A stretch of DNA of 64,000 nucleotides from Candidatus Heimdallarchaeota archaeon. Its GTDB lineage: Archaea > Asgardarchaeota > Heimdallarchaeia > Heimdallarchaeales > Heimdallarchaeaceae. Positions within the stretch are counted from its first letter, which is position 1. Each line of letters opens with the position of its first letter. Shown piece by piece: positions 1 to 64,000 of the stretch. Both the position numbers and the translations under genes were made by a program. The notes below the pieces were generated by a model that worked only from the letters and a program-made list of their open reading frames with translations, was not told the origin of the DNA and searched no databases. The stretch spans positions 32,001-96,000 of the forward strand of contig JABCTC010000003.1 in NCBI GenBank assembly GCA_018238545.1. The letters run 5' to 3'.

Positions 1-839
1 TCAATCTGCTTCATGTTCCAGATAAGTACTCTTCTTCTCGTCCTCCAGCTGTGCTGGGGATAGATTTAGGAATCAATAAACGTGCGGTAAGTGCACTCCT
101 TACACCAAAAGAAACAATCAACCGACATGAGATCAGTTTTTGGTCTGATAAGACACGAAAAAAACTACTAAAGGAAAAAGAAAGAAAAATAGCAGAACTA
201 CAGAAACTTCTAGCTAAATCTAGTTTGACTTTTGGAAAAAGAAAAGAATTTCTTTACCAACTTAAGTCACTTAGAAAAAGATAAAGAACGGAACATAAGC
301 TAACCGACCACACATATGTCAATAAAATCGTCAAGTACATTCTCTCATTAGGAAAGAGGTACGACCTCTTTGTGGTAGTAGGTTTTCCAATTCATATCCG
401 CAAAAGTCATTATCGCGGTAATCTCCGCCCCTATTCTCGTAAAAGTGTCCACAAATGGAATTACAGGAGAATGACAGAATTGCTCAAATTCAAGCTTTTT
501 CTGCATGGCTGGGAAGAGTACAGAATCCTAGCTATTGGTGAATCGTGGACCTCTTCTACCTGTTCTCGTTGTGGCTCCTATCACACTATCCGTCCTAACC
601 AACCTACATTCATCTGCAATATTTGTGGGTATCAACTTAATGCTGACTTGAATGGAGCGAAGAATATAGCTAAAAGACTGATCAAGTATGTTCTACAACC
701 AAAATATAACTCTATTAAAGATCAAGTTAGTGGAAAGTTTTTTCCTCTCAGTTCTTTTCGTGTCTTCCCTGTCCTAAGCCAATGGCTACAGACAAAGCAG
801 AGTCATCTGCTTACTCCTGGAGCTGGAGTGAGTACCTAA
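1..839 (+). pseudogene. tnpB: TnpB-family RNA-guided nuclease (IS200/IS605-type), 5' end outside the window, interrupted by an in-frame TAA at 282-284
   Basis: ORFs 51..284 and 372..839 share one frame and align colinearly with the intact copy at 28301..29779 (LGIDLG RuvC-I, ESWTS..CSRCG and C..CG Zn finger, NADLNGAKNI RuvC-III). The intact copy reads RKRQRTEH where this one reads RKR*RTEH (CAA->TAA). Confidence 0.88.
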
Positions 840-1056
840 GGTACTCAATAACATTGTCTCCAGTAATGAGTCCCGGGGAGGAGATGAACCCGCTCACCTT
901 CACTAACCCCGTGTGTTGAAGGTGTAATCCTAGATCTTGAAGCTACCTTACGCTACTGCTTACTGCTATGCTACCTTAATACGTTCTTGGTTGGGAAGAG
1001 TCCTCAAAATTATTTTCCGCTACCCTTAATTGTGGAAAGTAGGAAAAATAACTCAT
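820..1056 (+). ncRNA. Putative omega-RNA scaffold / right end of TnpB element copy 1
   Basis: ~220 nt of non-coding sequence conserved with copy 2 up to ...GAAAAATAACTCAT (1056), then abrupt divergence. Hairpins: GAGTACC-TAA-GGTACTC, CACCTTCA...TGAAGGTG, TATTTTCC...GGAAAAATA. Confidence 0.7.
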
Positions 1057-1075
1057 AGTTACAAAACAAATTTAT

Positions 1076-2515
1076 GTGAATACATGCTTACTAAACTTGA
1101 TTCAGTTGAAATATTCGAAAATAGTTTGTACGATTGGACCTTCTTCTAGTGATGAATCAACTCTCAAAAAGATGATTAACGCAGGCATGGATGTAGCTCG
1201 GTTGAACTTCTCTCATGGGACTCACCAATCACATGAAGAAGTGTTCAAAAGAATAAGAAATATCGATTCTCGCATTGCTATAGCGATTGATATTAGCGGG
1301 CCAAAGATAAGACTTGGTAAACTAGAACAAAGTTATGTTTTAGAAAGGGATCAACAGGTTATACTTACTACTGACGATGTAGTGGGAACTAAAGATTTAC
1401 TCCCTGTTAATTATCCTTCTTTGATAAAGGAAGTCCAACAAGATTCTTTTGTTTATATTAATGATGGATTTGTAAAACTCAAGGTTATTCAGAAAGAGAA
1501 CAATAATCTAATTTGTAAGATTATTTATGGCGGTTACGTCTCATCTAGAAAGGGTGTTAACGTTCCAGAATCTAATCTTTCGATGAGAGTTCCTACAGAG
1601 AAAGATATAACTGATATCAAAAAAGCATGCGAACTGGGTGCAGATTATCTGTTTATATCCTTTGTTAGAAGTTCTACTGATCTTGTTAAAGTAAGAGAAA
1701 TTATCAATAATTGCTCCGATAGAACTATTGGATTAGTTTCAAAGATTGAGCACAAAGACGCAGTAGATAACATTAAGGAAATTGTAACTGCAAGTGATGG
1801 TATAATGGTTGCTAGGGGCGACTTAGGCGTTGAAGTAGGTGCAGCTAAAGTTCCTGTCCTTCAGAAGGAAATAATTAGGCTTTCTGTGAATATGGCCAAA
1901 CCTGTAATTGTTGCAACACAGATGCTTGAATCTATGACTAAAGAGTCTTTACCTACACGAGCTGAGGCAAGTGATGTAGCTCATGCCGTATTTGATGGAG
2001 CTGATGCACTGATGTTATCTGGAGAAACAGCTAAAGGGCATCATCCTGTTACGGTTGTTAAAACTATGTCAGAGATTATTCATGAGGCAGAAAACAATCT
2101 TTCCTTCAACACTTCCTTTATTTCTGAATCAAATCTTCCTAAAGGAGGCGAAATAGGTCAAGCAGCAGTTAAACTTGGTCAAAAATTAGCTGTGGAAGCT
2201 TTAGTTGCTATTACTCAAACAGGATACTCGGCAAGAATGATATCAAGAAACAGAGTCCCCCTACCTATTTATGCTGTTACTCCAGACGAATCAACAATGA
2301 GAAGGACCAATTTATTATGGGCAGTAAAATCTCTCTATCATCCTTATGATGGTGACTTTAATCAGATGATATCGAGTACAATAAAAAAACTCCACACTGA
2401 AAAATTCATTCATCTTAACAATGATGTAATAGTTGTTGCTGGTTCAGTAGTTGGACTTCCTGGAAGGATTAATACCATACAAGTTCTCAATGTTAAAGAA
2501 ACTATTGAGAGTTAA
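1076..2515 (+). CDS. pyk: Pyruvate kinase (true start possibly TTG at 1097 or 1106)
   Basis: KIVCTIGP, ARLNFSHG, GPKIR, KGVNVP, SKIE, DGIMVARGDLGVE, VATQMLESM, DALMLSGETA motifs. Confidence 0.97.
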   Translation: MNTCLLNLIQLKYSKIVCTIGPSSSDESTLKKMINAGMDVARLNFSHGTHQSHEEVFKRIRNIDSRIAIAIDISGPKIRLGKLEQSYVLERDQQVILTTDDVVGTKDLLPVNYPSLIKEVQQDSFVYINDGFVKLKVIQKENNNLICKIIYGGYVSSRKGVNVPESNLSMRVPTEKDITDIKKACELGADYLFISFVRSSTDLVKVREIINNCSDRTIGLVSKIEHKDAVDNIKEIVTASDGIMVARGDLGVEVGAAKVPVLQKEIIRLSVNMAKPVIVATQMLESMTKESLPTRAEASDVAHAVFDGADALMLSGETAKGHHPVTVVKTMSEIIHEAENNLSFNTSFISESNLPKGGEIGQAAVKLGQKLAVEALVAITQTGYSARMISRNRVPLPIYAVTPDESTMRRTNLLWAVKSLYHPYDGDFNQMISSTIKKLHTEKFIHLNNDVIVVAGSVVGLPGRINTIQVLNVKETIES

Positions 2516-2597
2516 ACTAACTCTCACCTATTTTTCTTTTTACAATAAATTAGAAAACTCTTAAAAGGAAGAATGAATCTCAGTAATTGAAGTAGAG

Positions 2598-3872
2598 ATG
2601 ACAAAGATAAGCTCAATATTTGGAAAGAAAAAACGAAAAGAAAAGGAAGAACAGCCAAGTTTTTTCAATGGACTATACAAATTTAATCATCAAAATATAG
2701 TTAAGAACAGTCAAACCTCTGAAGAGATCTTGCTTGGCAGTGAAAAATCCGATACTTTGTTTTTAGAAACTACTACAAAATTTTCTTCGTTCGGATATGT
2801 TTTTGCTGGAAAAACAGGGATCAATATACTTTCTCAAATGAAGACACGCATAAGAGAAAACTTCCCCCCAGCACTAATTGTATCTACTTTAAATGAATTC
2901 GATAGAATTGGTGAAAAATTTCCATTTATTGAAGTTCCAAATATATCCTTAGAGGATCAAACATTCTTTCAGGGTAATCAGTGGTATCTTACAAACAAGG
3001 ACAGAGTTGAGGATAGATTAGCTCGTTTACACAAAGAAGTTTCAATTGTATTTATCTTTGTAGAAAATAATGCTTTCTTATTAGGCTTGCTTACACCCAT
3101 ACTCAAATTCTTAGAAACTACTGATGTTCAACCCGTTGTGGTTCTAAACTTACCCAATGATGAAAGTGCACTAAATGAAACTGTCAGTGCTCTTACCTTC
3201 ATTTATAATCTCATGAATAAGGAAGAATCAACAAACATTCCTTTCATCCTCTTCGATGAAAATATACTTGTGAAAGCCAATCCAACAATGAATTTGGGTG
3301 AGTTATTAACAAGATTTACTGATCGAGTAGCTAATATATTCTGTGATATAATGCTTGGTTCGTTAACTACATCAACTTTCTATCAAACAGATTTAAGCAA
3401 TTTTATTAGAATATTTGAAAATGTGAGAGGACCTTGTAAACTGGTTTCCGTTGATATTTATGATAATAAACCAAATATATCAAGTCTTCTTGAACAGAAA
3501 CAGCTCTATGGGTCAAGTTTTTCAGTGAAAAAAGATGCAACTAGAGGATTTATGATAATTCAACCAAGTAACAAAGGCCTTAGTACTAAGGAGTACAGAA
3601 ATTTTAGAGATATTTACTCCAATTTTGATGTAAACATCTCAATTCTTGAAAAGCGAAATAATGGTTCAATAATTAGAGGTATTTTTACTTATAATGAGTT
3701 ACCAAAATCATTATTAGAGCTGTATGAAAACCTCTCTGAAATCTATATTGAAATTCTAGATGATCAAAATAACGTTAGTGAATATTTTGATTTAATAAAT
3801 CTTGAAGATTTAATGAATATACAACGATACAGAATCAATGTTAGAGTTAAAGAAGAAAAAGTAAAAGAATAG
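2598..3872 (+). CDS. Divergent FtsZ/tubulin-superfamily protein lacking the GGGTG[S/T]G signature loop
   Basis: Colinear matches to FtsZ elements: FAGKTGINIL (~GVGGAGNNAV), IVFIFV...LLTPILKFL...VVVLNLP..E (~MVFITA-GGGTGTG-AAPVIAEI...VAVVTKPF.FE), FILFDENIL (~LIVIDNDKL), QTDLSNFIRIF (~NVDFADVKTIM), ATRGFMII (~ARGALVNI). Confidence 0.6.
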   Translation: MTKISSIFGKKKRKEKEEQPSFFNGLYKFNHQNIVKNSQTSEEILLGSEKSDTLFLETTTKFSSFGYVFAGKTGINILSQMKTRIRENFPPALIVSTLNEFDRIGEKFPFIEVPNISLEDQTFFQGNQWYLTNKDRVEDRLARLHKEVSIVFIFVENNAFLLGLLTPILKFLETTDVQPVVVLNLPNDESALNETVSALTFIYNLMNKEESTNIPFILFDENILVKANPTMNLGELLTRFTDRVANIFCDIMLGSLTTSTFYQTDLSNFIRIFENVRGPCKLVSVDIYDNKPNISSLLEQKQLYGSSFSVKKDATRGFMIIQPSNKGLSTKEYRNFRDIYSNFDVNISILEKRNNGSIIRGIFTYNELPKSLLELYENLSEIYIEILDDQNNVSEYFDLINLEDLMNIQRYRINVRVKEEKVKE

Positions 3873-4103
3873 GAGTAAACTTTTTCTTATTTCTATTCAT
3901 TATTTCATGCTATTTAAAATATCTAAATTAACGTCTTATCCTTTCTTTTTACCAAATTCTTGGTATATGTAGAGCGAAAGGTATATAATAGTTCAAAATT
4001 GTTTTTTACAAAATTAAATCTCGCTGATGAATGTTTCAGTCATTACCTTTAAATATATATTAGCGAGACGAAACGATAAATAATCATTAATGAGGATACT
4101 AGA

Positions 4104-7100
4104 ATGCAAGGTAAACTCCGTACAATTATAGGTATTTTAATTTTAACAATTACAGTAAGTTCATCAGTCGCAATGGGTGTATTGCTTCCTCTTCACTCTT
4201 CGAATTTAATTACCCAAATATATACAGATATGGATAATAATGCTCGGTTGACAGAGAGTGATTTCTTTCCAAATGACGGAAGCGGTAATTACTCTGAATG
4301 GATGTATACAGGTGTAGGAACAAACACTTCAAAATTTGTTGATCAAGCAGTTTTTGAATTCTTCAATATTACAGATAGAGAGGCTTACCTCGACTACAAT
4401 ACGAAAATAGCGTACTTCTTTGTGCAAGGTGAACTAGTTTTTGACATTATTATTAATAAAACAGTTTTAGAATACGACGTAGAATCTGACTATGTAGTTT
4501 ATGCTTATAGAAAACAATTTCTCTTCAATGCAGAAGACTCATCCCTAACTGGTGATGAAACTGTTTTGAATTTCAACTATCTTTGGCCATATTATATTGA
4601 ACATTTTGGAAATGGATCAGAATATGGTTTTCAGAGTTTTATAGCATCAAAACTAATTCAAGAAGAATTAATCGGTTTTAATACATCACTAGGTTATACC
4701 TTTGATGAATTAGCTTATGCAGTTATGAATAGAACATATGCTGAAGAAGAAGGTATAGTGGATTTAGGCATCTATTTGCCCCACAATTGGTTAAGTGTAA
4801 GACCTGCTTTTCCAGATCTTAACTTTGATATTGCAACAAGTTATCAGATATTGTATGATGCTATATATAATGGTCATGATTACTCATTACTAACAGGCGA
4901 AGCTGGTTCAACTAAATACTTCCTTGATTTAGTAAGAGGTCTTGATTTTGAAGGACAATATGATTTGATTGTTGATGTTGAACAACTTTTAACAGATATT
5001 TATGGAATTGATACTCCACAAGAACAAGAATACGCAAAATCCCTTGCAGCCTATATGAATTATTTACTAGGAAAGCCTTCATTGGATTGGCTTTATGAAA
5101 ATCAAATATCATATGTTTGTGAAAGAACTGCTATGGATTGGGTATTAGGTATTGAAGATCCTCTTATGGATGGAAAAAGATTCCCCTTAGTTAACAATCA
5201 ATCATTATCAAGTTCAAGTATTGATTGGGATTTAGATTTGTATTATGCAGAAAAACTTGGATCATATGATGTAAATGATGTTGGTAAAATCATAGCAATA
5301 GCTAATATTCCAGGGTATTATTATTCTCAATCTATGGAACTATTCGTGGAAGATAACCTAGCTTACGTGATAGAAGGTGGAACTGATATTAAAATAGTTA
5401 ATATGACAGATCCCTTATTCAAAGCAATCGGTCAATTCGGAGACTTCATTCTTGACACTGCTCTTCCCAATCCTTCATACGATCCTATAGGCGTTGATGG
5501 TTATATTTCAAACCTTGTTGTAGTTGATTCATATATTTATGCAGTAGAAGGTGACACTGGATTAGAAATACTCAATGCAACCGACCCAAGTGCTATTTAC
5601 GAACTTGACCAGTGGGATAATTTTGGGAATGCTGATATGCGAGATGTTGATAACGCCGTTTTTGGAACATCAACTCCTTATGATGCTCTTATAATAGCAA
5701 ATGGACAACATGGTCTAACTTATGCCAGATTGCAAACTGAAGATAGAACAGTAAGTACAGTTGTTAATTTTGCAGGGTTATCTGGAGAGGCTTATTCCGT
5801 AGATGAATACAATGATTACGCTTTCGTAGGTTTAGGAATTGATGGAATTGATGTAGTTAGTATAGATGGTCTCGACGGTACAATGGCGCTTGAATATCAT
5901 TATGATTCAATCAATTTTGCAACATTCAATAACATTCTAGATGTTAAAGCAGAAAATGGATTCCTATACGTTCTTGATGCAGTTGAGGGATTGTTAATAT
6001 TCGATATATTGTTTAATGGTACTCTTATTGAACAAGGTCAATTTGCATATGGACCTACGGAAACACCTTACATTGATGTTTATGTTGAAGGAACTAATGC
6101 CTATTTAGCACAAGGAGATTATGGTCTTGTTGTAGTAGATATCTCTAACAAACTCAGTCCTTCTGAAAATGCCAGATTTGACGGTGCTGAACACAAAGGT
6201 TTAGCATACAGCGTATATGTTGATGGAAGTGATGTTTATCTTTCAGATTATTCTCAAGGACTGGTTCATCTCAATTATGTCTCTAACACCTTTTCAATTG
6301 CTAATAAAGATCAGTTACACACTTTCGTTGAAGCTTGGCAAAGCGAGAACAATATTCAATTCAATAATTGGCTTCTAAGTGATCCTGAATTCGAAGCAAA
6401 TGAAACATATGATTCATTCGGATTATACACATTTGTTGAAAGAGGTTTCAGACAACAATGGACAGAGTATTTCCTTAGACCTTACATCTTCTCCTCATTA
6501 ACAGATACAGCTCTGTTTGTTGATAAAACAGTATTAGTTTATACCGCACAAGCTCAGATACCATATCTACAAAATGAGGAAAACAGCCTGTATTGGATGC
6601 AAGACGCTAACTTCCTCAATGAAAGTTTCCAACATGCAGGAAGATGGAGCATCCTTCATGGGGTAGAATATCAAGCAACAGATTTTGATATTACTCATTC
6701 CTTCCCTGGTACATTACGAGATGAATTCCACATGCAATTCATGTTAGTAGAACCTAAAACAGGGTCTATAATTGAACGCAAAGATAGAGTACAATATAAT
6801 ACACGAGCTATAGACTATAAAGAGGCTTATTCACTTCTCAATAAGACTACATTCGGATACGAGTGGGAAGTCCCTGGGGCTAATTACGTCAATTTACCTG
6901 TTGATCACATCTACAAGACATGGCATGTTACATATCCAGCTTTACCTGGAGATATGGCAACACTCTTCTGGCAAGAAGATGTCTACAAAGCTACAAATAA
7001 TTTCTATGAAGTGTTAAGAGAAGACTTCTTAGATAAAATCGACAATGCTGATGCTCTGAGAACATTAGGTGCTTTTGGTTCAATGTTCAGTGTTGCCGCT

Positions 7101-7163
7101 GGTTTTATTGTAGCTTCTGTTGTGCTCAATTTCATGAAGAAGAGAGCAGAAATTCCAAAATAA
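4104..7163 (+). CDS. CD36/SR-B (LIMP-2)-like two-TM glycoprotein with inserted LVIVD-repeat beta-propeller
   Basis: N- and C-terminal TM helices. CD36-like motifs FEFFNITD, YRKQFLFNAEDS...DETVLNFN, RTAMDWVLGIEDPLM, LVEPKTGSIIERKDRVQYN, LFWQE. LVIVD repeats (YIYAVEGDTGLEILNATDP; NAYLAQGDYGLVVVDISN). Many N-x-S/T sequons. Confidence 0.7.
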   Translation: MQGKLRTIIGILILTITVSSSVAMGVLLPLHSSNLITQIYTDMDNNARLTESDFFPNDGSGNYSEWMYTGVGTNTSKFVDQAVFEFFNITDREAYLDYNTKIAYFFVQGELVFDIIINKTVLEYDVESDYVVYAYRKQFLFNAEDSSLTGDETVLNFNYLWPYYIEHFGNGSEYGFQSFIASKLIQEELIGFNTSLGYTFDELAYAVMNRTYAEEEGIVDLGIYLPHNWLSVRPAFPDLNFDIATSYQILYDAIYNGHDYSLLTGEAGSTKYFLDLVRGLDFEGQYDLIVDVEQLLTDIYGIDTPQEQEYAKSLAAYMNYLLGKPSLDWLYENQISYVCERTAMDWVLGIEDPLMDGKRFPLVNNQSLSSSSIDWDLDLYYAEKLGSYDVNDVGKIIAIANIPGYYYSQSMELFVEDNLAYVIEGGTDIKIVNMTDPLFKAIGQFGDFILDTALPNPSYDPIGVDGYISNLVVVDSYIYAVEGDTGLEILNATDPSAIYELDQWDNFGNADMRDVDNAVFGTSTPYDALIIANGQHGLTYARLQTEDRTVSTVVNFAGLSGEAYSVDEYNDYAFVGLGIDGIDVVSIDGLDGTMALEYHYDSINFATFNNILDVKAENGFLYVLDAVEGLLIFDILFNGTLIEQGQFAYGPTETPYIDVYVEGTNAYLAQGDYGLVVVDISNKLSPSENARFDGAEHKGLAYSVYVDGSDVYLSDYSQGLVHLNYVSNTFSIANKDQLHTFVEAWQSENNIQFNNWLLSDPEFEANETYDSFGLYTFVERGFRQQWTEYFLRPYIFSSLTDTALFVDKTVLVYTAQAQIPYLQNEENSLYWMQDANFLNESFQHAGRWSILHGVEYQATDFDITHSFPGTLRDEFHMQFMLVEPKTGSIIERKDRVQYNTRAIDYKEAYSLLNKTTFGYEWEVPGANYVNLPVDHIYKTWHVTYPALPGDMATLFWQEDVYKATNNFYEVLREDFLDKIDNADALRTLGAFGSMFSVAAGFIVASVVLNFMKKRAEIPK
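5340..6300 (+). repeat. LVIVD repeat array (~7 blades, beta-propeller) inside the CD36-like gene
   Basis: Repeated 'V.V.g.yaYv..g..GL.ivdis' units of ~45-50 aa. Confidence 0.75.
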
Positions 7164-7179
7164 AAGAATAAACTGCGCA

Positions 7180-7200
7180 TTCTTTTCACTCTTTTTTTCT
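7180..7200 (+). terminator. Archaeal oligo-T terminator
   Basis: T-rich run (TTCTTTTCACTCTTTTTTTCT) just after the stop at 7163. Confidence 0.4.
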
Positions 7201-7354
7201 ATCTAAGTTTTTCAAAATGCCTGTCTAATCATTTTTGCCGGTAAAATTTAACTTTAAATAGGTATAACAACAATATGATTTATATTGACAAGAACAGTCT
7301 CAATATTATTATATGTTAAGGGGACATATGACAAGAGGATAAGAGGTAAACACA

Positions 7355-10300
7355 TTGTCTGATGATACAAGAGCAAAGAAAATGTCAGCAGCTGCATTCT
7401 TCAATGATAACAAAGCAATAGCTGGCTTTGGAAATTCAATGAGGGCAGTATTTACGAGTATCAGAGAACTTGTAGAAAATGGTTTGGATGCAGCAGAAAT
7501 AAGGGGAGTCAACCCTGTTATTTCAGTTGACTTACGTAAGCTTTCTAGCAGAGAAATTAACGATCTGCTAGATGTTACACAATATAAAAAGTTGGAAAAG
7601 CATCTTGATTTTCTGCAGTTAACTTGTAGAGATAACGGTGTTGGGGTTCCAAGTAATCAAATAGCAGATTTGTTCGGACGAGTATTAACCGGAACTAAAT
7701 ACGGTGTGATTCAGACTCGTGGTCGATTTGGTCTTGGAGCAAAAATGTGTTTACTTCACTCTATGTCTTCAGTTGATCTACCTGCTCGTATCAAAAGTCG
7801 TTATTTTATGGATGATATGACTCATGAACTACATTTAATGATAGATCTTGAAAGAAATCAACCTATCGTCATGGAACAAAGAGAATATTTATCTGGAGAT
7901 CCAAATGCGCTAGAAGAACCGGGTGTTGAGATTAGCATAACCTTTACAGGTGCTTGGAGATTAGCAAAGAATAGCGTTAAAGAATACTTCAGACAGTTAG
8001 CAATTATTACTCCTTATGCAAGTTTTGATATAAAAGTTCCTGGTGATAAGGAAGGAGAATATGAGGAATTACATTATGTGAATGTGGTAGATGATATGCC
8101 TTCCCCTCCCCAGCACGTTAAAATTCATCCTTGGGGTTGTGATATCACTCAATTCAAATCAGAATTATCTTCAACTAAAGCTAAAAAAATGAAGAAATTT
8201 CTTGCAGAACATTTTATGGGAGTAACAGAAGAAATTGCTGAAGATTTCTTCCAGTTATTGGAAATCGACCCAAACAAATCACCTTCGAATATAACTTCAA
8301 AAGAAATTCGAAGAATAGTTCACGAAGGTTTTGTTAAAGCTTATCAAGAAGCCAAGGATGTTAAGAGGAAACGAGATAGGATATTTCAGTTTGACCCACC
8401 TAGAGGAGATGCTCTTTCTCCATTAGGTGCAGGAAGATTAAGGAAAGGTCTCGAGAAAGAATTACAACCAAAATTTGTTGAAGCGGTTACAAGACCTCCT
8501 AAGGCTTATTCTGGTCATCCTTTCGCAATTGAAGCAACAATGGGTTATGGTGGGGGAGTAAATGAAGCAGCTCAAGCTAAAGGAACTACCGTCCACGACA
8601 ATAAGATAATTTACAGGTATGCTAATAGAATCCCTCTTATTTTTGGGGCTGGAAATGATGTTATCACTCAAGTCGTTTCCTCTATTCGGTGGAACGATTA
8701 TGGACTAACTAGACAGTCTGACCCTCTTGCCATCGCTGTTTCGTTAGTCAGTACAAAAATACCTTTCCCTGAGACAAGTAAAGAATATATTTCTAATGTT
8801 CCTGAAATTGAAGAAGAAATAAGATTAGCTCTGATGCAATTAGGAAGGAGACTTAAAACCTTTTTGAGCAGAGCAAAACGAAGAAAGAGAGAACATGCTC
8901 GATTATCAAGATTTGTTAAATCAGCACCAGTAATAATTGAAAATCTCACTCAAATTCTTGAAGATGAGAACCTTAAATTTACCGATTTCCGACTAGAAAC
9001 AGATCGGATTTCTGCAGCTCTCGCTCATGGTACTCCGAGGAAGGTTCGCCTTTATATGCCAATTGGAAAGCGGTTATTCGGAGCAAATATTTGGTGCCCA
9101 AATAATATTCAAACTACATTAAAGAATAACAATGTTGAGTCAGTTGCAGAATTTTTACTCAAAGATTCAAAAGAATTAGTTACAATCCTTCAATTAACAG
9201 AATCTCAAGTTTACGACATAAAATTAAGAACCATTTCTGAATTGGATAGAGACAACTTGAGTCCAAATTTTGACACAAAGACCTTAGTATCTCGTCTTGT
9301 TGAAAGAAGGTTCTCCTCCGAAGGTGAAAGAAAATTCATTTCCCTAAAAGATGCATTATTTAGGCGATGGATACAAAATGTTTACCACTATTTAGCAACG
9401 GATTTCGAAAAATTACGTAATGTCTCCGGAATGCTTGAGAAATTTTTTGAAACTAAAAAAGACGAATTACTTAATGATTATTTAGCTAAAGGAGCTAAAA
9501 CAAGTAAAAATACCATATTAACAATAGACAAAGCTATTGCTACTTACGCTAAAGCATCAGATTTAAAGAAAGAACAACTTTACCCTCCTTTTAAATATTT
9601 AAAATCTGAAACTGACAATGTTCTTGGAGAAGATTTATCGATAGAAGAATTTCTTTACCAGACTGTACAACCCACATCTATCAACTATCATCCAGAAATA
9701 ACTCGAACACTTATCGAGTATCTGAAAATTGTATTTACCCACATCAAAAACAAATTCCCTGCTTTCGCAACAACCAGTATAACAAAAATGCAACCTGATT
9801 GGACAGACGGTTATACAAAAAACGCTTTCCACAGAAGAAAGATAAAAACTGTTGGTGATTTTCTAAACCATTCTACTGATGATCTTATCGACATAAAAGA
9901 ACTGGAAAGAATAATGTATGAACAATACATTGAACTGATCACATTAAATACCAAATCTGTTCCTTTGAATGATTTCTCTTTTGTTGAGATTCAACAGCTA
10001 AAAGAAGAAGAAAACCGTATTAAGAGAGTTTTGGCTAAACACGGAATAAAAACCCTTGCTCAGTTCTTAAGTTATCCCTCTGAATCGATTTTACTTAAGA
10101 AGTTTGATACTTTAAGTGCTCTTCTGCTCAAGGAATCAAAATTCAAATTATTTACAAATTTACACGATACTAATAGAATTATTAATCAATCTTACATCAA
10201 AGTTATTCCTAAAAATGTTGAAACAGAATTAGTGAAAAATCAAATATTTACAACTTCTACCTTTTTAGCCAAATCTTCTGTAATTTTGAAGAAAATGGGC

Positions 10301-13300
10301 ATGAAGAAAAAAGATATTGAGAAAGCAAAGAAAGAACTTGGTACACCTTTACAGAATTGGGTTGATCATGATGAAATTCTCAAGAAATGTGGTATAGTAG
10401 TTTTAGAAGAATTATTCTTCAATGACGCCTCTGAATATAATCTCACAACTGAAGAAAGTAAGAAATATACTGAAAATATCATTTTCCTCCGTACGCCATT
10501 AGTTTTTGTGTTACCTGAATTAAGAAGTTCTTCTTATCTTCTTACTGAAATTGGCATCAATAATATTGGTCGTTTTTTGATATGGTCTAATACTGAACTT
10601 TCAGATATCCTTTATCTATCTGTCAATGAAATAAAAGCTCTAAAGAAGAAAATTGCCTTTCAAAAACAAATTCAATCAAAAGAAGAACTGAAGAAAGATT
10701 TAGTACTTTTTTCAAGGCACTATCCCAATTTAGTGAAATATTTTGGTAATGAAACACCATCGATTCAGGATTTGTATTATGCTTACCAATCAGAGAATTT
10801 CTCGCTTAATACAGGTTTTTGGAAGAAATTATACAAATTGAGTGAACTATCTCAACAAGAAGCTGTTGATTTAGTACATCTTTATCCAAAGAACTTCAAA
10901 GATATAGAGACGGTGAAAGATGCTCTTCTACGCTTGAAATCGAGGAATGTTGAAACTATACGTCAATTCATGGAATTACAACCAGAGATAATTGAATCAA
11001 AATTGAGTAACTCAAAGGAAAGAAAAGTTGCATTAGATCTTTATGATAAAATACTATTCAGAAGATTTGAAGGAGAACAGGAACTTCATAAACAAATACT
11101 TCTTCTTAGTGAGTATGATGAACTTCAAAGAAATTTTGGATCTCCTATCTCTAGAATCCCTGAACTTACTCTAGAGGAATTGGAAAAATTCCGAAGCCAC
11201 GATATACTAGCTGTTCATCAAATATTCGATTATACAGTTGATGAAATTGCTACTTTGCTTGGTCGTGACAAAGGCTCGGTTCAACACTTCATGGAAAGCT
11301 TTACACTCTTACGGAAAGGAACACCGTTTTTTGAGAAAGCAGATAGAAACAGATACAAATCACTTGTTTCCTTTGAATTTGAGGATTTAGAACGATTTTC
11401 TTCCATAGAGATTCAATCCCTTATTCAAGCTGGCTATGCTTCAGTTGACCAGATTTTTTACCTCACACACCCACTTACTTTTTCCTCTTCCATTCTAAAT
11501 TGGAATGTTGTAGACAAATTTAGAAAATTATTACGATCTCCACTTACATTGGTTACATGGGAAAAATCAGTTAAGTTAAAATCTTTTGATGAGGTTAAAA
11601 ATAAAGAAGTTGAGGTTGTGGATATTCAGATTTCTACATTAACTACTTCACAATTAACCGTTTTGCAGAATCAAGGCATTTCAAGAATCATCGATCTTCT
11701 TGTAAGTGAACCAGAAACGCTTTCAGAATCTCTTAACATCAGTTTGGATGAAGCTAAGATGCTTCAGAAAGATATCAGAATTATTGATACTGGAACTGAT
11801 TTAGCAGATTTAGACATCTTCAAATCAGAAATTGTTGATCAATTAGAAGAAAACAACATCTTAACTCTTGAGGATTTATATTTCTCAACTACGAAGAGTA
11901 AATGGCGAGTTAAGGAAGTTCCATGGGATATCATTATGTCATTCAAAAGTGTCCTCAACCTCCCCCTTGCACATTTGTCAGATATGTTGGATGAAGATAT
12001 TATAGTTGCATTAGAGGGCGCAAATGTTAAAACTCTATTAGGATTTATTCTTACAACTCCTGAAAGTTTAATGAATAAAACTGGTATACCTGATGAAAGA
12101 TTCGAAACAATAAAACGCGGATTGGATATCTCCGATATATTCAGTTATTTCTCACTTCCAAGTTATTTTCTTCCAAATTTAACCTTCCAGCAAACCGAAA
12201 TTCTACAAGAAAATGGCATTAAATCGGTTGCAGAATTTGTAAATAGCTCTCCACAGAAAATTAACAAACTAATCAAAGTAACTGCAAAGCAGTTTCGAGA
12301 AATCACTACGGCTTTAACCACTCAAAACCTCCAAGCTCTTTACGATGAGAAAGGTATCTTTGCTTTTGAAACAAAGCTCTTCGATAAAATGGAACAACGG
12401 CAATTGGGCAGAGATTCAATATTTGAATTTGATAGGTTTCAAACTATCCAAGAAATATACTATACGTTGAATAGAGATTTCTATTCAAATAATCAAAACC
12501 TGTGGGGAAAGGTCTCGGCAATCCAGAAAGTATTATTACTTCCTCTGCACATATTCACCGAAATTTCTGAATATGCTCTTGAGATTATGAGTCAAAACAG
12601 TATTGATTTTGTTTATCAGCTACTCTTTATTCTTGATGCAGATATTACTGATCCCTTATTATTCAGAACTGTATCAACTTATTCTTCAAAAATAATTGAG
12701 ATGAGAGCATTTCATTACTTTTCTAAGCTCCCTGCTTCTGTTTATAACTCAAGTTATTTCAAAAAAATATTGAAGGATACTGACAACAAATCTCTATCTG
12801 ATGTTATTACTGATGAGAAGATTATCAAAGATTTATCTGCTAAGGATAAACAATACCTATATGAAAATTATAACTTAACTCTCATTCGATCAATTCTAGA
12901 ATTACCTCTAAGGATTACTCCTTACTTTACAAGAATAAAGAAAGTTAGAAGAGAAGAATATAAAAATACAAAAATCGGAGATGTTTTTGATATTGATTTA
13001 GAGGAGCACTCTGCTCTGTCTTCTTTTTACTCTAGATTACTTGAAGAAAATTCTTTCAACAAATTAATCTCACAATTAACTATCCCTATATCTTCAATGG
13101 GATTACCTCGCGAACTTGCATTGAAGCTAAGCAAATCCTCTATAGGTACGTTATTAGCTTTCTATTCTACTCCTGAGAAACAAGTTTCTGAAATCTCTGG
13201 TTTCTCACAGAAGAATATTCGAGAAATAAAAGATGAATTAAAATATTCCAACATTGTTTCTATCCGAGTTTCACAAGCTCATAAAATTAAACCCTCTTCC

Positions 13301-16300
13301 TTTGCATCAGAAAAACAAATTTTTGACCTTATGGGGAGATCGATATCGGATATTGAGTCTCTCTTCTACTCCGCAGAACATTTAGGAATCTCAAAATGCC
13401 TTCCCATTGAAAATTATAAGAAAATCAAGGAAATTCTATCAGGATCTATAAGATTCATAGGATTTCTTTCATTTGATGAAATAAGGCGGTTGGAGTATCA
13501 TAATATTAATTCAATAATAGATTTTGCTCTACTCTCGAAAAAAGAACTTTTCACTATTACACAGAATCCAATTTACAAGGAATTTCATGTTCTAGATCTG
13601 ATTTCTTTTGATGAATTATCAGAAAAAAGGATTCAAGCTGCTATACCCCTCTCTCTGTGTCCCTCGATAGAAGAAGACTATTTAGATAAAATCAAAGAAA
13701 TAGGAATCAACTCTATTCAAGATTTTATCTCTAGAATGCCAGAAATTAGAGAATCTCATCCTCATTTAGTGAAATTAGATATCTTCCGCGAAGTGCAAAT
13801 GTATCTGTCCTCTGTTGCTTATATCGGACTTCCAAATGAAAGCGTTCAAAAACTGATTTACTCAGGTGTTGGCGATATTTTATCTTTCATTACTGAAGAT
13901 CCTTCAACTATCTCTCTGATTCTTGGAATAAGTGAGAAACAAGTTGAGAAATATAGCAAACTTGCTGTTCCAAGTAATTTGGTCACAGAAGTCGACAACA
14001 AAGGTGTTCTTCTCACTGAATTTTCAGCGTTATCTAAAGGAAGAAGAAATTCCTTACTTAAATCTGGTAAAGAAACAGTTCAAGATCTATTTAGTTCCCG
14101 TTATCAAGCATATTCTCAATCTAACATCTCTGATGTGTTAATGAGCGAATTTATTGAAAGTTGTAATGTGTCTTTATACAGAATTGAAGAAATTGAACCA
14201 GAAATTAAAGCTAAACTTTCAAAGAGTGAAATAACTAGGATTATTGACTTATTATGTAGTACTGATGCAGAACTAAAGAAAGCTCTTGATGGTAAACTCC
14301 CAAAAGAGTTTAAGCAAATTAGAAAAGGTCAGTTTACTTTAACAAAAGGCATTCCACTAATTTTGAATGAACCTTTGCAGGATATTATTAGAGAACTTAA
14401 TATCGAACCTTCCAACAAAAAAGTTGAGGACATGTTTGGTTTTGTACCCGAATTTCTACTTCAATTTACAGAATCTGAAAGGATTGAAAAAGACAAGAAT
14501 TTGGCTTTTCTTGAACAGATAGTTAGTTTCTTGAGTCTTAATATACTATCATTACCATTATTTAATACAACTACTAAACTAATTCTTTGGAACCGTGGAA
14601 TCCGACATGTTATAGAACTTTTATCTACTAATATGAACACAATTGATGGTATCCCATTTCAAGTAATATCAGAGGTTCGCTCTTTCCAGAAAGAATTTAG
14701 TTTAACTAGAAGCATGTCAGAGACATTGTCACCATACATTGATGATGTACTCATCTTGCCTGCAAAGAAGCAAGCTAAATTCCAGAATTATGGTCTCACT
14801 AATGCATTGTTATTTGTTGATTTTATACCTCATCCTATATTCAGTTTCACAGCAAGTGAGCAATCTATTCTCAGGATTGTTTCAAATAACATGTTCAAAC
14901 CTATAGCCTGGTTATCTTCAGATATGTCATTTAAGATAGAAGATATGAATTTACTTATTCAAAATAGAGCAATAAATATCCTTTCAGCTCTTCTTTTGTT
15001 ATCTGATCAAAATGATACTAAAGTTCTAGAAACTTTATCTAATAAATACTACAAATCGATTTCTACTTACCTAAATTCATCAATCTTACAATTTAGTGCT
15101 CCTGAATGGGCCTTGCAATTAACAGATACAAAGATAATAACTGATTCTAACAGTTTGAAGATACTAAAGAAAGATAATATCTCTTATCTTGATGAATTTT
15201 TAACACTAGAAAGCAAGTTCTTGAATAACCCTAATCTTGTAGCAGAGATTTTGCCAAAATTACTCTCCCTAAAGAGTCTCCCTATTTCCTCTATCAGTGA
15301 TCTATCACCCAGTAACATTCAAAAATTAAAACGTTCAAGAATAAATAATGTTTATGAGTTTCTTGTTTTTCCAGCTCCGTTGCTTTCAAATCTTCTGTCG
15401 ATTTCTGTTGAGAATGTTAACGCAATTAAATCTTCAATTGATCTTTCATCATTGGAAAAAACAGCTAAGCTTACAGGTTTAGATCTAGAGCTCTTCCCAG
15501 AACTTTCCCAAGATTCTAGAACAATTCTTCAAAGAAGAGGTTGCGTATCTCTGAATCAAGCATCAAAAATGGATCTAGACTTGATTCCACTTCTTTCAGA
15601 AGATAAAGCGATTCTACAAAATCTAATAGCTATGTTGTTTACTCCTACTACATTAATTGGAAAAATACTTAAATTAACAAAAAATGAAATTGATGAATTA
15701 TTGGTTCAGAACGTATGTACCTATGCAGACCTGTTGGAGCTTCCTCAAAAAACATGGCCAGCAAAAATAAGGAAGAGTCTTTCTGATAAGGATTCTGATC
15801 CAACATACCTTATCAAGAATCTACAGAACCTTGAGAAATTCGGAGTACCTATAGAAAAGTTAGATTTAGCGAAAAGTGTAACTAAATCTTTGGTAGAAGC
15901 AGGAATTGTGACAATTGATCATCTATACTATCTACCCATAGCCTATGTAAGTGCAAGAAGTAAAGTTAAACAGCATATTCTTGAAGAAATAAAGAAGAAA
16001 TTATCATATAATATTAATTTCCTTCAAGATATCTCACTTACAACTTTATCTGTTTGCTATTCAAAAGATTCATTCACGATAATTAGTTGCTTGATTTATT
16101 GGAATGGTTTATCGAAAGATGTAAGAACAGACTTAGAAGGTTCTTTAGACAGTATCAAATTAATTGAAGAAACAAGTTTTATAGAACCACTGACTCCAAC
16201 GGAAACAAAGTTAAAATCAATAGGTATTTTCTCCTTAAGATCATTCATTTTATCTCCTCAGATTAAGAAAGAAGCAGGCTTAACAACCAAACTTTTACCA

Positions 16301-19300
16301 TCTCTATTAGCAAATATTCGTTTCTTAAATCTAGATCCAAAGCAGAGTTATCGCTTGAAGAAAACAGGTTTTACAACTGTTGCTGACTTGCTTCTAAATA
16401 CATCAAAAACTATATCTGTTAAGTCTAAATTGGGCAAGAACGCAATTGATGAAGTTATCAATAACATAAAAATTGATAACCTAACCAGTTTGATTAAATC
16501 GATGGAACGAGAGCATTTACATGATGCATTTTATCTGAATTCTAACGATAAAGCATTCTTGAAATCAATAGGTGTTTATAGTTTAGCAGACTTAAACGAG
16601 TATACTGTTTTTGATTGGTTTGTTTCAAAACAAAAAATACAGAAAATCAAAAAGAAAATTAATTCCTTATTAGATACTAACATTTTGTACTATCCAGGAA
16701 TCACATCTAAGCAGTATGCAGAAGTTGTTGAACAATTCTTCATGAAGGATATATTTACAATCAAAGATCTGATGATATCAACAACAGTTGAGCAGTCAAG
16801 TGATTTAATTGAATTTTTAACCATTTTCTCTACTAACAAACCTAAAATCCAATCCCAGTATTTAACTTCTCTATCATTCTTAAAAGGGATTGAAGCCAAA
16901 GACTTGTTTAAGATTGACGTAAAAATGGAAAAATCTGCAACAATTAATGATCTTATTATAGCATTATACAAAAATTCAGCAGAATTGACCAAAAAGGGTG
17001 ATGATGTTCTTAAGCAAATCAGCTACCCCATTTCTATTTCATCGAAACTCAATCTCGATGAAGTAAATATTTTACTTAGTAAAAATATCCTCTCTTATGG
17101 AGATGTGCTTACCAAACCATCAGGTTATTGGGTAGCATTTACTCCAGTGAAACTAAAGAAGAAACTTCTTGAAATTCTTAGTACAATAACATCGAAAACT
17201 ATTAGCAATGATAGTAGTAAGGGCGTTCAATTAAGTAACATGAAAATATTTGATGCAAACCTCAAGAAACAGCTTACATCAAATTTTAAAACACTCGATG
17301 AAGTTGCTCATGCAATAAGAATAGGTGATTCTCGGATCTTAAAACCATTAGAGAGGAAAATCACTAAGGTTCTCTCTACTCCTATTTCTCTCCTTAAACT
17401 GCCAAAAATCAGCATCAAATCTTGGAAACGACTGTTATCTACAGCATCTACATTAGAAGAATTTTACTTATTAACAGATCAAGAACTTGTCAAAATATTT
17501 TCTTCTACCAAAGAAGAAATCGTAAAATTAAAAAATAATCTTGGTCCTGATAATATCGTCCTACCTCCAAGGATAAAGGAAAATAAAATCTTTACTAGTT
17601 CTGATGTTAAAGAATTGAGTGATAATAGTATTTCAAATTACATACAAATATTTGATAAATCTGCAGAAAAAGCAGATCTCAGCACTTCCTTAAAAGATAA
17701 AATTGCTTTCTACAAAGAGTTTGATGTTAAGCAACTAGATGAAAACTTAGAAGAAACTATACTCTTGAAAGATTTTGTAATTCTTGAATCTTATGCAGAT
17801 TCTCTAGAATTAAGTAGAAAACAAAAAGAATCTGTAAAGAACCTTTCTTCCTTGCTTCTATCTCGTGGTACATATTTGTCAAAGATTTTTGATATAGATT
17901 CTAATAAAGACAAAAGTGGTTTGCTCAATACAACTATAGAGTATTTCCTCTTAATTGAGAAATATCAACCTAAAATATACTCGAAAATTATTGAATCTTT
18001 ACCGGGAAATATCTCTTCACAATTCAACTCTTTACTGTCTTATCTCAATCGATCACCAATTCTCCTTTCAGGACCAAATCTAAAAAATATCAATAAAATA
18101 GTTAAACTTCCTTATGAAAATGTAAAGGACTTGCTATTATTGTCCAAGGAGAAACTTGTTCAAGAAATAGATGACACTGCAGTTCAAAGAAATATTAGAG
18201 GATTGACATTATCTATTTTGAAGAGTCTTAATTCCAAACTGACCTCTATTCCAAAAGAATTTTTGACAGCTTACGAGTTAAATCAGTTAAAGAAAGAGAA
18301 TATTTATTCCTTTGAGGAAGCTTTGGTTTTCAATAGAAAATCAACTAGTAAGAAGTCTAAGACTTGGTTACTCTCTGAGAAAGTAAGAAAAATTTCCACT
18401 ATCAACACACTCTCACTTTCTTCGTATCTCCCCTCATCTAAAATACAAGAAAGACTACTAAAACTTAAGATATCCAATGTTTATGAGCTGGTTTATTATT
18501 GCCAGAATACAGAAAAAGAAGAAGATCTGAGTCTTTGTCAAACTGTAATTCAATCTGTAAGTTCCATTAACATTGAGGAAATTGAAATAAAAGAGAGAAA
18601 AAGATTTGCTAAATTCTTTAATGACCCTGATATTCTTTCTTATTTGCGAAGCCAAGATATCAGAACTTTTGGACCTTTAGTACACTATCTAGAGCAATTA
18701 GAGGATGAAACTATTACACCTGAAATTGAGAAAATCTTATCCGTTATGCGTTTTCCAATTTCTGTTCTATCAGAAAATAAGAAACTTGTACAAAAATTAG
18801 AAAGTGAAGGTTATAACCAAGTAATTGATCTTCTTCTTCCTGCAAAAATTCAAAACAGTTTGAAAAGCAATATTACAGAGAATCAGCGGAAAGTTCTTGC
18901 GTCTTTAATCAACATGTTTTATCAAGAAATATACCAAACAATCCTAAAAAATCATTATCCAGTTTCAAAACTTACTTTGATCGATGATATTTTACAAAAA
19001 GAATTAATAAAAGCTGGATATGCAACAGTAGCTCATCTCAAATCACCTGATATAATTATTGCTGATACAAGCAAATTAAATCTGCAACAAATTTCACGTA
19101 TTGTGAGACTGTTTGATGCTTCTACCTACTACTTGTCTGAAATGCTCAAAGACTATCCACAAAGTGCTTTTGTTTTGTATAGCAATGGAATTAACACACT
19201 ATGGGACATTTTCCTTACAGGAAGTAAGGAAATATCCAAGATTACAGGTATATCTGTTCGTCAAGTAAATTCCTACTTATCAACTATCAATCCTCAAGCT

Positions 19301-20059
19301 ATGAAACTTTCGCAGAAAGATCAAATTATTCTGAAAGAAACACTTACCTACTTAACAACCGATGATGTGGGACGATTGGAACAAGATAACATCACATCTA
19401 TCCAACAATTATTGTTCCTAACAAAGGAAAACAAAACCAGTTCTTCACTCCAACGAAGTAATGTAAAGAAATTCATTCAATTACTTAGTATGCCTTTAAG
19501 TACAATAGACATACAAGAAACAGTTATTAAACAGCTGGAAGTACTCGGCATTAAATTAGTAAAAGATTTTGTTGTTTATCCAGCAGAACCTATGGCTGGC
19601 AAAGTAGACATAAGTTATGTAATGATAAAAAGAATTAAGGGAAGACTTCCTTTGGTTACAAAAAAGAAAGTAAAACAAACTGCCAAAACTTCGACCTTAA
19701 AGAAACCAACAGCTAAAAAATCTGCTACAACTAAGGGAGCTACTCCCGCTAAAAAGCGTTCTTCAACAAAGTCTAAGACCACAAAGAAAACTATAGCTCC
19801 GAAGAAATCAGCAAAAACTCAACAAAAAGCTAAACCAAAGGCTAAACCAAAGGCTAAACCAAAGGCTAAACCAAAGGCTAAACCAAAGGCTAAACCAAAG
19901 GCTAAACCAAAGGCTAAACCAAAGGCTAAACCAAAACCGAAATCCACTAAACAAATGACTTTGATGGATATTAAACCTACTTCCACAAAGAAACCATCTT
20001 CAACTTCAAAAACGAGAAAAAGCTCAAAATCCACTACTAAAAAAGGTGAAAAATCATGA
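7355..20059 (+). CDS. top6B: Giant DNA topoisomerase VI subunit B: GHKL-H2TH-transducer core (~aa 1-540) + ~3500 aa tandem HhH/RadA-NTD-like repeats + Lys/Ala/Pro-rich tail
   Basis: RELVENGLDA, DNGVGV, QTRGRFGLGAK, RYANRIPL, VSTKIPFPETSKE motifs. Upstream GAGGT SD. Directly upstream of and overlapping top6A. One continuous 12.7-kb ORF. Confidence 0.93.
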   Translation: MSDDTRAKKMSAAAFFNDNKAIAGFGNSMRAVFTSIRELVENGLDAAEIRGVNPVISVDLRKLSSREINDLLDVTQYKKLEKHLDFLQLTCRDNGVGVPSNQIADLFGRVLTGTKYGVIQTRGRFGLGAKMCLLHSMSSVDLPARIKSRYFMDDMTHELHLMIDLERNQPIVMEQREYLSGDPNALEEPGVEISITFTGAWRLAKNSVKEYFRQLAIITPYASFDIKVPGDKEGEYEELHYVNVVDDMPSPPQHVKIHPWGCDITQFKSELSSTKAKKMKKFLAEHFMGVTEEIAEDFFQLLEIDPNKSPSNITSKEIRRIVHEGFVKAYQEAKDVKRKRDRIFQFDPPRGDALSPLGAGRLRKGLEKELQPKFVEAVTRPPKAYSGHPFAIEATMGYGGGVNEAAQAKGTTVHDNKIIYRYANRIPLIFGAGNDVITQVVSSIRWNDYGLTRQSDPLAIAVSLVSTKIPFPETSKEYISNVPEIEEEIRLALMQLGRRLKTFLSRAKRRKREHARLSRFVKSAPVIIENLTQILEDENLKFTDFRLETDRISAALAHGTPRKVRLYMPIGKRLFGANIWCPNNIQTTLKNNNVESVAEFLLKDSKELVTILQLTESQVYDIKLRTISELDRDNLSPNFDTKTLVSRLVERRFSSEGERKFISLKDALFRRWIQNVYHYLATDFEKLRNVSGMLEKFFETKKDELLNDYLAKGAKTSKNTILTIDKAIATYAKASDLKKEQLYPPFKYLKSETDNVLGEDLSIEEFLYQTVQPTSINYHPEITRTLIEYLKIVFTHIKNKFPAFATTSITKMQPDWTDGYTKNAFHRRKIKTVGDFLNHSTDDLIDIKELERIMYEQYIELITLNTKSVPLNDFSFVEIQQLKEEENRIKRVLAKHGIKTLAQFLSYPSESILLKKFDTLSALLLKESKFKLFTNLHDTNRIINQSYIKVIPKNVETELVKNQIFTTSTFLAKSSVILKKMGMKKKDIEKAKKELGTPLQNWVDHDEILKKCGIVVLEELFFNDASEYNLTTEESKKYTENIIFLRTPLVFVLPELRSSSYLLTEIGINNIGRFLIWSNTELSDILYLSVNEIKALKKKIAFQKQIQSKEELKKDLVLFSRHYPNLVKYFGNETPSIQDLYYAYQSENFSLNTGFWKKLYKLSELSQQEAVDLVHLYPKNFKDIETVKDALLRLKSRNVETIRQFMELQPEIIESKLSNSKERKVALDLYDKILFRRFEGEQELHKQILLLSEYDELQRNFGSPISRIPELTLEELEKFRSHDILAVHQIFDYTVDEIATLLGRDKGSVQHFMESFTLLRKGTPFFEKADRNRYKSLVSFEFEDLERFSSIEIQSLIQAGYASVDQIFYLTHPLTFSSSILNWNVVDKFRKLLRSPLTLVTWEKSVKLKSFDEVKNKEVEVVDIQISTLTTSQLTVLQNQGISRIIDLLVSEPETLSESLNISLDEAKMLQKDIRIIDTGTDLADLDIFKSEIVDQLEENNILTLEDLYFSTTKSKWRVKEVPWDIIMSFKSVLNLPLAHLSDMLDEDIIVALEGANVKTLLGFILTTPESLMNKTGIPDERFETIKRGLDISDIFSYFSLPSYFLPNLTFQQTEILQENGIKSVAEFVNSSPQKINKLIKVTAKQFREITTALTTQNLQALYDEKGIFAFETKLFDKMEQRQLGRDSIFEFDRFQTIQEIYYTLNRDFYSNNQNLWGKVSAIQKVLLLPLHIFTEISEYALEIMSQNSIDFVYQLLFILDADITDPLLFRTVSTYSSKIIEMRAFHYFSKLPASVYNSSYFKKILKDTDNKSLSDVITDEKIIKDLSAKDKQYLYENYNLTLIRSILELPLRITPYFTRIKKVRREEYKNTKIGDVFDIDLEEHSALSSFYSRLLEENSFNKLISQLTIPISSMGLPRELALKLSKSSIGTLLAFYSTPEKQVSEISGFSQKNIREIKDELKYSNIVSIRVSQAHKIKPSSFASEKQIFDLMGRSISDIESLFYSAEHLGISKCLPIENYKKIKEILSGSIRFIGFLSFDEIRRLEYHNINSIIDFALLSKKELFTITQNPIYKEFHVLDLISFDELSEKRIQAAIPLSLCPSIEEDYLDKIKEIGINSIQDFISRMPEIRESHPHLVKLDIFREVQMYLSSVAYIGLPNESVQKLIYSGVGDILSFITEDPSTISLILGISEKQVEKYSKLAVPSNLVTEVDNKGVLLTEFSALSKGRRNSLLKSGKETVQDLFSSRYQAYSQSNISDVLMSEFIESCNVSLYRIEEIEPEIKAKLSKSEITRIIDLLCSTDAELKKALDGKLPKEFKQIRKGQFTLTKGIPLILNEPLQDIIRELNIEPSNKKVEDMFGFVPEFLLQFTESERIEKDKNLAFLEQIVSFLSLNILSLPLFNTTTKLILWNRGIRHVIELLSTNMNTIDGIPFQVISEVRSFQKEFSLTRSMSETLSPYIDDVLILPAKKQAKFQNYGLTNALLFVDFIPHPIFSFTASEQSILRIVSNNMFKPIAWLSSDMSFKIEDMNLLIQNRAINILSALLLLSDQNDTKVLETLSNKYYKSISTYLNSSILQFSAPEWALQLTDTKIITDSNSLKILKKDNISYLDEFLTLESKFLNNPNLVAEILPKLLSLKSLPISSISDLSPSNIQKLKRSRINNVYEFLVFPAPLLSNLLSISVENVNAIKSSIDLSSLEKTAKLTGLDLELFPELSQDSRTILQRRGCVSLNQASKMDLDLIPLLSEDKAILQNLIAMLFTPTTLIGKILKLTKNEIDELLVQNVCTYADLLELPQKTWPAKIRKSLSDKDSDPTYLIKNLQNLEKFGVPIEKLDLAKSVTKSLVEAGIVTIDHLYYLPIAYVSARSKVKQHILEEIKKKLSYNINFLQDISLTTLSVCYSKDSFTIISCLIYWNGLSKDVRTDLEGSLDSIKLIEETSFIEPLTPTETKLKSIGIFSLRSFILSPQIKKEAGLTTKLLPSLLANIRFLNLDPKQSYRLKKTGFTTVADLLLNTSKTISVKSKLGKNAIDEVINNIKIDNLTSLIKSMEREHLHDAFYLNSNDKAFLKSIGVYSLADLNEYTVFDWFVSKQKIQKIKKKINSLLDTNILYYPGITSKQYAEVVEQFFMKDIFTIKDLMISTTVEQSSDLIEFLTIFSTNKPKIQSQYLTSLSFLKGIEAKDLFKIDVKMEKSATINDLIIALYKNSAELTKKGDDVLKQISYPISISSKLNLDEVNILLSKNILSYGDVLTKPSGYWVAFTPVKLKKKLLEILSTITSKTISNDSSKGVQLSNMKIFDANLKKQLTSNFKTLDEVAHAIRIGDSRILKPLERKITKVLSTPISLLKLPKISIKSWKRLLSTASTLEEFYLLTDQELVKIFSSTKEEIVKLKNNLGPDNIVLPPRIKENKIFTSSDVKELSDNSISNYIQIFDKSAEKADLSTSLKDKIAFYKEFDVKQLDENLEETILLKDFVILESYADSLELSRKQKESVKNLSSLLLSRGTYLSKIFDIDSNKDKSGLLNTTIEYFLLIEKYQPKIYSKIIESLPGNISSQFNSLLSYLNRSPILLSGPNLKNINKIVKLPYENVKDLLLLSKEKLVQEIDDTAVQRNIRGLTLSILKSLNSKLTSIPKEFLTAYELNQLKKENIYSFEEALVFNRKSTSKKSKTWLLSEKVRKISTINTLSLSSYLPSSKIQERLLKLKISNVYELVYYCQNTEKEEDLSLCQTVIQSVSSINIEEIEIKERKRFAKFFNDPDILSYLRSQDIRTFGPLVHYLEQLEDETITPEIEKILSVMRFPISVLSENKKLVQKLESEGYNQVIDLLLPAKIQNSLKSNITENQRKVLASLINMFYQEIYQTILKNHYPVSKLTLIDDILQKELIKAGYATVAHLKSPDIIIADTSKLNLQQISRIVRLFDASTYYLSEMLKDYPQSAFVLYSNGINTLWDIFLTGSKEISKITGISVRQVNSYLSTINPQAMKLSQKDQIILKETLTYLTTDDVGRLEQDNITSIQQLLFLTKENKTSSSLQRSNVKKFIQLLSMPLSTIDIQETVIKQLEVLGIKLVKDFVVYPAEPMAGKVDISYVMIKRIKGRLPLVTKKKVKQTAKTSTLKKPTAKKSATTKGATPAKKRSSTKSKTTKKTIAPKKSAKTQQKAKPKAKPKAKPKAKPKAKPKAKPKAKPKAKPKAKPKPKSTKQMTLMDIKPTSTKKPSSTSKTRKSSKSTTKKGEKS
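9050..19650 (+). repeat. Degenerate protein-level tandem repeat (~55-60 aa helical units resembling RadA N-terminal/HhH domains)
   Basis: Recurring consensus 'P-I-x-x-L-x-x-L-[ST]-x5-L-x3-[GN]-I-x-[ST]-[IV]-x-[DE]-[LF]-L-x5-[EL]-x3-L-x-I-S' e.g. SPISRIPELTLEELEKFRSHDILAVHQIF, LPISSISDLSPSNIQKLKRSRINNVYEFL, MPLSTIDIQETVIKQLEVLGIKLVKDFV. Confidence 0.75.
19829..19936 (+). repeat. 12-bp tandem repeat GCTAAACCAAAG x9 encoding (AKPK)9
   Basis: Eight perfect units plus a final GCTAAACCAAAA, read directly. Confidence 0.97.
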
Positions 20060-21465
20060 GTTCAGATTGCAAATTCATTATTAGTAATTCAACAGTTTTA
20101 CCTGCTATTGAGAGAACTGCTTCTTTTGACAAGGATATTCTAGTTCGAGAGATATACAGTTGGGCCAGAGAAACATTTGACCTCAAACGAGGGTCATATG
20201 TACTATTTTTAAGAAGCTTCAAGAAATGGCACAAACTTGAGCCTACAAGAAAATTATCTAGATACAATCTACAAAAAGATACCATGAGTATTAGTGTAAA
20301 AAACACAGTTTCAATCGACAAACTAAAAATCGTTAGAGAAGAATTGAAACATCTAACTGAATACTTGATGCCTTTCGGTGTTACTCACGTAGCAACTAAA
20401 AATTCTCAAGAAACAAACAATCTTCTTGTAGAATATTCTTTAGATTTCCTAAATCAAGCAATGTTATCACCTAATGATGCATCTTTTCAGATTCCATCTA
20501 GAGCTGGTACAAATGTAGGTTTTGATGAGGATCAAGAATTAGTTCTTATTGGTCGTCAAATGATTGATAGACAATTTAGAAATTTAGCTTCAGTTAGTTC
20601 TGTCGAACAAATGACCATTGTTATGAAACTTATTCATGATATTCTATCCAGAGATATTCACAGTACTAAAAGAGATATATTTTACATGAATGTAAATGCA
20701 TTTGATAAACAGTCTGTCTCTGATTCTCTCATAGAAGATGTTGGCGCAATGTTACAGGTTACTCGTTCATCTTTGAATATTAGTGCTTCTTCTAAAGGTA
20801 TTGTTGTTGGGAGGATTAGTTTCAAAGAAAAAGGAGATCTCATAAATTGCCGTGCAATAGGGGCTGGCAAAGCTATTTCCCCTAATATTGATGATATAGA
20901 AAACATGGAAACTGATGCAGAGATGTGTTTAGTTATTGAGAAGGATGCTGTCTTCAATAGGCTAGCTGAGGATCAATTCTATGATTATGTCCCAAGTATC
21001 CTTGTAACAGCAAAAGGTCAACCAGATATAGCTACAAGACAATTTTTGAAGAAGATAAACGATGATCTCAATCTACCTATATTTGCTGTAATGGATGCTG
21101 ATCCTTATGGGTTCGAAATTATGAGAGTATATAGTGTAGGGAGCAAAGCATTGAGTTTTGAATCAAGTCATTTAGCTGTTCCCAGCATTAAATGGTTAGG
21201 TTTACTACCTAGTGATCTCGCTCCTGAAAGTGGATTTGATATTCCGAGAAGTGCTTTAATTAAAATGACTTCCAAAGATCTTCATCGATCTAAACTGATG
21301 CTAGATGAGGAATTTGTTAAAAGAAAGCCAAAATGGAAAGAACAACTAGAAATACAAATAGCAACTGGTTTAAAAGCTGAAATACAGGCTCTTAACGCAA
21401 GAGATCCACAATATATTACCAATTTTTATCTTCCACAAAAAATCGAGGCTGGAGATTTTATCTAA
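20056..21465 (+). CDS. top6A: DNA topoisomerase VI subunit A (Spo11 family) with N-terminal ubiquitin-like domain
   Basis: TKRDIFY (catalytic Tyr), IEKDAVF, TAKGQPD, MDADPYG TOPRIM motifs, KAEIQAL. ATGA overlap with top6B and GGTGA SD. The N-terminal ~80 aa contain LEPTRKLSRYNLQKDT (ubiquitin: LEDGRTLSDYNIQKES). Confidence 0.95.
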   Translation: MSSDCKFIISNSTVLPAIERTASFDKDILVREIYSWARETFDLKRGSYVLFLRSFKKWHKLEPTRKLSRYNLQKDTMSISVKNTVSIDKLKIVREELKHLTEYLMPFGVTHVATKNSQETNNLLVEYSLDFLNQAMLSPNDASFQIPSRAGTNVGFDEDQELVLIGRQMIDRQFRNLASVSSVEQMTIVMKLIHDILSRDIHSTKRDIFYMNVNAFDKQSVSDSLIEDVGAMLQVTRSSLNISASSKGIVVGRISFKEKGDLINCRAIGAGKAISPNIDDIENMETDAEMCLVIEKDAVFNRLAEDQFYDYVPSILVTAKGQPDIATRQFLKKINDDLNLPIFAVMDADPYGFEIMRVYSVGSKALSFESSHLAVPSIKWLGLLPSDLAPESGFDIPRSALIKMTSKDLHRSKLMLDEEFVKRKPKWKEQLEIQIATGLKAEIQALNARDPQYITNFYLPQKIEAGDFI

Positions 21466-21525
21466 AATTATGTAAACTAATAGGATAAAAATTATAGGAA
21501 AAAATTAGTGACTTAAAATCCCTAA

Positions 21526-22032
21526 TTATCCCTTTAGAAGTACAATCTCAATTGTGGAAACTGTTTTTGGACCGTATCCTTCTATATCGCTTGGTAATTC
21601 TTCAGATCCTATAACCACTTTATCTATTACTACACTATCTTGTAGAAATTTTCTGCGAGCAATTTCAGCAACATCAACTGCTTTAGAGATTTGTCTCCCG
21701 CGGGCTTGAATTGCGCATTTATCGCGTTTATTTAATATAGTAACTGCAACTAAAACATAACTAATTGTTGGTTTTTTTCCAATGTAAATAATATGACTCT
21801 GCTCTCTGTATTCAGTTTTAGGTTTAGGTTTAGGGGTTTCTTTGGGAGCTTCCTCTTTGACTTCCTCTCTGACTTCCTCTCTGACTTCCTCTCTGACTTC
21901 CTCTCTGACTTCCTCTCTGACTTCCTCTCTGACTTCCTCTTTGACTTCCTCTTTGACTTCCTCTTTGACTTCCTCTTTGACTTCCTCTTTGACTTCCTCT
22001 TTGACTTCTTCCTTAGCTACTTTCTTACTCAT
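21526..22032 (-). CDS. albA: Alba chromatin protein with N-terminal acidic EEV[KR] repeat extension
   Basis: IYIGKKP..SYV, IQARGRQISKAVDVAEI, IGSEEL, VSTIEIVL. ATG at 22032 is preceded by an AGGTG SD. Confidence 0.93.
   Translation of the reverse strand: MSKKVAKEEVKEEVKEEVKEEVKEEVKEEVKEEVREEVREEVREEVREEVREEVREEVKEEAPKETPKPKPKTEYREQSHIIYIGKKPTISYVLVAVTILNKRDKCAIQARGRQISKAVDVAEIARRKFLQDSVVIDKVVIGSEELPSDIEGYGPKTVSTIEIVLLKG
21856..22011 (-). repeat. 12-bp tandem repeat GAGGAAGTCA[A/G]A x13 encoding (EEVK)6(EEVR)6(EEVK)
   Basis: Read directly; two homogeneous blocks differing at one base. Confidence 0.97.
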
Positions 22033-22204
22033 GAACATCACCTATTTTTCTTTTGTCTGTCAAATGTTTCAGTATAAGTAGTATCAAAAAGGTATTGCAA
22101 CGTTAAAAATATTTCCTATTACATTTGTGACAGAAAAGAACAGATAAATACATTAAAGTAGACTACATTACGGGTTTGATATCACCAAAGGATGTTTAAT
22201 AGAT

Positions 22205-24001
22205 TTGAAGCCTCAACGTTTACTAATTGATTCTTTAATAATTGTGCTAAGCATATCATTGCTTACTGCCCTTTCTACTACATTTAGGTGGTTTTTACCC
22301 CTCTATGAAAGTTACATTATAATCTTATATATTTTCGTTGGGATAGGTTTTATCATCTATGGGTGGTTATTAAGACGATGGTTTATTAAGAAGAATCTTG
22401 ATGAGAAAGATGGTTCATTAATACATTTACTGAAGATAATTCTACCAGTATTTAGTTTAATATTGATTTTTACCTTAGTAATTGGTTTATCAAGTCTATC
22501 AGAGATTATTCTCCTTTCAATGATATCTAGTTATTTGCTAAGTATATTTCAAATCTTCATAATATCGATTCTAGTTGGGATTTTCGCGTTTACTTTTATC
22601 GAGAATAATTTAGGAATTCTTCTTTTCAAAGAACCGGTTGCAGAACAAGAAACCGAACTGGGTTTTGGTTTAATGAGAAAACAGCTAAAAAATCTCATGG
22701 ACAAACAATGGAAATATGGTATGATTATTCTTTGGCTTTCTATTATGATTGCAAACATGCTGGTTTTTTTTGTATATCCATCTATACCTTCAAGTGATGT
22801 GGCATTTGGACTACAAAGTCTACATTTTAGTTTTCCAAATATTGCGTTTACATTTAATCCAGAAACAGGCTTTTATCAAGAATTTTTTTCTAGTGTTGCT
22901 CTCCCCTCATCAGCATTGCTAAACTGGAAGTTAATTCAATCTCTCATCAGTCTTACTTTTCTAGGCTTGCTTGTAATGCTAATATATCTACCTCATTCAA
23001 AGCTCCTAATGAACAAAAAGAAGGTTGATGAAAATACAAACAATATAGAGAAAATTCAAGAAAGTGATGAGAAAATAGTTGCTGTTGTAACTTCTTTAAC
23101 CGCTCCTGAAATTATTGAGCACTTTGATGATATAGACCCTGAAATTCTTGCTTATAAAATTCTGTCTCCATTGTCTACAAAAGAATACTTGCCTTCAAAT
23201 ATAATAAATCCTAAACCAAGGAGAAAGTTCTCTAAACTAATAAACAGAATGAAGAATAGTGATGTTATCCCAGTTATGAATTTAGCGAGCTTAAATCTTG
23301 TTGTTGCGGTTTATATAGTTAGTTTATTTCAAAGATTGGGAATAATAACAATTATTGTAAATGATCTGTATCAAGATTCATATGCTCAATTAACACATCT
23401 TTACTGGGCTGGTTTGGCCGAAGAAATATCTTATCGTTTTCTTATTTTTGGTGTCCCATTGTTTATCATCTATGGAGTAGTTTTTCTATTTATTTTCATT
23501 TTAAAGAAGACATTAATCAAAGAGAAGAAAGATGAAGATCTTTCAAGATTTGCATTATGGGTTAAGTCTAGAACACCTATAAACCCCTTACTTTATTTGA
23601 GTGGAAGATGGAAAAAACTGAGGATTCTTGACATTATGTTACTATTATTATCGTCATTTGGTTTTGGTTATGCTCACTACCAGTTTAGCCCAGATTACTG
23701 GGGTACATGGAAAATATTTCAAGCTGGTGTAGCTGGACTTATTTTTGGCTATGCTTTCTGCAAATACGGATTACACGCTGCAATAATTTTACATACAATT
23801 AATGATTTTGTCATAGGAATGATTGTAACTCCTAATCTTGGACTTTTGTTAGATGGTGGTATTCTATTTATGGTTATTATTTTTGCTGGAACGTTAGTTT
23901 TACTAAGTTTAGTGGCAAAGGCACTAACAGTATCTTTTAAATTCATAAATACAACATTAAAAAGAACTCAACCAATTACTGATACCTCTAAACAAAAGTG
24001 A
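22205..24001 (+). CDS. Multi-TM CPBP (Abi/Rce1-like, CAAX protease type II) intramembrane glutamic peptidase
   Basis: AGLAEEISYR (EExxxR), FGYAHY (FxxxH), AAIILHTIND (HxxxN). Many hydrophobic helices. Confidence 0.85.
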   Translation: MKPQRLLIDSLIIVLSISLLTALSTTFRWFLPLYESYIIILYIFVGIGFIIYGWLLRRWFIKKNLDEKDGSLIHLLKIILPVFSLILIFTLVIGLSSLSEIILLSMISSYLLSIFQIFIISILVGIFAFTFIENNLGILLFKEPVAEQETELGFGLMRKQLKNLMDKQWKYGMIILWLSIMIANMLVFFVYPSIPSSDVAFGLQSLHFSFPNIAFTFNPETGFYQEFFSSVALPSSALLNWKLIQSLISLTFLGLLVMLIYLPHSKLLMNKKKVDENTNNIEKIQESDEKIVAVVTSLTAPEIIEHFDDIDPEILAYKILSPLSTKEYLPSNIINPKPRRKFSKLINRMKNSDVIPVMNLASLNLVVAVYIVSLFQRLGIITIIVNDLYQDSYAQLTHLYWAGLAEEISYRFLIFGVPLFIIYGVVFLFIFILKKTLIKEKKDEDLSRFALWVKSRTPINPLLYLSGRWKKLRILDIMLLLLSSFGFGYAHYQFSPDYWGTWKIFQAGVAGLIFGYAFCKYGLHAAIILHTINDFVIGMIVTPNLGLLLDGGILFMVIIFAGTLVLLSLVAKALTVSFKFINTTLKRTQPITDTSKQK

Positions 24002-24006
24002 AGAAC

Positions 24007-24591
24007 ATGAGCTATGGACAAAAATTATTCCTTAAAGTAATTTTAGCTGGAGAAGCGGAAGTAGGAAAAACAAGTTTAAGACGTTCATATCTTGGAGAAG
24101 GATTTGTCAAAAACCATCTTCAAACAATCGGTGCTGATTTTGCTTCATTACCAAAAACAATCAAAGATTATAACGTTCTTTTTCAGATCTGGGACGTAGC
24201 AGGACAAGATATTTTTGAAAACGTCAGGATGATGTACTATAAGGGGACTCTTGGAGCTCTAATGGTATTTGATGCTACAAAGATTGCTACATTTAGAACA
24301 TTAGATCGTTGGATAAAAGAGCTTGAGAAAGGTACAGAAAGAGGGATTGTTCCATTCTTTATACTTGGTAATAAGATGGATTTAGTTACTTCTGCAAAAA
24401 AAACCAAGCTAAAAGCAGAAGTCACTAAGTATATAGCTGCATTAAACAAGAAGTATTCTGATAAGGGATTCACCGTAGAGTATATTGAAACCTCTGCAAA
24501 AACAGGTGAGAATGTCCATTCAGCTTTTGAGCAATTAGGTGTTAAAATTATAGATTACATTCAGCATAGAAAGAAGATGAGGGGGAAATAA
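24007..24591 (+). CDS. Rab/Ras-like small GTPase
   Basis: G1 GEAEVGKTS, G2 TIG, G3 WDVAGQ, YYKG, G4 NKMD, G5 ETSAK. The ORF track also allows a GTG start at 23998 overlapping the CPBP stop. Confidence 0.93.
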   Translation: MSYGQKLFLKVILAGEAEVGKTSLRRSYLGEGFVKNHLQTIGADFASLPKTIKDYNVLFQIWDVAGQDIFENVRMMYYKGTLGALMVFDATKIATFRTLDRWIKELEKGTERGIVPFFILGNKMDLVTSAKKTKLKAEVTKYIAALNKKYSDKGFTVEYIETSAKTGENVHSAFEQLGVKIIDYIQHRKKMRGK

Positions 24592-24592
24592 A

Positions 24593-26947
24593 TTGAGTTT
24601 AGAGGAAATTAGAAACCTCATAATAGCTGATAAAAGCAATGAAATTAGACTTAATAACATCAAAGTCTATCAGCATTTAATAAAATTACTTAAGGATACG
24701 GAAGATTATATTAGAAAAAAAACTACTTCAATTATATTTAATTCTGATTTTGTTCCAACAGAGAAAATTATTGAGGAATATCTAAGTGATCCTGACCCCT
24801 TACTTAAGGACATAATTGTCAACAAGTTTCATTTTTTTGTTCCAATTTTATCGAAATATCTTGTTCAAGATAGAAGTTTCAAACCAATTTCAGAAATTAT
24901 CAATTCAATGAAAACTAAAACTCTGCACGATGCAATAGCGAAAGCCTACAAAATTACACCCGTGCTAGCATCTTTAACAGAGCTATCAATTAGAATATGT
25001 CATTCTTCACTAGCTCAACAAGAAGCAACAGTTATTTCTTTTCATTTAATTACTGAACATGCAAAAGAGGTTAAAAGAATACTTATTTTCGGATTCAAGC
25101 AAGTAGAACCAATCTATGCAGAACTTGTTTTGCTAACAGTCACTTTGTTTCCAGAATTAGCCACTTTAATAGAAAAACAAATACGCGATGTTGTAGTGAA
25201 ATCTAATTCAGAGGAACAAATAAAATATGCATCAATTGCTCTTATGAACCTGCAAGATCCTAAAAATGCAGACGTGCTAATCACAAGACTCGCAAATAAA
25301 GAAGATTCTCTTGACACAAAATTATCGATTATAGAATCACTTGGAAACTTAGGTAATCAAAAAGCTAGTCAAGTATTAATTAATCAATTCTCTAAAAATG
25401 ATACTCTTGCATATTATTCAACTCGATCTCTTGCAATGCTTGGAGATAGTGTTCTACCTTTGCTCATAAAAGAGCTAGAGCATGATAGCAAAGTTCCTTA
25501 CATTATTGAAACTATGAAGCGCATTGGTGATACTAGTTACGATTATTTAATGTACGCTCTCAATAAAGGAAAAGGTAACGTTCGAAAAAATGCAGCTCAA
25601 TGTCTTACACTTGTCATGAGCCAGAAGTATGGATATGAAGGTGCAATACGCTTACTTACTACTCAGCTCGCAGGAAAAAACACAGCAATTGTGGAATCAG
25701 TTACTCAAGCGCTGTTAACCTTAGGTACTCCATCGATTAGGGTGTTAATCGAAGAGTTGGCAGATGATGACCTAAAACTAAGGAAAAATGCAACTGAGGT
25801 TTTACAATATTTTGGTCACAATAATATAGAACTCACATTAGATGGTTTATTGGAAACTGACATTACGCTTGGAGTGAAACTTGGTATTATCCTTTACATG
25901 TATTATCCAAATGATGAAATGCAAAAATTAGGTTATGGTTTTGCTATTACCAAGAACAAGATACGGGATAAAGACGACGTAACATATGAACTGATTTTAA
26001 AAGGTTTGAAGGAACTCGATCCAGATATCCGCGAAAAATCATGTGAATTACTTTATTACTTTGGAACAAAAGCAGTGCCAACACTTTCTTCAGTTTTATC
26101 TGATCCCAACATACATGTTAGACGGAAAGCTGTAGGGTCTCTTCGGAAACTAAAAAATAAACGTGCTCTTATCACCTTAATCAAAGGTGCTAAAGATAAC
26201 GATGATATAATTGCAGAAATATCAACACGAGCACTGGGAGAACTGAAAGATCCTGGCGTGATTGATGTAATAGTTAACAATATGAAGCGTTCAAAAACTT
26301 TAGTCAGGGATGCCGCTGTATATGCCGCAACACAAATAGGTTCCCCTATAGCAAAGAAACTTTCAGCTCAGCTTAACGCGAATAATCAGTACTTAGTTAA
26401 AGCAACGATAACTGCTTTGAGTAAAATGGATTGTAAAACACTGAAAGATATGTTATCTAATTTGCAAAATGCTGATGAACGTTGGTTTTCAAATATGAAG
26501 AAAGTTGTCCAAAAGATGGGTCCTTCAGCTGCCCCTACCCTACAATCTTTGCATAAAAAGGCAAAAAATGAAAAAGCTAACCATCGATTACTCATTTTAC
26601 TTTCACTATGTAAAGATACTACCATAATCCCCAACTTGATTCAATTGATACTTGAAGATAAACAGAAAACTGGTATTGTAGGTCTAAATAATTTTGGAGA
26701 AGATGGATCAGAGAAAATTGCCGAAGTGTTACTAGATGCACCTGCTAAAAACAGAAAATTGTTCGTTGAAAAATCTAAAGGATTAGACGGAGAACTAGCT
26801 GTAGCTTTAGTTTCAGCATTTAAGAAAGAGAAAAAGCTGAAATCTCTTATTAACTCAATGTTGAAAGTTCACAATAGATCAATCAGAAAATACTGTCAAA
26901 CTAAAGAAATGAAACATGAAAATTTCATAGAAAATTACAGAAAATAA
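24593..26947 (+). CDS. HEAT-repeat (alpha-solenoid, PBS-lyase-like) protein
   Basis: Repeats such as LSDPNIHVRRKAVGSLRKL, LADDDLKLRKNATEVL, IESLGNLGNQKASQVLI. Confidence 0.85.
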   Translation: MSLEEIRNLIIADKSNEIRLNNIKVYQHLIKLLKDTEDYIRKKTTSIIFNSDFVPTEKIIEEYLSDPDPLLKDIIVNKFHFFVPILSKYLVQDRSFKPISEIINSMKTKTLHDAIAKAYKITPVLASLTELSIRICHSSLAQQEATVISFHLITEHAKEVKRILIFGFKQVEPIYAELVLLTVTLFPELATLIEKQIRDVVVKSNSEEQIKYASIALMNLQDPKNADVLITRLANKEDSLDTKLSIIESLGNLGNQKASQVLINQFSKNDTLAYYSTRSLAMLGDSVLPLLIKELEHDSKVPYIIETMKRIGDTSYDYLMYALNKGKGNVRKNAAQCLTLVMSQKYGYEGAIRLLTTQLAGKNTAIVESVTQALLTLGTPSIRVLIEELADDDLKLRKNATEVLQYFGHNNIELTLDGLLETDITLGVKLGIILYMYYPNDEMQKLGYGFAITKNKIRDKDDVTYELILKGLKELDPDIREKSCELLYYFGTKAVPTLSSVLSDPNIHVRRKAVGSLRKLKNKRALITLIKGAKDNDDIIAEISTRALGELKDPGVIDVIVNNMKRSKTLVRDAAVYAATQIGSPIAKKLSAQLNANNQYLVKATITALSKMDCKTLKDMLSNLQNADERWFSNMKKVVQKMGPSAAPTLQSLHKKAKNEKANHRLLILLSLCKDTTIIPNLIQLILEDKQKTGIVGLNNFGEDGSEKIAEVLLDAPAKNRKLFVEKSKGLDGELAVALVSAFKKEKKLKSLINSMLKVHNRSIRKYCQTKEMKHENFIENYRK

Positions 26948-26959
26948 TATTGCATCAAA

Positions 26960-28033
26960 TCAGTAATTTATTACTGATTCAGTTGTTATCTTATCTAATG
27001 TCTCTTCCTCTTGTTTTGAAACTAATTTGCTTAAATTACTTGCTAAAACAGGAGCTAAAGAAAATTCATGTTGGAGGGGCAGTAAAAACTGAATAAGTTT
27101 TGTATTGGCATATCTCTTAATACTACTGTCAGAAAGCACAGGATTTTTTACAATTGCAAACATTTCATCAACTATTTCGAGAGTATCCATATGAGGGAAA
27201 ATGGAAGTAAATAATGCTTTAATCTTGCTCGTAGCTTCCTGAGGGTTAAGATCGCTTAATAGTTGAAAAATATGGAAGTAACCAGCTTCTTCTAACCACA
27301 TAGAAGAATTCGTATCTACATCATACAAGCTTATGCGCGGAAATTTTTCAATAATTGGTGTTGATACTTTGAACCCTTTCATCTCTTGATAAGTGCTATT
27401 TGGTAAAAGATCAATTGATGTTGAAATGATGAGATTTCTAGCATTGTACGTATAATCTTTTGTAATAATACTATTGTCTGATTCATCATATTTAATCTCA
27501 CTATTCTCGCTTATTGTGTGGACATTGTTTTCCTCTGCAACTTTCGTATATGTAGCTATAAGACTGTGAATATCAGAACATGTGAATGAATCAAATATTT
27601 CAGTCAAAAAAATATCATTTTCTAGATTTATGAACGAGTAGTTTCTAGCTATATCTTTAGCTGTATAATTGATGTGTTTAATATCCGAATCTTCTATTTT
27701 GGAGAGGATCTTATCCATCAAGTTAATTGACTTCTTAGTTCGGAATAGTAGTGCTAAGGGTTTTTTAGAGAGTTCAAATTGAGATGTGATAGAGTGTAAA
27801 TCTTCTAGCAATAATCCAGATTTTAAATATGCTTTTGCCATCAGTGAACTTTGCAATTCAGTAACTGGAGTTAGGACGCTTGGTGTTAAGAATGAAAACG
27901 TATCTTTCCTATCCTCTCTTTGTAATAATGTTATATCCTCGTTTGGATTGTTTAATGAAATATAATAGGCAAGAGCTGATGCAGATAATCCATCTCCTTC
28001 AATTAGAATATCTGTGCTATACTTTTCATGCAT
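26960..28033 (-). CDS. FAD-dependent oxidoreductase-fold protein (DAO/sarcosine oxidase-like), degenerate
   Basis: DILIEGDGLSASALAYYIS (Rossmann GxGxxG degenerated to GDGLSA). C-terminal HEFSLAPVLASNLSKLV (~GHGFKLAPAVGELLA). Confidence 0.6.
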   Translation of the reverse strand: MHEKYSTDILIEGDGLSASALAYYISLNNPNEDITLLQREDRKDTFSFLTPSVLTPVTELQSSLMAKAYLKSGLLLEDLHSITSQFELSKKPLALLFRTKKSINLMDKILSKIEDSDIKHINYTAKDIARNYSFINLENDIFLTEIFDSFTCSDIHSLIATYTKVAEENNVHTISENSEIKYDESDNSIITKDYTYNARNLIISTSIDLLPNSTYQEMKGFKVSTPIIEKFPRISLYDVDTNSSMWLEEAGYFHIFQLLSDLNPQEATSKIKALFTSIFPHMDTLEIVDEMFAIVKNPVLSDSSIKRYANTKLIQFLLPLQHEFSLAPVLASNLSKLVSKQEEETLDKITTESVINY

Positions 28034-28083
28034 AAGGTAAGAATAAGGAATACCTATATAAATTTAGAACATTATCTACTGAC

Positions 28084-28320
28084 ATGAGTTATTTTTCCCA
28101 CTTTCCCCATAGTGAGGAAGGTGGAGAGCAATTTTGAGGACTCTTCCCAACCCAAGAACGTACAAGGTAGCATCGCAGCAAGCAGTAGCGTAAGGGGGTT
28201 CAAGCTCTGGAATTACACCTCCAACACACAGTGTTAGCGGAGGTGAACGGGTTCATCTCCTCTCCGGGACTCATTTCTGGAGGCAATGTTGTTGAGCACC
28301 TTAGGTACTCACTCCAGCTC
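28084..28320 (-). ncRNA. Putative omega-RNA scaffold of TnpB copy 2 (guide would be the flank, reverse complement of ~28064-28083)
   Basis: Conserved with 820-1056, with compensatory changes in stems (CACCTCC...GGAGGTG vs CACCTTC...GAAGGTG). Confidence 0.7.
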
Positions 28321-29779
28321 CGGGGGTAAGCAGATGACTCTGCTTTGTCTGTAGCCATTGGCTCAAGACAGGGAAAACACGAAAAGAACTGAGAGGGAAA
28401 TATTTTCCTGTAAGTTGATCTTTTATTGAAGTATACTTTGGTTGCAGAACATATTTGATCAGTCTTTTAGCTATATTCTTCGCTCCATTCAAGTCAGCAT
28501 TGAGGTTATACCCACAAGTCTGGCAGGTGAATGTAGGTTGGTTATGACGAGTAGTGAGATAGGAACCACAGCGAGAACAAGTAGAAGAAGTCCATGATTC
28601 ATTGATGGCTAGTATCCTGTGTTCTTCCCAGCCATTAAGTGAGAGCTTGAATTTGAGTAATTCTATCACTCTCCTATAATTCCATTTGTGGACACTTTTA
28701 CGTGTGCTCGGTTTTTGGTTTCCCCTATATTGACTCTTACGGATGTTATGGGGGAAACCTACTACCACATGGAGATCATACCTCTTTCCTAAGGAGAGAA
28801 TGTACTTGACAAGTTTGTTGACATAGGTATGGTCGGTTAGCTTATGTTCCGTTCTTTGTCTCTTTCGGAGTAGTTTAAGTTGATAAACAACTTGTTTTCT
28901 TTTTCCAAAACTCAAACTAGGTTTAGCTAGAACCTTTTGCAGTTTAGAGGTTTTTTGTTCAGTTTCCTTTAGCAGTTTTTTTCTTGTCTTATCAGACCAA
29001 AATCTGATCTCATGTTGGTTGATTGTTCCTTTCGGAGTTAGAAGCGCACTTACTGCACGTTTATTGATTCCTAGATCTATCCCCAGCACAGCTGGAGGAC
29101 GAGATGAAGAATATTTATCTGGAACATGAAGCAGGATGAAATGTACCCACCATTCCTTTTTCTTGGGAGAGTATAGTACTTCTAGAGCTTGTATTTTCCC
29201 TTGGTGGATTTTGTACTCGTGATAGGGTGAACAAGCCAGAGGTAACCATAGTTTCTCGTGATTGCGAGTGTTATTCTTCTTTGTATCTAAGGAGTCTCTT
29301 ATCCCCACCCACCATCGAGCGATGGAGTTTGAAGGAGTACAAGTAAGAACAAATCTCTTCTTATTCGCTGATTGTGTTCGTGGTATTTTCTTTGGTAAGG
29401 TTTTTTTTGTAGGGGAAGAGTTGAGTGCTTGTTGGCTGTGATAAATAGCTGTAGCATTGTCTCTACATTCTTGTAGTTCATCATGAGAGGAGCGAGGAAA
29501 GCGCCTCTTCAAATCATGTCTAACCTTAGGACGAGATGCATGTGTAGTATTTTTTGTTGTTGTCAAGGTAAGTTGATCTAGTTTAACTTTATTCACCTTT
29601 TTCTTCCCACTTTTTCCACTGATAAGGTGATCTTCATTATGGTAAATGACCTTAAGAAAATGGTGAATGGTTCTTGTATCTCTCCCTGTAATCTGTTCCA
29701 ACCTTCTCTGTTTACGAGCTGTGAGCACTTCTGTTTTAATTCTCGCTTTTACAGTTGTTCTCACTCTACTTCTCGTCAT
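28301..29779 (-). CDS. tnpB: TnpB-family RNA-guided endonuclease with rearranged RuvC-II
   Basis: LGIDLG, VVVGFP (no canonical Glu), INESWTSSTCSRCG, CQTCG, NADLNGAKNIA. Highly basic, 492 aa. Confidence 0.9.
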   Translation of the reverse strand: MTRSRVRTTVKARIKTEVLTARKQRRLEQITGRDTRTIHHFLKVIYHNEDHLISGKSGKKKVNKVKLDQLTLTTTKNTTHASRPKVRHDLKRRFPRSSHDELQECRDNATAIYHSQQALNSSPTKKTLPKKIPRTQSANKKRFVLTCTPSNSIARWWVGIRDSLDTKKNNTRNHEKLWLPLACSPYHEYKIHQGKIQALEVLYSPKKKEWWVHFILLHVPDKYSSSRPPAVLGIDLGINKRAVSALLTPKGTINQHEIRFWSDKTRKKLLKETEQKTSKLQKVLAKPSLSFGKRKQVVYQLKLLRKRQRTEHKLTDHTYVNKLVKYILSLGKRYDLHVVVGFPHNIRKSQYRGNQKPSTRKSVHKWNYRRVIELLKFKLSLNGWEEHRILAINESWTSSTCSRCGSYLTTRHNQPTFTCQTCGYNLNADLNGAKNIAKRLIKYVLQPKYTSIKDQLTGKYFPLSSFRVFPVLSQWLQTKQSHLLTPGAGVST

Positions 29780-29853
29780 TCAGGAATCATTACTTATAGT
29801 AGATTTTCCTATAAAAAGCTAACATTAATATGGGAAAATGGGTAGAAACTACC

Positions 29854-30126
29854 ATGGCTCACGATATAGTGTTAAAAGTTATCAAACAAGAAGGTAATTG
29901 TGCAGCTGGTCACAATGTTGGAGATGAAATCATTATAAGCTTCGAAAATAATGAAATCAAAGGTAAAATATGCCTCCATGCACTTTATTCTGTTTTCCCT
30001 AAAGTGTTTGCGATGGCTTATGGGGCAGAATTTCCTTGGCTAGAAGATGCTGATATATCAACTCATGCTTGTCCTGATGCTTGGAACCCTCTTGTTTATG
30101 AAGTAAAAAGAAAAAGGGAAAAGTAG
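29854..30126 (+). CDS. TIGR04076-family small Cys-rich protein
   Basis: GNCAAGHNVGD...KICLHAL...P...ACPD pattern. Likely start MAHDIV at 29854. Confidence 0.75.
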   Translation: MAHDIVLKVIKQEGNCAAGHNVGDEIIISFENNEIKGKICLHALYSVFPKVFAMAYGAEFPWLEDADISTHACPDAWNPLVYEVKRKREK

Positions 30127-30134
30127 GATAGTTA

Positions 30135-31055
30135 CTATATTATTAAGTAAACTATCTTGTCGACTATAAAGAGTGTTAAGAAAACTAGGAAGACTATTAG
30201 AAGTATTTCCTTTGTGGTATAAGCCCACTTAGGGCTCTGGTTTATCAAGATAGCTACAGCTAAGAACAACACTAACGCGATTACAAGATATCCAATTATT
30301 TGGCTTGCCAAGTAATGTAAACCGATAAAAACAGCTGTCCCCCCTCCTGCAAGTAGACAAAATAGAAAGAAGGATCCTATAATAGCAGCTTTTTTAACTC
30401 CAAATTTCACGGCTAATGTTCTAACTCCTGCATCTCTATCTCCTTCAACATCTGGTAAGCCTTTTATTATTTCTCTACCAATATTTCCAAGACCTGCTGC
30501 AGCTCCTACTATTATGGGTACATATTGGAACTCTCCACCATATACTAAATATGAGTGTAATGCACCATAAGCAAACAATGCAGTAACATTCATTCCTATT
30601 GTGGTATTCCCCCAAATTCCAAGTTTCTTTAGTTTAAAATCATAAAGGTCAAGAGAACCTCCAAATAGTATTACTGTTAATACACTCAAACCATACAAAC
30701 CGTTGATTACATCAATTACAACACCTGTAATTAATGCAAGAATAGCAACAATTACTCCATAAATATACGCCGCTTTAATAGATATTTTTCCGGAAGGTAT
30801 AGGTCTATGAGGTGCATTAGTTTTATCTTCTTCTATATCAGCTATATCATTGAAAATCATAGCTTGACAGGAAACAAGTGCCGCTGCTAGGACTACCAGA
30901 CCTAAACTTAGATAGTCGATGTTTGATACAGAGTCGGGAAGCGAAAGCACTAATCCGAATGCTGCTGCAGCTCCTGATACAATTCCATTGACTATTCTTA
31001 TAATAGTAAAATAGGAAAGTACAATTTGTCCTTTTGAAAATTGGGTTTTAGACAT
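30135..31055 (-). CDS. UbiA prenyltransferase, likely digeranylgeranylglyceryl-phosphate synthase (archaeal ether lipid synthesis)
   Basis: NDIADIEEDKTNAPHRPIPSGKIS and REIIKGLPDVEGDRDAGVRTLAV motifs, multiple TM helices. Confidence 0.85.
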   Translation of the reverse strand: MSKTQFSKGQIVLSYFTIIRIVNGIVSGAAAAFGLVLSLPDSVSNIDYLSLGLVVLAAALVSCQAMIFNDIADIEEDKTNAPHRPIPSGKISIKAAYIYGVIVAILALITGVVIDVINGLYGLSVLTVILFGGSLDLYDFKLKKLGIWGNTTIGMNVTALFAYGALHSYLVYGGEFQYVPIIVGAAAGLGNIGREIIKGLPDVEGDRDAGVRTLAVKFGVKKAAIIGSFFLFCLLAGGGTAVFIGLHYLASQIIGYLVIALVLFLAVAILINQSPKWAYTTKEILLIVFLVFLTLFIVDKIVYLII

Positions 31056-31310
31056 GATGCTATGATACCATCAAGTCAGATATAAAATTTACCTAGCATT
31101 CTTTCAATCAGCTAGCGTAATAGATAGTTCTATCTCTTTAAGATTCTTTTCGTCAACACCTTTAAGAGAGGTAATTAAAGCAAGGTTTAATTTCTTAAAT
31201 AATTGTTTAATGTAATTGTTCATCGGAACTTTTTCGTTATTAATTTTTAATAGAATCCTGTCTGTCATTTATGTCACTAATAACAATAAAAAAAAGAGTA
31301 TAATAAAAAG

Positions 31311-32108
31311 TTATTTTAGCTTGATAGTTGGGTTGGGGTCATCTTTTCCATGCATTTCGATATCAACAAGTCCTGCAGATTCTAGCATTTGTACATATCT
31401 TAGAATTGCATGAGTTGATGAACCGGTAGACATAGCTAATCTTTTCAGTTCAATTACTTTGTATTTTTCAAGAGTGCCAAGCCAGCTATAGGATGGATCA
31501 TTTTCTGCTATGATTGTATATCTTCTAACAGCTTCCTCTTTGTCTTTTAATTGATCTTTTATTTGATCTAATCTAGAAGATTCAGCTAGAAACTCATTAT
31601 GTTTGTTCTCAAGTGTTGCATTCTCGTCTTTAAGTTGCTCTAACTGTGCTTTAAGTTCAGTTGTAACACTTTCAGTCTCCGCTAAATTTTCTCTTAGCTT
31701 GTCTATTGTTTGCTGTTTTTCTTGAAACTCGTCTTTATCAGTTTCTACTTCTCTCTTGAAATTTCCAATTTCTGTTTCCTTTTGTAATAAGTCATTTTTT
31801 AATTGTTGAATCTCATTTTGGCTGTCTTCTTTCTCAGTTTGAAATTCGGAAATTTGTTGATTTAGAGCTGATATTTCTGTTTCTAGGTCAATCTTTTTAG
31901 TTTCTAGTTTCCCAAGAACAGCTGATTTTCCTTTAATGTCAGTTAGCTCTTCAATGAGAGAATTGTTTTTGGTTTCTAATTCTCCGTTTTTTGTTTCAAG
32001 TTCTTCTATCTTTTTCTCAAGATTCTGAACTGTATTTTCTAATTCTGTAATTTTAATTGCGTCACTAACTGAAATACTTCCATTTTCTTCTGCCAAATAA
32101 ATCACCAT
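31311..32108 (-). CDS. Long coiled-coil protein with C-terminal winged-helix domain
   Basis: Heptad-rich aa 15-200, then LKRLAMSTGSSTHAILRYVQMLESAGLVDIE (wHTH-like). Confidence 0.65.
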   Translation of the reverse strand: MVIYLAEENGSISVSDAIKITELENTVQNLEKKIEELETKNGELETKNNSLIEELTDIKGKSAVLGKLETKKIDLETEISALNQQISEFQTEKEDSQNEIQQLKNDLLQKETEIGNFKREVETDKDEFQEKQQTIDKLRENLAETESVTTELKAQLEQLKDENATLENKHNEFLAESSRLDQIKDQLKDKEEAVRRYTIIAENDPSYSWLGTLEKYKVIELKRLAMSTGSSTHAILRYVQMLESAGLVDIEMHGKDDPNPTIKLK

Positions 32109-32174
32109 GTTATTGAAAGAATCTTAATTCTAACAAAAATATCTGAATCGAATTACTTAAACCTTGTGACTTTC

Positions 32175-33287
32175 CTAGTCAATTTCAGCTACATCAGCTA
32201 TCCCGTCATTTGTTATTGCAAATATGGTTTCAATTTCTGGTATGTGGGGACTATCTATTACTCTAGCAATCCTTTTTTCTCCTTTTCCTTTTCGTAGGAA
32301 AACACGTGTTGTGCATGAATGAGCGACTATATTTCCACCAATTGGAAAAATTGTTTCACCATATAGAACGTCGGGTTTTGAGAGTACTTGGTTGGTTGCA
32401 ACTATTGCTATGTCATAAACTTCTGCAAAACGTAACAGTTGATGTAAGTATTTGTTTAATTTTTGTTGTCTTTCAAGTAGCGATCCTCTACCTGTATACT
32501 CAGCTCTGAAATGGCTAGTGAGAGAATCAATAATCATCAATTTAACATTATTTTCTTTAATTAATTTAGGACTTTCAAGCAGCAAAACCATTTGATGATC
32601 AGAATTATACGCTCTTCCAACATGTATTCTGCTCAAAACTTCTTCTGCTGGGGCACCAAATTTGTTGCACATTTGAATTACCCTTTCAGGTCTGAAGGTC
32701 CCTTCAGTATCAATATAAATTGCACTTGAACCTAACCCGCCATATTTTTTATCCATAGCAGTCATAACACATAATTGAAAGCAAATTTGTGTTTTACCCG
32801 TTCGGAATTCGCCAGAGATTTCTGTTAATGAACTTGTCTCGACTCCTCCAGCGAGTAATGTGTCAAGAGATTTGCTTCCAGTGGGAATTTTAACCAATTT
32901 TTGTCGAGTTTCAAGTAGAATTTTAGCGCTTTGAAATCCAATGCCCATCTGACTTCTCGCAGCTGTTATTAACCTCTTTGCGGTTTGTTCTCCAATTTCG
33001 CAGTGCTCTACTAGTTCCATAGGTGATGCATGACCGACCGCAGCTAAAGTTAAGTAACCAGAAGTTATCAGTTTTTCCGCTATTGCAGGACCTATGCCCG
33101 GAATCTGATTGACAGCTATGTCACTAAGATCCTGTTTTTTTGGTTTTTTTGGAGTTGATTTCATTTGTTTAGGAATGATATCTTTAATCCAATCCTCTTC
33201 TTTTTTGTCACTCGCTCTTTTAATAGATGACTTCTTAGCTGTTGTGATTTTTTTTGCATTTTCTGGAGCATTTTCTTTCTTTGACAT
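32175..33287 (-). CDS. radA: DNA repair and recombination protein RadA
   Basis: HhH N-domain (IPGIGPAIAEKL), GEFRTGKTQ Walker A, YIDTEGTFRPER, IIDSLTSHFRAEY, PIGGNIVAH. Confidence 0.97.
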   Translation of the reverse strand: MSKKENAPENAKKITTAKKSSIKRASDKKEEDWIKDIIPKQMKSTPKKPKKQDLSDIAVNQIPGIGPAIAEKLITSGYLTLAAVGHASPMELVEHCEIGEQTAKRLITAARSQMGIGFQSAKILLETRQKLVKIPTGSKSLDTLLAGGVETSSLTEISGEFRTGKTQICFQLCVMTAMDKKYGGLGSSAIYIDTEGTFRPERVIQMCNKFGAPAEEVLSRIHVGRAYNSDHQMVLLLESPKLIKENNVKLMIIDSLTSHFRAEYTGRGSLLERQQKLNKYLHQLLRFAEVYDIAIVATNQVLSKPDVLYGETIFPIGGNIVAHSCTTRVFLRKGKGEKRIARVIDSPHIPEIETIFAITNDGIADVAEID

Positions 33288-33389
33288 ATTTTCACTTTCT
33301 ATTCTCGCTATTAGACAATTTTGTTTTTAATATATAAAAAATGCTGTTACCATATGGTTTTTGCTACTAAACTGAAACTAATATTGCAA

Positions 33390-33866
33390 TTATCGCTCAT
33401 TTTGATATGTTCCAGAATAACCTTTCTCTGTTTCTTTTTGAGTTTTGATGAACATAATCTGTGCAATTCGTGCATTTTTGTGAAAAGTTATTTCTGAATA
33501 AGTTATCATTAATCCTATCCCTCTTCCCTTATATCCAGAATCCCAGACAGCTGAACACAAAGTCCCTCCTGTCCTCATGAGACTAGACCGAGGTAGAACT
33601 ATTCCAACTGCATCCAAAGGAACTTCCACAATTTCATTATATCTGACGAGATACCCACCCGCTTGAAGCTTCCATTTATCATTAATTGGTTTAATAGTTT
33701 CATGATCGGGAATCTTTCTGCTCGAGTTATCAAAATCTATCTCACCACCATCACTTAGTTTCATGATATCACGAATAGTCAAATCGAAACCAGCTATTTG
33801 GGTTTGCAATTTAGCATCGATATATTCTTTGATGATGTTATTCGAAAAAGGGGGAAGAAATACCAT
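33390..33866 (-). CDS. Trimeric dUTPase / dCTP-deaminase family
   Basis: AGFDLT, PRSSLMR, AVWDSGYKG, ARIAQ, GYSGTYQ. Confidence 0.88.
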   Translation of the reverse strand: MVFLPPFSNNIIKEYIDAKLQTQIAGFDLTIRDIMKLSDGGEIDFDNSSRKIPDHETIKPINDKWKLQAGGYLVRYNEIVEVPLDAVGIVLPRSSLMRTGGTLCSAVWDSGYKGRGIGLMITYSEITFHKNARIAQIMFIKTQKETEKGYSGTYQNER

Positions 33867-33914
33867 GGCATAGTATTTAGTTAATTATGGTTTTTAACCT
33901 TTTCACTATTAAAA

Positions 33915-34826
33915 TCATAATTGGAACATTCTTGCAACAAGCTTCTTTCTACAATTTGGGCATTGAGGCTTAACCTTTATCCATTCTACAATATGAGCAT
34001 AATGTGATGGTATCTCACAGAACGGACATCGCACGAAACTTTCTCCAGCTTTTATTGGTGACATACACACACTGCATCTCTCATCTAAATCGGTTGTAGC
34101 AACTTTCAGTGGTTGAGTTCCTCTAAAAACTTGTTGTGGTTCAGGTTCTTCTTCTACCTCAATTTTTTCAATAACTTCTGAAGCTATAACTTCAAGTTCT
34201 TCAAGACTTTTTTGGGTTTCTAAAGTTTCATCTACTGTGGCTGTTGCTTCAATTTGTGTTACTTCAACTGTACCTGATGGTGCTATATCTGCGATGGATT
34301 TTCCAATAGTTGCTAAAACAGCATTTGCTTCGTCGGTTAAATCTTTCTCATAGAGAATCATTGCAGATATTTCAGTTTCTCCACTGTCAAAGAAATAACG
34401 TGATAGATTTCTAACCATTTCTTCTTCTCGTTCAGGAGCATATCGGGTTATAATCTGCAAAGCATCTTGAACAAATTCTCCCCCTTTTGCTGCAACAGAT
34501 TTGCTTGCTCCGAAGATTCTACCAGTTTTTAGATATTCTTCCTTAGCTCTATCATACATGCCAGCTCTAAAATATTCATCAGCACTAGCATAAGCTGCTC
34601 GAGATTCTACTTGAGTTCTAGCATAAGGTGAAGCAGTTGATCTGGACCTGGATGACTGCGTAGAGGATCTATATGGTTGTACTGTCTGTTCTACTAAATC
34701 TCGATAGGGGCGATATCTCTTCTTTGGTGTTCTTTTCTTCTTTTTTCCTTTGATAGCAGCTCTTGCTGCCACTATAAGAGATATTGATATAAACACCAGA
34801 AATAATAGAAGTCCCAAATCAGCCAT
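33915..34826 (-). CDS. Membrane-anchored protein with short alpha-solenoid and C-terminal RING finger (putative E3 ligase)
   Basis: N-terminal TM plus basic stop-transfer, ADEYFRAGMYDRAKEEYLKTG helical repeat, CSVC-x12-CPFC-x4-H-x2-H...W...CPNC. Confidence 0.75.
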   Translation of the reverse strand: MADLGLLLFLVFISISLIVAARAAIKGKKKKRTPKKRYRPYRDLVEQTVQPYRSSTQSSRSRSTASPYARTQVESRAAYASADEYFRAGMYDRAKEEYLKTGRIFGASKSVAAKGGEFVQDALQIITRYAPEREEEMVRNLSRYFFDSGETEISAMILYEKDLTDEANAVLATIGKSIADIAPSGTVEVTQIEATATVDETLETQKSLEELEVIASEVIEKIEVEEEPEPQQVFRGTQPLKVATTDLDERCSVCMSPIKAGESFVRCPFCEIPSHYAHIVEWIKVKPQCPNCRKKLVARMFQL

Positions 34827-34832
34827 ATTTTA

Positions 34833-36548
34833 TCAACCATGAATATAATTCATTTTTATTTTTTCGTTAATTTGATTAACTTTTGCATATCCGAAACGCT
34901 CAAGTTGAATTATTTCTCCAACTTCGAGCTTTTTAAGGTTTATCTCACCATAGCCTTGTATTTTCTTCAAGCTATTCTTATCTATTCGATTATTTAAATA
35001 TAACATTTCGGGCTTAATGATTTCGACAGGAATATATTCAGAAACCCATTGAATTCGTGGAGCGTCTGATAATAATGCATGTCCATGAAACTCTGCTAGA
35101 TATTCATTCTGAGATACTTCTTCTGCGATTTTAATGTTATACAAATCTTTCAAACGAAGTATCTTACCCTTCTTTAACAATCCTCTATCATCTCCACTTA
35201 AGTAAACAATATCTTTGACATTAACCTTCCTTTTTCCCAAAGAATCTTTCTTTGGGTGATAGGACATTTCTACTTCTTGGGCATCAACATTTGCTATTTT
35301 AACCTTAATTGGATCTTGAACAAAGAATAAGTGTTTTGAAGTTGGTTCAACGAAATTTCTGTTAATTGAGAATATTAAAGACCAGTCTATACTTGTAGCT
35401 GATTTAGTTGCTCCTATTCTTTTAATAATCTCTAGAAAAACTTCGGGTTGGATTCCTCGTTTCTTTAACGCTTGATAGGTTACTAATCTATAATCATCCC
35501 AGCCAGTTACAATTCCCTTCTCAACTAATTCTCTTATTATTCTGCCTTGAGTAGGCGCACCGATGATTTTAAACCTTCTATATTCTGTAAAATTTGGTGG
35601 AATGATTTCTAATTTTTTCGAAATTAAACTTTGAAGTTCTTCTCTCATTTTACCAAATTCACTACTACGTAAAATATGCGTTACTCCAGTGATATTTTCC
35701 ATAATTGGTGATTCAAAGTCATACATAGGCCAAACTCTATATTTATTCCCATGTATTGCATGCGGTACCGTTGATATTCTTAGCAGAACTGGATCTCGAA
35801 GAACATGATTCTTTGATTCCATATCTCCTCGCAATCTAACTATAGCTTCTCCTTCTGCATACTCTCCCTTTAGCATTTTATTGAAAAGATCTAAATTGAT
35901 TTCATCAGTATTTTCAGTGTTGCAGGAACACTTCTTACCTTGTTCTCTATATCTTGACATTAATTCTCGGGAACATCTGCAAACATAAGCATCATTATTT
36001 TTTAGTAATTCCTCAGCTTTAGTGTAGTAAAGTTCCATGTAATCAGAAGCGCGAACCTCTTCATCAATCTTTAAACCCATCCAAAGAATAGCTTCTCTAA
36101 AACTATCATAGAATTCTTTTCCCACTTTCCCTGGGTTAGTATCATCAAACCTCAGAATGCGCTTCCCTCCAAATCTCTCAGCAATAAGGTGATTTATGCA
36201 GAAAGATAGCATTTGTCCTATGTGAGGGTGTTTGGAAGGTTCAGGAGGATATCTAACTACAACTTTTCCTTGCTGTACATTTGTAAGCGGTGGGAGAAAA
36301 TCTCTCTCCTTTTTCTCTTCGATTATTTCTTTAGGATACTTTTCTTTTGCTATTCTCTCGATTTCTTCTCGAGGGAGAGCATTAATCTTCTTTATCATTG
36401 GATCTAACATAGCTTTTACTTCTTTAGCCTGTTTTCTTAATTCAGGGTAATAAGACATGATTTTTTGAAAAACTATTTTAGATTCTGCGGTACCGTATTT
36501 GTATGCATTGATCAAAGTTTCTTTGTAAATAATATCCTTAGCATTCAT
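34833..36548 (-). CDS. gltX: Glutamate--tRNA ligase (archaeal type)
   Basis: RYPPEPS.HPHIGQ (HIGH), LRFDDTNP, YVCRC, RDPVLLR, WPMYDF, GVTHILR, GWDDYRL, QLERFGY. Confidence 0.95.
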   Translation of the reverse strand: MNAKDIIYKETLINAYKYGTAESKIVFQKIMSYYPELRKQAKEVKAMLDPMIKKINALPREEIERIAKEKYPKEIIEEKKERDFLPPLTNVQQGKVVVRYPPEPSKHPHIGQMLSFCINHLIAERFGGKRILRFDDTNPGKVGKEFYDSFREAILWMGLKIDEEVRASDYMELYYTKAEELLKNNDAYVCRCSRELMSRYREQGKKCSCNTENTDEINLDLFNKMLKGEYAEGEAIVRLRGDMESKNHVLRDPVLLRISTVPHAIHGNKYRVWPMYDFESPIMENITGVTHILRSSEFGKMREELQSLISKKLEIIPPNFTEYRRFKIIGAPTQGRIIRELVEKGIVTGWDDYRLVTYQALKKRGIQPEVFLEIIKRIGATKSATSIDWSLIFSINRNFVEPTSKHLFFVQDPIKVKIANVDAQEVEMSYHPKKDSLGKRKVNVKDIVYLSGDDRGLLKKGKILRLKDLYNIKIAEEVSQNEYLAEFHGHALLSDAPRIQWVSEYIPVEIIKPEMLYLNNRIDKNSLKKIQGYGEINLKKLEVGEIIQLERFGYAKVNQINEKIKMNYIHG

Positions 36549-36661
36549 TGGTATGTAAATCGTAGGTTATTTCAAGTTTAAATATTTGATTATCGTGAAT
36601 AACTTTGAGTATTAAATAGCATGCTACTTTAAACTCAAGTTGAAAACTAAATTTACAGATT

Positions 36662-37009
36662 CTAAGAAATCAAACCTGTAGGATAGATAGCTAATTGTTC
36701 TTTTTCTAGAATCTTTTCATTTTCTCTTAGTATATTTAATTGACTGACGATTTTTCTACTGATTCTAATTTGATGTTTATCTATTTGTATTTTAGAACAA
36801 AGTAATCCAAGATTGCATGATCCTTTACCAAAATAATCTTCTTTTTTAGTATCATAGTAAAGAGACCCCCCTTTACTGGGACAATTACAAATCTCCAAAA
36901 ATATAGGGGAGTTGTTGTAACCATGGTGTGTCTTAATTTTAGCAATAGCTTTTTCCAACTTGAAACTAAGAAATGTGTCCTTGGTACTCATATTATTCAG
37001 TATACACAA
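36662..37009 (-). CDS. Hypothetical Cys-containing protein
   Basis: 115-aa ORF filling an otherwise empty intergenic space, with CNC and C-x5-C. No family recognised. Confidence 0.4.
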   Translation of the reverse strand: MCILNNMSTKDTFLSFKLEKAIAKIKTHHGYNNSPIFLEICNCPSKGGSLYYDTKKEDYFGKGSCNLGLLCSKIQIDKHQIRISRKIVSQLNILRENEKILEKEQLAIYPTGLIS

Positions 37010-37150
37010 TTATTTGTACAATATGTCCTTTTGTAATATCCAGAAATTATACTTGTCATGTCCCAGATAAATTTGAGATATCATCTAGGTAAAACTTCAC
37101 TCATTCTATTTTCATGGGTAAACTATTAAAATCCATTCGAACATAAGCAT

Positions 37151-37873
37151 TTGAGGGTACCTAAATTGTGGTTTGCAAAAATATCTGGTGTTACAAATTT
37201 CGATGCTGCTCTATCTATCGATGTATCTTCGGAATTTGCAATTGGCGTTATAGTCGATGATATATCTGATGTTAGGTCAATTAGCAAGTTTGATGCAAGA
37301 CGAATATTTGCGAATATAGAACACTGTGTGAAGATTGCTCAAGTTGCGCCTAGCTCTCTTGACGAAATATTTGATATGTTTGAAACATGCCAACCAAACA
37401 TGATTCAAATAAATGGAGATTTTTTCAACGACATGAATAACCTAATTTCTTTACAATCTATTGCAACAGTCCCGATTATTGGTTCCATCTTTCTCGATAA
37501 AGAAACTTTAGAATCTAACATTATCAATCCTTCACCTCTATCAGCTGCCCAAGAAATAGCACCTTTTGTTTCAGTAGTTAACATCAATCTCCCACTAGGT
37601 TCGTCGTGGAGTTCACAGAAGAAAAAAGCAGAAGTAGTTGATTTAGTAACCAGTATCAAAAACTCGATTGACAAACCATTGATTATAGGTGGGGGATTAA
37701 ATTCATCAAATGTAGGGAAGATTATCTCTGAATTAACGCCCAATGCAATCGATATTTCATCTGGGGTTGAAAAAGTGTCAGGCATAAAAGATCCTGCACT
37801 AATGCAAGATTTCCTTGATACCGTCTTTGATTACAAGACATTTCTCTTAGGTGTATGGGCACCACAAAAATAG
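37151..37873 (+). CDS. Phosphoribosylanthranilate isomerase (TrpF)-like TIM-barrel protein, divergent
   Basis: AKISGVTN (~VKICGIT), MIQING (~VQLHG), IIGGGLNSSNV, AIDISSGVE, GIKDPALM. Confidence 0.75.
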   Translation: MRVPKLWFAKISGVTNFDAALSIDVSSEFAIGVIVDDISDVRSISKFDARRIFANIEHCVKIAQVAPSSLDEIFDMFETCQPNMIQINGDFFNDMNNLISLQSIATVPIIGSIFLDKETLESNIINPSPLSAAQEIAPFVSVVNINLPLGSSWSSQKKKAEVVDLVTSIKNSIDKPLIIGGGLNSSNVGKIISELTPNAIDISSGVEKVSGIKDPALMQDFLDTVFDYKTFLLGVWAPQK

Positions 37874-37881
37874 GCATTATT

Positions 37882-38637
37882 TCAGAATAAAGATTTGAAG
37901 AATTTCCAGATAACTTTTTTGTTAATTTTTGATTCACCAAAATCCCTTGTACCAAATACGTAATTAACATGACTTATCTTTAGTTTGTTTTTGTGTATTT
38001 TCAAAAAATCAAAAAGAACCTTATAACCTTCCAGAATGAAGTCTTTTCCATGATTGGATATAGTTTGTTTCCAGATATTAGTTTCTGAAGCAAATAAGCC
38101 AGACATTATGTCTTTTACTCTGTTTCTTCTTCTAATCATTAATGAAAAACTTCCTAAGTATCTAGCAACATATGACATGAGTTTCCGTTGAATTGGCCAC
38201 TTCCCAATCACTTTCACTCTATTCCCCGCAACTAGATTATACCCTTCTTCTAACTTCACATAAAATTGTGGCAGTGATTCTGCAGGATGTTGCAAATCGC
38301 CGTCCATTACAAGAAAATATCTGGTTTTACATTCTTCTATTGCATCTAGGACACTTATAGTTAATCCATGTATTGGTTCATTTTTCCTATCAAGAAATTT
38401 CACACTTAAATCTCCTTCAAACCCATCTACCAATCTCTTTGTATTATCCTTTGATCCATCGTCAGATACTATTACATTAGCATGGGGTGTGATTCCTTCT
38501 ATCTTTTCTAAGAGCATTGAGATAGTTTTCTCTTCGTTTAAGGTTGGGATTATCACTGTTAAATTTGTATAACTTTCATTTGACGGTTTCATTATCTCTG
38601 ATGGTCTCTCGAAAATGCCTTTAAAAATCTTAAGCAA
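37882..38637 (-). CDS. GT2 glycosyltransferase, polyprenol/dolichol-phosphate mannose synthase-like
   Basis: VIIPTLNEE, SDDGSKD, VMDGDLQHP, DIMSGLF, GYKVL, RDFGESKI. Confidence 0.88.
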   Translation of the reverse strand: MLKIFKGIFERPSEIMKPSNESYTNLTVIIPTLNEEKTISMLLEKIEGITPHANVIVSDDGSKDNTKRLVDGFEGDLSVKFLDRKNEPIHGLTISVLDAIEECKTRYFLVMDGDLQHPAESLPQFYVKLEEGYNLVAGNRVKVIGKWPIQRKLMSYVARYLGSFSLMIRRRNRVKDIMSGLFASETNIWKQTISNHGKDFILEGYKVLFDFLKIHKNKLKISHVNYVFGTRDFGESKINKKVIWKFFKSLF

Positions 38638-38727
38638 ACTCTTTGAAAAAAATGTTTGTTCCTGTTTTTACTAAAATTCAATGAAACTAAGAAAATACTC
38701 AAATACACCTCAAAGTTATTTATTCTA

Positions 38728-39261
38728 ATGAGCTTATCGCCTAACGTAACTTACATAATAAAAATCATCAATGCTGGGGATTATGCAGTAGGCAAAACTA
38801 GCTTAGCAGTACGTTATACTCAGAATCGTTTCTCTTCATCTTACCTTCCAACACTTGGTGTTGATTTCTATAGTAAGAACATTCAATATGATGAAGATAC
38901 TATCCTCCGAATAGTTCTTTTTGATACAGTTGGTCAAGATAAATTGGCCACTTTAAGAAAACGATATTATACTGGTGCTCATGGTGCAGTTATTGTTTAT
39001 GATATAACAAGAAAAGAATCATTTGACCATATAAATAACTGGATTAATGAAGTTGAAGAAAAATGCCCAGAAATTCCCATTATCATCGTTGGCAATAAAA
39101 CTGATTTAAAGGAAAAACGTGCAGTAAAGGCTGAAGAAGCTGTTGACAAATGGGTAGAAAAAGGTTACATGGTTCTTGAATCTTCAGCTAAATTTGGTGA
39201 AGGTGTCGACGATATCTATACTATCATTGCCAAAAAAGTTATGGAAAAGATGGGCTATTAA
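38728..39261 (+). CDS. Rab-like small GTPase
   Basis: GDYAVGKTS, PTLGVDF, FDTVGQ, RYYTGAHGAVIVYDIT (RabF4/F5-like), GNKTDL, ESSAK. Confidence 0.93.
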   Translation: MSLSPNVTYIIKIINAGDYAVGKTSLAVRYTQNRFSSSYLPTLGVDFYSKNIQYDEDTILRIVLFDTVGQDKLATLRKRYYTGAHGAVIVYDITRKESFDHINNWINEVEEKCPEIPIIIVGNKTDLKEKRAVKAEEAVDKWVEKGYMVLESSAKFGEGVDDIYTIIAKKVMEKMGY

Positions 39262-39998
39262 GTAGCTCTCCACAATTCAATTGCTATTATCTTACCATTT
39301 TCTAAGAATAATCTTGGAATATAATCATCTGCTACAAATGAACCATCTTGTAATGAAACTTTGGATTCAGTACCAGGTTTTTCAAGATTTTCTGGAGCAA
39401 TGTAAAGCGAATCATCTATAATAATGTAATCTCTAATGCTCTTATCTATTGGTGGTAGTATTTCTAATTGTTTTATGACGTGTTCTACATCTATGACCTT
39501 TGTATCAATAGTAGAACTATATCTACGTTCAGTTTTAGCGATTACTGCTTTCTTAGTTTCAGTTTTTGGTTTTGGTTTAGCCTTTGGTTTAGCCTTTGGT
39601 TTAGCCTTTGGTTTAGCCTTTGGTTTAGTTTCAGTTTTAACTGTTGGCTTTGGAGTAGATCTTTTAATTACTGCAGCTTTGACTGCCCCAGATTTTGGTT
39701 TTGGAGCAGATTGACTTGTAGCTTGAAAGTTGCACGCTTCATCTACTGCTTGAAAAAATTCGTCGGTTGAATATGATTCTTCTAAGTTAACAATTTTGTA
39801 ACCAAGTTCCATCCGAACTCTTGCTGTTTCCCTTGCACAAGCAAATTTTGAATGTGGAGATGCTTGTTCTCCTATCCAAGTGTAAATTTTCTTCTGTAAG
39901 TGAGAAATCACTAACAAGACGTTTTCGGATTTTATTGCTACTTCCCTATTAGAACATTCAGCTAACTCACCTGAAGATTGTATAATGTAAAGACTCAT
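39258..39998 (-). CDS. Gelsolin-domain protein (Asgard 1DGelX-like architecture) with basic AKPK linker
   Basis: SENVLLV...KIYTWIGEQAS...KFACAR...IVNLEE gelsolin fold. C-terminal RDYIII...LQDGSF...YIPRLFLENGKIIAIELWR resembles Asgard gelsolin 'domain X' as I recall it. Confidence 0.75.
   Translation of the reverse strand: MSLYIIQSSGELAECSNREVAIKSENVLLVISHLQKKIYTWIGEQASPHSKFACARETARVRMELGYKIVNLEESYSTDEFFQAVDEACNFQATSQSAPKPKSGAVKAAVIKRSTPKPTVKTETKPKAKPKAKPKAKPKAKPKPKTETKKAVIAKTERRYSSTIDTKVIDVEHVIKQLEILPPIDKSIRDYIIIDDSLYIAPENLEKPGTESKVSLQDGSFVADDYIPRLFLENGKIIAIELWRAT
39570..39629 (-). repeat. 12-bp tandem repeat [G/A]CTAAACCAAAG x5 encoding TKPK(AKPK)4
   Basis: Read directly; same unit as 19829-19936. 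Confidence 0.95.
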
Positions 39999-40293
39999 AC
40001 AAGAAGGTTACCCATACTTCATTTTTATACTTGGTGATAGCTTCAAGAGATTTTCTAAATTTGTTCAATAACTGGTATTCTATCTGGGTTCCTTTCCGCA
40101 AAAAAATTAATGTTTTTTCCTTCTATAACAAGAGAATTATAATCATCAGATATAGAATGCATAATTTGATGTGATATAAAAAGAACTTTCTTATATTAGT
40201 TCACAAAAGTTTTTACGAGCAAATGTTAAATACTCATTCTACAATATAGTTTTGTAGGATATAGTCTTAATATTTACAGCAGAGGATAATATT

Positions 40294-41157
40294 ATGAGTT
40301 CAAAAGTTATTGAATCAATTGCTTATTCATATATTGGTAGATTAGTTGAACCTTATTTAGCTGAATTTGACGGTCTCAAAATGACTTTAAGAAAAGCTGG
40401 AATAGATAAAAGCGTAAGAATGTACCTAAGTGTAAGAATCTTTTGGGCAATAATTTTAGCTGTAGTTTCATTGATATTTCTGATTGCTATTTATATTATA
40501 GTTCCAGAATTTTCGATAATTTTAGTGATAATATTACCTATACTAGTTCTTACGAGTATGTTTGTATATAGTTGGGTTTACCCTAGTTATCTTGTAGGAG
40601 AAAGAAAACGAAAGTTGGAAGCGGCTTTACCGACTGCAGCAAGTTACATGACTGCAATGGCCTCAGCTGGGGTTACACCAGATAGGATTTTTCTTTCTTT
40701 GACAAAAGAAAAAATTGGTGAAGCTATTGTTAAGGATGCAAAGAAAATTTCTAGAGATATTCAAGTTTTTGGTTATGATATTGTTCTTGCTTTAAGTCAA
40801 GCATCTCTTAGATCTCCATCACCCAAATATTCAAGCTTCCTTGAAGGAATTGTTGGAACTTTTACTTCAGGAGGAGAACTTCAAAGATTTCTTGAAGTAT
40901 CCACTGAAACTCTAATGAATGATAAAGTTCAAAGTGAAAAGAATTTCATTGAAGTCCTAGGAATCATGGCCGAACTATTCATGGTTCTAGGTGTAGTCTC
41001 TCCAATCTTCTTTATAGTTATTTTAGCTATGATGTCAATGCTTGGAGGATCATCTGGAAATTCTACAACAATGATGGCAGTTTTAGTTTATATAATTATT
41101 CCAGTTTCAGAAATGGCGATTATTGTGCTCATAGATGCACAACAACCAGAAATGTAG
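40294..41157 (+). CDS. Type IV pilus/T2SS F-family platform membrane protein (TadC/ArlJ-like, half 1)
   Basis: LRKAGI, LPTAASYMTAMASAG, GYDIVLAL..ASLRSPS, SGGELQRFL. Confidence 0.88.
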   Translation: MSSKVIESIAYSYIGRLVEPYLAEFDGLKMTLRKAGIDKSVRMYLSVRIFWAIILAVVSLIFLIAIYIIVPEFSIILVIILPILVLTSMFVYSWVYPSYLVGERKRKLEAALPTAASYMTAMASAGVTPDRIFLSLTKEKIGEAIVKDAKKISRDIQVFGYDIVLALSQASLRSPSPKYSSFLEGIVGTFTSGGELQRFLEVSTETLMNDKVQSEKNFIEVLGIMAELFMVLGVVSPIFFIVILAMMSMLGGSSGNSTTMMAVLVYIIIPVSEMAIIVLIDAQQPEM

Positions 41158-42096
41158 GTGAATGAAATGTCAGTAGGTGAAGAAGTAGAAGTAGAAACAA
41201 AACAGTTTCAAATTACACAAGATATAATTTATTGGGCGATAGCTATCGCTTCTGGATTAATTTTAGTTACACTCGGTATAGTAGATGTTATTGCCACAAG
41301 TCAAGGTAGTGACTTTATAACGATTTTAGACATTAATGATTTCGTCATCTTAGCAATAATCGTTGTCATAGGTATCCCCACATTTCTAATTGTTCTAAGA
41401 GAAGAAAGAAGACAATCAAGAATTGACGAAAATTTACCTTATCTTCTTCGAGAGATTAGTAATGCACAACGAACAGGTATGAGTTTACCTAGAGCAATTC
41501 AAGAATCTGCTAAAAGGCATTATGGACCATTGACTCCTGAGCTGAGAAAAATGTCAAGCAAAATTACTTGGGGAATTCCATTTAGCAAAGCAATGACTGA
41601 CTTTCAAACTGCTGTAAATACTCCTTTGGCCCAAAGAGCAACTGTACTTATACTTGAAGCAGAGAGGTCTGGAGGAAATCTCGAAGATATTTTTGAAGCA
41701 ACTGAGAACCATATTCAAACTCTTCTTAATCTTAAGAAAGAAAGAGAAGGGGCAATGAAACCTTATGTTATGATAGTCTACGCTTCCTACATAATTTTCA
41801 TCATGGTTGTCGTTATCTTATTTGTAACATTCTTTATTCCATTCGGTTCAGCAAATATCTCGCCAGATCAAACAGCTGGGATGTTTTTACTGGAAATAGA
41901 TTTAGATACGTTGGAGATATTATTTTTACACATGCTTGCTGTTCAAGGCTTTTTCTCGGGTCTTGTAGCAGGAAAGATGTCTAAAATGTCTGTTAAGGCT
42001 GGCTTTATGCACTCAGTTGTGATGATGTTTATTGGTTGGTTTGCATTCAAAATACTTATTCAACCTGACAATCCATTGATTTCTATAAATGTATAA
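41158..42096 (+). CDS. Type IV pilus/T2SS F-family platform membrane protein (half 2)
   Basis: IDENLPYLLREI..AQRTGMSL, YGPLTPEL, WGIPF, EAERSGG, GFFSGLVAGKM. Confidence 0.88.
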   Translation: MNEMSVGEEVEVETKQFQITQDIIYWAIAIASGLILVTLGIVDVIATSQGSDFITILDINDFVILAIIVVIGIPTFLIVLREERRQSRIDENLPYLLREISNAQRTGMSLPRAIQESAKRHYGPLTPELRKMSSKITWGIPFSKAMTDFQTAVNTPLAQRATVLILEAERSGGNLEDIFEATENHIQTLLNLKKEREGAMKPYVMIVYASYIIFIMVVVILFVTFFIPFGSANISPDQTAGMFLLEIDLDTLEILFLHMLAVQGFFSGLVAGKMSKMSVKAGFMHSVVMMFIGWFAFKILIQPDNPLISINV

Positions 42097-42114
42097 TAAA
42101 ACGGTGAAACTAAA

Positions 42115-42543
42115 ATGCCTAAATTAGAAGATGATGTCAAATCTCTAAAAGATGAGATTGAGGAAGTTAAACGAGTTGTAAATCAAATCAGTTTTAATAT
42201 TGTAAGAATGATGGGTAACCTAGACAAAGCAGGGGGAACGAGCTCTTCAGGTGATTCTGAAGGATCTATTGGTTCTGTTTCGGTTGATTTGGGTCCTTTA
42301 GAGGATAAGATTGATAGAATAGAATCAATGATGAGCACTAAATCAGATTTAGCTGAACTAAGAGAACAAGTTGAAAACGTTGCATCTGAAAAGATAAAAA
42401 ATGCAGAGAGTATGCAAGAAAGAGCTACTAATCTACTTGAAAAAGGCATGGAACTAGTTGAACTAGAAGCCACTTTAGCAGAGATTAAATCACTACTAGA
42501 AGAACGCATATTGGGCGATGATTCAGAAGAAAAAGGAGAATAA
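42115..42543 (+). CDS. Acidic coiled-coil protein in pilus operon
   Basis: Heptad pattern, GGTGA SD, co-oriented in the operon. Confidence 0.65.
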   Translation: MPKLEDDVKSLKDEIEEVKRVVNQISFNIVRMMGNLDKAGGTSSSGDSEGSIGSVSVDLGPLEDKIDRIESMMSTKSDLAELREQVENVASEKIKNAESMQERATNLLEKGMELVELEATLAEIKSLLEERILGDDSEEKGE

Positions 42544-42570
42544 AAATTGATAAAATCTAATAAGAAGCAT

Positions 42571-43704
42571 ATGCTGAAGAGACTCAGAAAGAGCAAGATT
42601 GCACAAATTAGAGGTGTTGACTTTGCTTTAGCTATGCTGATTTTTATTCTGGCGTTTAGTCAAATTGTATTGGTTCTAACAAATTTACTGATTCCTTCAC
42701 TTGTTCAGATAGAAACTTATTCACAGGAACAAGATTTGAATAAGGTACATCACAATATATTTCTTACAGAGGGCACCCCCTCTAACTGGGGACAGATAGG
42801 AACAGCTTCAATGTCTGATTTCCGATTAGGTTTGTTGAATAACCAAAATTCTCTTGATTTCACAAAAATCAATAGATTAGTTTCTAGCATAACTAGTTAT
42901 TGGAGTATTAATTATATCAATGTCAAAATGTCTTATGGGTTAATTGCTGATTTTGCTATTGAAATTAGCTCATCAATTCGAGTATCGATTGATGAATATA
43001 CATCTGCATTTGGCAACATAAATCTTTATGGCTCCGTTAAGGAATTCCAAACTAATATTGAAGATGCAAAAATTTGGGCATTTGTTATTGATGCCAATGG
43101 CAATGTTGCAATAAATTCTACTACAACACAAGATATCTCTGATTCTATTATCTTTCACTCTTCATTCTCAACAACAATAAGCGATTATTATACAATAGTG
43201 GTTTTTGCAGAGGTTGGAGAACTTTATCAAGATTATACTGTAATGAGAATATACAAAGGAGGGGGACTAGAGTATTCAGAAATTGCAATGGATTATACTC
43301 CTTTTGTAAGAGAGAATACTGATGTAGATTATAGTGCAGTTGATGTAAGTGTTACTAGAGCTCCTTTGAGTGATGAGGCTCAAGCTATAGTTGTTTTTCC
43401 ATTTGAAGATCCTAGTGTTTCTTACTTTAAACAGAATCTTCAACAAATCGGGAGTGTTGAAGGAGAAATTTATTTTGGTGAGCAAGTAGCTATGCCAGCT
43501 GATGGTTTAGCAGTGGTTGTTGTACATGAGCGAGAAAACATAGAATATAGAGCAGGATATCTCGGTGTTCCTATGTTCTTGAGACAATCTGATGGGGGAA
43601 TTTACGGTCCCTATTCCGAACTTAATCAACAAACCTACATCTCTGAAACTTATACAATGAATATGAGAGGTCTACTGGTTAAATGCCGAATTTGGTATTG
43701 GTGA
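42571..43704 (+). CDS. Class III signal peptide (pilin-like) protein
   Basis: KSKIA|QIRGVDFALAMLIF followed by a hydrophobic helix; TEGTPSNW motif typical of archaeal minor pilins. Confidence 0.7.
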   Translation: MLKRLRKSKIAQIRGVDFALAMLIFILAFSQIVLVLTNLLIPSLVQIETYSQEQDLNKVHHNIFLTEGTPSNWGQIGTASMSDFRLGLLNNQNSLDFTKINRLVSSITSYWSINYINVKMSYGLIADFAIEISSSIRVSIDEYTSAFGNINLYGSVKEFQTNIEDAKIWAFVIDANGNVAINSTTTQDISDSIIFHSSFSTTISDYYTIVVFAEVGELYQDYTVMRIYKGGGLEYSEIAMDYTPFVRENTDVDYSAVDVSVTRAPLSDEAQAIVVFPFEDPSVSYFKQNLQQIGSVEGEIYFGEQVAMPADGLAVVVVHERENIEYRAGYLGVPMFLRQSDGGIYGPYSELNQQTYISETYTMNMRGLLVKCRIWYW

Positions 43705-44177
43705 TGAATATGAAAAGAGGAATAATGAACAAAAAAGGTCAGCTGTTTATTATTGAAGCATTCATTGCAGTTTCTGTAATGATTATCATGGTAACTGCTC
43801 TATATGAAGTACAACTTGCGACACAACCTCCAATAGAAACAGGATACAATGTTGAGATATATGATATTCTGACATCTCTAGACAATAATGGACAATTGGA
43901 TGAATTTCTTATAGCTATTAATTCTGGAACATCTGAAGATATATCCTCAATAAAGAATTTAATTAATCAAGCTATTTCTGGAGTTCTGCCTGACAATGGT
44001 GTATTCACTTTATATTGTGAAAATCTCGTTACGGGAGAAGTTATTACAAACAGTTGGATAAATGAAGGTTATTCCTATACAGGAAAAACTATGGGATTGG
44101 ACTATCTTTTGCTGTCAAGAAATGGTGATTATGCTCCTCACCAAATTCATATTCAATACTGGTTAATAGGTGTTTAG
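43704..44177 (+). CDS. Minor pilin-like protein
   Basis: NKKG|QLFIIEAFIAVSVMIIMV class III signal. Confidence 0.75.
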   Translation: MNMKRGIMNKKGQLFIIEAFIAVSVMIIMVTALYEVQLATQPPIETGYNVEIYDILTSLDNNGQLDEFLIAINSGTSEDISSIKNLINQAISGVLPDNGVFTLYCENLVTGEVITNSWINEGYSYTGKTMGLDYLLLSRNGDYAPHQIHIQYWLIGV

Positions 44178-44178
44178 A

Positions 44179-44862
44179 ATGGGTAAGAACATATTCAAAA
44201 TAAGAAAAAGAAAAGGGCAAGTCTTTCTTCTTTTAGCTATAACTATCTTGATTTACCTGGTACTCCTATCAACAACGGTATATCGCATTACTCAAAGCCC
44301 ATATATCTCTCCAGCACCAAATCAAGAACAAATCAATTTCTATGTAGAAAATTCTGTTTCTTCATTAGAGAAACTTGTTGATGTTGCAATCTCCCAATTC
44401 TCAAGAAGCTATACTGTTAGTAGCATTATTTCGATTATTACTGAAGGGATTGCTATGGTAGAATCCTTCCTAGATGAACACAATCTACCGGCAACATTGA
44501 TGTTCGACAATTCGACATTTACCTTATCAAACTCTAGCACTGCTACAAATCCAACGTATATTACTTGCTCCATGGAAGTATCTATTCATATTGATAGTCC
44601 AGATTTCTATTATGATGCAACGTTCGTTTTTGATACAACATATTATCTAGAAATATCAGAAACAACAGGAACTGAAAATTATATCTATACCTATAAGATT
44701 AGCAATGGTTATAGAACCATTATCAATGATGCAACAATTACTATAGAACCAACAACTCCCGTGAGTAACCTTCTAGATGGAAGATATGAAGCAGATTTAC
44801 AGGTTGGGCAAATGATTTTCGCAACCATTCCAACTAATATTCTTCTATGGTTAGAAGTTTAA
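44179..44862 (+). CDS. Minor pilin-like protein
   Basis: RKRKG|QVFLLLAITILIYLVLL class III signal. Confidence 0.72.
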   Translation: MGKNIFKIRKRKGQVFLLLAITILIYLVLLSTTVYRITQSPYISPAPNQEQINFYVENSVSSLEKLVDVAISQFSRSYTVSSIISIITEGIAMVESFLDEHNLPATLMFDNSTFTLSNSSTATNPTYITCSMEVSIHIDSPDFYYDATFVFDTTYYLEISETTGTENYIYTYKISNGYRTIINDATITIEPTTPVSNLLDGRYEADLQVGQMIFATIPTNILLWLEV

Positions 44863-44883
44863 AGAGAAATTAACTCTCTTTAC

Positions 44884-45531
44884 TTACTCTACCTCAATTT
44901 TATAGTCTTTCTTCTTATTTTTATCTTCTTTAACTTCAATGATTACTTCTAGAACACCGTTTTTGTATTTGGCTTTAGCTGTATTGATGAGAACAGCAAC
45001 TGGCAAACTTACGGATTTTTCATACTTTCGGGATTGAGAATGAGCTTTTATTGTGAGAGTTCTTTCAGATCCACTTAATTTTATATCTCCTTTGTTGATC
45101 CCTGGTACTTCCGCGATTACTCTTACTTTGTCTTCTTCTTTGAAAACATCAATTAGCGGTTCTCTAACATCTGTAGCTTCAATATCCCCATATGCTTTAG
45201 GTTTTAGGTTTCCAAATTGGCCAAAACTGGGCTTTCCATCAGGTCCAATCCCGATGTTGAAACCAAAGACATATGGATTATTCATTATATCTTCAAGATT
45301 TCCTGAATCTATTCCCTCTTCTATATTTTTCATAAGATTTTTCATCAATTCATCCATGATTTTTCCAAAGGAGGACCCCTTGAAATAAGGTAGGAACTTT
45401 TCCATTATTTCATCTATATTACCAAACTCTCCACTTATTTTAGATAAATCGAAAGGAAAAGCGAAATCATCATCTTTATCATCTTCGGGTTTTTTCTTTT
45501 TCTTTTTATTTTCATCATCATTTGAGTTCAA
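44884..45531 (-). CDS. hsp20: Archaeal small heat-shock protein Hsp20
   Basis: PYVFGFNIGIGPDGKP, REPLIDVF, IAEVPGI, AKAKYKNGVLEV. Probable TTG start at 45531 after AGGTG. Confidence 0.92.
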   Translation of the reverse strand: MNSNDDENKKKKKKPEDDKDDDFAFPFDLSKISGEFGNIDEIMEKFLPYFKGSSFGKIMDELMKNLMKNIEEGIDSGNLEDIMNNPYVFGFNIGIGPDGKPSFGQFGNLKPKAYGDIEATDVREPLIDVFKEEDKVRVIAEVPGINKGDIKLSGSERTLTIKAHSQSRKYEKSVSLPVAVLINTAKAKYKNGVLEVIIEVKEDKNKKKDYKIEVE

Positions 45532-45637
45532 GTTACTGCACCTATGTTTACACATTGAAAACTTAGTTCTCTAATTATTTAAACCCGATTATTTGAAGAA
45601 AATAAAAAATGAGAAATAATTAGAAAGAGAAAAAGGA

Positions 45638-47173
45638 TTATGCTTTTAGTCCTTTTCTAGCTTTTTCCAAAGCTCTATCTGGATCAGAATTATATTCTTG
45701 AATAACAGACGCTACATCTTCGAAGTATCTGATACGTTTCTTAACCATCCATCGGAGAATAGTTTTTCTTCTTTCTAATTCATCGAAGATATCTTGTTCT
45801 TCCAATCCTGTTATTTCCATAATTTTCTCGAGAACGTAACTTCTCCCAAAGTAGATGAAAGTATCATCTTTTGGATTCCACTGGAACAATTTATTTGTCA
45901 GTATTTCTTCTGTTACGGGGTCAAGACCAATCAATTCTGTTATTGATTGGGTTCTACGAGCAAATTTAGATTGCAATCGGACTTTACGAATAACATGGAT
46001 TAAATCAAGAGATTTCATCATTGAACGTGGAATATTCATTGGTTTACTTTCTAATCTGTGGATGATACCTTCAACAGAGTCACCATGAATAGTTCCCAGA
46101 CCTCTGTGACCTGTACTCATTGCTTGGAACATAGCATAAGCTTCACCACCACGGATTTCTCCCACGATAATATAGTCAGGTCTCTGTCTCATGGCCGCAC
46201 GAAGCAATTCATACATAGAAATCTGACCTCTTCTGTATCCAGTTTCAGTCGCTTCACCGAAACCTGAACGCACGACACTTGGTATCCAGTTCTCGTGTGC
46301 AAGATTCAATTCTGCTGTATCTTCAATGGTTATAATCTTCAAATCTGGTTTAATCATCATAGATATGGTATTTAGTAGAGTGGTTTTACCAGCTGCAGTG
46401 CCCCCTGCAATGAGAGTGCTGACATTGTGTTCCATTGTGAACCAATAATATGCAGCTATGTCTAAATCTATTGTATTGTATAGAATAAGATCTGTTATTG
46501 TGAATGGATCTGCTTTGAATTTTCTTGCTGTGAATGTAGATCCTCTTTGAGTAACTTCTTTTCCATAAGTTAGTTGGATTCTACTACCATCTGGTAGAGA
46601 AGCATCCAACAGTGGATTAGCTATACTAATATGTCTGTTTGCTCTTTGAGCCAATTTTATGATGAAACTATCCAAAATTTCTGCATTGTCAAAAGAAACA
46701 TTGGTAGAAATAGATTCATATTTCCTGTGCCATACATAGATTGGGATACCTATGCCGTCACATGAGATGTCTTCTATATTTGGATCTAACATAAAAGGTT
46801 GGATTTTTCCGTAACCTATAAGATCTCGAGCTAGATAATACATGATTTTCTCAAATTGTGATTCATTTAGTGAAATACGATATCGTTTAATTATATCAAC
46901 AATTTTCTTTTTAAGAAACTCTTCAGCTTTTTCTGTAGATTTTAAAACGGAAAGATCAACATCAAGTTCATCAATCATAATATCCAAGATTTTCTTGTAG
47001 ATTGCTTGTTCTTTGCTGTCAAGTGGGATTTCAACAACCATATATTGTGTTCTTTTAGAAACTGGGTCAGTTTGGATTAGTACATAGGAAAATGGAGGAC
47101 TGACAGGATATGTTTCTTCAAGAATCGGAACAGCAGCTGTATCAGTAAAAGCTTCGCCTGTATCTTCTTGCAT
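45638..47173 (-). CDS. Type II/IV secretion (pilus assembly) ATPase, ArlI/VirB11-like
   Basis: DPNIEDISCDG, LPDGSRIQ, GGTAAGKTT, IEDTAEL, MRQRPDYIIVGEIRG.EA, QAMSTGH. Confidence 0.95.
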   Translation of the reverse strand: MQEDTGEAFTDTAAVPILEETYPVSPPFSYVLIQTDPVSKRTQYMVVEIPLDSKEQAIYKKILDIMIDELDVDLSVLKSTEKAEEFLKKKIVDIIKRYRISLNESQFEKIMYYLARDLIGYGKIQPFMLDPNIEDISCDGIGIPIYVWHRKYESISTNVSFDNAEILDSFIIKLAQRANRHISIANPLLDASLPDGSRIQLTYGKEVTQRGSTFTARKFKADPFTITDLILYNTIDLDIAAYYWFTMEHNVSTLIAGGTAAGKTTLLNTISMMIKPDLKIITIEDTAELNLAHENWIPSVVRSGFGEATETGYRRGQISMYELLRAAMRQRPDYIIVGEIRGGEAYAMFQAMSTGHRGLGTIHGDSVEGIIHRLESKPMNIPRSMMKSLDLIHVIRKVRLQSKFARRTQSITELIGLDPVTEEILTNKLFQWNPKDDTFIYFGRSYVLEKIMEITGLEEQDIFDELERRKTILRWMVKKRIRYFEDVASVIQEYNSDPDRALEKARKGLKA

Positions 47174-47282
47174 AAAATATTATTATGATTTACTCTTTTT
47201 AAATGTATTTTTCATATTAGATGTAAAGTTAATCAAAAAAACTGTTTGTGGACTAAAATTTAAGAAAAAAATAAGAAGTTTT

Positions 47283-47747
47283 TTAGTCTTCTAAAATTAT
47301 GTTACTGGTTATACCATTATAAGTGAATCTTACTCTTGGAACTTCTCCCGTACTTTCTATTAATCCTGATATTGAAATACTTTCAGGAGATATTAACAAT
47401 GATACTGTTACAGAAACATCTGTATTACCAATTAAGCTTGCTTTTAGAGAGTAAGTTAGATTATTGAAAATTACTTCTATTTTATATTCTTCTTCTTGTA
47501 TTTGTTCTGGAATAGCCAACATTATATGTATGTCAAGCTCTGTTGCACCTTGAGCTATTTGCTGTTGTGCACTCTCCTTGAGACCATATATTGATTCAGC
47601 AATGTTTTGGAGAATATTTTCCATTCCCGTTTCTATGGCCCTGTCTTCCATAGAATTATTTATCGAAATCATTGTAACAGAAATCCCTCCAATAGCTAGG
47701 GATCCAACAAGAAGTATTGATAGATACATAATATATTCGCTTGGCAT
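47283..47747 (-). CDS. Pilin-like protein (N-terminal hydrophobic helix, no basic leader)
   Basis: MPSEYIMYLSILLVGSLAIGG; lies in the pilus operon between a pilin and the ATPase. Confidence 0.55.
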   Translation of the reverse strand: MPSEYIMYLSILLVGSLAIGGISVTMISINNSMEDRAIETGMENILQNIAESIYGLKESAQQQIAQGATELDIHIMLAIPEQIQEEEYKIEVIFNNLTYSLKASLIGNTDVSVTVSLLISPESISISGLIESTGEVPRVRFTYNGITSNIILED

Positions 47748-47756
47748 TTTATTCTC

Positions 47757-48614
47757 CTATGTCAATGTTACAGATACTAACATGTTTATTATATTTATTC
47801 TAATTAAATGGCTTATAAAAGCTGGGTTAGCTGGATAGTATATTGGATACTCGTATTGGAAAAAACCTCCACCATGTAATATACGAATCTCACTATAAAT
47901 ATCATTTACAAAGCTTACGTCCTCTAGCTCTTGCTTTTCAGTTCCTAAATAATTTAACTGCATTGTTACAAAATGAGCAGTAGTTCTTTCTTGTGAAGTT
48001 TCATTTAGGAATAATTTAATATTAATTATATCAAGATTATAGATTTCGGTAGCTCCTTCTGTTGTGTAATGTGTTGATAAAACATATCTGTAGTAAAGTG
48101 CTAAATCTAAATAATTCGAAGCGTACACCGATCTTGTTGCATTAATTACAGTAATATCATTGTAAAGGGTACTGGAACCGTTTAAAAATACGTAATCTTG
48201 ATTTTCAGGACCAACAATATATCTATGCTCTCCTACATCATAATCAGCTACAGCTGTACTTCTGTGCACAATTCTTGTAATATTTTCCTCAAAAAGGAGT
48301 TCGTTCTGTGCCCCGGTTACATCTTTGAGTAGAAATATGACTAACCAGCTTGAATCAACATATAGTTCCCCTATTTCTTGGTTGAAGTAAAACTGTCTAT
48401 CGCCTGGTGGTGGGCTATTGACGAGGTCTTGTATCGTGGCATCTAGTGCGACATAATACAAGTTGTTGCTGTTGTTGTAACTTTTATCTTTGAATCCGTT
48501 GATACTAGGCATCATATACACCAATGATATGCCTATTGCAGCGGTAGTTAATACAAACATCAATATAATTGCAACAATTGGAGAAACCGCTCGTTTTTTC
48601 TTCATGAATTTCAT
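47757..48614 (-). CDS. Archaeal type IV pilin-like protein
   Basis: KKKRA|VSPIVAIILMFVLT canonical class III signal. Confidence 0.8.
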   Translation of the reverse strand: MKFMKKKRAVSPIVAIILMFVLTTAAIGISLVYMMPSINGFKDKSYNNSNNLYYVALDATIQDLVNSPPPGDRQFYFNQEIGELYVDSSWLVIFLLKDVTGAQNELLFEENITRIVHRSTAVADYDVGEHRYIVGPENQDYVFLNGSSTLYNDITVINATRSVYASNYLDLALYYRYVLSTHYTTEGATEIYNLDIINIKLFLNETSQERTTAHFVTMQLNYLGTEKQELEDVSFVNDIYSEIRILHGGGFFQYEYPIYYPANPAFISHLIRINIINMLVSVTLT

Positions 48615-48945
48615 TGTATAAAGTTACAATAATGTGCACCAATTAAAATTTATCGGAAACAGTAAGCTGTTTTTTGTGTAAGGCAAACTATTTTCAACTT
48701 CTCTTTTATATCATTTAAAAATGACTGCTTTTTCTAAGTTTTTTAATCCTTAGAGATTTCTCTCTCCAAAGCCTTAAATCAACTTTAGCGAGTGTTATAA
48801 ACGCTTAAATAGTGTATTATATTTCCTATTATAAACATCTGTAACAACAAAATTGCTAGTATCTCTCCAAGATTGCAAGTAATTTGGTGTTCTGAATTTC
48901 GGGGTTTAAAAATCAATTTGTTTACTAAAATAATAAGGGGATACA

Positions 48946-51900
48946 ATGACTGCAATCGAATTAACTAAAAATGCTTTAATAGTTTTAGAAAAACGCTATC
49001 TGTTACGCGATGAAAACAAGAAACCGTTGGAAACACCAGAAGGGTTGTTTAAACGCGTAGCGGATTTCATAGGAGAAACAGATGAAGAAAAAGAGAAATT
49101 CTTTGAATTGATGGCCTCACTAAAGTTCCTTCCAAATTCTCCTACGTTAATGAACGCAGGCACTAAGCTAGGAATGTTGTCGGCTTGTTTTGTCCTTCCA
49201 GTAGAAGATGATATGACATCGATATTTGATGCAGTGAAGCATGCAGCTTTAATTCAACAAGGGGGAGGCGGGACAGGTTTTAGCTTCAGCAAAATTAGAC
49301 CAACAAATGATGTGGTTAAGACAACTGGAGGAGTAGCTTGTTTCCCTTCATCTGTTCGCATTCATACAGATAAAGGATTAATGAAAATAGACGATATAAT
49401 GAAATTTAATGGCTCAATCAAGGCTCTTACTCATAAAGGTTTTCGCAAAATAACTAACAAATATGAAAATGGAATAGCTACAATCTATGAAGTAGAAGTT
49501 TCGAATGGTTATGTTTTGAGAACAACTTCTAATCATAAATATTCAACGATCAAACAAGGTAATATAATCTTAAAACCTTTATCTGAACTTAAAGAAGATG
49601 ATCAACTACTTCTTCTTGCAAATGAAGTGGAAGAAAACAGTCCTAGTGTCATAGCATTAACAACTAAAATATCTGAAAATGAAGATTATTCAATCGAACT
49701 AGATGAAGATTTAGCCTATTTGATAGGTCTAACCTACGCTGATGGAAATATTGTAAATGATGGTCGTCATTATTCTATCAATATTTCTTTAAATATAAAT
49801 CAGAACGATGTAATTGACAAAATTAGAAATATTTCTAAAAAAAGATTTGATTATGATATCAAGGAATACAAGAGGGAAAAATTTAACAGAGTAGAATTAA
49901 GAATTCATGGAAAAAAATATGTGAAACTTTTAGAAGAGAACCAACTTCTAAAAGAGAAGTGTGAGAAAATAAAAATTCCTGAGAAAATATTTCAGAGCCC
50001 ATTTAAAGTTGTTTGCTCATTTATTGCTGGCTATTTTGATGGAGACGGTAATGTTGGAACGGATGGTAGAATAAGTATCAAAACAGTTTCTAAGCAAATG
50101 AGTGATGATTTTGCATTAATAGTTACAAGATTGGGTGTTTTGACTACTAGTTTTCGGGATGAATCTAATTTTGTAACTAGAAATAACAAGGTGTCATACA
50201 GACTATCCATTCCTACAGCAATATTCAAAGAAAGGTTTGTACGATACATCTCTAAATATTCCATGAAACTTCGAGACTATGAATTAAAAAAAGGATCGAC
50301 AAATAGAAAGTTTTCATATCCATTCAACATTCTTCAGAAAATAAGTAATCCAAAAACAAGAGCTAAAATCTCAAAAACCATAATTCCATATAATAATAAA
50401 GTTACAACTAGAAAAGCTCTTAGAAGATTGTTAGATGAAAACGAGATCTCTAATCTTTCTCAAAAAGAGTTACTATATATAGAAAAACTAGACAAATTAT
50501 ATCCTGTTAAGATAAAAAGAATTACAGAAATAGGAAAAGAGGCAGTTTATAATCTAGAGGTTCATGAGGTAAATCGTCTTTCTGCAAATGGTTTTTATGT
50601 TTCCAATTCGGGACCAATTTCTTTTATGGAAGTTTTCAATGCAGCAACAAATACAATAAAACAAGGGGGGTGTGTTGCTACAGATAGTTTGATCCGTACA
50701 GATACAGGTTCCATACCAATTGGAGAGCTCCTTAACTGTCCACCTTTAAGTGATAATCCTACTAAATCCCTAGTATATGATGGCGAAGATTTTAATCATG
50801 CATATATTTCCATGGACAATAGCATCGCTGAAGTAATAAAAATAACCACAGATATAGGTATAGAAATAAAACCAACTTACAACCATCTTATTGCATCCAT
50901 AAACGAGGAAGGTGATTTTGTTTGGAAGGAAGCAGAAAATCTAAAGGTGGGTGATTGGTTAGTTATCTCATTAGATGGGCACTGTGGGAGCGATGCTTTT
51001 CTACCTTCCATCAAAAAACAGCATCATAATGCTAATCCGATAGTTATTCCAGAAAAAATAACACCTGAACTTGGAGAGATTTTAGGTTTATACATGGCAG
51101 ATGGTTGTATCAGTACGCAAGGAAGAATAGTTTTCAGTTTAGGCAATAAGGATCCTGACTTAATTCAAAGGATTAAAGATCTTATGATAAAAACATTTAA
51201 CCTTCCTGTGGGCATGGTTGATGATAAGAACACTTATTCTGATTTATTCTTTTATTCTAAAGATTTATGCAAATACTTTGAGAAAATGAACTGGAAGAAA
51301 ACCTCTTCAGCTGATGCTTTTGTTCCACAAATCATATTTCAATCCTCTATTTCTGTTGCTAAAAGCTTCATTAGAGGTTTGTTTTCTGGCGATGGGGATG
51401 TACATGTTGATGGTTATCCACGTTATCACTCAATTTCAGGGACTTTAGTGAAAAAACTTCAGCAATTATTGCTTGGTCTGGGAGTTGTTTCCTCAATTTC
51501 GTTAAATAAAAACCGTTTAGGAAGTTTTGGAGACAAACCAATTTATTGTCTCTCCATTGTTCCTGAGAGGAGCTTGAAAATCTTCAAGGATGAGATAGGT
51601 TTCGCAGTTAGTAGAAAAAATAATCTCCTAAGAGAAAGGTTTCCTCAGAAAGCATTTGAATATGTGGACTATATTCCACATCAAGGTTCTAAATTAAAAC
51701 AAAAGTATAACTATGTGGGAGCTGGAACTAATAAGGGTATAACTAAACGAGGGGCAGATAAGGTATTCTATAGAGCGATCTATCATTACATCTCAAAATC
51801 CCCTAATTCATACAGAAATATTACAAGAAAGAGACTTCTCATATTATTTGAAAAATTCCCCTTTTTGAGGGAAGATTCACATTTCAAAGAAATTTCGAAT

Positions 51901-54900
51901 CCAAGATACTATTATTCCCAAGTTCGTTCTATTGAAAAAGAAGATTGCTATACTATGGATATCGAAGTATCAGGTTCAAATAAATTTGTGGCAAATGGTG
52001 TATTAGTTCATAACCGTCGTCGTGGAGCGAACATGGGCATTCTCAGAGTTGATCATCCTGATATTCTCGAATTTATTTCCTGCAAAGAAGATCAAACTAA
52101 ATTAACTAATTTCAACATCTCTATTGCAATAACAGATGTTTTCATGAAAGCAGTAGATGAGAACAGTGATTATGATTTAATAAATCCTAGAAATAAAGAA
52201 ATTGTCGGCAAACTAGATGCAAGAGGAGTTTTTGATAAAATAGTAGAAATGTCCTGGAAAAATGGAGAGCCAGGGATGGTTTTCATCGATAGAATAAACA
52301 GAGACAATCCAACACCAGAAATAGGAGAAATTGAGAGCACGAATCCTTGTGTGACAGGTGATACTCTTATTTCAACTGAAAAAGGATTAATGAGGATGGA
52401 GAAGCTAGTAGAGCAATATGGAGAAGGGGGCATAGCAATTGCTACAGACAATCGTGTTCCTGTTCAAGTTCCCAATGGTGATGGAACTGTTAGTCTGATG
52501 GAAGTTAAAGAAAAAGGTGTAACTCTAAGACCAATTACAAGAGCTTTTTCTACAGGTATAAAAGACGTTTATAAACTTGTTACAAAAGCAGGCTACGAGC
52601 TTAAAGCTACAGCTGATCATAAAATGGTAACCAATGAAGGTTGGGTTGAACTCAAGAATCTTGATCCAGCCAAACATCAGATCTTGCTACAGTCGGGAAA
52701 AGGATCATTTAATTCTTCGTATGATTTACCCTTTGAAGTACAAAACAATTTTATTGGTAAAAATGGTAGGTCTTATTCCTTTAACTTTCCAACAAAATGG
52801 TCTAAAGAACTAGGTCAAACATTAGGTTGGCTTATAGGTGATGGATGGTTACGGGCAGGAGACAAAAATTGTCGTGTTGGGTTTACTTTTGGTGAAAGAG
52901 ATAAGAAAATTATGTGGCATCTCAAACCCTTCATTAACAAGTGGTATGGTTCAGAAATAGAGGAAATTAAAAGAAAGAATAACGTTTATCATCTTTCTTA
53001 CCATTCGAAATATTTTGTAGAATTTTTCAAAAAATTAGGCGTTAAACCAGTCAAAGCAGGTGAAAAGGTTGTTCCAGAAACAATATTTACTGCTCCTGAA
53101 GAAGCAGTAATTGGTTTCTTACAAGGATTATTCAGTGCAGATGGAACAGTAAATTATAGAGAAGATCATTCATCTTATGTCAGATTGACATCCAAATCAA
53201 GATTGCTCTTGAGTGAAGTGCAGATATTATTAGCTAATTTTGGAATTAAATCCAGAATCTATAACAGAAGTAGAAAAGCAAGGCAAGTATTCAATTATAT
53301 CTCAAAATCAGGAGAAAAAAGAAACTACATCAGCGATGGTATCTGTTTTGAACTAGAGATTTCAAGAAAAAGTGTTTTACGCTTCTTATCAGAGATAGGA
53401 TTTCTTCAAGGATTACATAAAAAGAAAATAGTTAAGTTTTCTCATAAAAATTTCAGAGAAGATATCTATCTTGAGAAAATCAAATCAATCAAAAAAGTAG
53501 GTAAAGAAAGAGTATATGATTTAACCGAACCAAAAACCTTAACCTTCATTACAGGCGCTCTAGTGACCGTTGATTGCGGCGAACAACCACTTTTGTCCTA
53601 CGAATCTTGCAATTTAGGTTCTATCAATCTTCTTAAGCACGTCAAAGATTCTGCTCTTGATTGGTCTCTTTTAGAGGATTCCATTCGTTTAGCTGTTCGT
53701 TTTCTTGACAATGTTATTGACAGGAATCAATACATTCTTCCTGAAATTGAACACATGACTAAAACCAACCGCAAGATCGGTCTTGGCATCATGGGCTTTG
53801 CTGATGTTTTGGTCTCTCTTGGCATTTCTTATAATTCTAAAAAAGCTCTAGATTTAGCAAATAAAATTATGTCTTTCCTTCAAGAAAAAGCAAGAGATGA
53901 ATCATCCAAACTGGGTAAAGAACGTGGTAATTTTCCTAATTTTGAGAAGAGTATTTACAAGGATAATTATGAATACATGAGAAACGCTACAACAACTACA
54001 ATTGCCCCAACTGGGACTATATCCCTTATAGCTGGATGCTCCAGTGGAATAGAACCTTATTACGCAATAGCTTTTACTCGCAATGTCCTAGATGGCAAGA
54101 AATTGTTTGAAGCTAATCCGCTTTTTGAAGAACAATTAAAAGCAAAAAATATTTACTCTGAGGAACTTCTAGAAAAAGTTTCAAGTACAAACTCAATCCA
54201 AGAATTAGAAGAAATACCAAAGAAAATACGACAGCTGTTTGTAACTACTCACGATATAACTCCTGCAGATCATATCGAAATGCAAGCAGTCTTTCAAGAC
54301 TATGTTGACAATGCCGTCTCAAAAACTATCAATTTCTCTACTACAGCAACTAAAGAAGATATAGCTGAATCCTTTTTACTTGCCTATAAGAAGGGTTGTA
54401 AAGGAATAACAGTCTACCGAGATGGTTCGAGAAAATATCAAGTATTATCAACAAAGAAAACTGAAGCAAAATCAAAGTTGGAAGATCAAATTAGGCACAT
54501 AGAAAAACTTGAACCTCGAGAAAGACCTGAGATAACTATTGGTCAAACTCACAAGATAAGAGCAGGTTGTGGTAATCTCTATGTTACGGTTAATCAAGAT
54601 GATGAAGGGGTCTGTGAGGTTTTTGTGCAAGTTGGTAAAAGTGGTGGGTGTATAGCAAGTCAAAGTGAAGCGGTAGGTCGGTTGATTTCCTTATCCCTTA
54701 GATCTGGGGTAAAAGTTGAATCTGTAGTAGATCACCTCGCTGGTATAAGGTGCCCCAGCCCTAACTTCTATCAAGGTAAAACAGTCTTGTCTTGCGCTGA
54801 TGGTATATCTCAAGTTTTAGCAAATTACATTAATGGTGATCACGTTGTTAAGCATAACGGACTAATCGCTTGTCCTGACTGTGGTGGGATGTTAGACTTC

Positions 54901-54951
54901 GCCGAGGGGTGCTATACTTGCAGACAATGTGGTTTCAGTAAGTGTGATTAG
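48946..54951 (+). CDS. nrdJ: Class II (adenosylcobalamin) ribonucleotide reductase with three inteins and C-terminal TSCPD/Zn-ribbon
   Basis: FLPNSPTLMNAG, LSACFV, GGGTGFSFS, RRGANMG, NP/CGEQ, ESCNLGS, TIAPTGT, GCKGITVYRDGSR, CPDCG...EGCYTC..CG.SKC. Confidence 0.96.
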   Translation: MTAIELTKNALIVLEKRYLLRDENKKPLETPEGLFKRVADFIGETDEEKEKFFELMASLKFLPNSPTLMNAGTKLGMLSACFVLPVEDDMTSIFDAVKHAALIQQGGGGTGFSFSKIRPTNDVVKTTGGVACFPSSVRIHTDKGLMKIDDIMKFNGSIKALTHKGFRKITNKYENGIATIYEVEVSNGYVLRTTSNHKYSTIKQGNIILKPLSELKEDDQLLLLANEVEENSPSVIALTTKISENEDYSIELDEDLAYLIGLTYADGNIVNDGRHYSINISLNINQNDVIDKIRNISKKRFDYDIKEYKREKFNRVELRIHGKKYVKLLEENQLLKEKCEKIKIPEKIFQSPFKVVCSFIAGYFDGDGNVGTDGRISIKTVSKQMSDDFALIVTRLGVLTTSFRDESNFVTRNNKVSYRLSIPTAIFKERFVRYISKYSMKLRDYELKKGSTNRKFSYPFNILQKISNPKTRAKISKTIIPYNNKVTTRKALRRLLDENEISNLSQKELLYIEKLDKLYPVKIKRITEIGKEAVYNLEVHEVNRLSANGFYVSNSGPISFMEVFNAATNTIKQGGCVATDSLIRTDTGSIPIGELLNCPPLSDNPTKSLVYDGEDFNHAYISMDNSIAEVIKITTDIGIEIKPTYNHLIASINEEGDFVWKEAENLKVGDWLVISLDGHCGSDAFLPSIKKQHHNANPIVIPEKITPELGEILGLYMADGCISTQGRIVFSLGNKDPDLIQRIKDLMIKTFNLPVGMVDDKNTYSDLFFYSKDLCKYFEKMNWKKTSSADAFVPQIIFQSSISVAKSFIRGLFSGDGDVHVDGYPRYHSISGTLVKKLQQLLLGLGVVSSISLNKNRLGSFGDKPIYCLSIVPERSLKIFKDEIGFAVSRKNNLLRERFPQKAFEYVDYIPHQGSKLKQKYNYVGAGTNKGITKRGADKVFYRAIYHYISKSPNSYRNITRKRLLILFEKFPFLREDSHFKEISNPRYYYSQVRSIEKEDCYTMDIEVSGSNKFVANGVLVHNRRRGANMGILRVDHPDILEFISCKEDQTKLTNFNISIAITDVFMKAVDENSDYDLINPRNKEIVGKLDARGVFDKIVEMSWKNGEPGMVFIDRINRDNPTPEIGEIESTNPCVTGDTLISTEKGLMRMEKLVEQYGEGGIAIATDNRVPVQVPNGDGTVSLMEVKEKGVTLRPITRAFSTGIKDVYKLVTKAGYELKATADHKMVTNEGWVELKNLDPAKHQILLQSGKGSFNSSYDLPFEVQNNFIGKNGRSYSFNFPTKWSKELGQTLGWLIGDGWLRAGDKNCRVGFTFGERDKKIMWHLKPFINKWYGSEIEEIKRKNNVYHLSYHSKYFVEFFKKLGVKPVKAGEKVVPETIFTAPEEAVIGFLQGLFSADGTVNYREDHSSYVRLTSKSRLLLSEVQILLANFGIKSRIYNRSRKARQVFNYISKSGEKRNYISDGICFELEISRKSVLRFLSEIGFLQGLHKKKIVKFSHKNFREDIYLEKIKSIKKVGKERVYDLTEPKTLTFITGALVTVDCGEQPLLSYESCNLGSINLLKHVKDSALDWSLLEDSIRLAVRFLDNVIDRNQYILPEIEHMTKTNRKIGLGIMGFADVLVSLGISYNSKKALDLANKIMSFLQEKARDESSKLGKERGNFPNFEKSIYKDNYEYMRNATTTTIAPTGTISLIAGCSSGIEPYYAIAFTRNVLDGKKLFEANPLFEEQLKAKNIYSEELLEKVSSTNSIQELEEIPKKIRQLFVTTHDITPADHIEMQAVFQDYVDNAVSKTINFSTTATKEDIAESFLLAYKKGCKGITVYRDGSRKYQVLSTKKTEAKSKLEDQIRHIEKLEPRERPEITIGQTHKIRAGCGNLYVTVNQDDEGVCEVFVQVGKSGGCIASQSEAVGRLISLSLRSGVKVESVVDHLAGIRCPSPNFYQGKTVLSCADGISQVLANYINGDHVVKHNGLIACPDCGGMLDFAEGCYTCRQCGFSKCD
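49339..50607 (+). mobile_element. Intein 1 (423 aa, LAGLIDADG endonuclease) in NrdJ, GGVA/C...SN/S
   Basis: CFPSSVRI start, TSNH block B, LIGLTYADG and FIAGYFDGDG, VYNLEV...ANGFYVSN end. Confidence 0.92.
50671..52014 (+). mobile_element. Intein 2 (448 aa, LAGLIDADG) in NrdJ, QGG/C...HN/R
   Basis: CVATDSLI start, TYNH, LGLYMADG and FIRGLFSGDG, TMDIEV...FVANGVLVHN end. Confidence 0.9.
52348..53574 (+). mobile_element. Intein 3 (409 aa, LAGLIDADG) at the catalytic NP/CGE site, ending in Asp
   Basis: CVTGDTLI start, TADH, LGWLIGDG and FLQGLFSADG, VYDLTEP...LVTVD/CGEQ end. Confidence 0.92.
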
Positions 54952-55037
54952 AGCTAAAATGCACGTAACTTTCCATAGAACAAACAAGATACATTCTCAT
55001 CACAAGATTTTTTTGCAATGAATATAATTCTCCATTA

Positions 55038-56096
55038 ATGATAATCTGGTTTGACACTGTCACTGCTAAAGAACCTTTGTTATTTAATGCATTAGCTCTT
55101 GAACTTGAAAAAGAAGGTCATGAGACATTATTCACATGTAGAGATTATGATTATATTGTAAGTTTATTTGACTTGTTGCAGAGAGATGTAGAAGTGTTTG
55201 GTAAGCATGGAGGAAGTTCACTCTATGGAAAATTAATGGCTGGTAATAAGAGAATAGAGTTACTTGCAAATTATATTAACAATCTGGATGCAAAACCTGA
55301 TTACCACATCTCATTTTCAAGCCCTGAATCAACACGAGTTGCTTTTGGACTCGGGATTCCAACAATTACTATTAACGATTCACCTCACGCTAAAGCCGTT
55401 GGAAAGCTAACAGTTCCTCTTTCAAAATATTTAGTTTATAGTTCGAGTATACCCAAAGAAAACTGGTTAGTTTTAGGTGCACTAGAGGAACAACTACAAC
55501 CTTATGATGGAATTGATGAAGTAGCATGGCTTCTAAATTTCGAGCCAAATCCTGAAGTTCTAAGTCAGCTCTCTCTTACTGTGGAAGATCATTTTATTGT
55601 AGCTAGACCCGAAGAAAGCAGTGCATCTTACATGCTAGAACTAGGAATCGGTGGTCTTACCTATCTTGATTTGATCCTAGAAGAAATTTTTAAAGAATAT
55701 GAGGGAAAAGTTGTGATGTTTCCTAGATATGAAACACAAAAAGAAGCTTTGGTGAAAAAATTTGGAGACAAACTCATCATTCCACCTAAAGCAGTGGATA
55801 CGTTATCCCTCTATTACTATTCTGATCTCTGCATTACTGGAGGAGCTACAATGGCAAGGGAAGCCGCTGCAATTGGGACGCCTTCCATTTCATACTACCC
55901 TCAACCTTTAGATGTGTTAGAATATATTTCTTCTATTGGTATACCTTTGTATAATGAATACACAGTAGATCAAGCAATTGAAAGGGCCAAAATTTTAATT
56001 AACAATACAGCTGAGAAAAGTTCGATTAGACAAAAAACAAAACTAATTTTACAAGAACTTGAATCTCCCATAGAAAAAATTGTGAACCTATTGTGA
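55038..56096 (+). CDS. DUF354-family GT-B-fold protein
   Basis: IWFD...K...F, GKHGG, SFSSPE..RVAFGLGIP, NDSPHA, GGATMAREAAAIGTPSIS. Confidence 0.85.
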   Translation: MIIWFDTVTAKEPLLFNALALELEKEGHETLFTCRDYDYIVSLFDLLQRDVEVFGKHGGSSLYGKLMAGNKRIELLANYINNLDAKPDYHISFSSPESTRVAFGLGIPTITINDSPHAKAVGKLTVPLSKYLVYSSSIPKENWLVLGALEEQLQPYDGIDEVAWLLNFEPNPEVLSQLSLTVEDHFIVARPEESSASYMLELGIGGLTYLDLILEEIFKEYEGKVVMFPRYETQKEALVKKFGDKLIIPPKAVDTLSLYYYSDLCITGGATMAREAAAIGTPSISYYPQPLDVLEYISSIGIPLYNEYTVDQAIERAKILINNTAEKSSIRQKTKLILQELESPIEKIVNLL

Positions 56097-56170
56097 CATT
56101 TCTATCAAGATTCCTCATGTTTTTACGCAAAGATTTAATTTTGATATATTTTATCAATAGTTGAATATAG

Positions 56171-57331
56171 ATGAATTTCACCTCTGAGAAACTTAAAAAA
56201 ATAAAACCAAGCGGGATAAGGGAGCTGTTTGCTAAATCTCAAGGAATAGAAAATGTTATCTCTCTTGGAATAGGTGCTCCAGATATACACACTCCAGCTG
56301 AATTGAAGGAAGCACTTAAACAAGCTGTTTACGATAACTTCAACAATTATGGACAAACCCCAGGGCATCTAGGATTAAGAGAAGCAATCACCAAGAAATA
56401 CAAAGCAGAGTATGGTGTTGACTATAGTTCTGTTGATGGTACAATTGTAACTTGTGGTGGCGTTCAATTAATCTACATAGCACTCCAAACTTATCTTTCA
56501 CAAGGAGATGAAGTATTAGTCCAAGATCCTTGTTTTCTAACTTATCCTAGGCAAGTTACTCTAGCTGGAGGCAAAACTGTCTGGATGCCTTCCACAGAAA
56601 ATTTTGAGATTGACATTGAAAAGACAAAGGAGTTAATTACGGATAGAACTAAAGCTATAATGCTAAACTTCCCTTCCAATCCAACAGGGGCTGTAATGAG
56701 TAGAGAAGAATCGAAAGCAATGGTGGATATTGCGGTTGATAATGATCTGCTTATTCTTAGTGATGAAGTGTATGAATATTATACCTTTGATGATTCTAAA
56801 CATGTTCATATAGGTTCAATTGATGGTGCTTACGAAAGAACAATTACAATTAACTCCTTCTCCAAAACATATGCCATACCTGGTTGGAGGATGGGCTATG
56901 GAGTAACAACACCTGAACTGATGAAACCTATGTTAGGTTATCATGGATTTGTTGTAGCAAATGCAACAACACCAACACAAGTTGCTTTAGCAAATTTCAT
57001 GCACACTCCTGCAGCTGTGAAATTTAAGAAAAATATTAGAGGAATCTTTCAGAAAAGAAGAGATGTCATAGTTGATGGCTTAAATTCTATAGATGGCATT
57101 ACTTGTCAGAAACCTGTTGGTTCTTTCTATTGTTATCCTGATATATCTCAAACGAAATACCCAGATGGTAATAGTTTCTCAACAAAAGCTTTTGATGAAT
57201 CTAGAGTTATCTTAGTTCCAGGAACTGAATTCGGTCCCAGCCAAACAAATTATGTTAGAGCGAGTTTTGGGTCAGCTGATGTCACACAACTTGGAGAAGT
57301 GGTAGAACGATTAGCCTCTCTTGTTTCCTAG
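56171..57331 (+). CDS. PLP-dependent aminotransferase class I/II (aspartate aminotransferase-like)
   Basis: LGIGAPD, NFPSNPTG, SDEVYE, NSFSKTYAIPGWRMG. Confidence 0.93.
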   Translation: MNFTSEKLKKIKPSGIRELFAKSQGIENVISLGIGAPDIHTPAELKEALKQAVYDNFNNYGQTPGHLGLREAITKKYKAEYGVDYSSVDGTIVTCGGVQLIYIALQTYLSQGDEVLVQDPCFLTYPRQVTLAGGKTVWMPSTENFEIDIEKTKELITDRTKAIMLNFPSNPTGAVMSREESKAMVDIAVDNDLLILSDEVYEYYTFDDSKHVHIGSIDGAYERTITINSFSKTYAIPGWRMGYGVTTPELMKPMLGYHGFVVANATTPTQVALANFMHTPAAVKFKKNIRGIFQKRRDVIVDGLNSIDGITCQKPVGSFYCYPDISQTKYPDGNSFSTKAFDESRVILVPGTEFGPSQTNYVRASFGSADVTQLGEVVERLASLVS

Positions 57332-57386
57332 AAAGCCCTATGCAAATAACTTAAAAACAATAAATATAACGATAAAGTGAATACTA

Positions 57387-57572
57387 ATGGTAGACGAAAA
57401 ACCAACATTGAGAATTTACTGCAAATTTTGTGAAGAAGAGTGTGATCAAGAATTTATTGGAGAGAATAGAAAAGATACTTTTTCACTAACTTTCGTTTGT
57501 AAGTCGTGTGGGAATTATCACACATTCGAATTCTTCGGGAGCCAATTTGTACAACCTACCGAGCTGGATTGA
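57387..57572 (+). CDS. Small Zn-ribbon protein
   Basis: CKFC-x23-CKSC; upstream TATA-like TTAAAA. Confidence 0.65.
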   Translation: MVDEKPTLRIYCKFCEEECDQEFIGENRKDTFSLTFVCKSCGNYHTFEFFGSQFVQPTELD

Positions 57573-57774
57573 CCAAAACTCTCTTTTCTTACACTTTTAG
57601 CAAGTCTAATAATTGTATAGTTTTACACAATAGTATATTTTTGTAAAAAGTATTAGAAAGGCAGAAGTCTTCGGAGGTATAAATCTACACATATGTTTCG
57701 ATAAAACTAGAACATTAGGTTTTTAAATGACATTTTCAATATGTAATATTAGAATCCAAGAAGGGGTTTAAAAC

Positions 57775-60642
57775 ATGAAAAAAAGAATATTTTTAGGCAT
57801 TAGCCTTTTATTGATAATGCTGCCTTTAATCGTGCCCACTTCTGTAGTTAATACGAGTGCGAGTGACAACCCACTAAACACTGGATCAGCAGAGTTAGAT
57901 GCTATTGATGCTGGTACAAAACTTACTTATGATATCACCACATTTGAATATGGTGAAGGAATATGGGATGTCCTTGACTTATTATTAGCACAGACAAATG
58001 CACCTGACTTCGACAAAGGTCTTGCAGGCACTTTAGAAGGTAGTGAATTTATTGTATATGTGACAGCAACAGGAGATATAACTCTCTACAAATACAACTA
58101 TACAAGTGGGTTATACTACGATCCAATAACAGTGACAGCTGAACAGATATTTGGGTTTTTGAAACTCAATACAGATATAACTGCTTACGCAAATGTATCA
58201 ATGTTCTCTTTTCCTGACGATTTCTTAGAAGGTAACTTCACCCTCTATTACGATTATTGGCCATGGAGTGATTTTGTAGATCCTGTATTAGACGATCCTA
58301 CTGACATCTTTTGGATGAATTTCAATAGCACCTTTATAAGTGAATTTGAAAGAGGATTTGATGATGCTGCACTAGAATACCTCTACGGAGGCTACTACTG
58401 GAACCCATCTGTATGGGATGAACCATGGGCAGACTGGTATGGCGATTATGACATATCCTGGTTTGGACAAGACAAGGGAGCATATCATGGCTACCAATTT
58501 GGTTACGATGCCGTTTGGCATAGTAGTTTAAATCTAGCCTGGAATGATTCCGCAACAGCACTAGATGCTTATTATGCCAGCTACTTTGATGGCAGAGATG
58601 ATGGTTTCGCTGAAGGACAAGCAGATTATTTGAATAACAAAATACCAGATAATAATCCTCCTACACTACCTGCTCCAACAAATCTTGGAGAATGGGTATA
58701 TGAGAGAGATTACCAAAGATATTGGAGTGATTTCTACCAAATGGGTTTCAGATATGAAGCTGATTTAGATAACTTCAATTTCGAACTCTATAAGGATCTT
58801 TATGAATCCTGGAATACCTGGTTTAACGGATATGTTGACGGTTACCAAAATTATTATTGGAACGGTAGAAATGACGGATACTGGGATGCTTTCAATTCAG
58901 AACTATACGGAACAAATTACTATCCTCCAGATTACTTGGGTGGTTACTATGATGACTACGATTATGGTTATGAAGCAGGTATGTACGATGGATATGACCA
59001 AGGATACTCTGACGGCTACTATTCGACGTTTGTTGGAGAAGAAAAACTAAATGGTTATCACAGTGTTCTATACTCAGCTTATCAAGAAGGTTTTGCAGAA
59101 GGTTCTGCTGATAATTTAGCATCACAACCTTACGATGAAACTCCTACACTACCATATCCGTCTCCAGCAAATACATTTGAAGAAGCAGCTAACGATTGTT
59201 ATGACCAACAATATCGTGAAGGTTATGGCAATGGTTTCCTATATGCTACTCTAGTATCAAGTCCAAATTCATTAGACTGGTTAAGAAGTTTAGGACCATT
59301 CTACAATATGACTCTACCTGATGTTGAAGTCAGTCTTCAAGGTGGTTCTCTATTACCAACACCATTAATGGATATGACAACATTTACAGAAGTCGATTTG
59401 AATTTAATGGATGAGTATGAATTCGATAGAGGAACACACGATTATGGTGTATTCAGCAGTAATTTCATGTCATTCATGTCTTTTGATGCTGTAGACCAAA
59501 ATTGGACTGCATTCGATGAAATAGATTTTGCTCTAAATGAAACAGAAGGTTCTCCAGGATTTAATACAACTTGGGATGTTGCGGATGATTCCTTCGTATT
59601 TGAAGTTCATATCAATGCTACAGAACCAGGTATTGCAGCAGACATCTATATGGGATATGATACTCTCACTGGAAAATTACTCAACATTTCAGCAAGTTTA
59701 GATTTCTATTCTCAGACTGATATTTGGGCAAATATAGTTCTTAAGCTCAACGAAGGCAAAACAGAAACATGGACACCACAACTGCCTTCTGCATATGGTG
59801 ATCCAAATTCGTGGACTTACTCTATAGACAATTTTGTCTTCTACTATGACTTACCACCTACAGTTCCAACTGATTTTGCAGATGGTGTAGCTGAATTCAA
59901 GGCTGATGGAATATCTACAATCGGAAATCCATTACTTGGAGTTGATATGAAAAGCTATGATGGTATATGGGCAATCGCTGATTATACTTTCTACGATCCT
60001 ACCAACACTTCAGAACTACCAAATACAGAAGAATATAGATATCCTATGATTTTCCCTGCAGGTCATCAGATTTTGCCTGATTGGGATTTCTATGATGGAT
60101 TCGCAACAACTGTTTCTTCAGTCTTTGGTCATGCAGATTACCTAGTGGACGCTGCAACAGCCCTATCAGGAAAAAATACTAATGTCAATATAGTTAATAT
60201 CGCTTTCAATCCAGTAATTGGTTCTTATCACCATGTTGCTACTGGACTTGATGTAATGTATTATTATGTCTCATTAGAAGCAGATGTTGATATGACATTC
60301 AGTATGTTGAACGGTGACTATGTTTGGGAAACAACAACTGTAGATGGAACGATCGATGCATTCCTTTGGGTAGGTATTGATTATATTACTGGTGTTGTTC
60401 TAGGAGCTGGTGTTAAAACTAGTTTTGACTTTGAATTAACAGCAGTGCCAGACTATGGAAACAATGGTGCAATAGCAGCTTACTTAGAGGTTACTGTAGG
60501 TGTAGACTTCAGAGCTATCCCACATATTGATACTCTGATTGGTACATTACCAACAGTCTTTGAGTTCAGTTTATTACCACTGTTAAGCATTATCGGTTTA
60601 GCAGGAATGGTAAGCGCAGTAATATTCTTCAAAAAGAAATAA
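57775..60642 (+). CDS. Acidic Tyr/Asp/Gly-rich cell-surface glycoprotein with C-terminal TM anchor
   Basis: Signal peptide, G[YF]xxG[YF]xxG helices, N-glycosylation sequons, C-terminal PTVFEF-TM-KKK. Confidence 0.8.
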   Translation: MKKRIFLGISLLLIMLPLIVPTSVVNTSASDNPLNTGSAELDAIDAGTKLTYDITTFEYGEGIWDVLDLLLAQTNAPDFDKGLAGTLEGSEFIVYVTATGDITLYKYNYTSGLYYDPITVTAEQIFGFLKLNTDITAYANVSMFSFPDDFLEGNFTLYYDYWPWSDFVDPVLDDPTDIFWMNFNSTFISEFERGFDDAALEYLYGGYYWNPSVWDEPWADWYGDYDISWFGQDKGAYHGYQFGYDAVWHSSLNLAWNDSATALDAYYASYFDGRDDGFAEGQADYLNNKIPDNNPPTLPAPTNLGEWVYERDYQRYWSDFYQMGFRYEADLDNFNFELYKDLYESWNTWFNGYVDGYQNYYWNGRNDGYWDAFNSELYGTNYYPPDYLGGYYDDYDYGYEAGMYDGYDQGYSDGYYSTFVGEEKLNGYHSVLYSAYQEGFAEGSADNLASQPYDETPTLPYPSPANTFEEAANDCYDQQYREGYGNGFLYATLVSSPNSLDWLRSLGPFYNMTLPDVEVSLQGGSLLPTPLMDMTTFTEVDLNLMDEYEFDRGTHDYGVFSSNFMSFMSFDAVDQNWTAFDEIDFALNETEGSPGFNTTWDVADDSFVFEVHINATEPGIAADIYMGYDTLTGKLLNISASLDFYSQTDIWANIVLKLNEGKTETWTPQLPSAYGDPNSWTYSIDNFVFYYDLPPTVPTDFADGVAEFKADGISTIGNPLLGVDMKSYDGIWAIADYTFYDPTNTSELPNTEEYRYPMIFPAGHQILPDWDFYDGFATTVSSVFGHADYLVDAATALSGKNTNVNIVNIAFNPVIGSYHHVATGLDVMYYYVSLEADVDMTFSMLNGDYVWETTTVDGTIDAFLWVGIDYITGVVLGAGVKTSFDFELTAVPDYGNNGAIAAYLEVTVGVDFRAIPHIDTLIGTLPTVFEFSLLPLLSIIGLAGMVSAVIFFKKK

Positions 60643-60700
60643 TTTTCTTTTTCTTTTTTCCTTTTTTTATTTTTCAATCAGAAAAAAAGATGATGTGATA
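60643..60700. terminator. Bidirectional T/A-rich terminator between convergent genes
   Basis: TTTTCTTTTTCTTTTTTCCTTTTTTTATTTTT followed by A-runs. Confidence 0.55.
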
Positions 60701-60705
60701 AAAAA

Positions 60706-62163
60706 TTAAATGAAGGGATTTTTTGCTAATCCCAGTTTAATCATAGCTTTCAAAACTTTTATTCCAAAACGAAGTTTAAAGTCAAGCTTCTTTGCCGCTA
60801 CACTAAGTTGAGAAACTCTCAAATAGGGAACTTCACTCATCAATCCTCGCACTCTTTCTTTTGATATCATGTCGATTTTTAGTAGCAAATCTGGTATAGT
60901 TCCAGATATAGAAATATCTTGAACAGGATATTTGATTTCTCCTTTCTTTATGTACCAACCTGAACCTGTGACAGCAAATCTTCCACTACTCAAATCTGAC
61001 ATGTGAATACCCATGAAATTTTTTAACATGAAACCCTCTTGAGTTTCACTAATCATCTCATCTAAGGAAGAGTCACCAGGTTCGATTTTTGTTGCAAAAG
61101 AACCAATACTTGGTGGAGATTTTACTGGATTTCCACCTAAGAAACCTCCTCTAGAAGCTTTACCATTGCTTTCCATGTTCAGTTTATTACCATAGTAAGT
61201 GTCAAGGTAATAGGTTTGAAGAACCCCATTCTCAATTAGTTTTGTTTGCTCAGTTGGAACACCTTCTCCATCGTAACTAGCAGATGTAACCATGTCGGGA
61301 TCAAGAGGGTCATCTATCATAGTAAAATTCTCATTAGCTATCAAATCGCCAATTTTATCCGCAAAAACCGTTTCTCCGCGTGAAGCTTTATCTCCATGCA
61401 ATAACCTGTTTAACACATTGAACAATCCACCCATGATACCATAAGAGCCATCAGGCGATATTATGATTGGATACTCACCTGAAATAGAAAGCGTTCTTGG
61501 TTTTGCTATCTCAAGGACTTTATCTATGGCTTTAATGCCAAGTTGTTTTGTATTGATTGACCCAAGCTTTCTTGCTCCTTCGATATGAAAATCATAATTT
61601 GGGAACCCATGAGTGGATAAGTAGGCTAGACCTAAACCATAACCAGCATCCTGATCATGCAAATCAATACCTTGAGAATTCTTTAGGAAAGTCTCTCCCA
61701 TCCCAAAGAATCCCATTGATTGTAGAAAGAATATGTCTGATGGTAGTTTATCAACGTGTATTTCTTCAAACAAATCAGCTGCACCATCTGCTTCGATTTC
61801 AAGCAGTTTCTTGTCTACATCTAGCTTGTGTGTTGCTTCTTTGGGATCTGGAAAACCCATTAAATCGGGATCTGGTTTTTTTGTTTTTGCATTTTGTATA
61901 GCTAAGTTCACAGTGTATTTGATATCTTCTTCACCGAATGATGATGTATAGGCAAAACCTTTGGCTTGTTGTGCTATAACACGAAATGAGAGACCATGTT
62001 GTATCCCAATGCTGTGTTTAGGTTTGTTCTTTTCTAACTCTAGGTTGTAAGCTTTTTGGTTTACTCCATAACCCTCACAATGAGACGCACCTTCTTTCTT
62101 AGCATGTTTCAACCCTATGTCTATTGCTTTTTTTATCTTTACGTTTAAATCGTTTTCAGTCAT
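60706..62163 (-). CDS. pmbA: TldE/PmbA family protein
   Basis: GLSFRVI...KGFAYT, IDDPL, YDGEGVPT, LIENGVLQTY, SNGKASR; no HExxxH; adjacent to tldD. Confidence 0.88.
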   Translation of the reverse strand: MTENDLNVKIKKAIDIGLKHAKKEGASHCEGYGVNQKAYNLELEKNKPKHSIGIQHGLSFRVIAQQAKGFAYTSSFGEEDIKYTVNLAIQNAKTKKPDPDLMGFPDPKEATHKLDVDKKLLEIEADGAADLFEEIHVDKLPSDIFFLQSMGFFGMGETFLKNSQGIDLHDQDAGYGLGLAYLSTHGFPNYDFHIEGARKLGSINTKQLGIKAIDKVLEIAKPRTLSISGEYPIIISPDGSYGIMGGLFNVLNRLLHGDKASRGETVFADKIGDLIANENFTMIDDPLDPDMVTSASYDGEGVPTEQTKLIENGVLQTYYLDTYYGNKLNMESNGKASRGGFLGGNPVKSPPSIGSFATKIEPGDSSLDEMISETQEGFMLKNFMGIHMSDLSSGRFAVTGSGWYIKKGEIKYPVQDISISGTIPDLLLKIDMISKERVRGLMSEVPYLRVSQLSVAAKKLDFKLRFGIKVLKAMIKLGLAKNPFI

Positions 62164-62171
62164 TTTTCACA

Positions 62172-63590
62172 TCATCCTATTACTATACTTTTCACGGCTA
62201 ACCATCCGCCAGAAACTCCTACAGGAGCTGATTGCCCATCCTTCCCACAGAAACCTATAGAGTCTAAAGGATTCTCCATCTCAGGGGATATTCCTGTGAT
62301 TTTATTTAGAGTTTCAAGAGTGTTGCCTGCTAATGTTGTTGGTCTGTATCTCTTTCCAACTTCCCCGTTTTTGATTTCATAGAGTTCTGCTACTCCGAAA
62401 TTAAAGGTGCCCTTGATTGGGTCTACCTGTCCACCTCCACCTTGCATGAGGAGAAATCCGTTCTTTATTTGTTCTAGCAATTCTTCTGGTTTCATTGGAT
62501 TAGATGCTGGAGAAATATATGTGTTAGTCATTCTGACTATTTGAGGAACATTATAAGCTTCAGCTCGAGAATTTCCTGTAGGTTTCAATTCGAAATAAGC
62601 AGCTGTTGATCTATCATTAAGATATGTTTCTAGAATGCCATTTTTAATGATGTATGTTTTCTGACCTGGAACTCCTTCATCGTCGTATTTCAAGTAACCA
62701 AAGGTTTTGATTCCTGTAGATTCTTGTAGCGATCCATCGTCTATTAGATTCACAATGGGTGCAGCCACTCTCTTCTCAAGTTTCCCTTTCAAAACACCTG
62801 CTGTTTGCACAAAATCTCCTTCAGCACTATGTCCAGCTGCTTCATGAGCAAAAAGATGGTTTATTGTACCATCTAAGACAACTGGGTATCTACCACTCTT
62901 AACCTTTGGAGATTTTAATCCTTCTAGCGCTCTTTCTTTAGCTTTTTCTCCGATTTCTGTTGGAGATCGAAAATCAAAGACCTCTAAGCCACCCAAATGT
63001 CCAATCCTGCTTCTCCCTTCTATTGTTTCAGATTCCTCTCTTGCAACTGATAATCCATACATCATTACATATGGAACATTATATTCGATGATTGTACCTT
63101 CTGTGGTTTCTAGAACCATTTTACGTAGAACTTCTCGATAAAACGAAGTTCTTGATTTAATTCTTTCATCCTCTTGTGCTTTATCGGCTTCCATTGTTAA
63201 TTCTATCTTTTTGTCAAAGCCGACATCGTGGAGTTTCTTCTTTTGTGCTCCTTCAAACTTATCTTGAATTGTTTTTACTTCTGCAAGTTTTATATCCTGT
63301 GTCTTATTTCGCAAATTTAGTCTGTTTGCTTGCAGAGCCATTTTGACTATATCTGAACCGCTTTCTACAGGTCCACATGAAAATCCCCAAACTCCTTCTT
63401 TTAGAATTCGCAACCCTATTCCTGATTCAATCCCAGTTATACTCTCTTCTACTTTACCATTGACAGTTTTGATTACTGTCATGTGCGAGTTTTCTAACCG
63501 TATATCGGCATAGTCAACTTTCTCTTTTCCAAGAGTTTCAAACATTTTTGAAATTATTTTGTCTGACATTTCATAAAAAAGGGGATTCAT
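62172..63590 (-). CDS. tldD: TldD metalloprotease
   Basis: DYADIR, GIGLRIL..GVWGF, HEAAGH (HExxGH), YDDEGVP, TGNSRA, VRMTNTY, FCGKDGQ. Confidence 0.93.
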   Translation of the reverse strand: MNPLFYEMSDKIISKMFETLGKEKVDYADIRLENSHMTVIKTVNGKVEESITGIESGIGLRILKEGVWGFSCGPVESGSDIVKMALQANRLNLRNKTQDIKLAEVKTIQDKFEGAQKKKLHDVGFDKKIELTMEADKAQEDERIKSRTSFYREVLRKMVLETTEGTIIEYNVPYVMMYGLSVAREESETIEGRSRIGHLGGLEVFDFRSPTEIGEKAKERALEGLKSPKVKSGRYPVVLDGTINHLFAHEAAGHSAEGDFVQTAGVLKGKLEKRVAAPIVNLIDDGSLQESTGIKTFGYLKYDDEGVPGQKTYIIKNGILETYLNDRSTAAYFELKPTGNSRAEAYNVPQIVRMTNTYISPASNPMKPEELLEQIKNGFLLMQGGGGQVDPIKGTFNFGVAELYEIKNGEVGKRYRPTTLAGNTLETLNKITGISPEMENPLDSIGFCGKDGQSAPVGVSGGWLAVKSIVIG

Positions 63591-63651
63591 GCTTTTATAA
63601 GTATAACCAAATATAGAGTAAATTTAAAATCTCAAGAACAACATTACAATC

Positions 63652-64000
63652 ATGGATTTACAGTTAAAGGGAAAACATATCTTAGTTACGGGAGCAAGTG
63701 GAGGAATTGGAAAAGCTATCGTAGAAGCATTGTATGAGGAAGATTCAAAGATTACTCTACATGTGTTTAAGAATATCGAAGTAGCAAAGGATCTAGTGCT
63801 TAAATTAGGTGATGAAGAACGTTTACATGTCATTCAAGCTGATTTGAGGAAGGAGGAAGACGTCTCCAACATGTTTAGATCTGCAAATAAAAGGTATGGG
63901 AGAATTGACGGTTTAGTAGCTAATGCCGGAATCTGGTCTTCTGAACCTAAATTCACTTCTCAGCTAAGTTTAGAACAGTGGAATAACACTATTAAGGTAA
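63652..64000 (+). CDS. Short-chain dehydrogenase/reductase (3' end outside the window)
   Basis: MDLQLKGKHILVTGASGGIGKAI...IQADL...GRIDGLVANAG, read from the sequence; open to the window end. Confidence 0.9.
   Translation, partial: MDLQLKGKHILVTGASGGIGKAIVEALYEEDSKITLHVFKNIEVAKDLVLKLGDEERLHVIQADLRKEEDVSNMFRSANKRYGRIDGLVANAGIWSSEPKFTSQLSLEQWNNTIKV

Follow-up and report, generated by a model that had tools for sequence, protein, structure and literature searches.

The window studied here is a stretch of 64,000 nt of contig JABCTC010000003.1 of a Candidatus Heimdallarchaeota archaeon, and all positions below refer to it. The gene of interest, A*, is located at 2598..3872 (+ strand): an ORF of 424 aa, with an ATG start and no internal stop codons, which codes for a tubulin/FtsZ-fold protein without the canonical GTP loops. 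Upstream from it, on the same strand, is a pyruvate kinase gene (PK; 1076..2515, +; Pfam PK, 2.6e-105), and T-runs and an A/T-rich box are found between the two genes. A gene coding for a 1019-aa membrane or surface protein, with an LVIVD repeat and a weak CD36 match, is located downstream from A* (4104..7163, +). In the complete genome G074, from a second genus of the same family, A* is likewise followed by a large gene, here of 976 aa, the likeness being one of position and of a hydrophobic N-terminus.

A* is the A subunit of a gene module composed of pyruvate kinase, A, M and B, which is specific to one Asgard order (Heimdallarchaeales-like). M is a polytopic membrane protein of about 440 aa and B is a tubulin-like paralog shorter than A. 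In the target genome M and B are on the opposite strand, 4.7 kb upstream from A* on the same contig. The gap between M-B and PK-A* is widened here by a TnpB/Cas12f-like insertion, seen as a remnant at 372..839 (+), together with 3-284 (Pfam Cas12f1-like_TNB, 6.8e-14; OrfB_IS605, weak); the insertion is missing from that interval in G074.

Layout and history of the module

In three sister families A, M and B form a tight operon, and A retains GxGGTGxG and the catalytic Glu ("intact A"). The tight same-strand arrangement was found in 10/10 loci outside the target's own family (f1) for which the contig spans the three genes, and a partial A-M-B in 4 further such loci interrupted by a contig end. 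In all four families pyruvate kinase is the neighbour of A (or A*), with few exceptions among the loci where the contig extends that far. Nothing comparable to the module was found outside its order among 300 genomes of the phylum sampled, and no published description of A-M-B was found in the literature.

In f1 the layout is different: PK-A* is divergent from M-B, so that no locus examined has an unbroken operon, M-B being located within 2-5 kb of A* on the contigs that hold both. Placed between PK and the gene for the large surface protein, A* may in f1 have a regulation separate from that of M-B, and its partner could be a new one. Strong matches to A* were obtained in 24/27 f1 genomes and to B in 28/29. 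Where an f1 genome gave a full-length match, the A* reading frame is nearly always uninterrupted, the exception being one genome with a single in-frame TAA.

The target genome has only three tubulin-superfamily genes, FtsZ, B and A*. Its B protein has an intact T4 loop (GSGGGTGSAG) and the T7 sequence NAGLNDF. In family f4 it is B that has no T4 loop (SSDGFSTAF, SSGTFSSGV), the degeneration of A being only partial there. Since B lost T4 in f4 while A lost its pocket in f1, the system seems to tolerate one dead subunit in either position.

M has a conserved acidic-aromatic peptide at its N-terminus, F-x-F-E-[DE]-[FL], and its model is all-helical (pLDDT 72). Insect gustatory and odorant receptors ranked first in both VIA-align (Z 10.6-11.3, rmsd about 6 Å) and Foldseek (E 0.06, TM 0.37-0.42), values below the level of an established fold.

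Quick trees gave clean clades for A* (100) and B (95-100), with a backbone that was not separated. A clade uniting A* and B was not rejected by the AU test (p 0.376), so that the tree cannot tell descent of A* from A from descent from B. That A* is orthologous to A is suggested by gene content, by its synteny with PK, by its architecture and by pairwise scores. With 1.4-1.6 substitutions per site, the stem branch of A* has the great length expected under neofunctionalisation. The loss of the pocket can be dated to one family, f1.

Fold and relatives of A*

Searches of Pfam, NCBIfam and PDB with phmmer and hmmsearch (sequence and profile) yielded no match for A*; Pfam Tubulin (PF00091) did not match even at E 1, and its gathering score was not reached. 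A* was linked to the intact-A family by phmmer (E 1e-15 to 1e-5) and by hhalign against the intact-A profile (probability 99.9%, E 7.8e-34, 365 columns). Intact A and B in turn match Pfam Tubulin with 30-41 bits, several of them above the 33-bit cut-off. These sequence links point, indirectly through intact A and B, to homology of A* with accepted members of the tubulin/FtsZ superfamily.

The AlphaFold model of A* (AF2, 20 homologs; pLDDT 87, pTM 0.88) has the two-domain tubulin/FtsZ architecture: a Rossmann-like nucleotide-binding domain, the core helix H7 and the C-terminal GTPase-activating domain. The comparison with FtsZ and CetZ proposed in the first-pass annotation was run in Foldseek against the PDB, and the best match was TubZ 4ei7 (E 2.6e-17), with FtsZ and CetZ at E 1e-15 to 1e-14, all with probability 1.00. 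A VIA-align search of 48,161 chains placed CetZ first (3zid_B, Z 27.4, 306 residues aligned, rmsd 3.2); for 3zid and 4b45 together, Z was 27.4 and 26.6 over 306-309 residues, with rmsd 2.9-3.2 and identity 14-16%. TubZ 4ei7_A (Z 26.6), FtsZ 2vaw (Z 23.0) and tubulins (Z 22-23) followed. The alignments comprise residues 62-401 and include both domains of the fold. The FtsZ/tubulin fold claimed from the sequence is thus established; a different Rossmann-like fold with no tubulin C-terminal domain is excluded, since the alignments cover that domain and unrelated Rossmann folds gave Z ≤9.

CetZ, the best structural match over both domains, is archaeal, membrane-associated and not a division FtsZ. 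The likeness is structural alone: no match to CetZ was found at the sequence level in the PDB sequence and profile searches, and A* differs in its 60-aa N-terminal extension and in the PK-A-M-B module. CetZ is also a GTP-binding protein whose T1, T4 and T7 loops are canonical, whereas A* does not have these loops.

Two assignments were rejected. A* is not a eukaryote-like Asgard tubulin (AtubA/B, Heim-alpha/beta, OdinTubulin): identity is 8-10%, Z to 9f6v_D, 7evg_A and eukaryotic tubulins is 22-23, lower than to CetZ and TubZ, and the pocket motifs are missing. Identity with the published alpha/beta-tubulins of Heimdallarchaeales was ruled out as well, the genome having no Pfam-level tubulin except FtsZ and B. 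Nor is A* an FtsZl1 protein (PF13809, Tubulin_2), described with a coiled-coil tail, no recognisable T6-H7 or C-domain and association with vWA proteins (Makarova and Koonin 2010, PMC2875224): A* has a full modelled C-domain, its neighbourhood is made up of PK, M and B and does not include a vWA protein, and Tubulin_2 matches were below threshold and in intact A only. FtsZl1 and Asg.Tub (PMC9871819) resemble the present system as divergent tubulin-superfamily proteins in neighbourhoods rich in membrane proteins, with a predicted role in membrane remodelling. The CetZ-like group Asg.Tub, reported from Heimdallarchaeia and Lokiarchaeia with neighbours unknown (PMC9871819), may overlap with A or B.

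The former GTP pocket and what is conserved

None of the canonical motifs, T1 (GGxG), T4 (GGGTG[ST]G) or T7 with its catalytic acid (NxDxx[DE]), is present in A*. In alignments with FtsZ of the same genome, intact A and B, the T1 equivalent is degenerate (FAGKTGIN versus GVGGAG; 2802..2825, +). The T4 equivalent (3063..3086, +; residues 156-163) reads ENNAFLLG, exactly as first annotated, with a family consensus ..N..F.lG; it aligns to GLGKGTGTG of the FtsZ and to GxGGTGxG of sister-family intact A. The T6/H6 equivalent is FDENILVKAN (3252..3281, +; FDNEKLL in B, VPNEKLL in FtsZ), in which D220 and N228 are invariant or nearly so. The T7 loop and helix H8 (FYQTDLSNFIRIF; 3378..3416, +) are the best-conserved stretch. 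Here YQTDLSNF of A* aligns with NVDFADT of FtsZ and with DLNEF of intact A: the first Asp, D265, is retained and Asn268 takes the position of the catalytic Asp or Glu, in agreement with the earlier reading that a single Asp remains. Asn268 is invariant in an alignment of 20 A* sequences; a few members from genus g3 carry Asp there.

From these motifs A* is predicted not to bind nucleotide. Alternatively, it could be an active, atypical member with a remodelled pocket that still accepts nucleotide or some other small ligand, as the GxxG remnant at T1 (FAGKTG), the conserved D220 and N228 near T6/H6 and purifying selection over the whole N-domain (omega 0.17-0.42) would allow. We consider this quite improbable, given that the T4 glycine-threonine signature is absent from all 17-20 A* members aligned, that even Pfam Tubulin at E 1 fails to match, and that the former GTPase half of A* (T1 to T5) has 0-5% invariant columns, whereas in intact A the invariant columns fall precisely on the T1 and T4 loops and on the catalytic Glu.

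An archaeal precedent for the loss of T4 is thaumarchaeal Nmar_1262, an FtsZ-family protein in which AGKAGSA replaces GGGTGTG and which formed no filaments when expressed in yeast (PMC3684127). In Nmar_1262 the T7 loop is missing too, and a GTP-competent paralog paired with it has not been described, whereas A* has a highly conserved T7-H8 and a linked partner.

A decaying, functionless duplicate could also be expected to have lost the family's catalytic motifs. A* as a whole is under purifying selection (dN/dS 0.14-0.30), its alignment has 47 invariant columns among members down to 37% identity, its fold is confidently predicted and, as mentioned above, its frame is nearly always intact. The selection and conservation data refute this explanation in practice, and we give it virtually no weight.

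Invariant columns of A* are concentrated in T7-H8 (9/21, 43%), followed by the C-domain (21/88, 24%) and the N-extension (9/44, 20%). The C-terminal, GTPase-activating domain (3429..3689, +) carries the motifs GPCxLxSxDIYD, TRGF..IQP and IRGI; R316, D344 and G361 are invariant in intact A as well.

The N-terminal extension of about 60 aa was correctly recognised in the first-pass annotation, strand S1 beginning at residue 65. It starts with a hydrophobic-then-polybasic motif (MTKISSIFGKKKRK; 2598..2639, +; family consensus MSxIxSIFGKKKK), a candidate membrane- or partner-binding tag, which was modelled as disordered (pLDDT <50). The N-terminus had been described as basic and possibly amphipathic. 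The first property is real and conserved, with a net charge of +6 in 14 residues; the second was not supported, the helical hydrophobic moment at the A* and B N-termini not being above that of shuffled sequences (for A*, the fraction of shuffles equal to or above the observed value was 0.47-0.65). Similar motifs begin B (MSWLKRKLFKKK) and intact A, and in OdinFtsZ1 the membrane tether consists of the N-terminal 13 residues (PMC12583498). The conserved core of the extension, residues 20-57 (2655..2768, +), is specific to the family and contains the 9/44 invariant columns; residues 20-60 were modelled at pLDDT 88-92. It could not be aligned to the extension of intact A, the hhalign match starting at residue 50.

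Proposed role of A*

In the tubulin superfamily the T7-H8 face contacts the nucleotide face of the neighbouring subunit. As one of two sister tubulin-like genes accompanied throughout the order by a dedicated membrane protein, A* probably serves its GTP-binding sister as a partner or cap that carries no nucleotide. In the ancestral state A (long, with the N-extension), M and B (short) would have been co-transcribed beside pyruvate kinase, with A and B both binding GTP. In f1, A would then have lost T1, T4 and the catalytic T7 residue, and B would have remained GTP-competent. The conserved T7-H8/C-domain surface of A*, the "bottom" longitudinal face of tubulin-family subunits, could dock on the "top" face of B, where the GTP is bound. 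This docking would not trigger hydrolysis, because Asn268 stands in place of the catalytic acid, and the filament would end or be interrupted at A*, whose top face offers no nucleotide. The system would be located at the membrane by M and by the basic N-terminus that A* and B each have. We infer the contact between A* and B, its orientation and the membrane association, and regard it as somewhat favoured by the evidence that A*, through its T7 face, docks at the membrane on B with its bound GTP and triggers no hydrolysis. The proposal of a pseudo-GTPase cytoskeletal protein is supported by the fold search, by the hhalign match to a sister family that bears the GTP loops and by the comparison of motifs; the roles of cap, regulator or membrane adaptor would fit a GTP-competent linked paralog and a dedicated membrane protein.

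As a cap or an obligate heterodimer partner, A* would be loosely analogous to beta-tubulin, whose Lys spares the GTP of alpha-tubulin. The alpha/beta pairs AtubA/B and Heim-alpha/beta (PMC13371889, PMC13394414) likewise occur in Heimdall-group archaea and consist of two linked paralogs, one with a non-catalytic T7 that spares the GTP of its partner; in the tubulin pairs of Asgard archaea and of eukaryotes, the beta-like subunit is defined by a non-catalytic T7 with Lys for Glu (PMC13371889). They differ in being bona fide tubulins from adjacent genes, with both subunits binding nucleotide. The eukaryotic Misato/Dml1 proteins, named in the first-pass annotation, offer an analogy only. A protein that acts on a true polymer is found in plant chloroplasts, where ARC3 is a eukaryotic chimera with MORN repeats and no evolutionary link to the A* family. 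Its FtsZ-like domain is not known to have GTPase motifs. ARC3 is described as regulating the assembly of true FtsZ by inhibition and not as forming the ring (PMC12232670; 10.1101/2024.01.08.574726).

It is also conceivable that A* became a stand-alone scaffold uncoupled from M-B, either a nucleotide-independent polymer or an adaptor, whose N-extension and C-domain would bind something new, for instance the surface/CD36-like protein encoded downstream. The split operon of f1, the order PK-A*-large surface protein kept in two genera, the new conserved N-extension and the long stem branch are in line with this, and the T-runs between PK and A* suggest a transcription unit of its own. However, M-B are still only 2-5 kb away where both are on one contig, A* and B co-occur throughout f1, and the part of A* that is best conserved is the subunit-contacting face of the superfamily. 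We therefore hold the scaffold explanation to be unlikely.

A wider proposal can be made, though we consider it doubtful: a division of labour like that of alpha/beta-tubulin may have arisen in this order independently of true tubulins, in the form of an A/B membrane heteromer with M (possibly of a 7-TM ion-channel fold), in which one nucleotide site was dispensable and was lost in A (f1) or in B (f4), making A* the obligate nucleotide-free half.

GTP-driven assembly is the defining property of the tubulin family and, to our knowledge, conserved members without nucleotide are rare and poorly understood. In the present case an intact, ancestor-like A survives in the sister families, and we know both a partner that is GTP-competent and a membrane protein dedicated to the module. 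The clues to function come mostly from the partner gene B and from the history of the operon. The proteins are small and soluble-looking, which makes binding, polymerisation and liposome assays straightforward. The loss in A of f1 and the apparent loss in B of f4 constitute a natural experiment on how nucleotide and catalysis are partitioned in heteromeric tubulin-like systems, such as alpha/beta-tubulin. The setting is the Heimdall group of Asgard archaea, to which eukaryotes are closer than to any other prokaryotes. If the wider proposal is true, these close relatives of eukaryotes would have a new cytoskeleton-membrane machine, of which A* would be an obligate structural half without nucleotide.

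Fold and nucleotide-binding motifs of A*

The gene A* (window 2598-3872, + strand) is an uninterrupted reading frame of 424 codons. Pfam, NCBIfam and PDB sequence searches with its product gave no meaningful match; homologs were confined to Heimdall-group Asgard MAGs and every one was labelled 'hypothetical protein'. The AlphaFold2 model, calculated with 20 homologs as input, had a pLDDT of 87 and a pTM of 0.88, with disorder at residues 1-17 and 421-424 only. Foldseek comparison with the PDB yielded at least 500 matches at E <= 0.001 (best E 2.6e-17, probability 1.00), the best 50 of which were all TubZ, FtsZ or CetZ. The all-against-all structural search placed CetZ first (3zid_B: Z 27.4, 306 residues, rmsd 3.2), followed by TubZ (Z 26.6) and FtsZ (Z 23.0), with BtubA, Asgard AtubA/B, eukaryotic alpha/beta/gamma-tubulin and OdinTubulin at Z 22-23. 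A protein-language-model look-up also placed A* among tubulin/TubZ clusters. The structural alignments covered residues 62 to approximately 401, thus including the C-terminal domain, and unrelated Rossmann folds scored from Z 9 downward. The FtsZ/tubulin fold proposed in the first-pass annotation was therefore borne out over both domains, discarding the hypothesis of another Rossmann-like fold devoid of the tubulin C-terminal domain.

The register of the nucleotide-pocket and catalytic loops (T1, T4 and T7) was established by alignment with the FtsZ of the same genome and with related families, and was confirmed by profile-profile alignment. The T4 signature position carries ENNAFLLG (residues 156-163, nt 3063-3086), exactly where the annotation had located it in place of GGGTG[ST]G; its counterparts are GLGKGTGTG in the own FtsZ and GxGGTGxG in the sister family. 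T1 reads FAGKTG where GVGGAG is expected. The single Asp previously noted in T7 (YQTDLSNF) was recovered in the alignments as the invariant D265, the first Asp of NxDxxD; the catalytic position is occupied by Asn268, invariant in the 20-sequence alignment, with Asp in a few members of another genus. The fold and the loss of T4 and T1 support the core reading of A* as a candidate pseudo-GTPase cytoskeletal protein.

Strand S1 begins at residue 65, so the N-terminal extension of approximately 60 residues is real; its residues 20-60 were modelled at pLDDT 88-92. Family members keep the basic start, MTKISSIFGKKKRK (consensus MSxIxSIFGKKKK). Its proposed amphipathic character found no support: the helical hydrophobic moment was not above that of shuffled versions, and the start is therefore described here as a hydrophobic-plus-polybasic motif.

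Selection and origin

Of 27 genomes sampled from its family (f1), 24 gave strong matches to A*, with frames open in nearly all. Values of dN/dS (Nei-Gojobori, unsaturated pairs) were 0.14-0.30 for the whole gene and 0.17-0.42 for the former GTPase domain, and 47 alignment columns were invariant among members down to 37% identity. A* is a working gene; that it should be a decaying one, which these selection and conservation data contradict, is hardly credible.

In A, the counterpart with intact GTP motifs found in the sister families, invariance falls on the T1 and T4 glycines, on prolines near S5/T5 and on the catalytic T7 Glu. In A*, invariant columns make up 43% of T7-H8, 24% of the C-terminal domain, 20% of the new N-terminal extension and 0-5% of each segment in what was once the nucleotide-binding half. 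That the pocket was remodelled and still binds a ligand we regard as improbable. In tubulin-family protofilaments the nucleotide face of the next subunit receives the T7-H8 face, as restated for Asgard tubulins (PMC13371889); given this geometry, A* has retained the face touching a partner's nucleotide and given up the one holding its own.

An exhaustive phmmer search with A* (1.8 billion representatives) recovered 33 proteins. The strong matches are its own family; the weak ones (E 1e-15 to 1e-5, 19-26% identity) are intact A, of similar length, which retains GxGGAG (T1), GxGGTGxG (T4) and a tubulin-like DLNEF (T7) and touches Pfam Tubulin. Alignments of the two families matched in hhalign with a probability of 99.9% (E 7.8e-34, 365 columns).

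The genome under study holds three tubulin-superfamily genes only: FtsZ, A* and a shorter tubulin-like paralog, B. B (380 aa), with intact motifs GIGNAG, GSGGGTGSAG and NAGLNDF, lies on the same contig as A*, on the opposite strand, 4.7 kb upstream and just beyond the window edge. The normal FtsZ sits on another contig (C49; L001:1285-2469, + strand) and is the sole canonical one in this genome, which is 92% complete; it has an acidic N-terminal extension of about 60 aa, and its T4, GLGKGTGTG, carries Lys at the third-Gly position of most FtsZ.

In quick maximum-likelihood trees A* formed a clean group (SH-aLRT 100, stem 1.4-1.6), as did B (support 95-100); the backbone was without resolution, and A* and B as a single clade were not rejected by the AU test (p 0.376). 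The case for A* as the probable ortholog of A is for this reason built on other evidence: gene content (one B ortholog and one more paralog per genome), the conserved adjacency of pyruvate kinase (PK), a long build, extended at both the N- and the C-terminus, that A* and A have in common, and BLAST scores, A* matching intact A at 50-88 bits and B almost never (two weak matches, 42-44 bits).

The PK-A-M-B module and its split in f1

Genomes of the order were searched with B and with both family alignments, and the loci were then read. In the sister families f2 and f4, a tight same-strand operon was present at each of the 10 loci with a contig long enough to cover the three genes; in it, A (long, with intact GTP motifs) is followed by M, a polytopic membrane protein of 390-466 aa without a Pfam family, and by B (approximately 390 aa). 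Four more loci, including the sole f3 locus, end at a contig edge with one or two module genes visible. PK adjoins A wherever the contig extends to that side. In 300 sampled genomes of the phylum outside the order, only weak N-domain matches of FtsZ type were obtained. On these loci and this search, the module is order-specific and the pocket loss in A is specific to f1.

The opposite course seems to be in progress in f4, the motifs suggesting independent decay of the nucleotide site in B: T4 reads SSDGFSTAF or SSGTFSSGV in two B genes lacking the signature (L069:6129-7307, + strand; L080:1737-2915, - strand), Asn stands at the catalytic T7 position of one B, and f4 A is only semi-degenerate (GAGSTGVG, GSDSIGVG). 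Taken with the dead A* of f1, this indicates that one dead subunit is evidently tolerated by the system.

In f1, PK, A* and a large surface protein follow one another on one strand, and M and B occupy the opposite strand at a distance of 2-5 kb; the same split is present in G074, a complete genome of another genus. M of the genome under study (L070:7891-9252, contig C62:29891-31252, - strand; 453 aa) lies approximately 750 nt before the window start. Its model is all-helical (pLDDT 72), and both of two structure aligners gave insect gustatory/odorant receptors, of 7-TM ion-channel fold, as the top yet weak match (Z 10.6-11.3; for Foldseek, E 0.06 and TM about 0.4). The N-terminal peptide of this protein is acidic-aromatic (F-x-F-E-[DE]-[FL]). 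The M proteins of f1 and f2 are orthologs, 26% identical across 418 residues (E 4e-34). M has conserved cytoplasmic motifs (NTKIYD..., DTPG.SI..L..IP and KFK.KAL.ELD).

In the genome under study the interval between the M-B and PK-A* units is widened by a dead TnpB-type insertion (window 3-839, absent from the G074 interval), whose fragments at 3-284 and 372-839 (+ strand) correspond to OrfB_IS605 and a Cas12f1-like TNB zinc ribbon. In the 82-nt PK-A* spacer (window 2516-2597), T-runs (TTTTTCTTTTT) follow immediately on the stop codon of PK, and some 30-40 nt ahead of the A* start there is an A/T-rich box; both were read by eye and suggest that A* may have its own promoter.

Directly 3' of A* lies a gene for a 1019-aa protein (window 4104-7163, + strand) that has a hydrophobic segment at its N-terminus and matches an LVIVD repeat and, weakly, the CD36 family (E 2e-4). 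G074 has a 976-aa gene that resembles it in position after A* and in its hydrophobic N-terminus, the two features compared. Further on are a 4234-aa Topo VI B subunit (window 7355-20059, + strand), with HATPase_c and transducer within the first 515 residues and HhH/RAD51D_N-like repeats over the remaining 3700 or so, and Top6A (window 20056-21465, + strand). A protein that combines a double zinc ribbon with a multi-pass membrane region at its C-terminus is encoded just downstream of B (L070:5767-6696, - strand) and may be one more companion of M-B peculiar to f1. In G074 a nearby gene (L066:11767-12720, + strand) opens with a zinc-ribbon motif that resembles it.

Another possible reading, which we hold rather unlikely, is that A* was uncoupled from M-B and neofunctionalised as a scaffold working alone. 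In its favour, the operon is split, the N-extension is new, the stem branch is long and the surface protein downstream is conserved.

Proposed role and relation to known systems

On balance we lean towards A* acting at the membrane, docking on GTP-loaded B without stimulating hydrolysis. Beyond the motif loss and the conservation of the T7 face, we infer the following steps. GTP-loaded B would be the docking site, reached through T7-H8 and the C-domain; Asn in the catalytic-acid position would leave hydrolysis by B unstimulated, and A* would present no nucleotide to a further subunit, so that assembly would be capped or alternating, and less dynamic. Membrane placement could be provided by the basic N-terminal motifs of A* and B together with the co-inherited M. 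In OdinFtsZ1 an N-terminal 13-residue segment is the direct tether to liposomes (PMC12583498).

A* is structurally nearest to CetZ and TubZ, and by sequence lies outside all named families. Identity with the Heimdallarchaeales alpha/beta-tubulins or AtubA/B was ruled out, these being true tubulins with genes side by side and none in this genome. FtsZl1 was likewise excluded: it bears a coiled-coil tail, neither T6-H7 nor a C-domain can be recognised in it, and its neighbours are vWA proteins. A precedent of a pocket-less FtsZ relative is the FtsZ-like domain of ARC3. ARC3 regulates chloroplast FtsZ (PMC12232670; 10.1101/2024.01.08.574726); Nmar_1262 of Nitrosopumilus, another pocket-less relative, has AGKAGSA, is without T7 and formed no filaments in yeast (PMC3684127). 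A or B may belong to the CetZ-like 'Asg.Tub' group described by Santana-Molina et al. (PMC9871819), who report neither GTP-site loss nor an operon of the A-M-B kind. Among searchable papers none was found on the A* family or the PK-A-M-B module. Within the tubulin/FtsZ superfamily A* represents a novel variant, the conserved and putatively pseudo-GTPase subunit of a two-tubulin membrane module that is specific to the order and so far undescribed.

Follow-up and report, generated by a model that had tools for sequence, protein, structure and literature searches.

A remodelled relative of CD36 and LIMP-2 with a beta-propeller nested in its ectodomain in Heimdallarchaeaceae archaea

Class B scavenger receptors (SR-B proteins; PF01130) such as LIMP-2/SCARB2 (PDB 4F7B, 4Q4F and 5UPH), CD36 (5LGD) and SR-BI are membrane proteins with a two-helix hairpin and short tails, whose ectodomain carries barrel motifs in a fixed order from the first strand to the last, a helical apex and many sequons. 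The apex is the ligand-binding part of these proteins. LIMP-2 binds lipids (PMC6684646, PMC5712522), uses cationic patches for phospholipid surfaces and has a beta9-beta10 loop whose displacement lets cholesterol in and opens a lower lipid site; a bulky mutation at its Ala379 or Val415 blocks cholesterol transfer. A survey covering eukaryotes, in which archaea go unmentioned, traces the family only to the last eukaryotic common ancestor and reports that SR-B expansions, such as those of Dictyostelium LmpA and of oomycete and ciliate proteins, are all helical and all at the apex (10.1101/2023.11.13.566873).

A related barrel fold has been published for the actinobacterial protein LmcA/PgfA (MSMEG_0317; DUF3068/PorA, PF11271; PMC8972800), which in mycobacteria binds lipids (10.1101/633768) and couples lipid traffic to polar growth; LmcA/PgfA is much shorter and lacks the apex bundle. 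LVIVD beta-propellers (PF08309) are known from bacterial and archaeal surface proteins, where they form tandem strings. We found no report of an archaeal CD36/SR-B protein in the searchable literature, nor any paper on the canonical Asgard CD36 proteins described below; the supplements of structure-based surveys of eukaryotic signature proteins may list the family, and the main texts of PMC12962969 and 10.64898/2026.10.28.762692 make no mention of CD36.

Here we establish the homology, domain layout, propeller insertion site and distribution of one such archaeal family. The window, a stretch of 64,000 nucleotides of a Heimdallarchaeaceae contig, carries a single open reading frame at 4104-7163 on the forward strand that encodes 1,019 amino acids (Table 1). 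A preliminary description had read this frame as a CD36-like protein with hairpin topology and colinear family motifs. All nine quoted motifs are present in that order, at residues 84, 108, 137, 151, 342, 386, 882, 891 and 954, and hydropathy peaks at residues 8-26 and 990-1008 bear out the topology: two terminal helices, which pack against each other in the model, bracket one large ectodomain and leave cytoplasmic tails of only about 7 and 11 residues. As in class B scavenger receptors, sequons are plentiful (14 N-x-S/T sites). Unlike those receptors, the protein, one of a family of 36 members (the propeller family), is archaeal, with a single Cys and no disulphides; the second-strand GP, the GTDG loop and the S-x-P-H-F motif are lost or displaced in a multiple alignment. 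The ectodomain is strongly acidic.

Table 1. Features of the propeller-bearing gene and its upstream neighbour, in window coordinates.
Feature	Position	Strand	Basis
424-aa paralogue of FtsZ/tubulin-like protein, without GTP-binding glycine motif	2598..3872	+	phmmer E 6e-8 to neighbouring FtsZ-like protein
CD36/SR-B-family two-membrane-helix surface protein, 1,019 aa	4104..7163	+	ORF; Pfam CD36 E 2e-4 plus LVIVD; hhalign 99.7% without inserts
Membrane helix 1, residues 8-26, long helix running on to residue 47	4125..4181	+	hydropathy 2.2; DSSP; packing on helix 2 in two-chain model
N-terminal barrel strands, residues 78-157 (CD36 profile positions 54-132)	4335..4574	+	Pfam stretch 84-161
Expanded all-helical apex, residues 161-332, at usual site of CD36 apex expansions	4584..5099	+	DSSP
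Post-apex hinge motif and strands (LIMP-2 beta8-beta9), residues 338-403	5115..5312	+	CD36-family HMM alignment; multiple alignment
Inserted seven-bladed LVIVD beta-propeller, residues 405-738, at start of LIMP-2 beta9-beta10 loop	5316..6317	+	
C-terminal half of CD36 domain, residues 741-963	6324..6992	+	hhalign to canonical Asgard CD36 E 2e-6; alignments
Arg892 at tunnel-lining LIMP-2 Ala379 / SR-BI Cys384 site	6777..6779	+	alignment
Tyr961 at tunnel-lining LIMP-2 Val415 / SR-BI Gly420 site	6984..6986	+	alignment
Membrane helix 2, residues 990-1008, then short basic tail	7071..7127	+	hydropathy 2.07; DSSP

Two large insertions, both anticipated in the preliminary description, interrupt the CD36 domain. 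The first is the apex of about 170 residues, which follows the N-terminal strands and precedes the hinge motif at residue 342, in the place where class B scavenger receptors carry theirs, and which is all-helical by DSSP; it thus resembles the lineage-specific apex expansions set on a conserved barrel in non-animal SR-B proteins (10.1101/2023.11.13.566873). The second, a beta-propeller at another site, has no counterpart in those proteins. In the AlphaFold model the LVIVD repeats form a closed propeller of seven four-stranded blades at nucleotides 5316-6317 (earlier estimated at about 5340-6300), the architecture of PF08309 propellers, with Atlas TM values of up to 0.83 by the match. Unlike the tandemly strung propellers of PF08309 surface proteins, it is nested within another domain. 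None of 184 CD36-family proteins outside the propeller family has an insert at the start of the beta9-beta10 loop. The C-terminal half that follows comprises a side lobe, a conserved His876, the EP-x-TG hairpin and the last barrel strand, which is preceded by an extra, family-specific insert of about 30 residues. Mean identity in the family alignment is highest in the apex (65%), compared with 60% in N-terminal strands 78-157, 60-61% in barrel strands and 45% in the propeller, one of the least conserved parts. Conservation on the propeller faces is of the structural Gly type, with no clear conserved binding patch. We found no propeller-less member of the Heimdallarchaeaceae family in word-based searches, which could miss one.

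Once the inserts are removed in silico, the likeness to CD36 is far above chance by profile comparison. The 36-member family then gives an end-to-end alignment to profiles of the CD36 family (hhalign 99.7%, E 1.7e-25, 454 columns), with at most 4.5% for the reversed control, and the ectodomain without its membrane helices still reaches 99.2%. The 1,019-residue protein, with its inserts cut, matches an HMM built from 42 short CD36-family proteins at E 1.7e-7, whereas the reversed sequence gives no match, and all 36 members match the CD36 profile at E<1e-3. As judged from these alignments, the Heimdallarchaeaceae protein is a real, heavily remodelled relative of CD36, SR-BI and LIMP-2.

Structure prediction is consistent with this relationship. 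When the two halves flanking the propeller were modelled as separate chains, they assembled with a score of 0.84 (best control, 0.00), passing a mark that 58 of 80 solved complexes attain, as do 2 of 110 mismatched pairs, and that one-domain halves can pass through likeness to solved structures. The runs share at least 83% of contacts, with partner pLDDT of at least 69. In the two-chain model strand 81-86 runs antiparallel to strand 955-960, as expected from SR-B proteins, in which the long N-terminal and C-terminal strands are neighbours. The two halves are predicted to form a single closed domain with the pairing that a CD36 barrel requires. The AlphaFold model has the expected strands, with pLDDT of 85-94 in N-terminal strands 78-157 except in the loop at 96-98. 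A structural match to LIMP-2 was not demonstrated by fold search because the propeller filled every search: Foldseek, VIA-align and Atlas, queried with the full model, returned only propellers. Neither this outcome nor the poor fold of the C-terminal half modelled alone (pLDDT 52) is evidence against a CD36 fold.

As mapped by alignment in LIMP-2 numbering, the residues at the tunnel-lining positions are remodelled. The Ala379-equivalent site holds Arg or Lys in 34 of 36 family members and in none of 163 canonical proteins. At the Val415-equivalent site the family has His (13 members), Tyr (8), Thr (6), Ile (5), Arg (3) or Leu (1), whereas 56 of 57 canonical Asgard proteins have Gly, Ala or Ser. 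Both gate sites are small together in 56 of 57 canonical Asgard and 83 of 106 presumed eukaryotic proteins, compared with 0 of 12 aligned family members. The gate residues of the protein studied here, Arg892 and Tyr961, are large, and yet the side chains at the six cavity sites mapped add up to 844 A3 (family, 801 +/- 40), the same as in human LIMP-2 (842 A3) and far less than in its blocked A379W/V415W mutant (1069 A3). Neighbouring Lys and Glu are replaced by Asp and Val214 by Ala. A plugged tunnel was considered as a candidate and is weakened by this count, in which the smaller residues compensate for the larger.

The preliminary description proposed lipid scavenging or partner recognition, and both are functions we infer. 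The reading we favour, tentatively and at slightly less than an even chance, is a surface receptor descended from CD36/SR-B proteins that still handles lipids or other amphiphiles. The two membrane helices are predicted to hold the barrel upright outside the cell, where the enlarged, conserved apex and the added propeller would capture a ligand or particle, and the barrel cavity, by analogy with the family, would pass an amphiphile to or from the membrane. Because the propeller hangs on the equivalent of the LIMP-2 lid loop, it might serve to capture ligand or to cover the side entrance as a lid. The cavity lining would have been retuned, an Arg-Asp-Asp-His/Tyr cluster taking the place of Ala-Lys-Glu-Val/Gly, which suggests that the ligand is probably not cholesterol-like. 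This receptor reading is favoured by the CD36 homology, the assembly of the halves, the well conserved barrel strands, a cavity volume equal to that of LIMP-2 and the fact that the LIMP-2 and PgfA branches of the superfamily both bind lipids. Against it count the large gate residues, the lost hallmark motifs and the absence of lipid-metabolism genes linked to the propeller-bearing gene in related loci. The acidic ectodomain, unlike the cationic patches of LIMP-2, and a very long stem branch, as expected after a change of function, weigh on the same side.

Several of these features would also suit a barrel that serves as a rigid stalk. The protein would then move no lipid and would work in adhesion or recognition, with its apex and propeller binding partner cells, glycans or particles. 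Such a role is supported by the large residues at the two tunnel-blocking sites, the loss of three hallmark motifs, the two added surface domains, the 14 sequons and the strong conservation of the apex. However, the cavity sites together hold no more side-chain volume than those of working human LIMP-2, the propeller faces lack a clear conserved binding patch and the gene is strictly single-copy at a fixed locus, which is unusual for adhesins. We consider the stalk role rather unlikely.

The genomic context points to a further possibility, that the protein is a housekeeping envelope or cell-shape factor whose partners are a six-helix membrane protein and the two neighbouring FtsZ/tubulin-like proteins, in a role comparable to that of PgfA in mycobacterial growth. 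The propeller-bearing gene occurs once in 26 of 29 Heimdallarchaeaceae relatives, whereas canonical CD36 genes are patchy. In 17 of 20 related loci, rearranged ones included, the gene immediately upstream encodes the FtsZ paralogue without the glycine motif, and where a locus extends far enough, the FtsZ-like and six-helix membrane protein genes are nearly always within a few kilobases. The PgfA precedent adds weight. Nevertheless, all loci compared come from one family in which gene order is generally conserved, and the upstream gene is missing from three of them. The two genes are 231 bp apart, with T-rich and TATA-like stretches in between, and the cytoplasmic tails are very short. We regard this envelope role as distinctly unlikely.

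It is very improbable that the protein lies outside the CD36 family, either as a barrel of the DUF3068/PorA (LmcA/PgfA) type or as a set of short motifs brought together by chance. Such a reading could draw on the score of the intact protein, which falls below the Pfam CD36 gathering score (20.4 versus 26.5 bits, E 2e-4; a score threshold rather than a structural feature) because the inserts split the match. It could also draw on a PDB sequence search with the protein or the family profile, which gave no CD36 or LIMP-2 match, and on an Atlas feature search, useful as a lead only, in which the C-terminal half scored slightly higher with a PorA cluster (0.90) than with a CD36 cluster (0.88) and the N-terminal half matched nothing. 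Yet Pfam CD36 matches 21 of the 36 members and PF11271 none at E<0.05; PF11271 is likewise absent from the locus and from the 29 family genomes, and some relatives bear a precomputed PF01130 label. Furthermore, the helical apex of about 170 residues has no equivalent in LmcA, and the family profile does not match short PorA-like Asgard proteins (hhalign 0.4%, against a profile built from two sequences only). With the alignment to CD36 across 454 columns, these results largely refute membership of DUF3068, and a grouping with bacterial DUF3068 alone, which the preliminary description named as one refuting result, did not emerge.

Canonical CD36 genes, found in 28 of 399 Asgard genomes under Promethearchaeota and Heimdallarchaeota labels, encode proteins that pass the Pfam cut-off widely (E to 1e-71) and match LIMP-2 by profile at E 1e-73. 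They belong to the same family as the propeller-bearing protein, with two membrane helices and an expanded apex (about 140-870 extra residues). Unlike it, they keep small tunnel residues, lack a propeller and are patchily distributed, whereas the propeller-bearing gene is conserved in all five genera of Heimdallarchaeaceae, at identities down to 39%.

In the best tree the propeller family joins other Heimdallarchaeia sequences (98/94), nearest to groups labelled Hodarchaeota and Kariarchaeaceae, on a stem of 2.3 changes per site. For some records the NCBI phylum label conflicts with the tree position, and such labels were given no weight; among the 'eukaryote' rows some are named (EukProt, Artemia) and the rest are presumed from their position. 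As neither bacterial DUF3068 nor Marine Group II sequences are included, the tree is unrooted. An alternative clade of the propeller family with eukaryotes is not rejected by the AU test (p 0.43), and for this long-branched family a sister relationship to eukaryotes and one to other Heimdallarchaeia are both compatible with the data. A contaminant or recent transfer from a eukaryote is extremely improbable and is excluded by the present data: this alternative clade and slightly higher scores against a presumed eukaryotic than an Asgard profile (median 47 versus 40 bits) would favour it, but the gene is intron-free with the base composition of its neighbours, lies between those for pyruvate kinase and topoisomerase VI, is kept across the five genera and nests inside eukaryotes in neither of two trees.

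The term eukaryotic signature protein, applied in the preliminary description, fits the propeller family only loosely, because actinobacterial LmcA/PgfA share the fold (PMC8972800); the tree placement of the family likewise limits the label. The canonical Asgard proteins are better candidates. Two Asgard classes have clear CD36 members, and in the trees these fall outside the eukaryotes, which makes an archaeal origin of these receptors testable and bears on lipid uptake or partner recognition by Asgard archaea. The protein studied here also extends the known architecture, having an entire propeller inserted at a functional loop, and its gene is almost universal within one archaeal family. A broader proposal, which we think unlikely as a whole, is that eukaryotes inherited class B scavenger receptors from an Asgard ancestor and that the Heimdallarchaeaceae gene came to encode a core surface receptor, whose lid-loop propeller would capture a ligand or partner cell and gate lipid transfer through the barrel. 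If it is true, Asgard archaea possess a concrete machine for lipid exchange with neighbouring cells, whether by uptake or by donation.

A prokaryote-wide pattern scan of low reach returned only archaeal records, the named ones being Asgard. A partial 'Thorarchaeota' homologue lies on a 3.4-kb contig that is probably misbinned. The Atlas feature search with the C-terminal half also returned Thermoplasmatota clusters at 0.89-0.90.

The preliminary description had assigned the 1019-aa protein to the CD36 family, and its sequence bears this out. Pfam CD36 (PF01130) matches 21 of the 36 members of its aligned family (propeller-CD36 family) when scanned singly (best E = 1.6e-6) versus none for PF11271, the comparison that had been proposed, which makes DUF3068 identity unlikely. 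Searching with an Asgard CD36 profile yielded 7169 cluster representatives, of which 42 short ones were made into a CD36-family HMM. The intact protein scores E = 3e-4 against this HMM, and cutting out the LVIVD propeller (residues 405–738) and helical apex block (161–332) improves the match to 1.7e-7 (best member, 7e-16); reversed sequences do not score. In profile–profile comparison, the match of the trimmed family reaches 99.7% with presumed eukaryotic proteins (E = 1.7e-25 over 454 columns) and 99.2% with an Asgard CD36 set; the values are 99.2% and 98.4%, respectively, when the membrane helices are also removed (reversed control, at most 4.5%). Colinearity extends from the first membrane helix to the second, with three CD36 hallmark motifs lost or displaced.

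The helical block sits at the usual site of expansion in class B scavenger receptors (SR-B), which always expand at the apex (10.1101/2023.11.13.566873). Among 184 other (canonical) CD36-family proteins, every insert of at least 60 residues is apical; no such insert is a propeller or sits at the propeller site. With the propeller excised, the aligned chain runs directly into the conserved Trp after LIMP-2 strand β9. The insertion maps to around Thr235–Leu237 (numbering set from a PDB alignment and residues listed in PMC6684646), the start of the β9–β10 loop (232–265), which in LIMP-2 flips away, letting cholesterol in (PMC5712522). Mean identity within the family is highest in the apex (65%), followed by the barrel strands (60–61%) and the propeller (45%), on which conservation mapping reveals no clear conserved face.

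Residues 1–405 and 738–1012, modelled as two chains, gave an assembly score of 0.84 against 0.00 for the best control. Of 80 solved pairs, 58 reach the mark, as do 2 of 110 mismatched ones. At least 83% of contacts are shared, and partner pLDDT is at least 69. Strand 81–86 is predicted to lie antiparallel to 955–960, matching published reports that the long N- and C-terminal strands of SR-B proteins are neighbours, and the membrane helices would pack together. Because such halves can pass this test through likeness to solved structures, the assembly is read as likeness only. Fold searches with the full model were filled by the propeller, and the C-terminal half modelled alone did not fold.

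In LIMP-2, the tunnel wall includes Ala379 and Val415 (SR-BI Cys384 and Gly420), and replacing both with Trp lowers cholesterol transfer (PMC6684646, PMC5712522). The Ala379 site is Arg892 here (Arg or Lys in 34 of 36 members versus 0 of 163 canonical proteins), and the Val415 site is Tyr961 (His, Tyr, Thr, Ile, Arg or Leu across the family). The Lys381 site is Asp894, which is invariant, and the Glu413 site is Asp959, mostly Asp in the family. These residues first suggested a plugged tunnel, an idea weakened by the side-chain volume summed at six mapped sites, which is 844 Å3 here (family, 801 ± 40) versus 842 Å3 in human LIMP-2; the blocked mutant reaches 1069 Å3, canonical Asgard proteins 708 Å3 and presumed eukaryotic proteins 743 Å3. 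Judged from the aligned residues and their summed volume, the cavity is remodelled and more polar rather than clearly plugged.

The most likely reading, held tentatively, is a CD36-type receptor in which ligand would bind via the apex and propeller and an amphiphile would still pass through the retuned barrel. Ranked next, and rather improbable, is an adhesin or recognition receptor carried on a barrel stalk. An envelope or cell-shape protein working with FtsZ-like neighbours is less probable again. An FtsZ/tubulin-like paralogue without the glycine motif lies directly upstream of the gene in the window and in 17 of 20 related loci, and a motif-bearing FtsZ-like gene, a six-helix membrane gene and a zinc-ribbon gene remain nearby even after rearrangement; in the window's genome these three are just left of the window. 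The two paralogues flank the six-helix gene, which is conserved and of no known family. In one genus (G013:C184, locus L097), the zinc-ribbon gene instead precedes the propeller-CD36 gene, which ends at the contig end. The 231-bp gap after the upstream paralogue suggests that the propeller-CD36 gene has its own promoter. No lipid-metabolism gene is linked to it.

The gene is native to, and old in, the window's family. Searched with an N-half profile, 26 of the 29 other genomes in that family each carry a single copy; they span all five genera and include two single-contig genomes, a distribution that makes recent transfer from a eukaryote unlikely; none occurs among the roughly 370 remaining Asgard genomes searched. 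Some 40 homologues of full or nearly full length exist (39–93% identity), and those named are nearly all Heimdallarchaeaceae or Heimdallarchaeota.

Of 399 Asgard genomes, 28 contain canonical CD36 above the Pfam cut-off (E down to 1e-71). They belong to four families within the window's class and to a further, large family with records mostly labelled Promethearchaeota; the window's own family has the derived form only. The canonical Asgard profile matches LIMP-2 at E = 1e-73 and CD36 at 4e-68. In an unrooted tree (LG+C20, 76 core sequences), a branch separates the presumed eukaryotes from the other sequences (support 85/88), and the propeller-CD36 family (stem, 2.3) lies beside Hodarchaeota- and Kariarchaeaceae-labelled groups (98/94); the AU test does not reject an alternative that groups this family with eukaryotes (p = 0.43). 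Weak PF11271 matches in 14 of 23 canonical Asgard proteins and the CD36-like crystal structure of LmcA (PMC8972800) extend the superfamily to actinobacteria, in which PgfA binds a trehalose monomycolate analogue (10.1101/633768). Literature searches found no paper on archaeal CD36, the CD36/SR-B survey covers eukaryotes only (10.1101/2023.11.13.566873), and the main text of two structure-based ESP surveys does not name CD36 (PMC12962969, 10.64898/2026.10.28.762692).

Canonical Asgard genes (loci L035-L042, L047-L076) encode 607–1368 aa with apex inserts of about 140–870 aa, and two genomes (G263, G273) carry tandem or nearby duplicates. Five cluster representatives (P0083, P0090, P0093, P0116, P0156; 940–1100 aa, four matched stretches) group with an animal sequence and probably comprise two tandem CD36 domains. 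The PorA/DUF3068 family is described as actinobacterial; two Asgard genomes, both from a single genus, encode members.

Features at the window locus and at related loci
Feature	Position	Strand	Remarks
TnpB/IS200-605-like gene, broken	window 3-839	+	two frames; C-terminal zinc finger; adjoins pyruvate kinase
FtsZ/tubulin-like paralogue without GGGTG	window 2598-3872	+	conserved across family
Topoisomerase VI B subunit	window 7355-20059	+	4234 aa; normal core
Topoisomerase VI A subunit	window 20056-21465	+	~110 additional N-terminal residues ahead of NCBIfam match
Motif-bearing FtsZ-like side of pair	L107:6749-9252, left of window		GGGTG; Pfam Tubulin E 1e-7 in relatives
PorA/DUF3068 protein	L081:618-1574	-	~320 aa; two helices; above Pfam cut-off
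PorA/DUF3068 protein	L082:1051-2019	+	~320 aa; two helices; above Pfam cut-off

Among the loci compared, just one other carries the TnpB-like insertion at this position. The Topoisomerase VI B extension (about 3600 aa) carries helix-hairpin-helix/RAD51D-N-like repeats and a Lys/Pro/Ala-rich tail, and relatives encode a long form at the same locus (>2300 aa, truncated by the locus ends).

Follow-up and report, generated by a model that had tools for sequence, protein, structure and literature searches.

A giant topoisomerase VI B subunit with an arm of about 56 predicted RadA N-terminal-domain-type repeats in a Heimdallarchaeaceae genome

The window analysed here is the whole stretch of 64,000 nucleotides from contig JABCTC010000003.1 (positions 32,001 to 96,000, forward strand) of a Candidatus Heimdallarchaeota archaeon of the Heimdallarchaeaceae. 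It contains a giant top6B gene, followed by top6A. The features of the locus are as follows, in window coordinates.

7355..20059, + strand: giant top6B open reading frame, 4234 aa, TTG start
7355..8974, + strand: Top6B catalytic core, aa 1-~540 (GHKL ATPase, H2TH, transducer)
9077..19654, + strand: array of ~56 predicted RadA/RAD51 N-terminal-domain-type (HhH)2/SAM-like units, aa 575-4100, from profiles, models and structure matches
11330..11638, + strand: two predicted beta-hairpin inserts in the array, aa ~1326-1347 and ~1400-1428, from model secondary structure
19655..20056, + strand: basic low-complexity tail, 134 aa, with 49 lysines and a net charge of ~+49
19949..19972, + strand: PIP-like motif KQMTLMDI, aa 4199-4206, from aligned family tails
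20056..21465, + strand: top6A, 469 aa, its start overlapping the top6B stop as ATGA
20056..20310, + strand: ubiquitin-like N-terminal domain of Top6A, aa ~1-85, from profile similarity

A preliminary description of the locus had reported a full Top6B core ending near aa 540 in a frame that then stays open, and both points were confirmed by the profile matches (PRK04184 at aa 5-543 and TIGR01052, both above cut-off; the transducer PF09239 at aa 349-515, E 4.6e-54) and by the 4234-aa frame. The GHKL ATPase motifs (N box E/N, G1, G2 and G3) are present, with E38, N42, D93-G95-G97, K115 and G123-G126-G128 aligning with relatives, and the transducer WxxY motif (W446..Y449) and the switch lysine K476 are intact. 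The nearest solved structure is that of S. shibatae (2zbk). For catalysis the protein has a Top6B core, partnered by Top6A, and not the type IC catalytic domain of topoisomerase V. The giant frame is the sole Top6B hit in this genome, which is 92% complete.

The top6A gene lies directly 3' of the giant top6B in every locus that extends far enough. Its product carries Y210 in the 5Y-CAP domain, E295 in the Toprim domain and D347 and D349 of the DxD motif; both Pfam domains score above cut-off and the NCBIfam equivalogs below theirs. These residues and the coordinates agree with the earlier account of top6A as overlapping the top6B stop and catalytically intact. Both subunits retain the catalytic residues, and the enzyme is predicted to be catalytically intact. 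The A subunit had also been described as bearing a ubiquitin-like domain, which is upheld at the profile level: the family profile of the first 85 aa matched single ubiquitin chains (E 4e-5), and the best-scoring, Borrarchaeum-like members matched Pfam ubiquitin PF00240 (E 4.4e-8). By itself, the N-terminus of the window protein matched FERM_f0 alone (E 0.002). The Borrarchaeum Top6A is named 'ubiquitin-like protein' in RefSeq. Judged from these profiles, the ubiquitin-like (beta-grasp) region is an integral N-terminal domain of Top6A.

The array begins with a proximal run of A-type units and continues mainly as B-A pairs of ~120 aa. Two 58-column repeat profiles detected 39 units in aa 575-4100, 30 of them at 10 bits or more; shuffled sequences averaged 0.07 hits and reversed sequences 0.39. 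The count of ~56 combines the profile units, those visible in two AlphaFold models, and an unmodelled middle part (~20 units) filled in by the period, and it falls within the ~50-60 units estimated earlier. The proposed alternation of two unit types was confirmed as a tendency, with 434 unlike against 166 like neighbours when pooled over related genomes. The spacing is ~54-57 aa from B to A and ~67 aa from A to B.

The two AlphaFold models together cover about two-thirds of the array. The model of aa 490-1680 (pLDDT 85.5, pTM 0.70) shows the helical pattern ~16 times, and that of aa 2920-4110 (pLDDT 85.8, pTM 0.54) ~20 times, also in stretches without a profile match. The models suggest that the packing of the units against each other is ordered. 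The best structure matches of the units were the N-terminal domains of RAD51C and RAD51D (Z 8.6-8.9, rmsd 1.4-1.5 Å over 54-57 residues), values near Z 8 being modest for helical repeats according to the warning of the structure-search tool. Pfam RAD51D_N matched the array independently (E 4.6e-23). The preliminary likening of the units to the RadA N-terminal domain therefore holds by structure and by Pfam; the direct profile comparison of the array with the N-terminus of the RadA in the window was weak (E 0.036). A repeated (HhH)2/SAM-like helical fold of ~55-60 residues is thus predicted, two units having been matched directly and the rest by a shared secondary-structure pattern. Further structural neighbours of the units were alpha-CTD, the thumb of Y-polymerases, NusA (AR) and SAM domains. 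Foldseek with a whole model gave no match at E 0.001 or better, the Atlas structure search gave TM values below 0.2, and the Atlas feature searches gave leads below 0.9 only. No other protein of the same genome has a comparable array.

The fusion of core and array and its coupling to top6A, whose conservation in Asgard archaea was to be checked, recur in families of Heimdallarchaeia, surveyed in 82 genomes of the class, and in Borrarchaeum outside it. Complete frames in the window's own family are ~4140-4305 aa long, including those of the closed genomes of H. aukensis (4184 aa) and H. endolithica (4304 aa). Frames of families f3 and f4 are ~3470-3590 aa, with ~2190 aa in one f3 genome; those of Hodarchaeales are ~2310-2346 aa with 27-28 units, those of f7 are 1108-1155 aa with 7 units, and those of Borrarchaeum are 2282-2289 aa with 18 units. 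Families f3 and f7 probably correspond to Kariarchaeaceae and Gerdarchaeales, respectively. Array length is near-constant within families. The closest named proteins are from Heimdallarchaeaceae, and protein word searches matched close relatives alone. Among the matches listed for the phylum, one array protein of 2967 aa is labelled Thorarchaeota, and the representatives of other families showed no repeats. The long Top6B proteins of Loki- and other Asgard archaea (960-1350 aa) were rejected as instances of the same architecture, as they gave no repeat hits.

The junction between core and array, named in the preliminary description as a possible misassembly, is bridged by public contigs. An 8,039-base contig from a marine-sediment run, possibly the source sample, covers 7340-15378 with no gap; a contig of a second study likewise bridges the junction. 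Misassembly was rejected, since the junction is bridged and relatives, closed genomes among them, are collinear; identity with Ca. Heimdallarchaeum aukensis is 42% over 4148 columns, along the full length. That relatives encode the array as a separate gene, the other possibility raised, was rejected as well: relatives encode core and array fused, and among the short frames checked the one split gene is that of G033, in which a single frameshift at the junction interrupts an otherwise collinear sequence. The short frames in G054 and G055 stop at scaffold gaps, and those in G005 and G008 at contig ends. A BLAST search of the giant Top6B against itself gave no hit, which indicates that the units are old. 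Judged from substitution rates in four genome pairs, purifying selection acts along the arm: dN/dS is 0.02-0.05 for the core and lies between 0.05 and 0.20 for each segment of the array.

The positive charge of the protein is concentrated in the C-terminal tail, in which a four-residue repeat occurs nine-fold at 19826-19933. The tail and its PIP-like motif were absent from the preliminary description. In 14 aligned family tails the Q (Q4200), T and L (L4203) of the motif are invariant, and KQxTLxD/E-h is kept in most family members inside an otherwise hypervariable tail. Measured against the PIP box (QxxhxxAA), the motif has the glutamine at position 1 and the hydrophobic residue at position 4 in a disordered terminus; positions 7-8 hold I-K in the window instead of an aromatic pair. 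The PIP consensus includes this pair (PMC4929162), and other PIP boxes of the same genome have it. The proteins of Hodarchaeales, Borrarchaeum and the representatives P0092 and P0095 likewise end in PIP-like motifs, with aromatic residues in those of Hodarchaeales, Borrarchaeum and P0095; most f3/f4 tails are without the motif. Modelled with the genome's own PCNA, the tail peptide scored 0.76 against 0.01 for the best control, PCNA-PIP being a textbook pair solved many times and such a pass showing likeness, not binding. Of 80 solved complexes, 58 reached the mark set for this score, as did 2 of 110 mismatched pairs. The modelled contacts place Q4200 and L4203 at PCNA residues 41-48 and 248-255, the runs agreeing in at least 63% of contacts with a partner pLDDT of at least 55. 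Because the aromatic pair is missing, any binding of PCNA by the tail would probably be weak.

GyrA was found in 68 of the 70 genomes that make up families f1-f6; its gene lies directly upstream of the giant top6B in Hodarchaeales. In f7 (0/12) and Borrarchaeum (0/2) no GyrA was found, and the array as a response to gyrase was therefore rejected as a general rule. Both f7 and Borrarchaeum carry a second, short top6B-top6A pair. By gene content, every array-bearing family thus appears to encode another type II topoisomerase besides the array enzyme, either gyrase or a short Topo VI, although the independent lineages are few. This would fit a specialisation of the array enzyme. Specialisation was proposed earlier for Top6B extensions (PMC9348778), and M. 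mazei Topo VI is described as a preferential decatenase (PMC11894792).

The leading reading, tentative at a probability of roughly 0.45, is that a long spacer arm tethers a decatenase with a specialised role to PCNA and to newly made DNA. The enzyme would be an A2B2 heterotetramer whose B subunits extend into arms of ~56 RadA-NTD-type helical domains. The arm would act mainly as a semi-rigid spacer and tether, mostly without binding DNA, while its disordered tip would grip PCNA weakly and DNA via the basic tail. The strand-passage core would thereby be kept at a distance on DNA that has just been replicated, removing catenanes or precatenanes, and routine supercoil control would be left to the second type II enzyme, gyrase or short Topo VI. 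A simple tether does not explain the length of the arm, the 2-fold length difference between families or the alternation of units.

It is rather unlikely that the repeats themselves bind DNA as in Topo V, wrapping, bridging or compacting it to make a processive or chromosome-organising topoisomerase. The units share their fold class with DNA-binding (HhH)2 domains, and Topo V, with 12 such domains, encloses DNA with few direct contacts (PMC9489208); the Foldseek likeness of the array to Topo V is weak, however (E 0.037, TM 0.07). The preliminary observation that most units lack the GIG hairpin proved to apply to all aligned A units of the window, in which G-h-G with a following basic residue occurs in 0/13 at hairpin 1 and 0/19 at hairpin 2. 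In the giant arrays, G-x-G is found in 1 of 404 A units at hairpin 1 and 2 of 571 at hairpin 2. The canonical DNA-binding HhH is thus absent from the window and the giant arrays but present in f7, whose A units have intact G-h-G in 14/29 (hairpin 1) and 10/30 (hairpin 2) and an average charge of +3.3. The hairpin-2 glycine is kept in one third of A units, so that some DNA contact is possible. The RAD51 N-terminal domain binds nucleosomal DNA via K64 and K70 (PMC10990931), yet the K64-equivalent position is basic in just 30 of 571 units of the giant arrays. The window array is near neutral, with a net charge of +10 over 3539 aa and some basic segments; elsewhere arrays are acidic, down to -110, with a pI of 5.2-5.6 in five lineages. 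The preliminary description had proposed an undescribed topoisomerase-scaffold. A conserved topoisomerase-plus-arm architecture of this kind is supported, and DNA wrapping or compaction by the repeats is weakened, because the giant arrays lack canonical hairpins and are neutral to acidic.

Folds similar to that of the units serve docking in the RNA polymerase alpha-CTD, the NusA acidic repeats, SAM domains and the N-terminal domains of RAD51 paralogues. The array might accordingly be a multivalent protein-docking platform, a reading judged unlikely. It would then recruit partners such as histones, Alba, factors of repair or segregation or the ubiquitin-like domain of Top6A, or it would self-polymerise. 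The neutral to acidic array surfaces and the structural neighbours listed above (alpha-CTD, NusA AR and SAM domains) are in keeping with docking, as is the occurrence of the Top6A ubiquitin-like domain in lineages with hairpin-less A/B arrays and its absence from f7 Top6A. However, hydrophobic residues, proline and glycine account for most conserved columns of the proximal alignment, the distal half of the array is only 25-45% identical within the family, and no partner was identified.

It is very improbable that the array is a repeat expansion that is tolerated but does little, or that it arose in assembly: the length does vary between families (~1110-4300 aa, with ~2190 aa in one f3 genome) and one MAG (G033) is frameshifted at the junction, but arrays are collinear and near-constant in length within families, closed genomes included, dN/dS is at most 0.2 throughout, self-BLAST gave no hit and the junction is bridged by public contigs.

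In a quick tree of the cores, the array-bearing cores form one clade (SH-aLRT 100) in which f7 branches first. Together with a clade containing a EukProt sequence and with four short archaeal Top6B, they form one group with an SH-aLRT of 99, a value that covers the group and not its inner branching order. The eukaryote-like proteins are 535-1006 aa long, and none scored with the repeat profiles. Since the earliest-branching array, that of f7, has intact hairpins and basic units, the ancestral array very probably bound DNA. In the simplest history, a short ancestral array that bound DNA would have grown longer and shed its hairpins. The 7 hairpin-intact units of f7 and the arrays of 18, 27 and ~56 hairpin-less units would then form a series in which a DNA-binding repeat was apparently turned to other use.

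The Spo11-TOP6BL machinery that makes meiotic breaks descends from Topo VI, and the archaea proposed to be most closely related to eukaryotes belong to Heimdallarchaeia. It is conceivable, if fairly improbable, that the Top6B lineage nearest to eukaryotic TOP6B was a clamp-tethered topoisomerase of ~1 MDa, with arms of tens of RadA-like domains organising or separating sister chromosomes. If this is true and eukaryotes branch within Heimdallarchaeia, their ancestor would have carried the arm, which later disappeared or gave way to separate accessory factors. The eukaryote-related Top6B of Heimdallarchaeia is 2-8 times the normal size and is filed in databases as plain 'Top6B', and phylogenies trimmed to the Top6B core would miss the array. 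The system allows tests of the division of labour between Topo VI and gyrase and of the tethering of a type II topoisomerase to PCNA in archaea. No description of the array architecture was found in the searchable literature, an Asgard replisome study (PMC12680538) and a TopoVI survey (PMC9665070) included. The evidence supports the view that the catalytic parts are those of a plain Topo VI and that the arm architecture is conserved and apparently undescribed.

With archaeal Topo VI (S. shibatae 2zbk; M. mazei 2q2e) the enzyme shares the GHKL-H2TH-transducer core, the catalytic motifs and the top6B-top6A operon. Archaeal Top6B is 530-620 aa long with a short helix or an Ig-like C-terminal domain, whereas the protein described here has 4234 aa, ~56 units and a basic PIP-like tail, with a ubiquitin-like domain on its Top6A. 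The C-terminal extensions that Top6B has in gyrase-encoding archaea (Villain et al. 2022, PMC9348778) are likewise lineage-specific additions, mostly in gyrase encoders. They are described as single globular domains of ~100 aa, whereas the array is also present in f7 and Borrarchaeum, in which no gyrase was found. Eukaryotic TOP6B, known with the plant BIN4/RHL1 accessory system, groups with the array-bearing cores, but the eukaryote-like proteins are short and without repeats. Each unit is predicted to have the same fold as the N-terminal domain of RadA, RAD51, RAD51C and RAD51D (PF21794), at the modest Z of 8.6-8.9 and an rmsd of ~1.5 Å; this domain is single in each recombinase, whereas here it is amplified in tandem, its two types alternate and its hairpins are eroded. 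In topoisomerase V of Methanopyrus kandleri, too, tandem (HhH)2 domains come after a topoisomerase domain (PMC9489208). That enzyme is a monomer of type IC whose catalytic domain is unrelated and whose 12 units form a positively charged track, whereas the enzyme encoded here is of type IIB and carries ~56 hairpin-less, neutral-to-acidic units.

Long Top6B proteins also occur elsewhere among Asgard archaea and were considered as bearers of the array of RadA-N-terminal-domain-type units. In the loci L078-L083, from Loki-like and other Asgard genomes, Top6B is 960-1280 aa long, and in L078-L080 its C-terminal end is a conserved domain of about 60 aa. Their enlargement is located upstream of the transducer. 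These proteins were rejected as array bearers because the repeat profiles gave no hits in them. One longer candidate was found in genome family f16:

L091:2094-6140, Top6B of 1348 aa

This candidate was also rejected, since its length is due to internal insertions and not to the array.

Among the array-bearing lineages, the giant top6B of Hodarchaeales is located immediately downstream of gyrA (L060:1-917, L063:3-941 and others), giving the run gyrA-top6B-top6A; in one case, the two genes gyrA and top6B overlap. In the window's own genome (G000), the GyrA frame is split by an insertion of around 430 aa:

G000:C59:5441-8074, GyrA, 1286-aa frame

The insertion is probably an intein, and it is also present in the GyrA of several relatives. 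In Borrarchaeum (L090 and L071), the giant top6B is immediately preceded by a HEAT-repeat gene together with another top6B-top6A pair, a short one. In the giant protein, a helical stretch of about 590 aa without repeats precedes the basic tail.

The giant top6B-top6A pair of the window is flanked by the following genes:

4104-7163, + strand, 1019-aa membrane protein with LVIVD repeats and a weak CD36-family match (E 2e-4)
21526-22041, - strand, Alba chromatin protein, N-terminus an acidic four-residue repeat
22205-26947, + strand, three-gene cluster: 598-aa protein, Ras-like small GTPase and 784-aa HEAT-repeat protein

Several members of the genus have the gene for the 1019-aa membrane protein upstream of their top6B, and the Alba gene is convergent with top6A. 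The 598-aa protein had no Pfam match. Other genes of the window are:

32175-33287, - strand, RadA, G-I-G intact in the N-terminal domain
48946-54951, + strand, 2001-aa ORF
372-839, + strand, 155-aa ORF, zinc ribbon with four cysteines

RadA carries a charged N-terminal extension of about 50 aa. By eye, the 155-aa product appears to resemble the C-terminal part of IS200/IS605 TnpB.

What the first reader, a model, noticed from the sequence alone, without database searches (positions are those of the whole stretch)
20056..20305. Ubiquitin-like domain fused to the N-terminus of Topo VI-A (Spo11 homolog)
Seen: the first ~80 aa precede the Top6A core and contain LEPTRKLSRYNLQKDT (nt 20236-20283), matching ubiquitin LEDGRTLSDYNIQKES. 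The surrounding beta-beta-alpha-beta pattern (KFIIS..ERTASFD..VREIYSWARETF..YVLFL) also fits talin-F0/RA-type beta-grasp domains. A GGTGA SD and the overlap with top6B support this start. There is no C-terminal GG, so this is an integral UBL rather than a conjugatable one. Inference: it may dock Topo VI to the proteasome/Cdc48 or a small GTPase, or help clear trapped Topo-DNA adducts. I know of no described Spo11-family protein with a fused UBL.
Basis: partly seen in the sequence, partly recalled or inferred. Interest (0 to 1): 0.85.

Follow-up and report, generated by a model that had tools for sequence, protein, structure and literature searches.

The report
Ubiquitin-fold domain fused to Top6A
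In this Asgard archaeon, the DNA-cutting subunit of topoisomerase VI (the relative of meiotic Spo11) really does begin with a built-in ubiquitin-shaped domain; it arose once, always comes with a giant partner subunit, appears in no paper I could find, and its job is untested.

Summary
Confirmed. ORF 20056-21465 is the only Top6A found in this Heimdallarchaeaceae genome (92% complete), and its catalytic residues are intact. Residues 1-84 are an integral ubiquitin-like (UBL) beta-grasp domain. AlphaFold pLDDT is about 90, structural matches are ubiquitin/SUMO/ISG15-type (Z 10-12.6), and three homologues pass Pfam's ubiquitin cut-off. The quoted 16-aa motif alone is not significant. The start is real: the SD is conserved and dN/dS upstream of Met77 is 0.04-0.2. 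There is no di-Gly. The fusion marks one clade (100/100): Heimdallarchaeales, Hodarchaeales and one Sifarchaeia copy. It was not found in Gerd-, Njord-, Thor- or Lokiarchaeia, or in the eukaryotic Top6A/Spo11 sampled. In all 43 loci that show the partner, Top6B is a 2058-4304-aa helix-hairpin-helix (HhH)-armed giant. Every carrier family also has a second type II topoisomerase. A hydrophobic patch at the Ile44 position is conserved. Most likely the domain is a protein-docking module at the A/B elbow of a specialised Topo VI, with the Top6B arm as the leading partner. A Cdc48/proteasome role is possible but unsupported, and a GTPase role is unlikely. The scan found this before in other genomes (e1-5455316, e1-5423518).

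The parts
20045..20049 (+). Shine-Dalgarno-like GGTGA, 6 nt before the Top6A start
   Evidence: GGTG/GGAG-type SD before the same ATG in 13 relatives
20056..20307 (+). Integral ubiquitin-like beta-grasp domain, residues 1-84, no di-Gly
   Evidence: AF2; Foldseek/VIA; profile searches; dN/dS 0.04-0.2
20206..20208 (+). Phe51, inferred equivalent of ubiquitin Ile44; with Leu15, Val49 and Trp58 it forms a conserved hydrophobic patch
   Evidence: F in 72/80 aligned rows and hydrophobic in all; register inferred from ungapped alignment with ubiquitin-length members such as P0105; coordinates not inspected
20299..20301 (+). Lys82, Lys/Arg in all rows (ubiquitin Arg72 position), followed by x-x-Val/Ile instead of Gly-Gly
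20308..20397 (+). Helix 88-98 and the strand after it (residues 85-114); counterpart present in UBL-less Asgard Top6A
20602..20781 (+). TP6A_N winged-helix domain with invariant catalytic Tyr210 (nt 20683-20685)
   Evidence: Pfam E 2e-21; invariant in 83 sequences
20923..21444 (+). TOPRIM domain with invariant Glu295, Asp347, Asp349
   Evidence: Pfam E 2e-57
20056..21465 (+). Whole UBL-Top6A gene, 469 aa, the only Top6A found in the genome
7355..20059 (+). Giant top6B (4234 aa): GHKL and transducer core, about 3600-aa HhH-repeat arm, K/A/P-rich tail; its stop overlaps the Top6A start

Best explanation
Shown: Top6A is made with an integral ubiquitin-superfamily domain (residues 1-84). It was fused once onto a eukaryote-like Asgard Top6A, the donor probably being an Asgard ubiquitin-family gene, and it has been kept by purifying selection together with a giant HhH-armed Top6B. 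Inferred: the domain is a non-catalytic protein-docking module. In Topo VI the Top6A N-terminus packs against the Top6B stalk, so the UBL sits at the outer A/B elbow where the arm begins. Its conserved Ile44-type hydrophobic face (Leu15/Val49/Phe51/Trp58) most likely clamps the root of the Top6B arm or a dedicated partner there. That would orient a long DNA-binding arm for a specialised (decatenating or chromosome-organising) Topo VI, while gyrase or a second ordinary Topo VI handles routine supercoils.
For: Fold. Translated and selected: dN/dS 0.04-0.2 for codons 2-76, and a conserved SD. Single origin: UBL-Top6A cores form one clade, 100/100. Asgard-ubiquitin donor: the two best other hits of the UBL profile in this genome are its own ubiquitin-like genes (19 bits against at most 8 for 2000 shuffles), and the best non-self Atlas structure match is an Asgard ubiquitin-like cluster. 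Coupling: in 43 of 43 loci showing the whole partner, Top6B is 2058-4304 aa (one split by a frameshift). The first ~250 aa of the arm are alignable across UBL lineages but not found in Gerdarchaeales Top6B, which is 1113 aa and pairs with a UBL-less Top6A. The conserved patch is hydrophobic, and the net charge ranges from -7 to +12, which fits protein binding better than a fixed DNA role. Second type II enzyme: GyrA in 54/55 genomes of the UBL-bearing Heimdall families and in 0/5 Gerdarchaeales; Sifarchaeia lack gyrase but carry a second small Topo VI pair about 3 kb away. This fits the specialisation idea in PMC9348778. Thorarchaeia put HhH repeats at the same Top6A N-terminus, so this position repeatedly takes accessory modules.
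Against: No binding partner is shown. The co-occurrence reflects one evolutionary event, so it has no statistical weight and could be hitch-hiking within the operon. The UBL is the least conserved part of the protein (column conservation 0.25 against 0.63-0.67 for the catalytic domains). The patch could instead pack on Top6A's own helix 88-98; pTM 0.86 of the full chain hints that AlphaFold places the UBL on the Top6A body. Gyrase alone does not predict the UBL (Loki 51/54 have gyrase and no UBL).
Confidence: 0.48

Rival explanations
1. The UBL is a built-in handle for the ubiquitin machinery (Cdc48, proteasome receptors or a JAB protease). It acts as a permanent mono-ubiquitin mark that lets trapped Top6A-DNA adducts be unfolded and degraded, as Cdc48/Wss1 do in yeast.
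For: The Leu8 and Ile44 positions are kept hydrophobic and Arg72 basic. The genome has two Cdc48, four E2-like and two JAB genes and a GG-ending ubiquitin. Shuttle-type UBLs (Dsk2, Nub1, midnolin) are among the tied structural hits. 24/80 members weakly hit the Npl4 UBL model. The yeast precedent is PMC10308373 (abstract only).
Against: No UBX FPR loop. The Val70 position is 60% Asp/Glu and the beta3-beta4 hairpin is longer in most members. Other Asgard lineages have no UBL on Top6A, although from my own knowledge many of them have ubiquitin systems. It does not explain the strict pairing with giant Top6B.
Confidence: 0.2
2. The UBL is an extra DNA-binding element that extends the G-segment path or grips a crossing, playing the part that N-terminal HhH repeats play in Thorarchaeia Top6A.
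For: Mean net charge is +4.3, with basic residues favoured at positions 34, 38, 56, 57, 82 and 83. The RNA-binding SF3A1 UBL is among the tied hits (Z 11.2). Thor has HhH repeats at the same position. Surfaces beyond Top6A bind the G-segment in M. mazei Topo VI (PMC5922973).
Against: Charge is not conserved (down to -7), and the best-conserved exposed residue is hydrophobic. The enzyme already has dozens of HhH modules.
Confidence: 0.14
3. The UBL is only an internal structural or folding aid for Top6A, packing on helix 88-98 or helping co-translational assembly, with no outside partner.
For: UBL pLDDT is higher in the full chain than alone (about 90 against 80), and pTM is 0.86. The genes are translationally coupled (ATGA overlap).
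Against: Other Top6A proteins fold without it, and it does not explain the link with giant Top6B.
Confidence: 0.12
4. The domain is an RA/talin-F0-type effector module that binds a small GTPase.
For: Weak Pfam FERM_f0 hit for this protein (E 0.003, below cut-off). A Ras-family gene lies 2.5 kb downstream.
Against: Only 7/80 members hit FERM_f0 and 2/80 RA_2, against 27/80 for ubiquitin. The beta-2 edge residues are variable. The downstream genes differ among the distant relatives whose genes were listed.
Confidence: 0.04
5. Annotation artefact: the real start is Met77 and the upstream stretch is not protein.
For: An in-frame Met exists at 20284.
Against: About 140 homologues keep the extension in frame. 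Met77 is Met in only 17/80 rows and has no SD. dN/dS is far below 1 upstream of it, and the stretch has a confident fold.
Confidence: 0.01

Closest known systems
Canonical archaeal Top6A (M. mazei 9O0G/2Q2E, S. shibatae 2ZBK, M. jannaschii 1D3Y)
   Same: Residues 115-468 superpose (Z 27-36, rmsd 2.3-2.8 A); catalytic Tyr and TOPRIM acids are invariant; the gene is paired with top6B.
   Different: It has an extra 84-aa UBL plus a ~30-aa helical segment at the N-terminus, and its partner Top6B is 4-8 times normal size.
Conserved Asgard Top6A, sister to eukaryotic Top6A/Spo11 (Feng et al. 2025, PMC12680538)
   Same: Single-copy Asgard Top6A that groups with eukaryotic Top6A and away from the other archaeal-type sequences in my tree.
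   Different: The main text never mentions ubiquitin (supplements not held). The eukaryotic Top6A/Spo11 sampled lack the UBL and fall outside the UBL clade.
Integral (type II) ubiquitin-like domains of eukaryotes: TBCE/TBCB, USP11/15, Dsk2, Nub1, SF3A1, Rad60 SLD, FERM F0
   Same: Same five-stranded ubiquitin-type beta-grasp (Z 10.4-12.6, rmsd about 2 A), no di-Gly, used as an interaction module.
   Different: Archaeal and fused to a topoisomerase. No single eukaryotic family is the clear match, because the hits are tied.
Asgard free ubiquitin-like modifiers
   Same: Best paralogous matches of the UBL profile in this genome; nearest non-self Atlas cluster.
   Different: Those end in GG or AG and sit next to E1/E2-like genes; this one cannot be conjugated or cleaved in that way.
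Accessory domains at the Topo VI A/B elbow (Ig-like C-terminal domain of Top6B in gyrase-bearing archaea; PMC9348778)
   Same: A lineage-specific add-on in genomes with a second type II topoisomerase, proposed to specialise or localise Topo VI.
   Different: That domain is on Top6B and is Ig-like. The paper's text on these extensions describes neither a UBL on Top6A nor a 2000-4300-aa Top6B.

Membership tests
Top6A/Spo11 family | Winged-helix domain with catalytic Tyr | tested here: met
   PF04406 E 2e-21; Tyr210 invariant
Top6A/Spo11 family | TOPRIM domain with Glu and DxD | tested here: met
   PF21180 E 2e-57; E295, D347, D349 invariant
Topo VI holoenzyme | Partner Top6B with GHKL and transducer domains | tested here: met
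   Adjacent gene; PF09239 E 5e-54, weak PF02518 hit, GHKL motifs visible
Topo VI holoenzyme | ATP-dependent strand passage | not testable with these tools
   needs biochemistry
Ubiquitin-like (beta-grasp) superfamily | Five-stranded beta-grasp fold with central helix | tested here: met
   AF2 topology; Foldseek E 1e-5; VIA Z 10-12.6 over 75-83 residues
Ubiquitin-like (beta-grasp) superfamily | Sequence homology to the ubiquitin family | tested here: met
   profile-to-ubiquitin E 4e-5; three homologues above the PF00240 cut-off; the window protein alone is below it
Conjugatable (type I) ubiquitin-like modifier | Gly-Gly after strand 5, free or cleavable | tested here: not met
   the aligned rows read K/R-x-x-V/I into the next helix, with no di-Gly column
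UBX domain (Cdc48/p97 adaptor) | R...FPR motif in the strand 3-4 loop (from my own knowledge) | tested here: not met
   loop consensus is L-R/K-x-x-K-K-W
Proteasome-shuttle UBL (Rad23/Dsk2 type) | Leu8/Ile44/Val70 hydrophobic patch | tested here: inconclusive
   Leu15 and Phe51 are hydrophobic, but the Val70 position is 60% acidic; register inferred from alignment
Proteasome-shuttle UBL (Rad23/Dsk2 type) | Binding to proteasome receptors | not tested
RA / FERM-F0 GTPase-binding domain | Profile match and conserved basic beta-2/helix surface | tested here: inconclusive
   FERM_f0 below cut-off, 7/80 members; beta-2 variable; structure tied with other UBLs

The most novel reading that the evidence does not exclude
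The UBL is a permanent ubiquitin mimic that couples a Spo11-family DNA-cutting enzyme to the Asgard Cdc48/proteasome or another ubiquitin receptor. That would be a prokaryotic link between ubiquitin signalling and topoisomerase-DNA adduct control. The fusion would also be a rare genomic change uniting Hodarchaeales with Heimdallarchaeales to the exclusion of eukaryotic Top6A/Spo11.
Probability: 0.18. Interest if true: 0.88.

Novelty: new variant of a known kind. Interest (0 to 1): 0.62.

Why it matters
I found no paper describing a Top6A/Spo11-family protein with a ubiquitin-fold domain. It shows an Asgard ubiquitin gene being reused as an integral interaction domain, a very eukaryotic habit, on a core DNA enzyme in the lineages closest to eukaryotes. 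With the giant HhH arm it defines a distinct, expressible Topo VI variant whose UBL-deletion and F51A mutants are simple to test. It also gives a shared character bearing on the Hodarchaeales-sister versus Heimdallarchaeia-sister debate (PMC10307638, PMC12222021). Eukaryotic Top6A lacks the UBL and is rejected as sister to the Hodarchaeales-type UBL copies (p-AU 3e-5). This is one gene only, and it is open to transfer and long-branch artefacts.

Tried and rejected
The complex prediction of the UBL against Top6B 341-840 plus Top6A 85-469 gave no answer (score 0.25, mark 0.32), so it is evidence neither way. Covariation on 145 sequences (effective number about 54) gave only lineage-driven pairs and was discarded. 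The 16-aa motif is rejected as proof on its own. The ESM Atlas feature search scored under 0.9, a lead only. The search for stand-alone copies of this UBL returned only Top6A fragments. No RNA holder was listed, which says nothing about expression. The Met77 start is rejected. Gyrase directly beside the operon does not hold for this window or family: gyrA is on another contig, though it is adjacent in some Hodarchaeales-like loci. Literature searches pairing Asgard, Top6A/Topo VI/Spo11 and ubiquitin found nothing relevant. The library lacks most subscription papers, and an ESM Atlas cluster of this family is already auto-named 'ubiquitin-like protein'.
Full report
Observation. The ORF at 20056-21465 (+, 469 aa) starts with ATG, 6 nt after GGTGA, and overlaps the stop of a 4234-aa top6B as ATGA. 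Pfam places TP6A_N at residues 183-242 and TOPRIM at 290-463. Solved Top6A structures align from residue 114-115. It is the only Top6A, and the neighbour the only Top6B, found in this 91.8% complete genome; the closest named homologues are Heimdallarchaeaceae.

The extension is real protein. About 140 distinct homologues of 460-496 aa carry it. An SD precedes the same ATG in 13 relatives, and codons 2-76 have dN/dS 0.04-0.20 in eight pairs, against 0.01-0.05 for the core. Met77 is Met in only 17 of 80 rows. Contigs from other sequencing runs span the junction without joints.

It is a ubiquitin-type domain. AlphaFold gives strands 4-11, 18-25, 48-54, 57-60 and 77-83 and helix 30-41, with pLDDT 84-96. 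Foldseek's best hits are ubiquitin (E 1.4e-5). VIA gives tied matches to TBCE, Nub1, ISG15, SUMO, Dsk2, USP11, SF3A1, UBXD7, ubiquitin and talin F0 (Z 10.4-12.6). The family profile finds ubiquitin at E 4e-5, and three homologues pass the Pfam ubiquitin cut-off. In this genome the profile's next-best hits are the free ubiquitin-like genes on contigs C21 and C114, and the nearest non-self Atlas model is an Asgard ubiquitin-like cluster. An Asgard ubiquitin-family donor is therefore the simplest origin (inference). There is no Gly-Gly and no UBX FPR loop.

Surface. By ungapped register with ubiquitin-length members, Phe51 is the Ile44 equivalent, Leu15 is Leu8, Ser80 is Val70 and Lys82 is Arg72. 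This is an inference: HMMER alone pairs Phe51 with Phe45, and I could not inspect coordinates. Phe51 is Phe in 72/80 rows and hydrophobic in all, although a few Sifarchaeia rows are probably misregistered. Leu15 is 85% hydrophobic, Val49 74%, Trp58 85% and Lys82 100% basic, while the Val70 position is 60% acidic. Net charge averages +4.3 but ranges from -7 to +12. This looks like a conserved but non-canonical binding face.

Distribution. In 250 Asgard genomes, strong UBL matches (E<1e-15) occur in 22/24 other genomes of this family, 14/14 of the other families of its order, 15/17 Hodarchaeales-type genomes and 3/5 Sifarchaeia. There are none in 5 Gerdarchaeales and none in the other families searched. 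Among the best 150 cluster representatives from 1.8 billion proteins, only Asgard UBL-Top6A cover the N-terminus; the eukaryotic Top6A and Spo11 among them lack it. Trees of the core alone give the UBL proteins as one clade (100/100), within the eukaryote-like Asgard Top6A and with eukaryotic Top6A outside. Forcing eukaryotes together with the Hodarchaeales-type copies is rejected (p-AU 2.6e-5).

Partners in the genome. In all 43 loci where the whole partner is visible, Top6B is 2058-4304 aa with HhH repeats; one is split by a frameshift. The first ~250 residues of the arm are alignable across these lineages but not found in Gerdarchaeales, whose Top6B has a shorter HhH tail (1113 aa in all) and whose Top6A has no UBL. 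Thorarchaeia instead carry HhH repeats on the Top6A N-terminus. Every UBL-bearing family has a second type II enzyme: GyrA in 54/55 Heimdall-type genomes, or a second small Topo VI pair in gyrase-less Sifarchaeia. Gerdarchaeales have no gyrase in 5 genomes searched, and Lokiarchaeia have gyrase but no UBL. All of this rests on one gain, so it suggests but does not prove a functional link.

Mechanism. The Top6B stalk connects to Top6A (PMC5922973), and from my knowledge of 2ZBK/2Q2E it does so through Top6A's N-terminal helices. The UBL therefore lies at the outer elbow where the arm starts. I rank docking of the arm root or a dedicated partner at 0.48, a Cdc48/proteasome handle at 0.2 (the machinery is present), DNA binding at 0.14, a purely internal structural role at 0.12 and GTPase binding at 0.04. 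None is shown.

Comparison and novelty. The catalytic core is an ordinary Top6A, and the UBL is an ordinary integral beta-grasp; the combination is what is new. Papers on Asgard Top6A phylogeny, Topo VI distribution and Topo VI-gyrase co-evolution do not mention it in the text I could search, and targeted searches found nothing. An automatic database name already hints at it, and this scan reported it in other genomes. Verdict: real, a new variant of a known kind, interest 0.62.

Noticed in passing
L101:5784-7913, L102:13459-15786, L103:555-3089, L104:13467-15683 (family f10, probably Thorarchaeia): Top6A of 709-844 aa with an N-terminal array of HhH_5 repeats in Lys-rich linkers, at the position the UBL occupies; P0135 and P0136 (746 and 950 aa) look similar.
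   Followed up: partly
L105-L107 (Gerdarchaeales): Top6B of about 1115 aa with a ~600-aa HhH tail, paired with a UBL-less Top6A, in genomes with no gyrase found; a possible intermediate state.
   Followed up: partly
L099, L137, L138 (Borrarchaeum/Sifarchaeum): Two Topo VI pairs about 3 kb apart in the same orientation (giant UBL type and a small 387+557 aa type), separated by a ~970-aa gene of unknown function.
   Followed up: partly
L117, L118 (family f13, Loki-like): Top6B of 1100-1148 aa with a large insertion before the transducer and a Rho_N-like hit in the tail.
   Followed up: no
L140:7914-8816: A 300-aa ORF without Pfam match between a 2058-aa top6B and UBL-top6A; perhaps the split-off end of the arm.
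   Followed up: partly
window 19654-20059 (+): K/A/P-rich Top6B tail with AKPK repeats and a QMTLMDI motif; repeat number varies between strains (18-nt deletion in run X3).
   Followed up: no
own genome C59:5279-9136: GyrA (1286-aa frame) has a ~432-aa insertion with intein-like ends (C...HN-T) right after the catalytic-Tyr motif; gyrB lies directly upstream.
   Followed up: partly
own genome C122:706-1773: 356-aa protein with three weak CDC48_N-like (double-psi barrel) matches; a candidate Cdc48-related adaptor.
   Followed up: no
window 48946-54951 (+): 2001-aa ribonucleotide reductase with several inteins carrying LAGLIDADG endonucleases.
   Followed up: no
window 21526-22041 (-): Alba protein with an N-terminal acidic EEVKE/EEVRE repeat, convergent with top6A.
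   Followed up: no
window 23998-26947 (+): Ras/Rab-like small GTPase directly followed by a 784-aa HEAT-repeat protein.
   Followed up: no
window 372-839 and 28301-29779: Two TnpB/Cas12f1-like TNB-domain ORFs.
   Followed up: no
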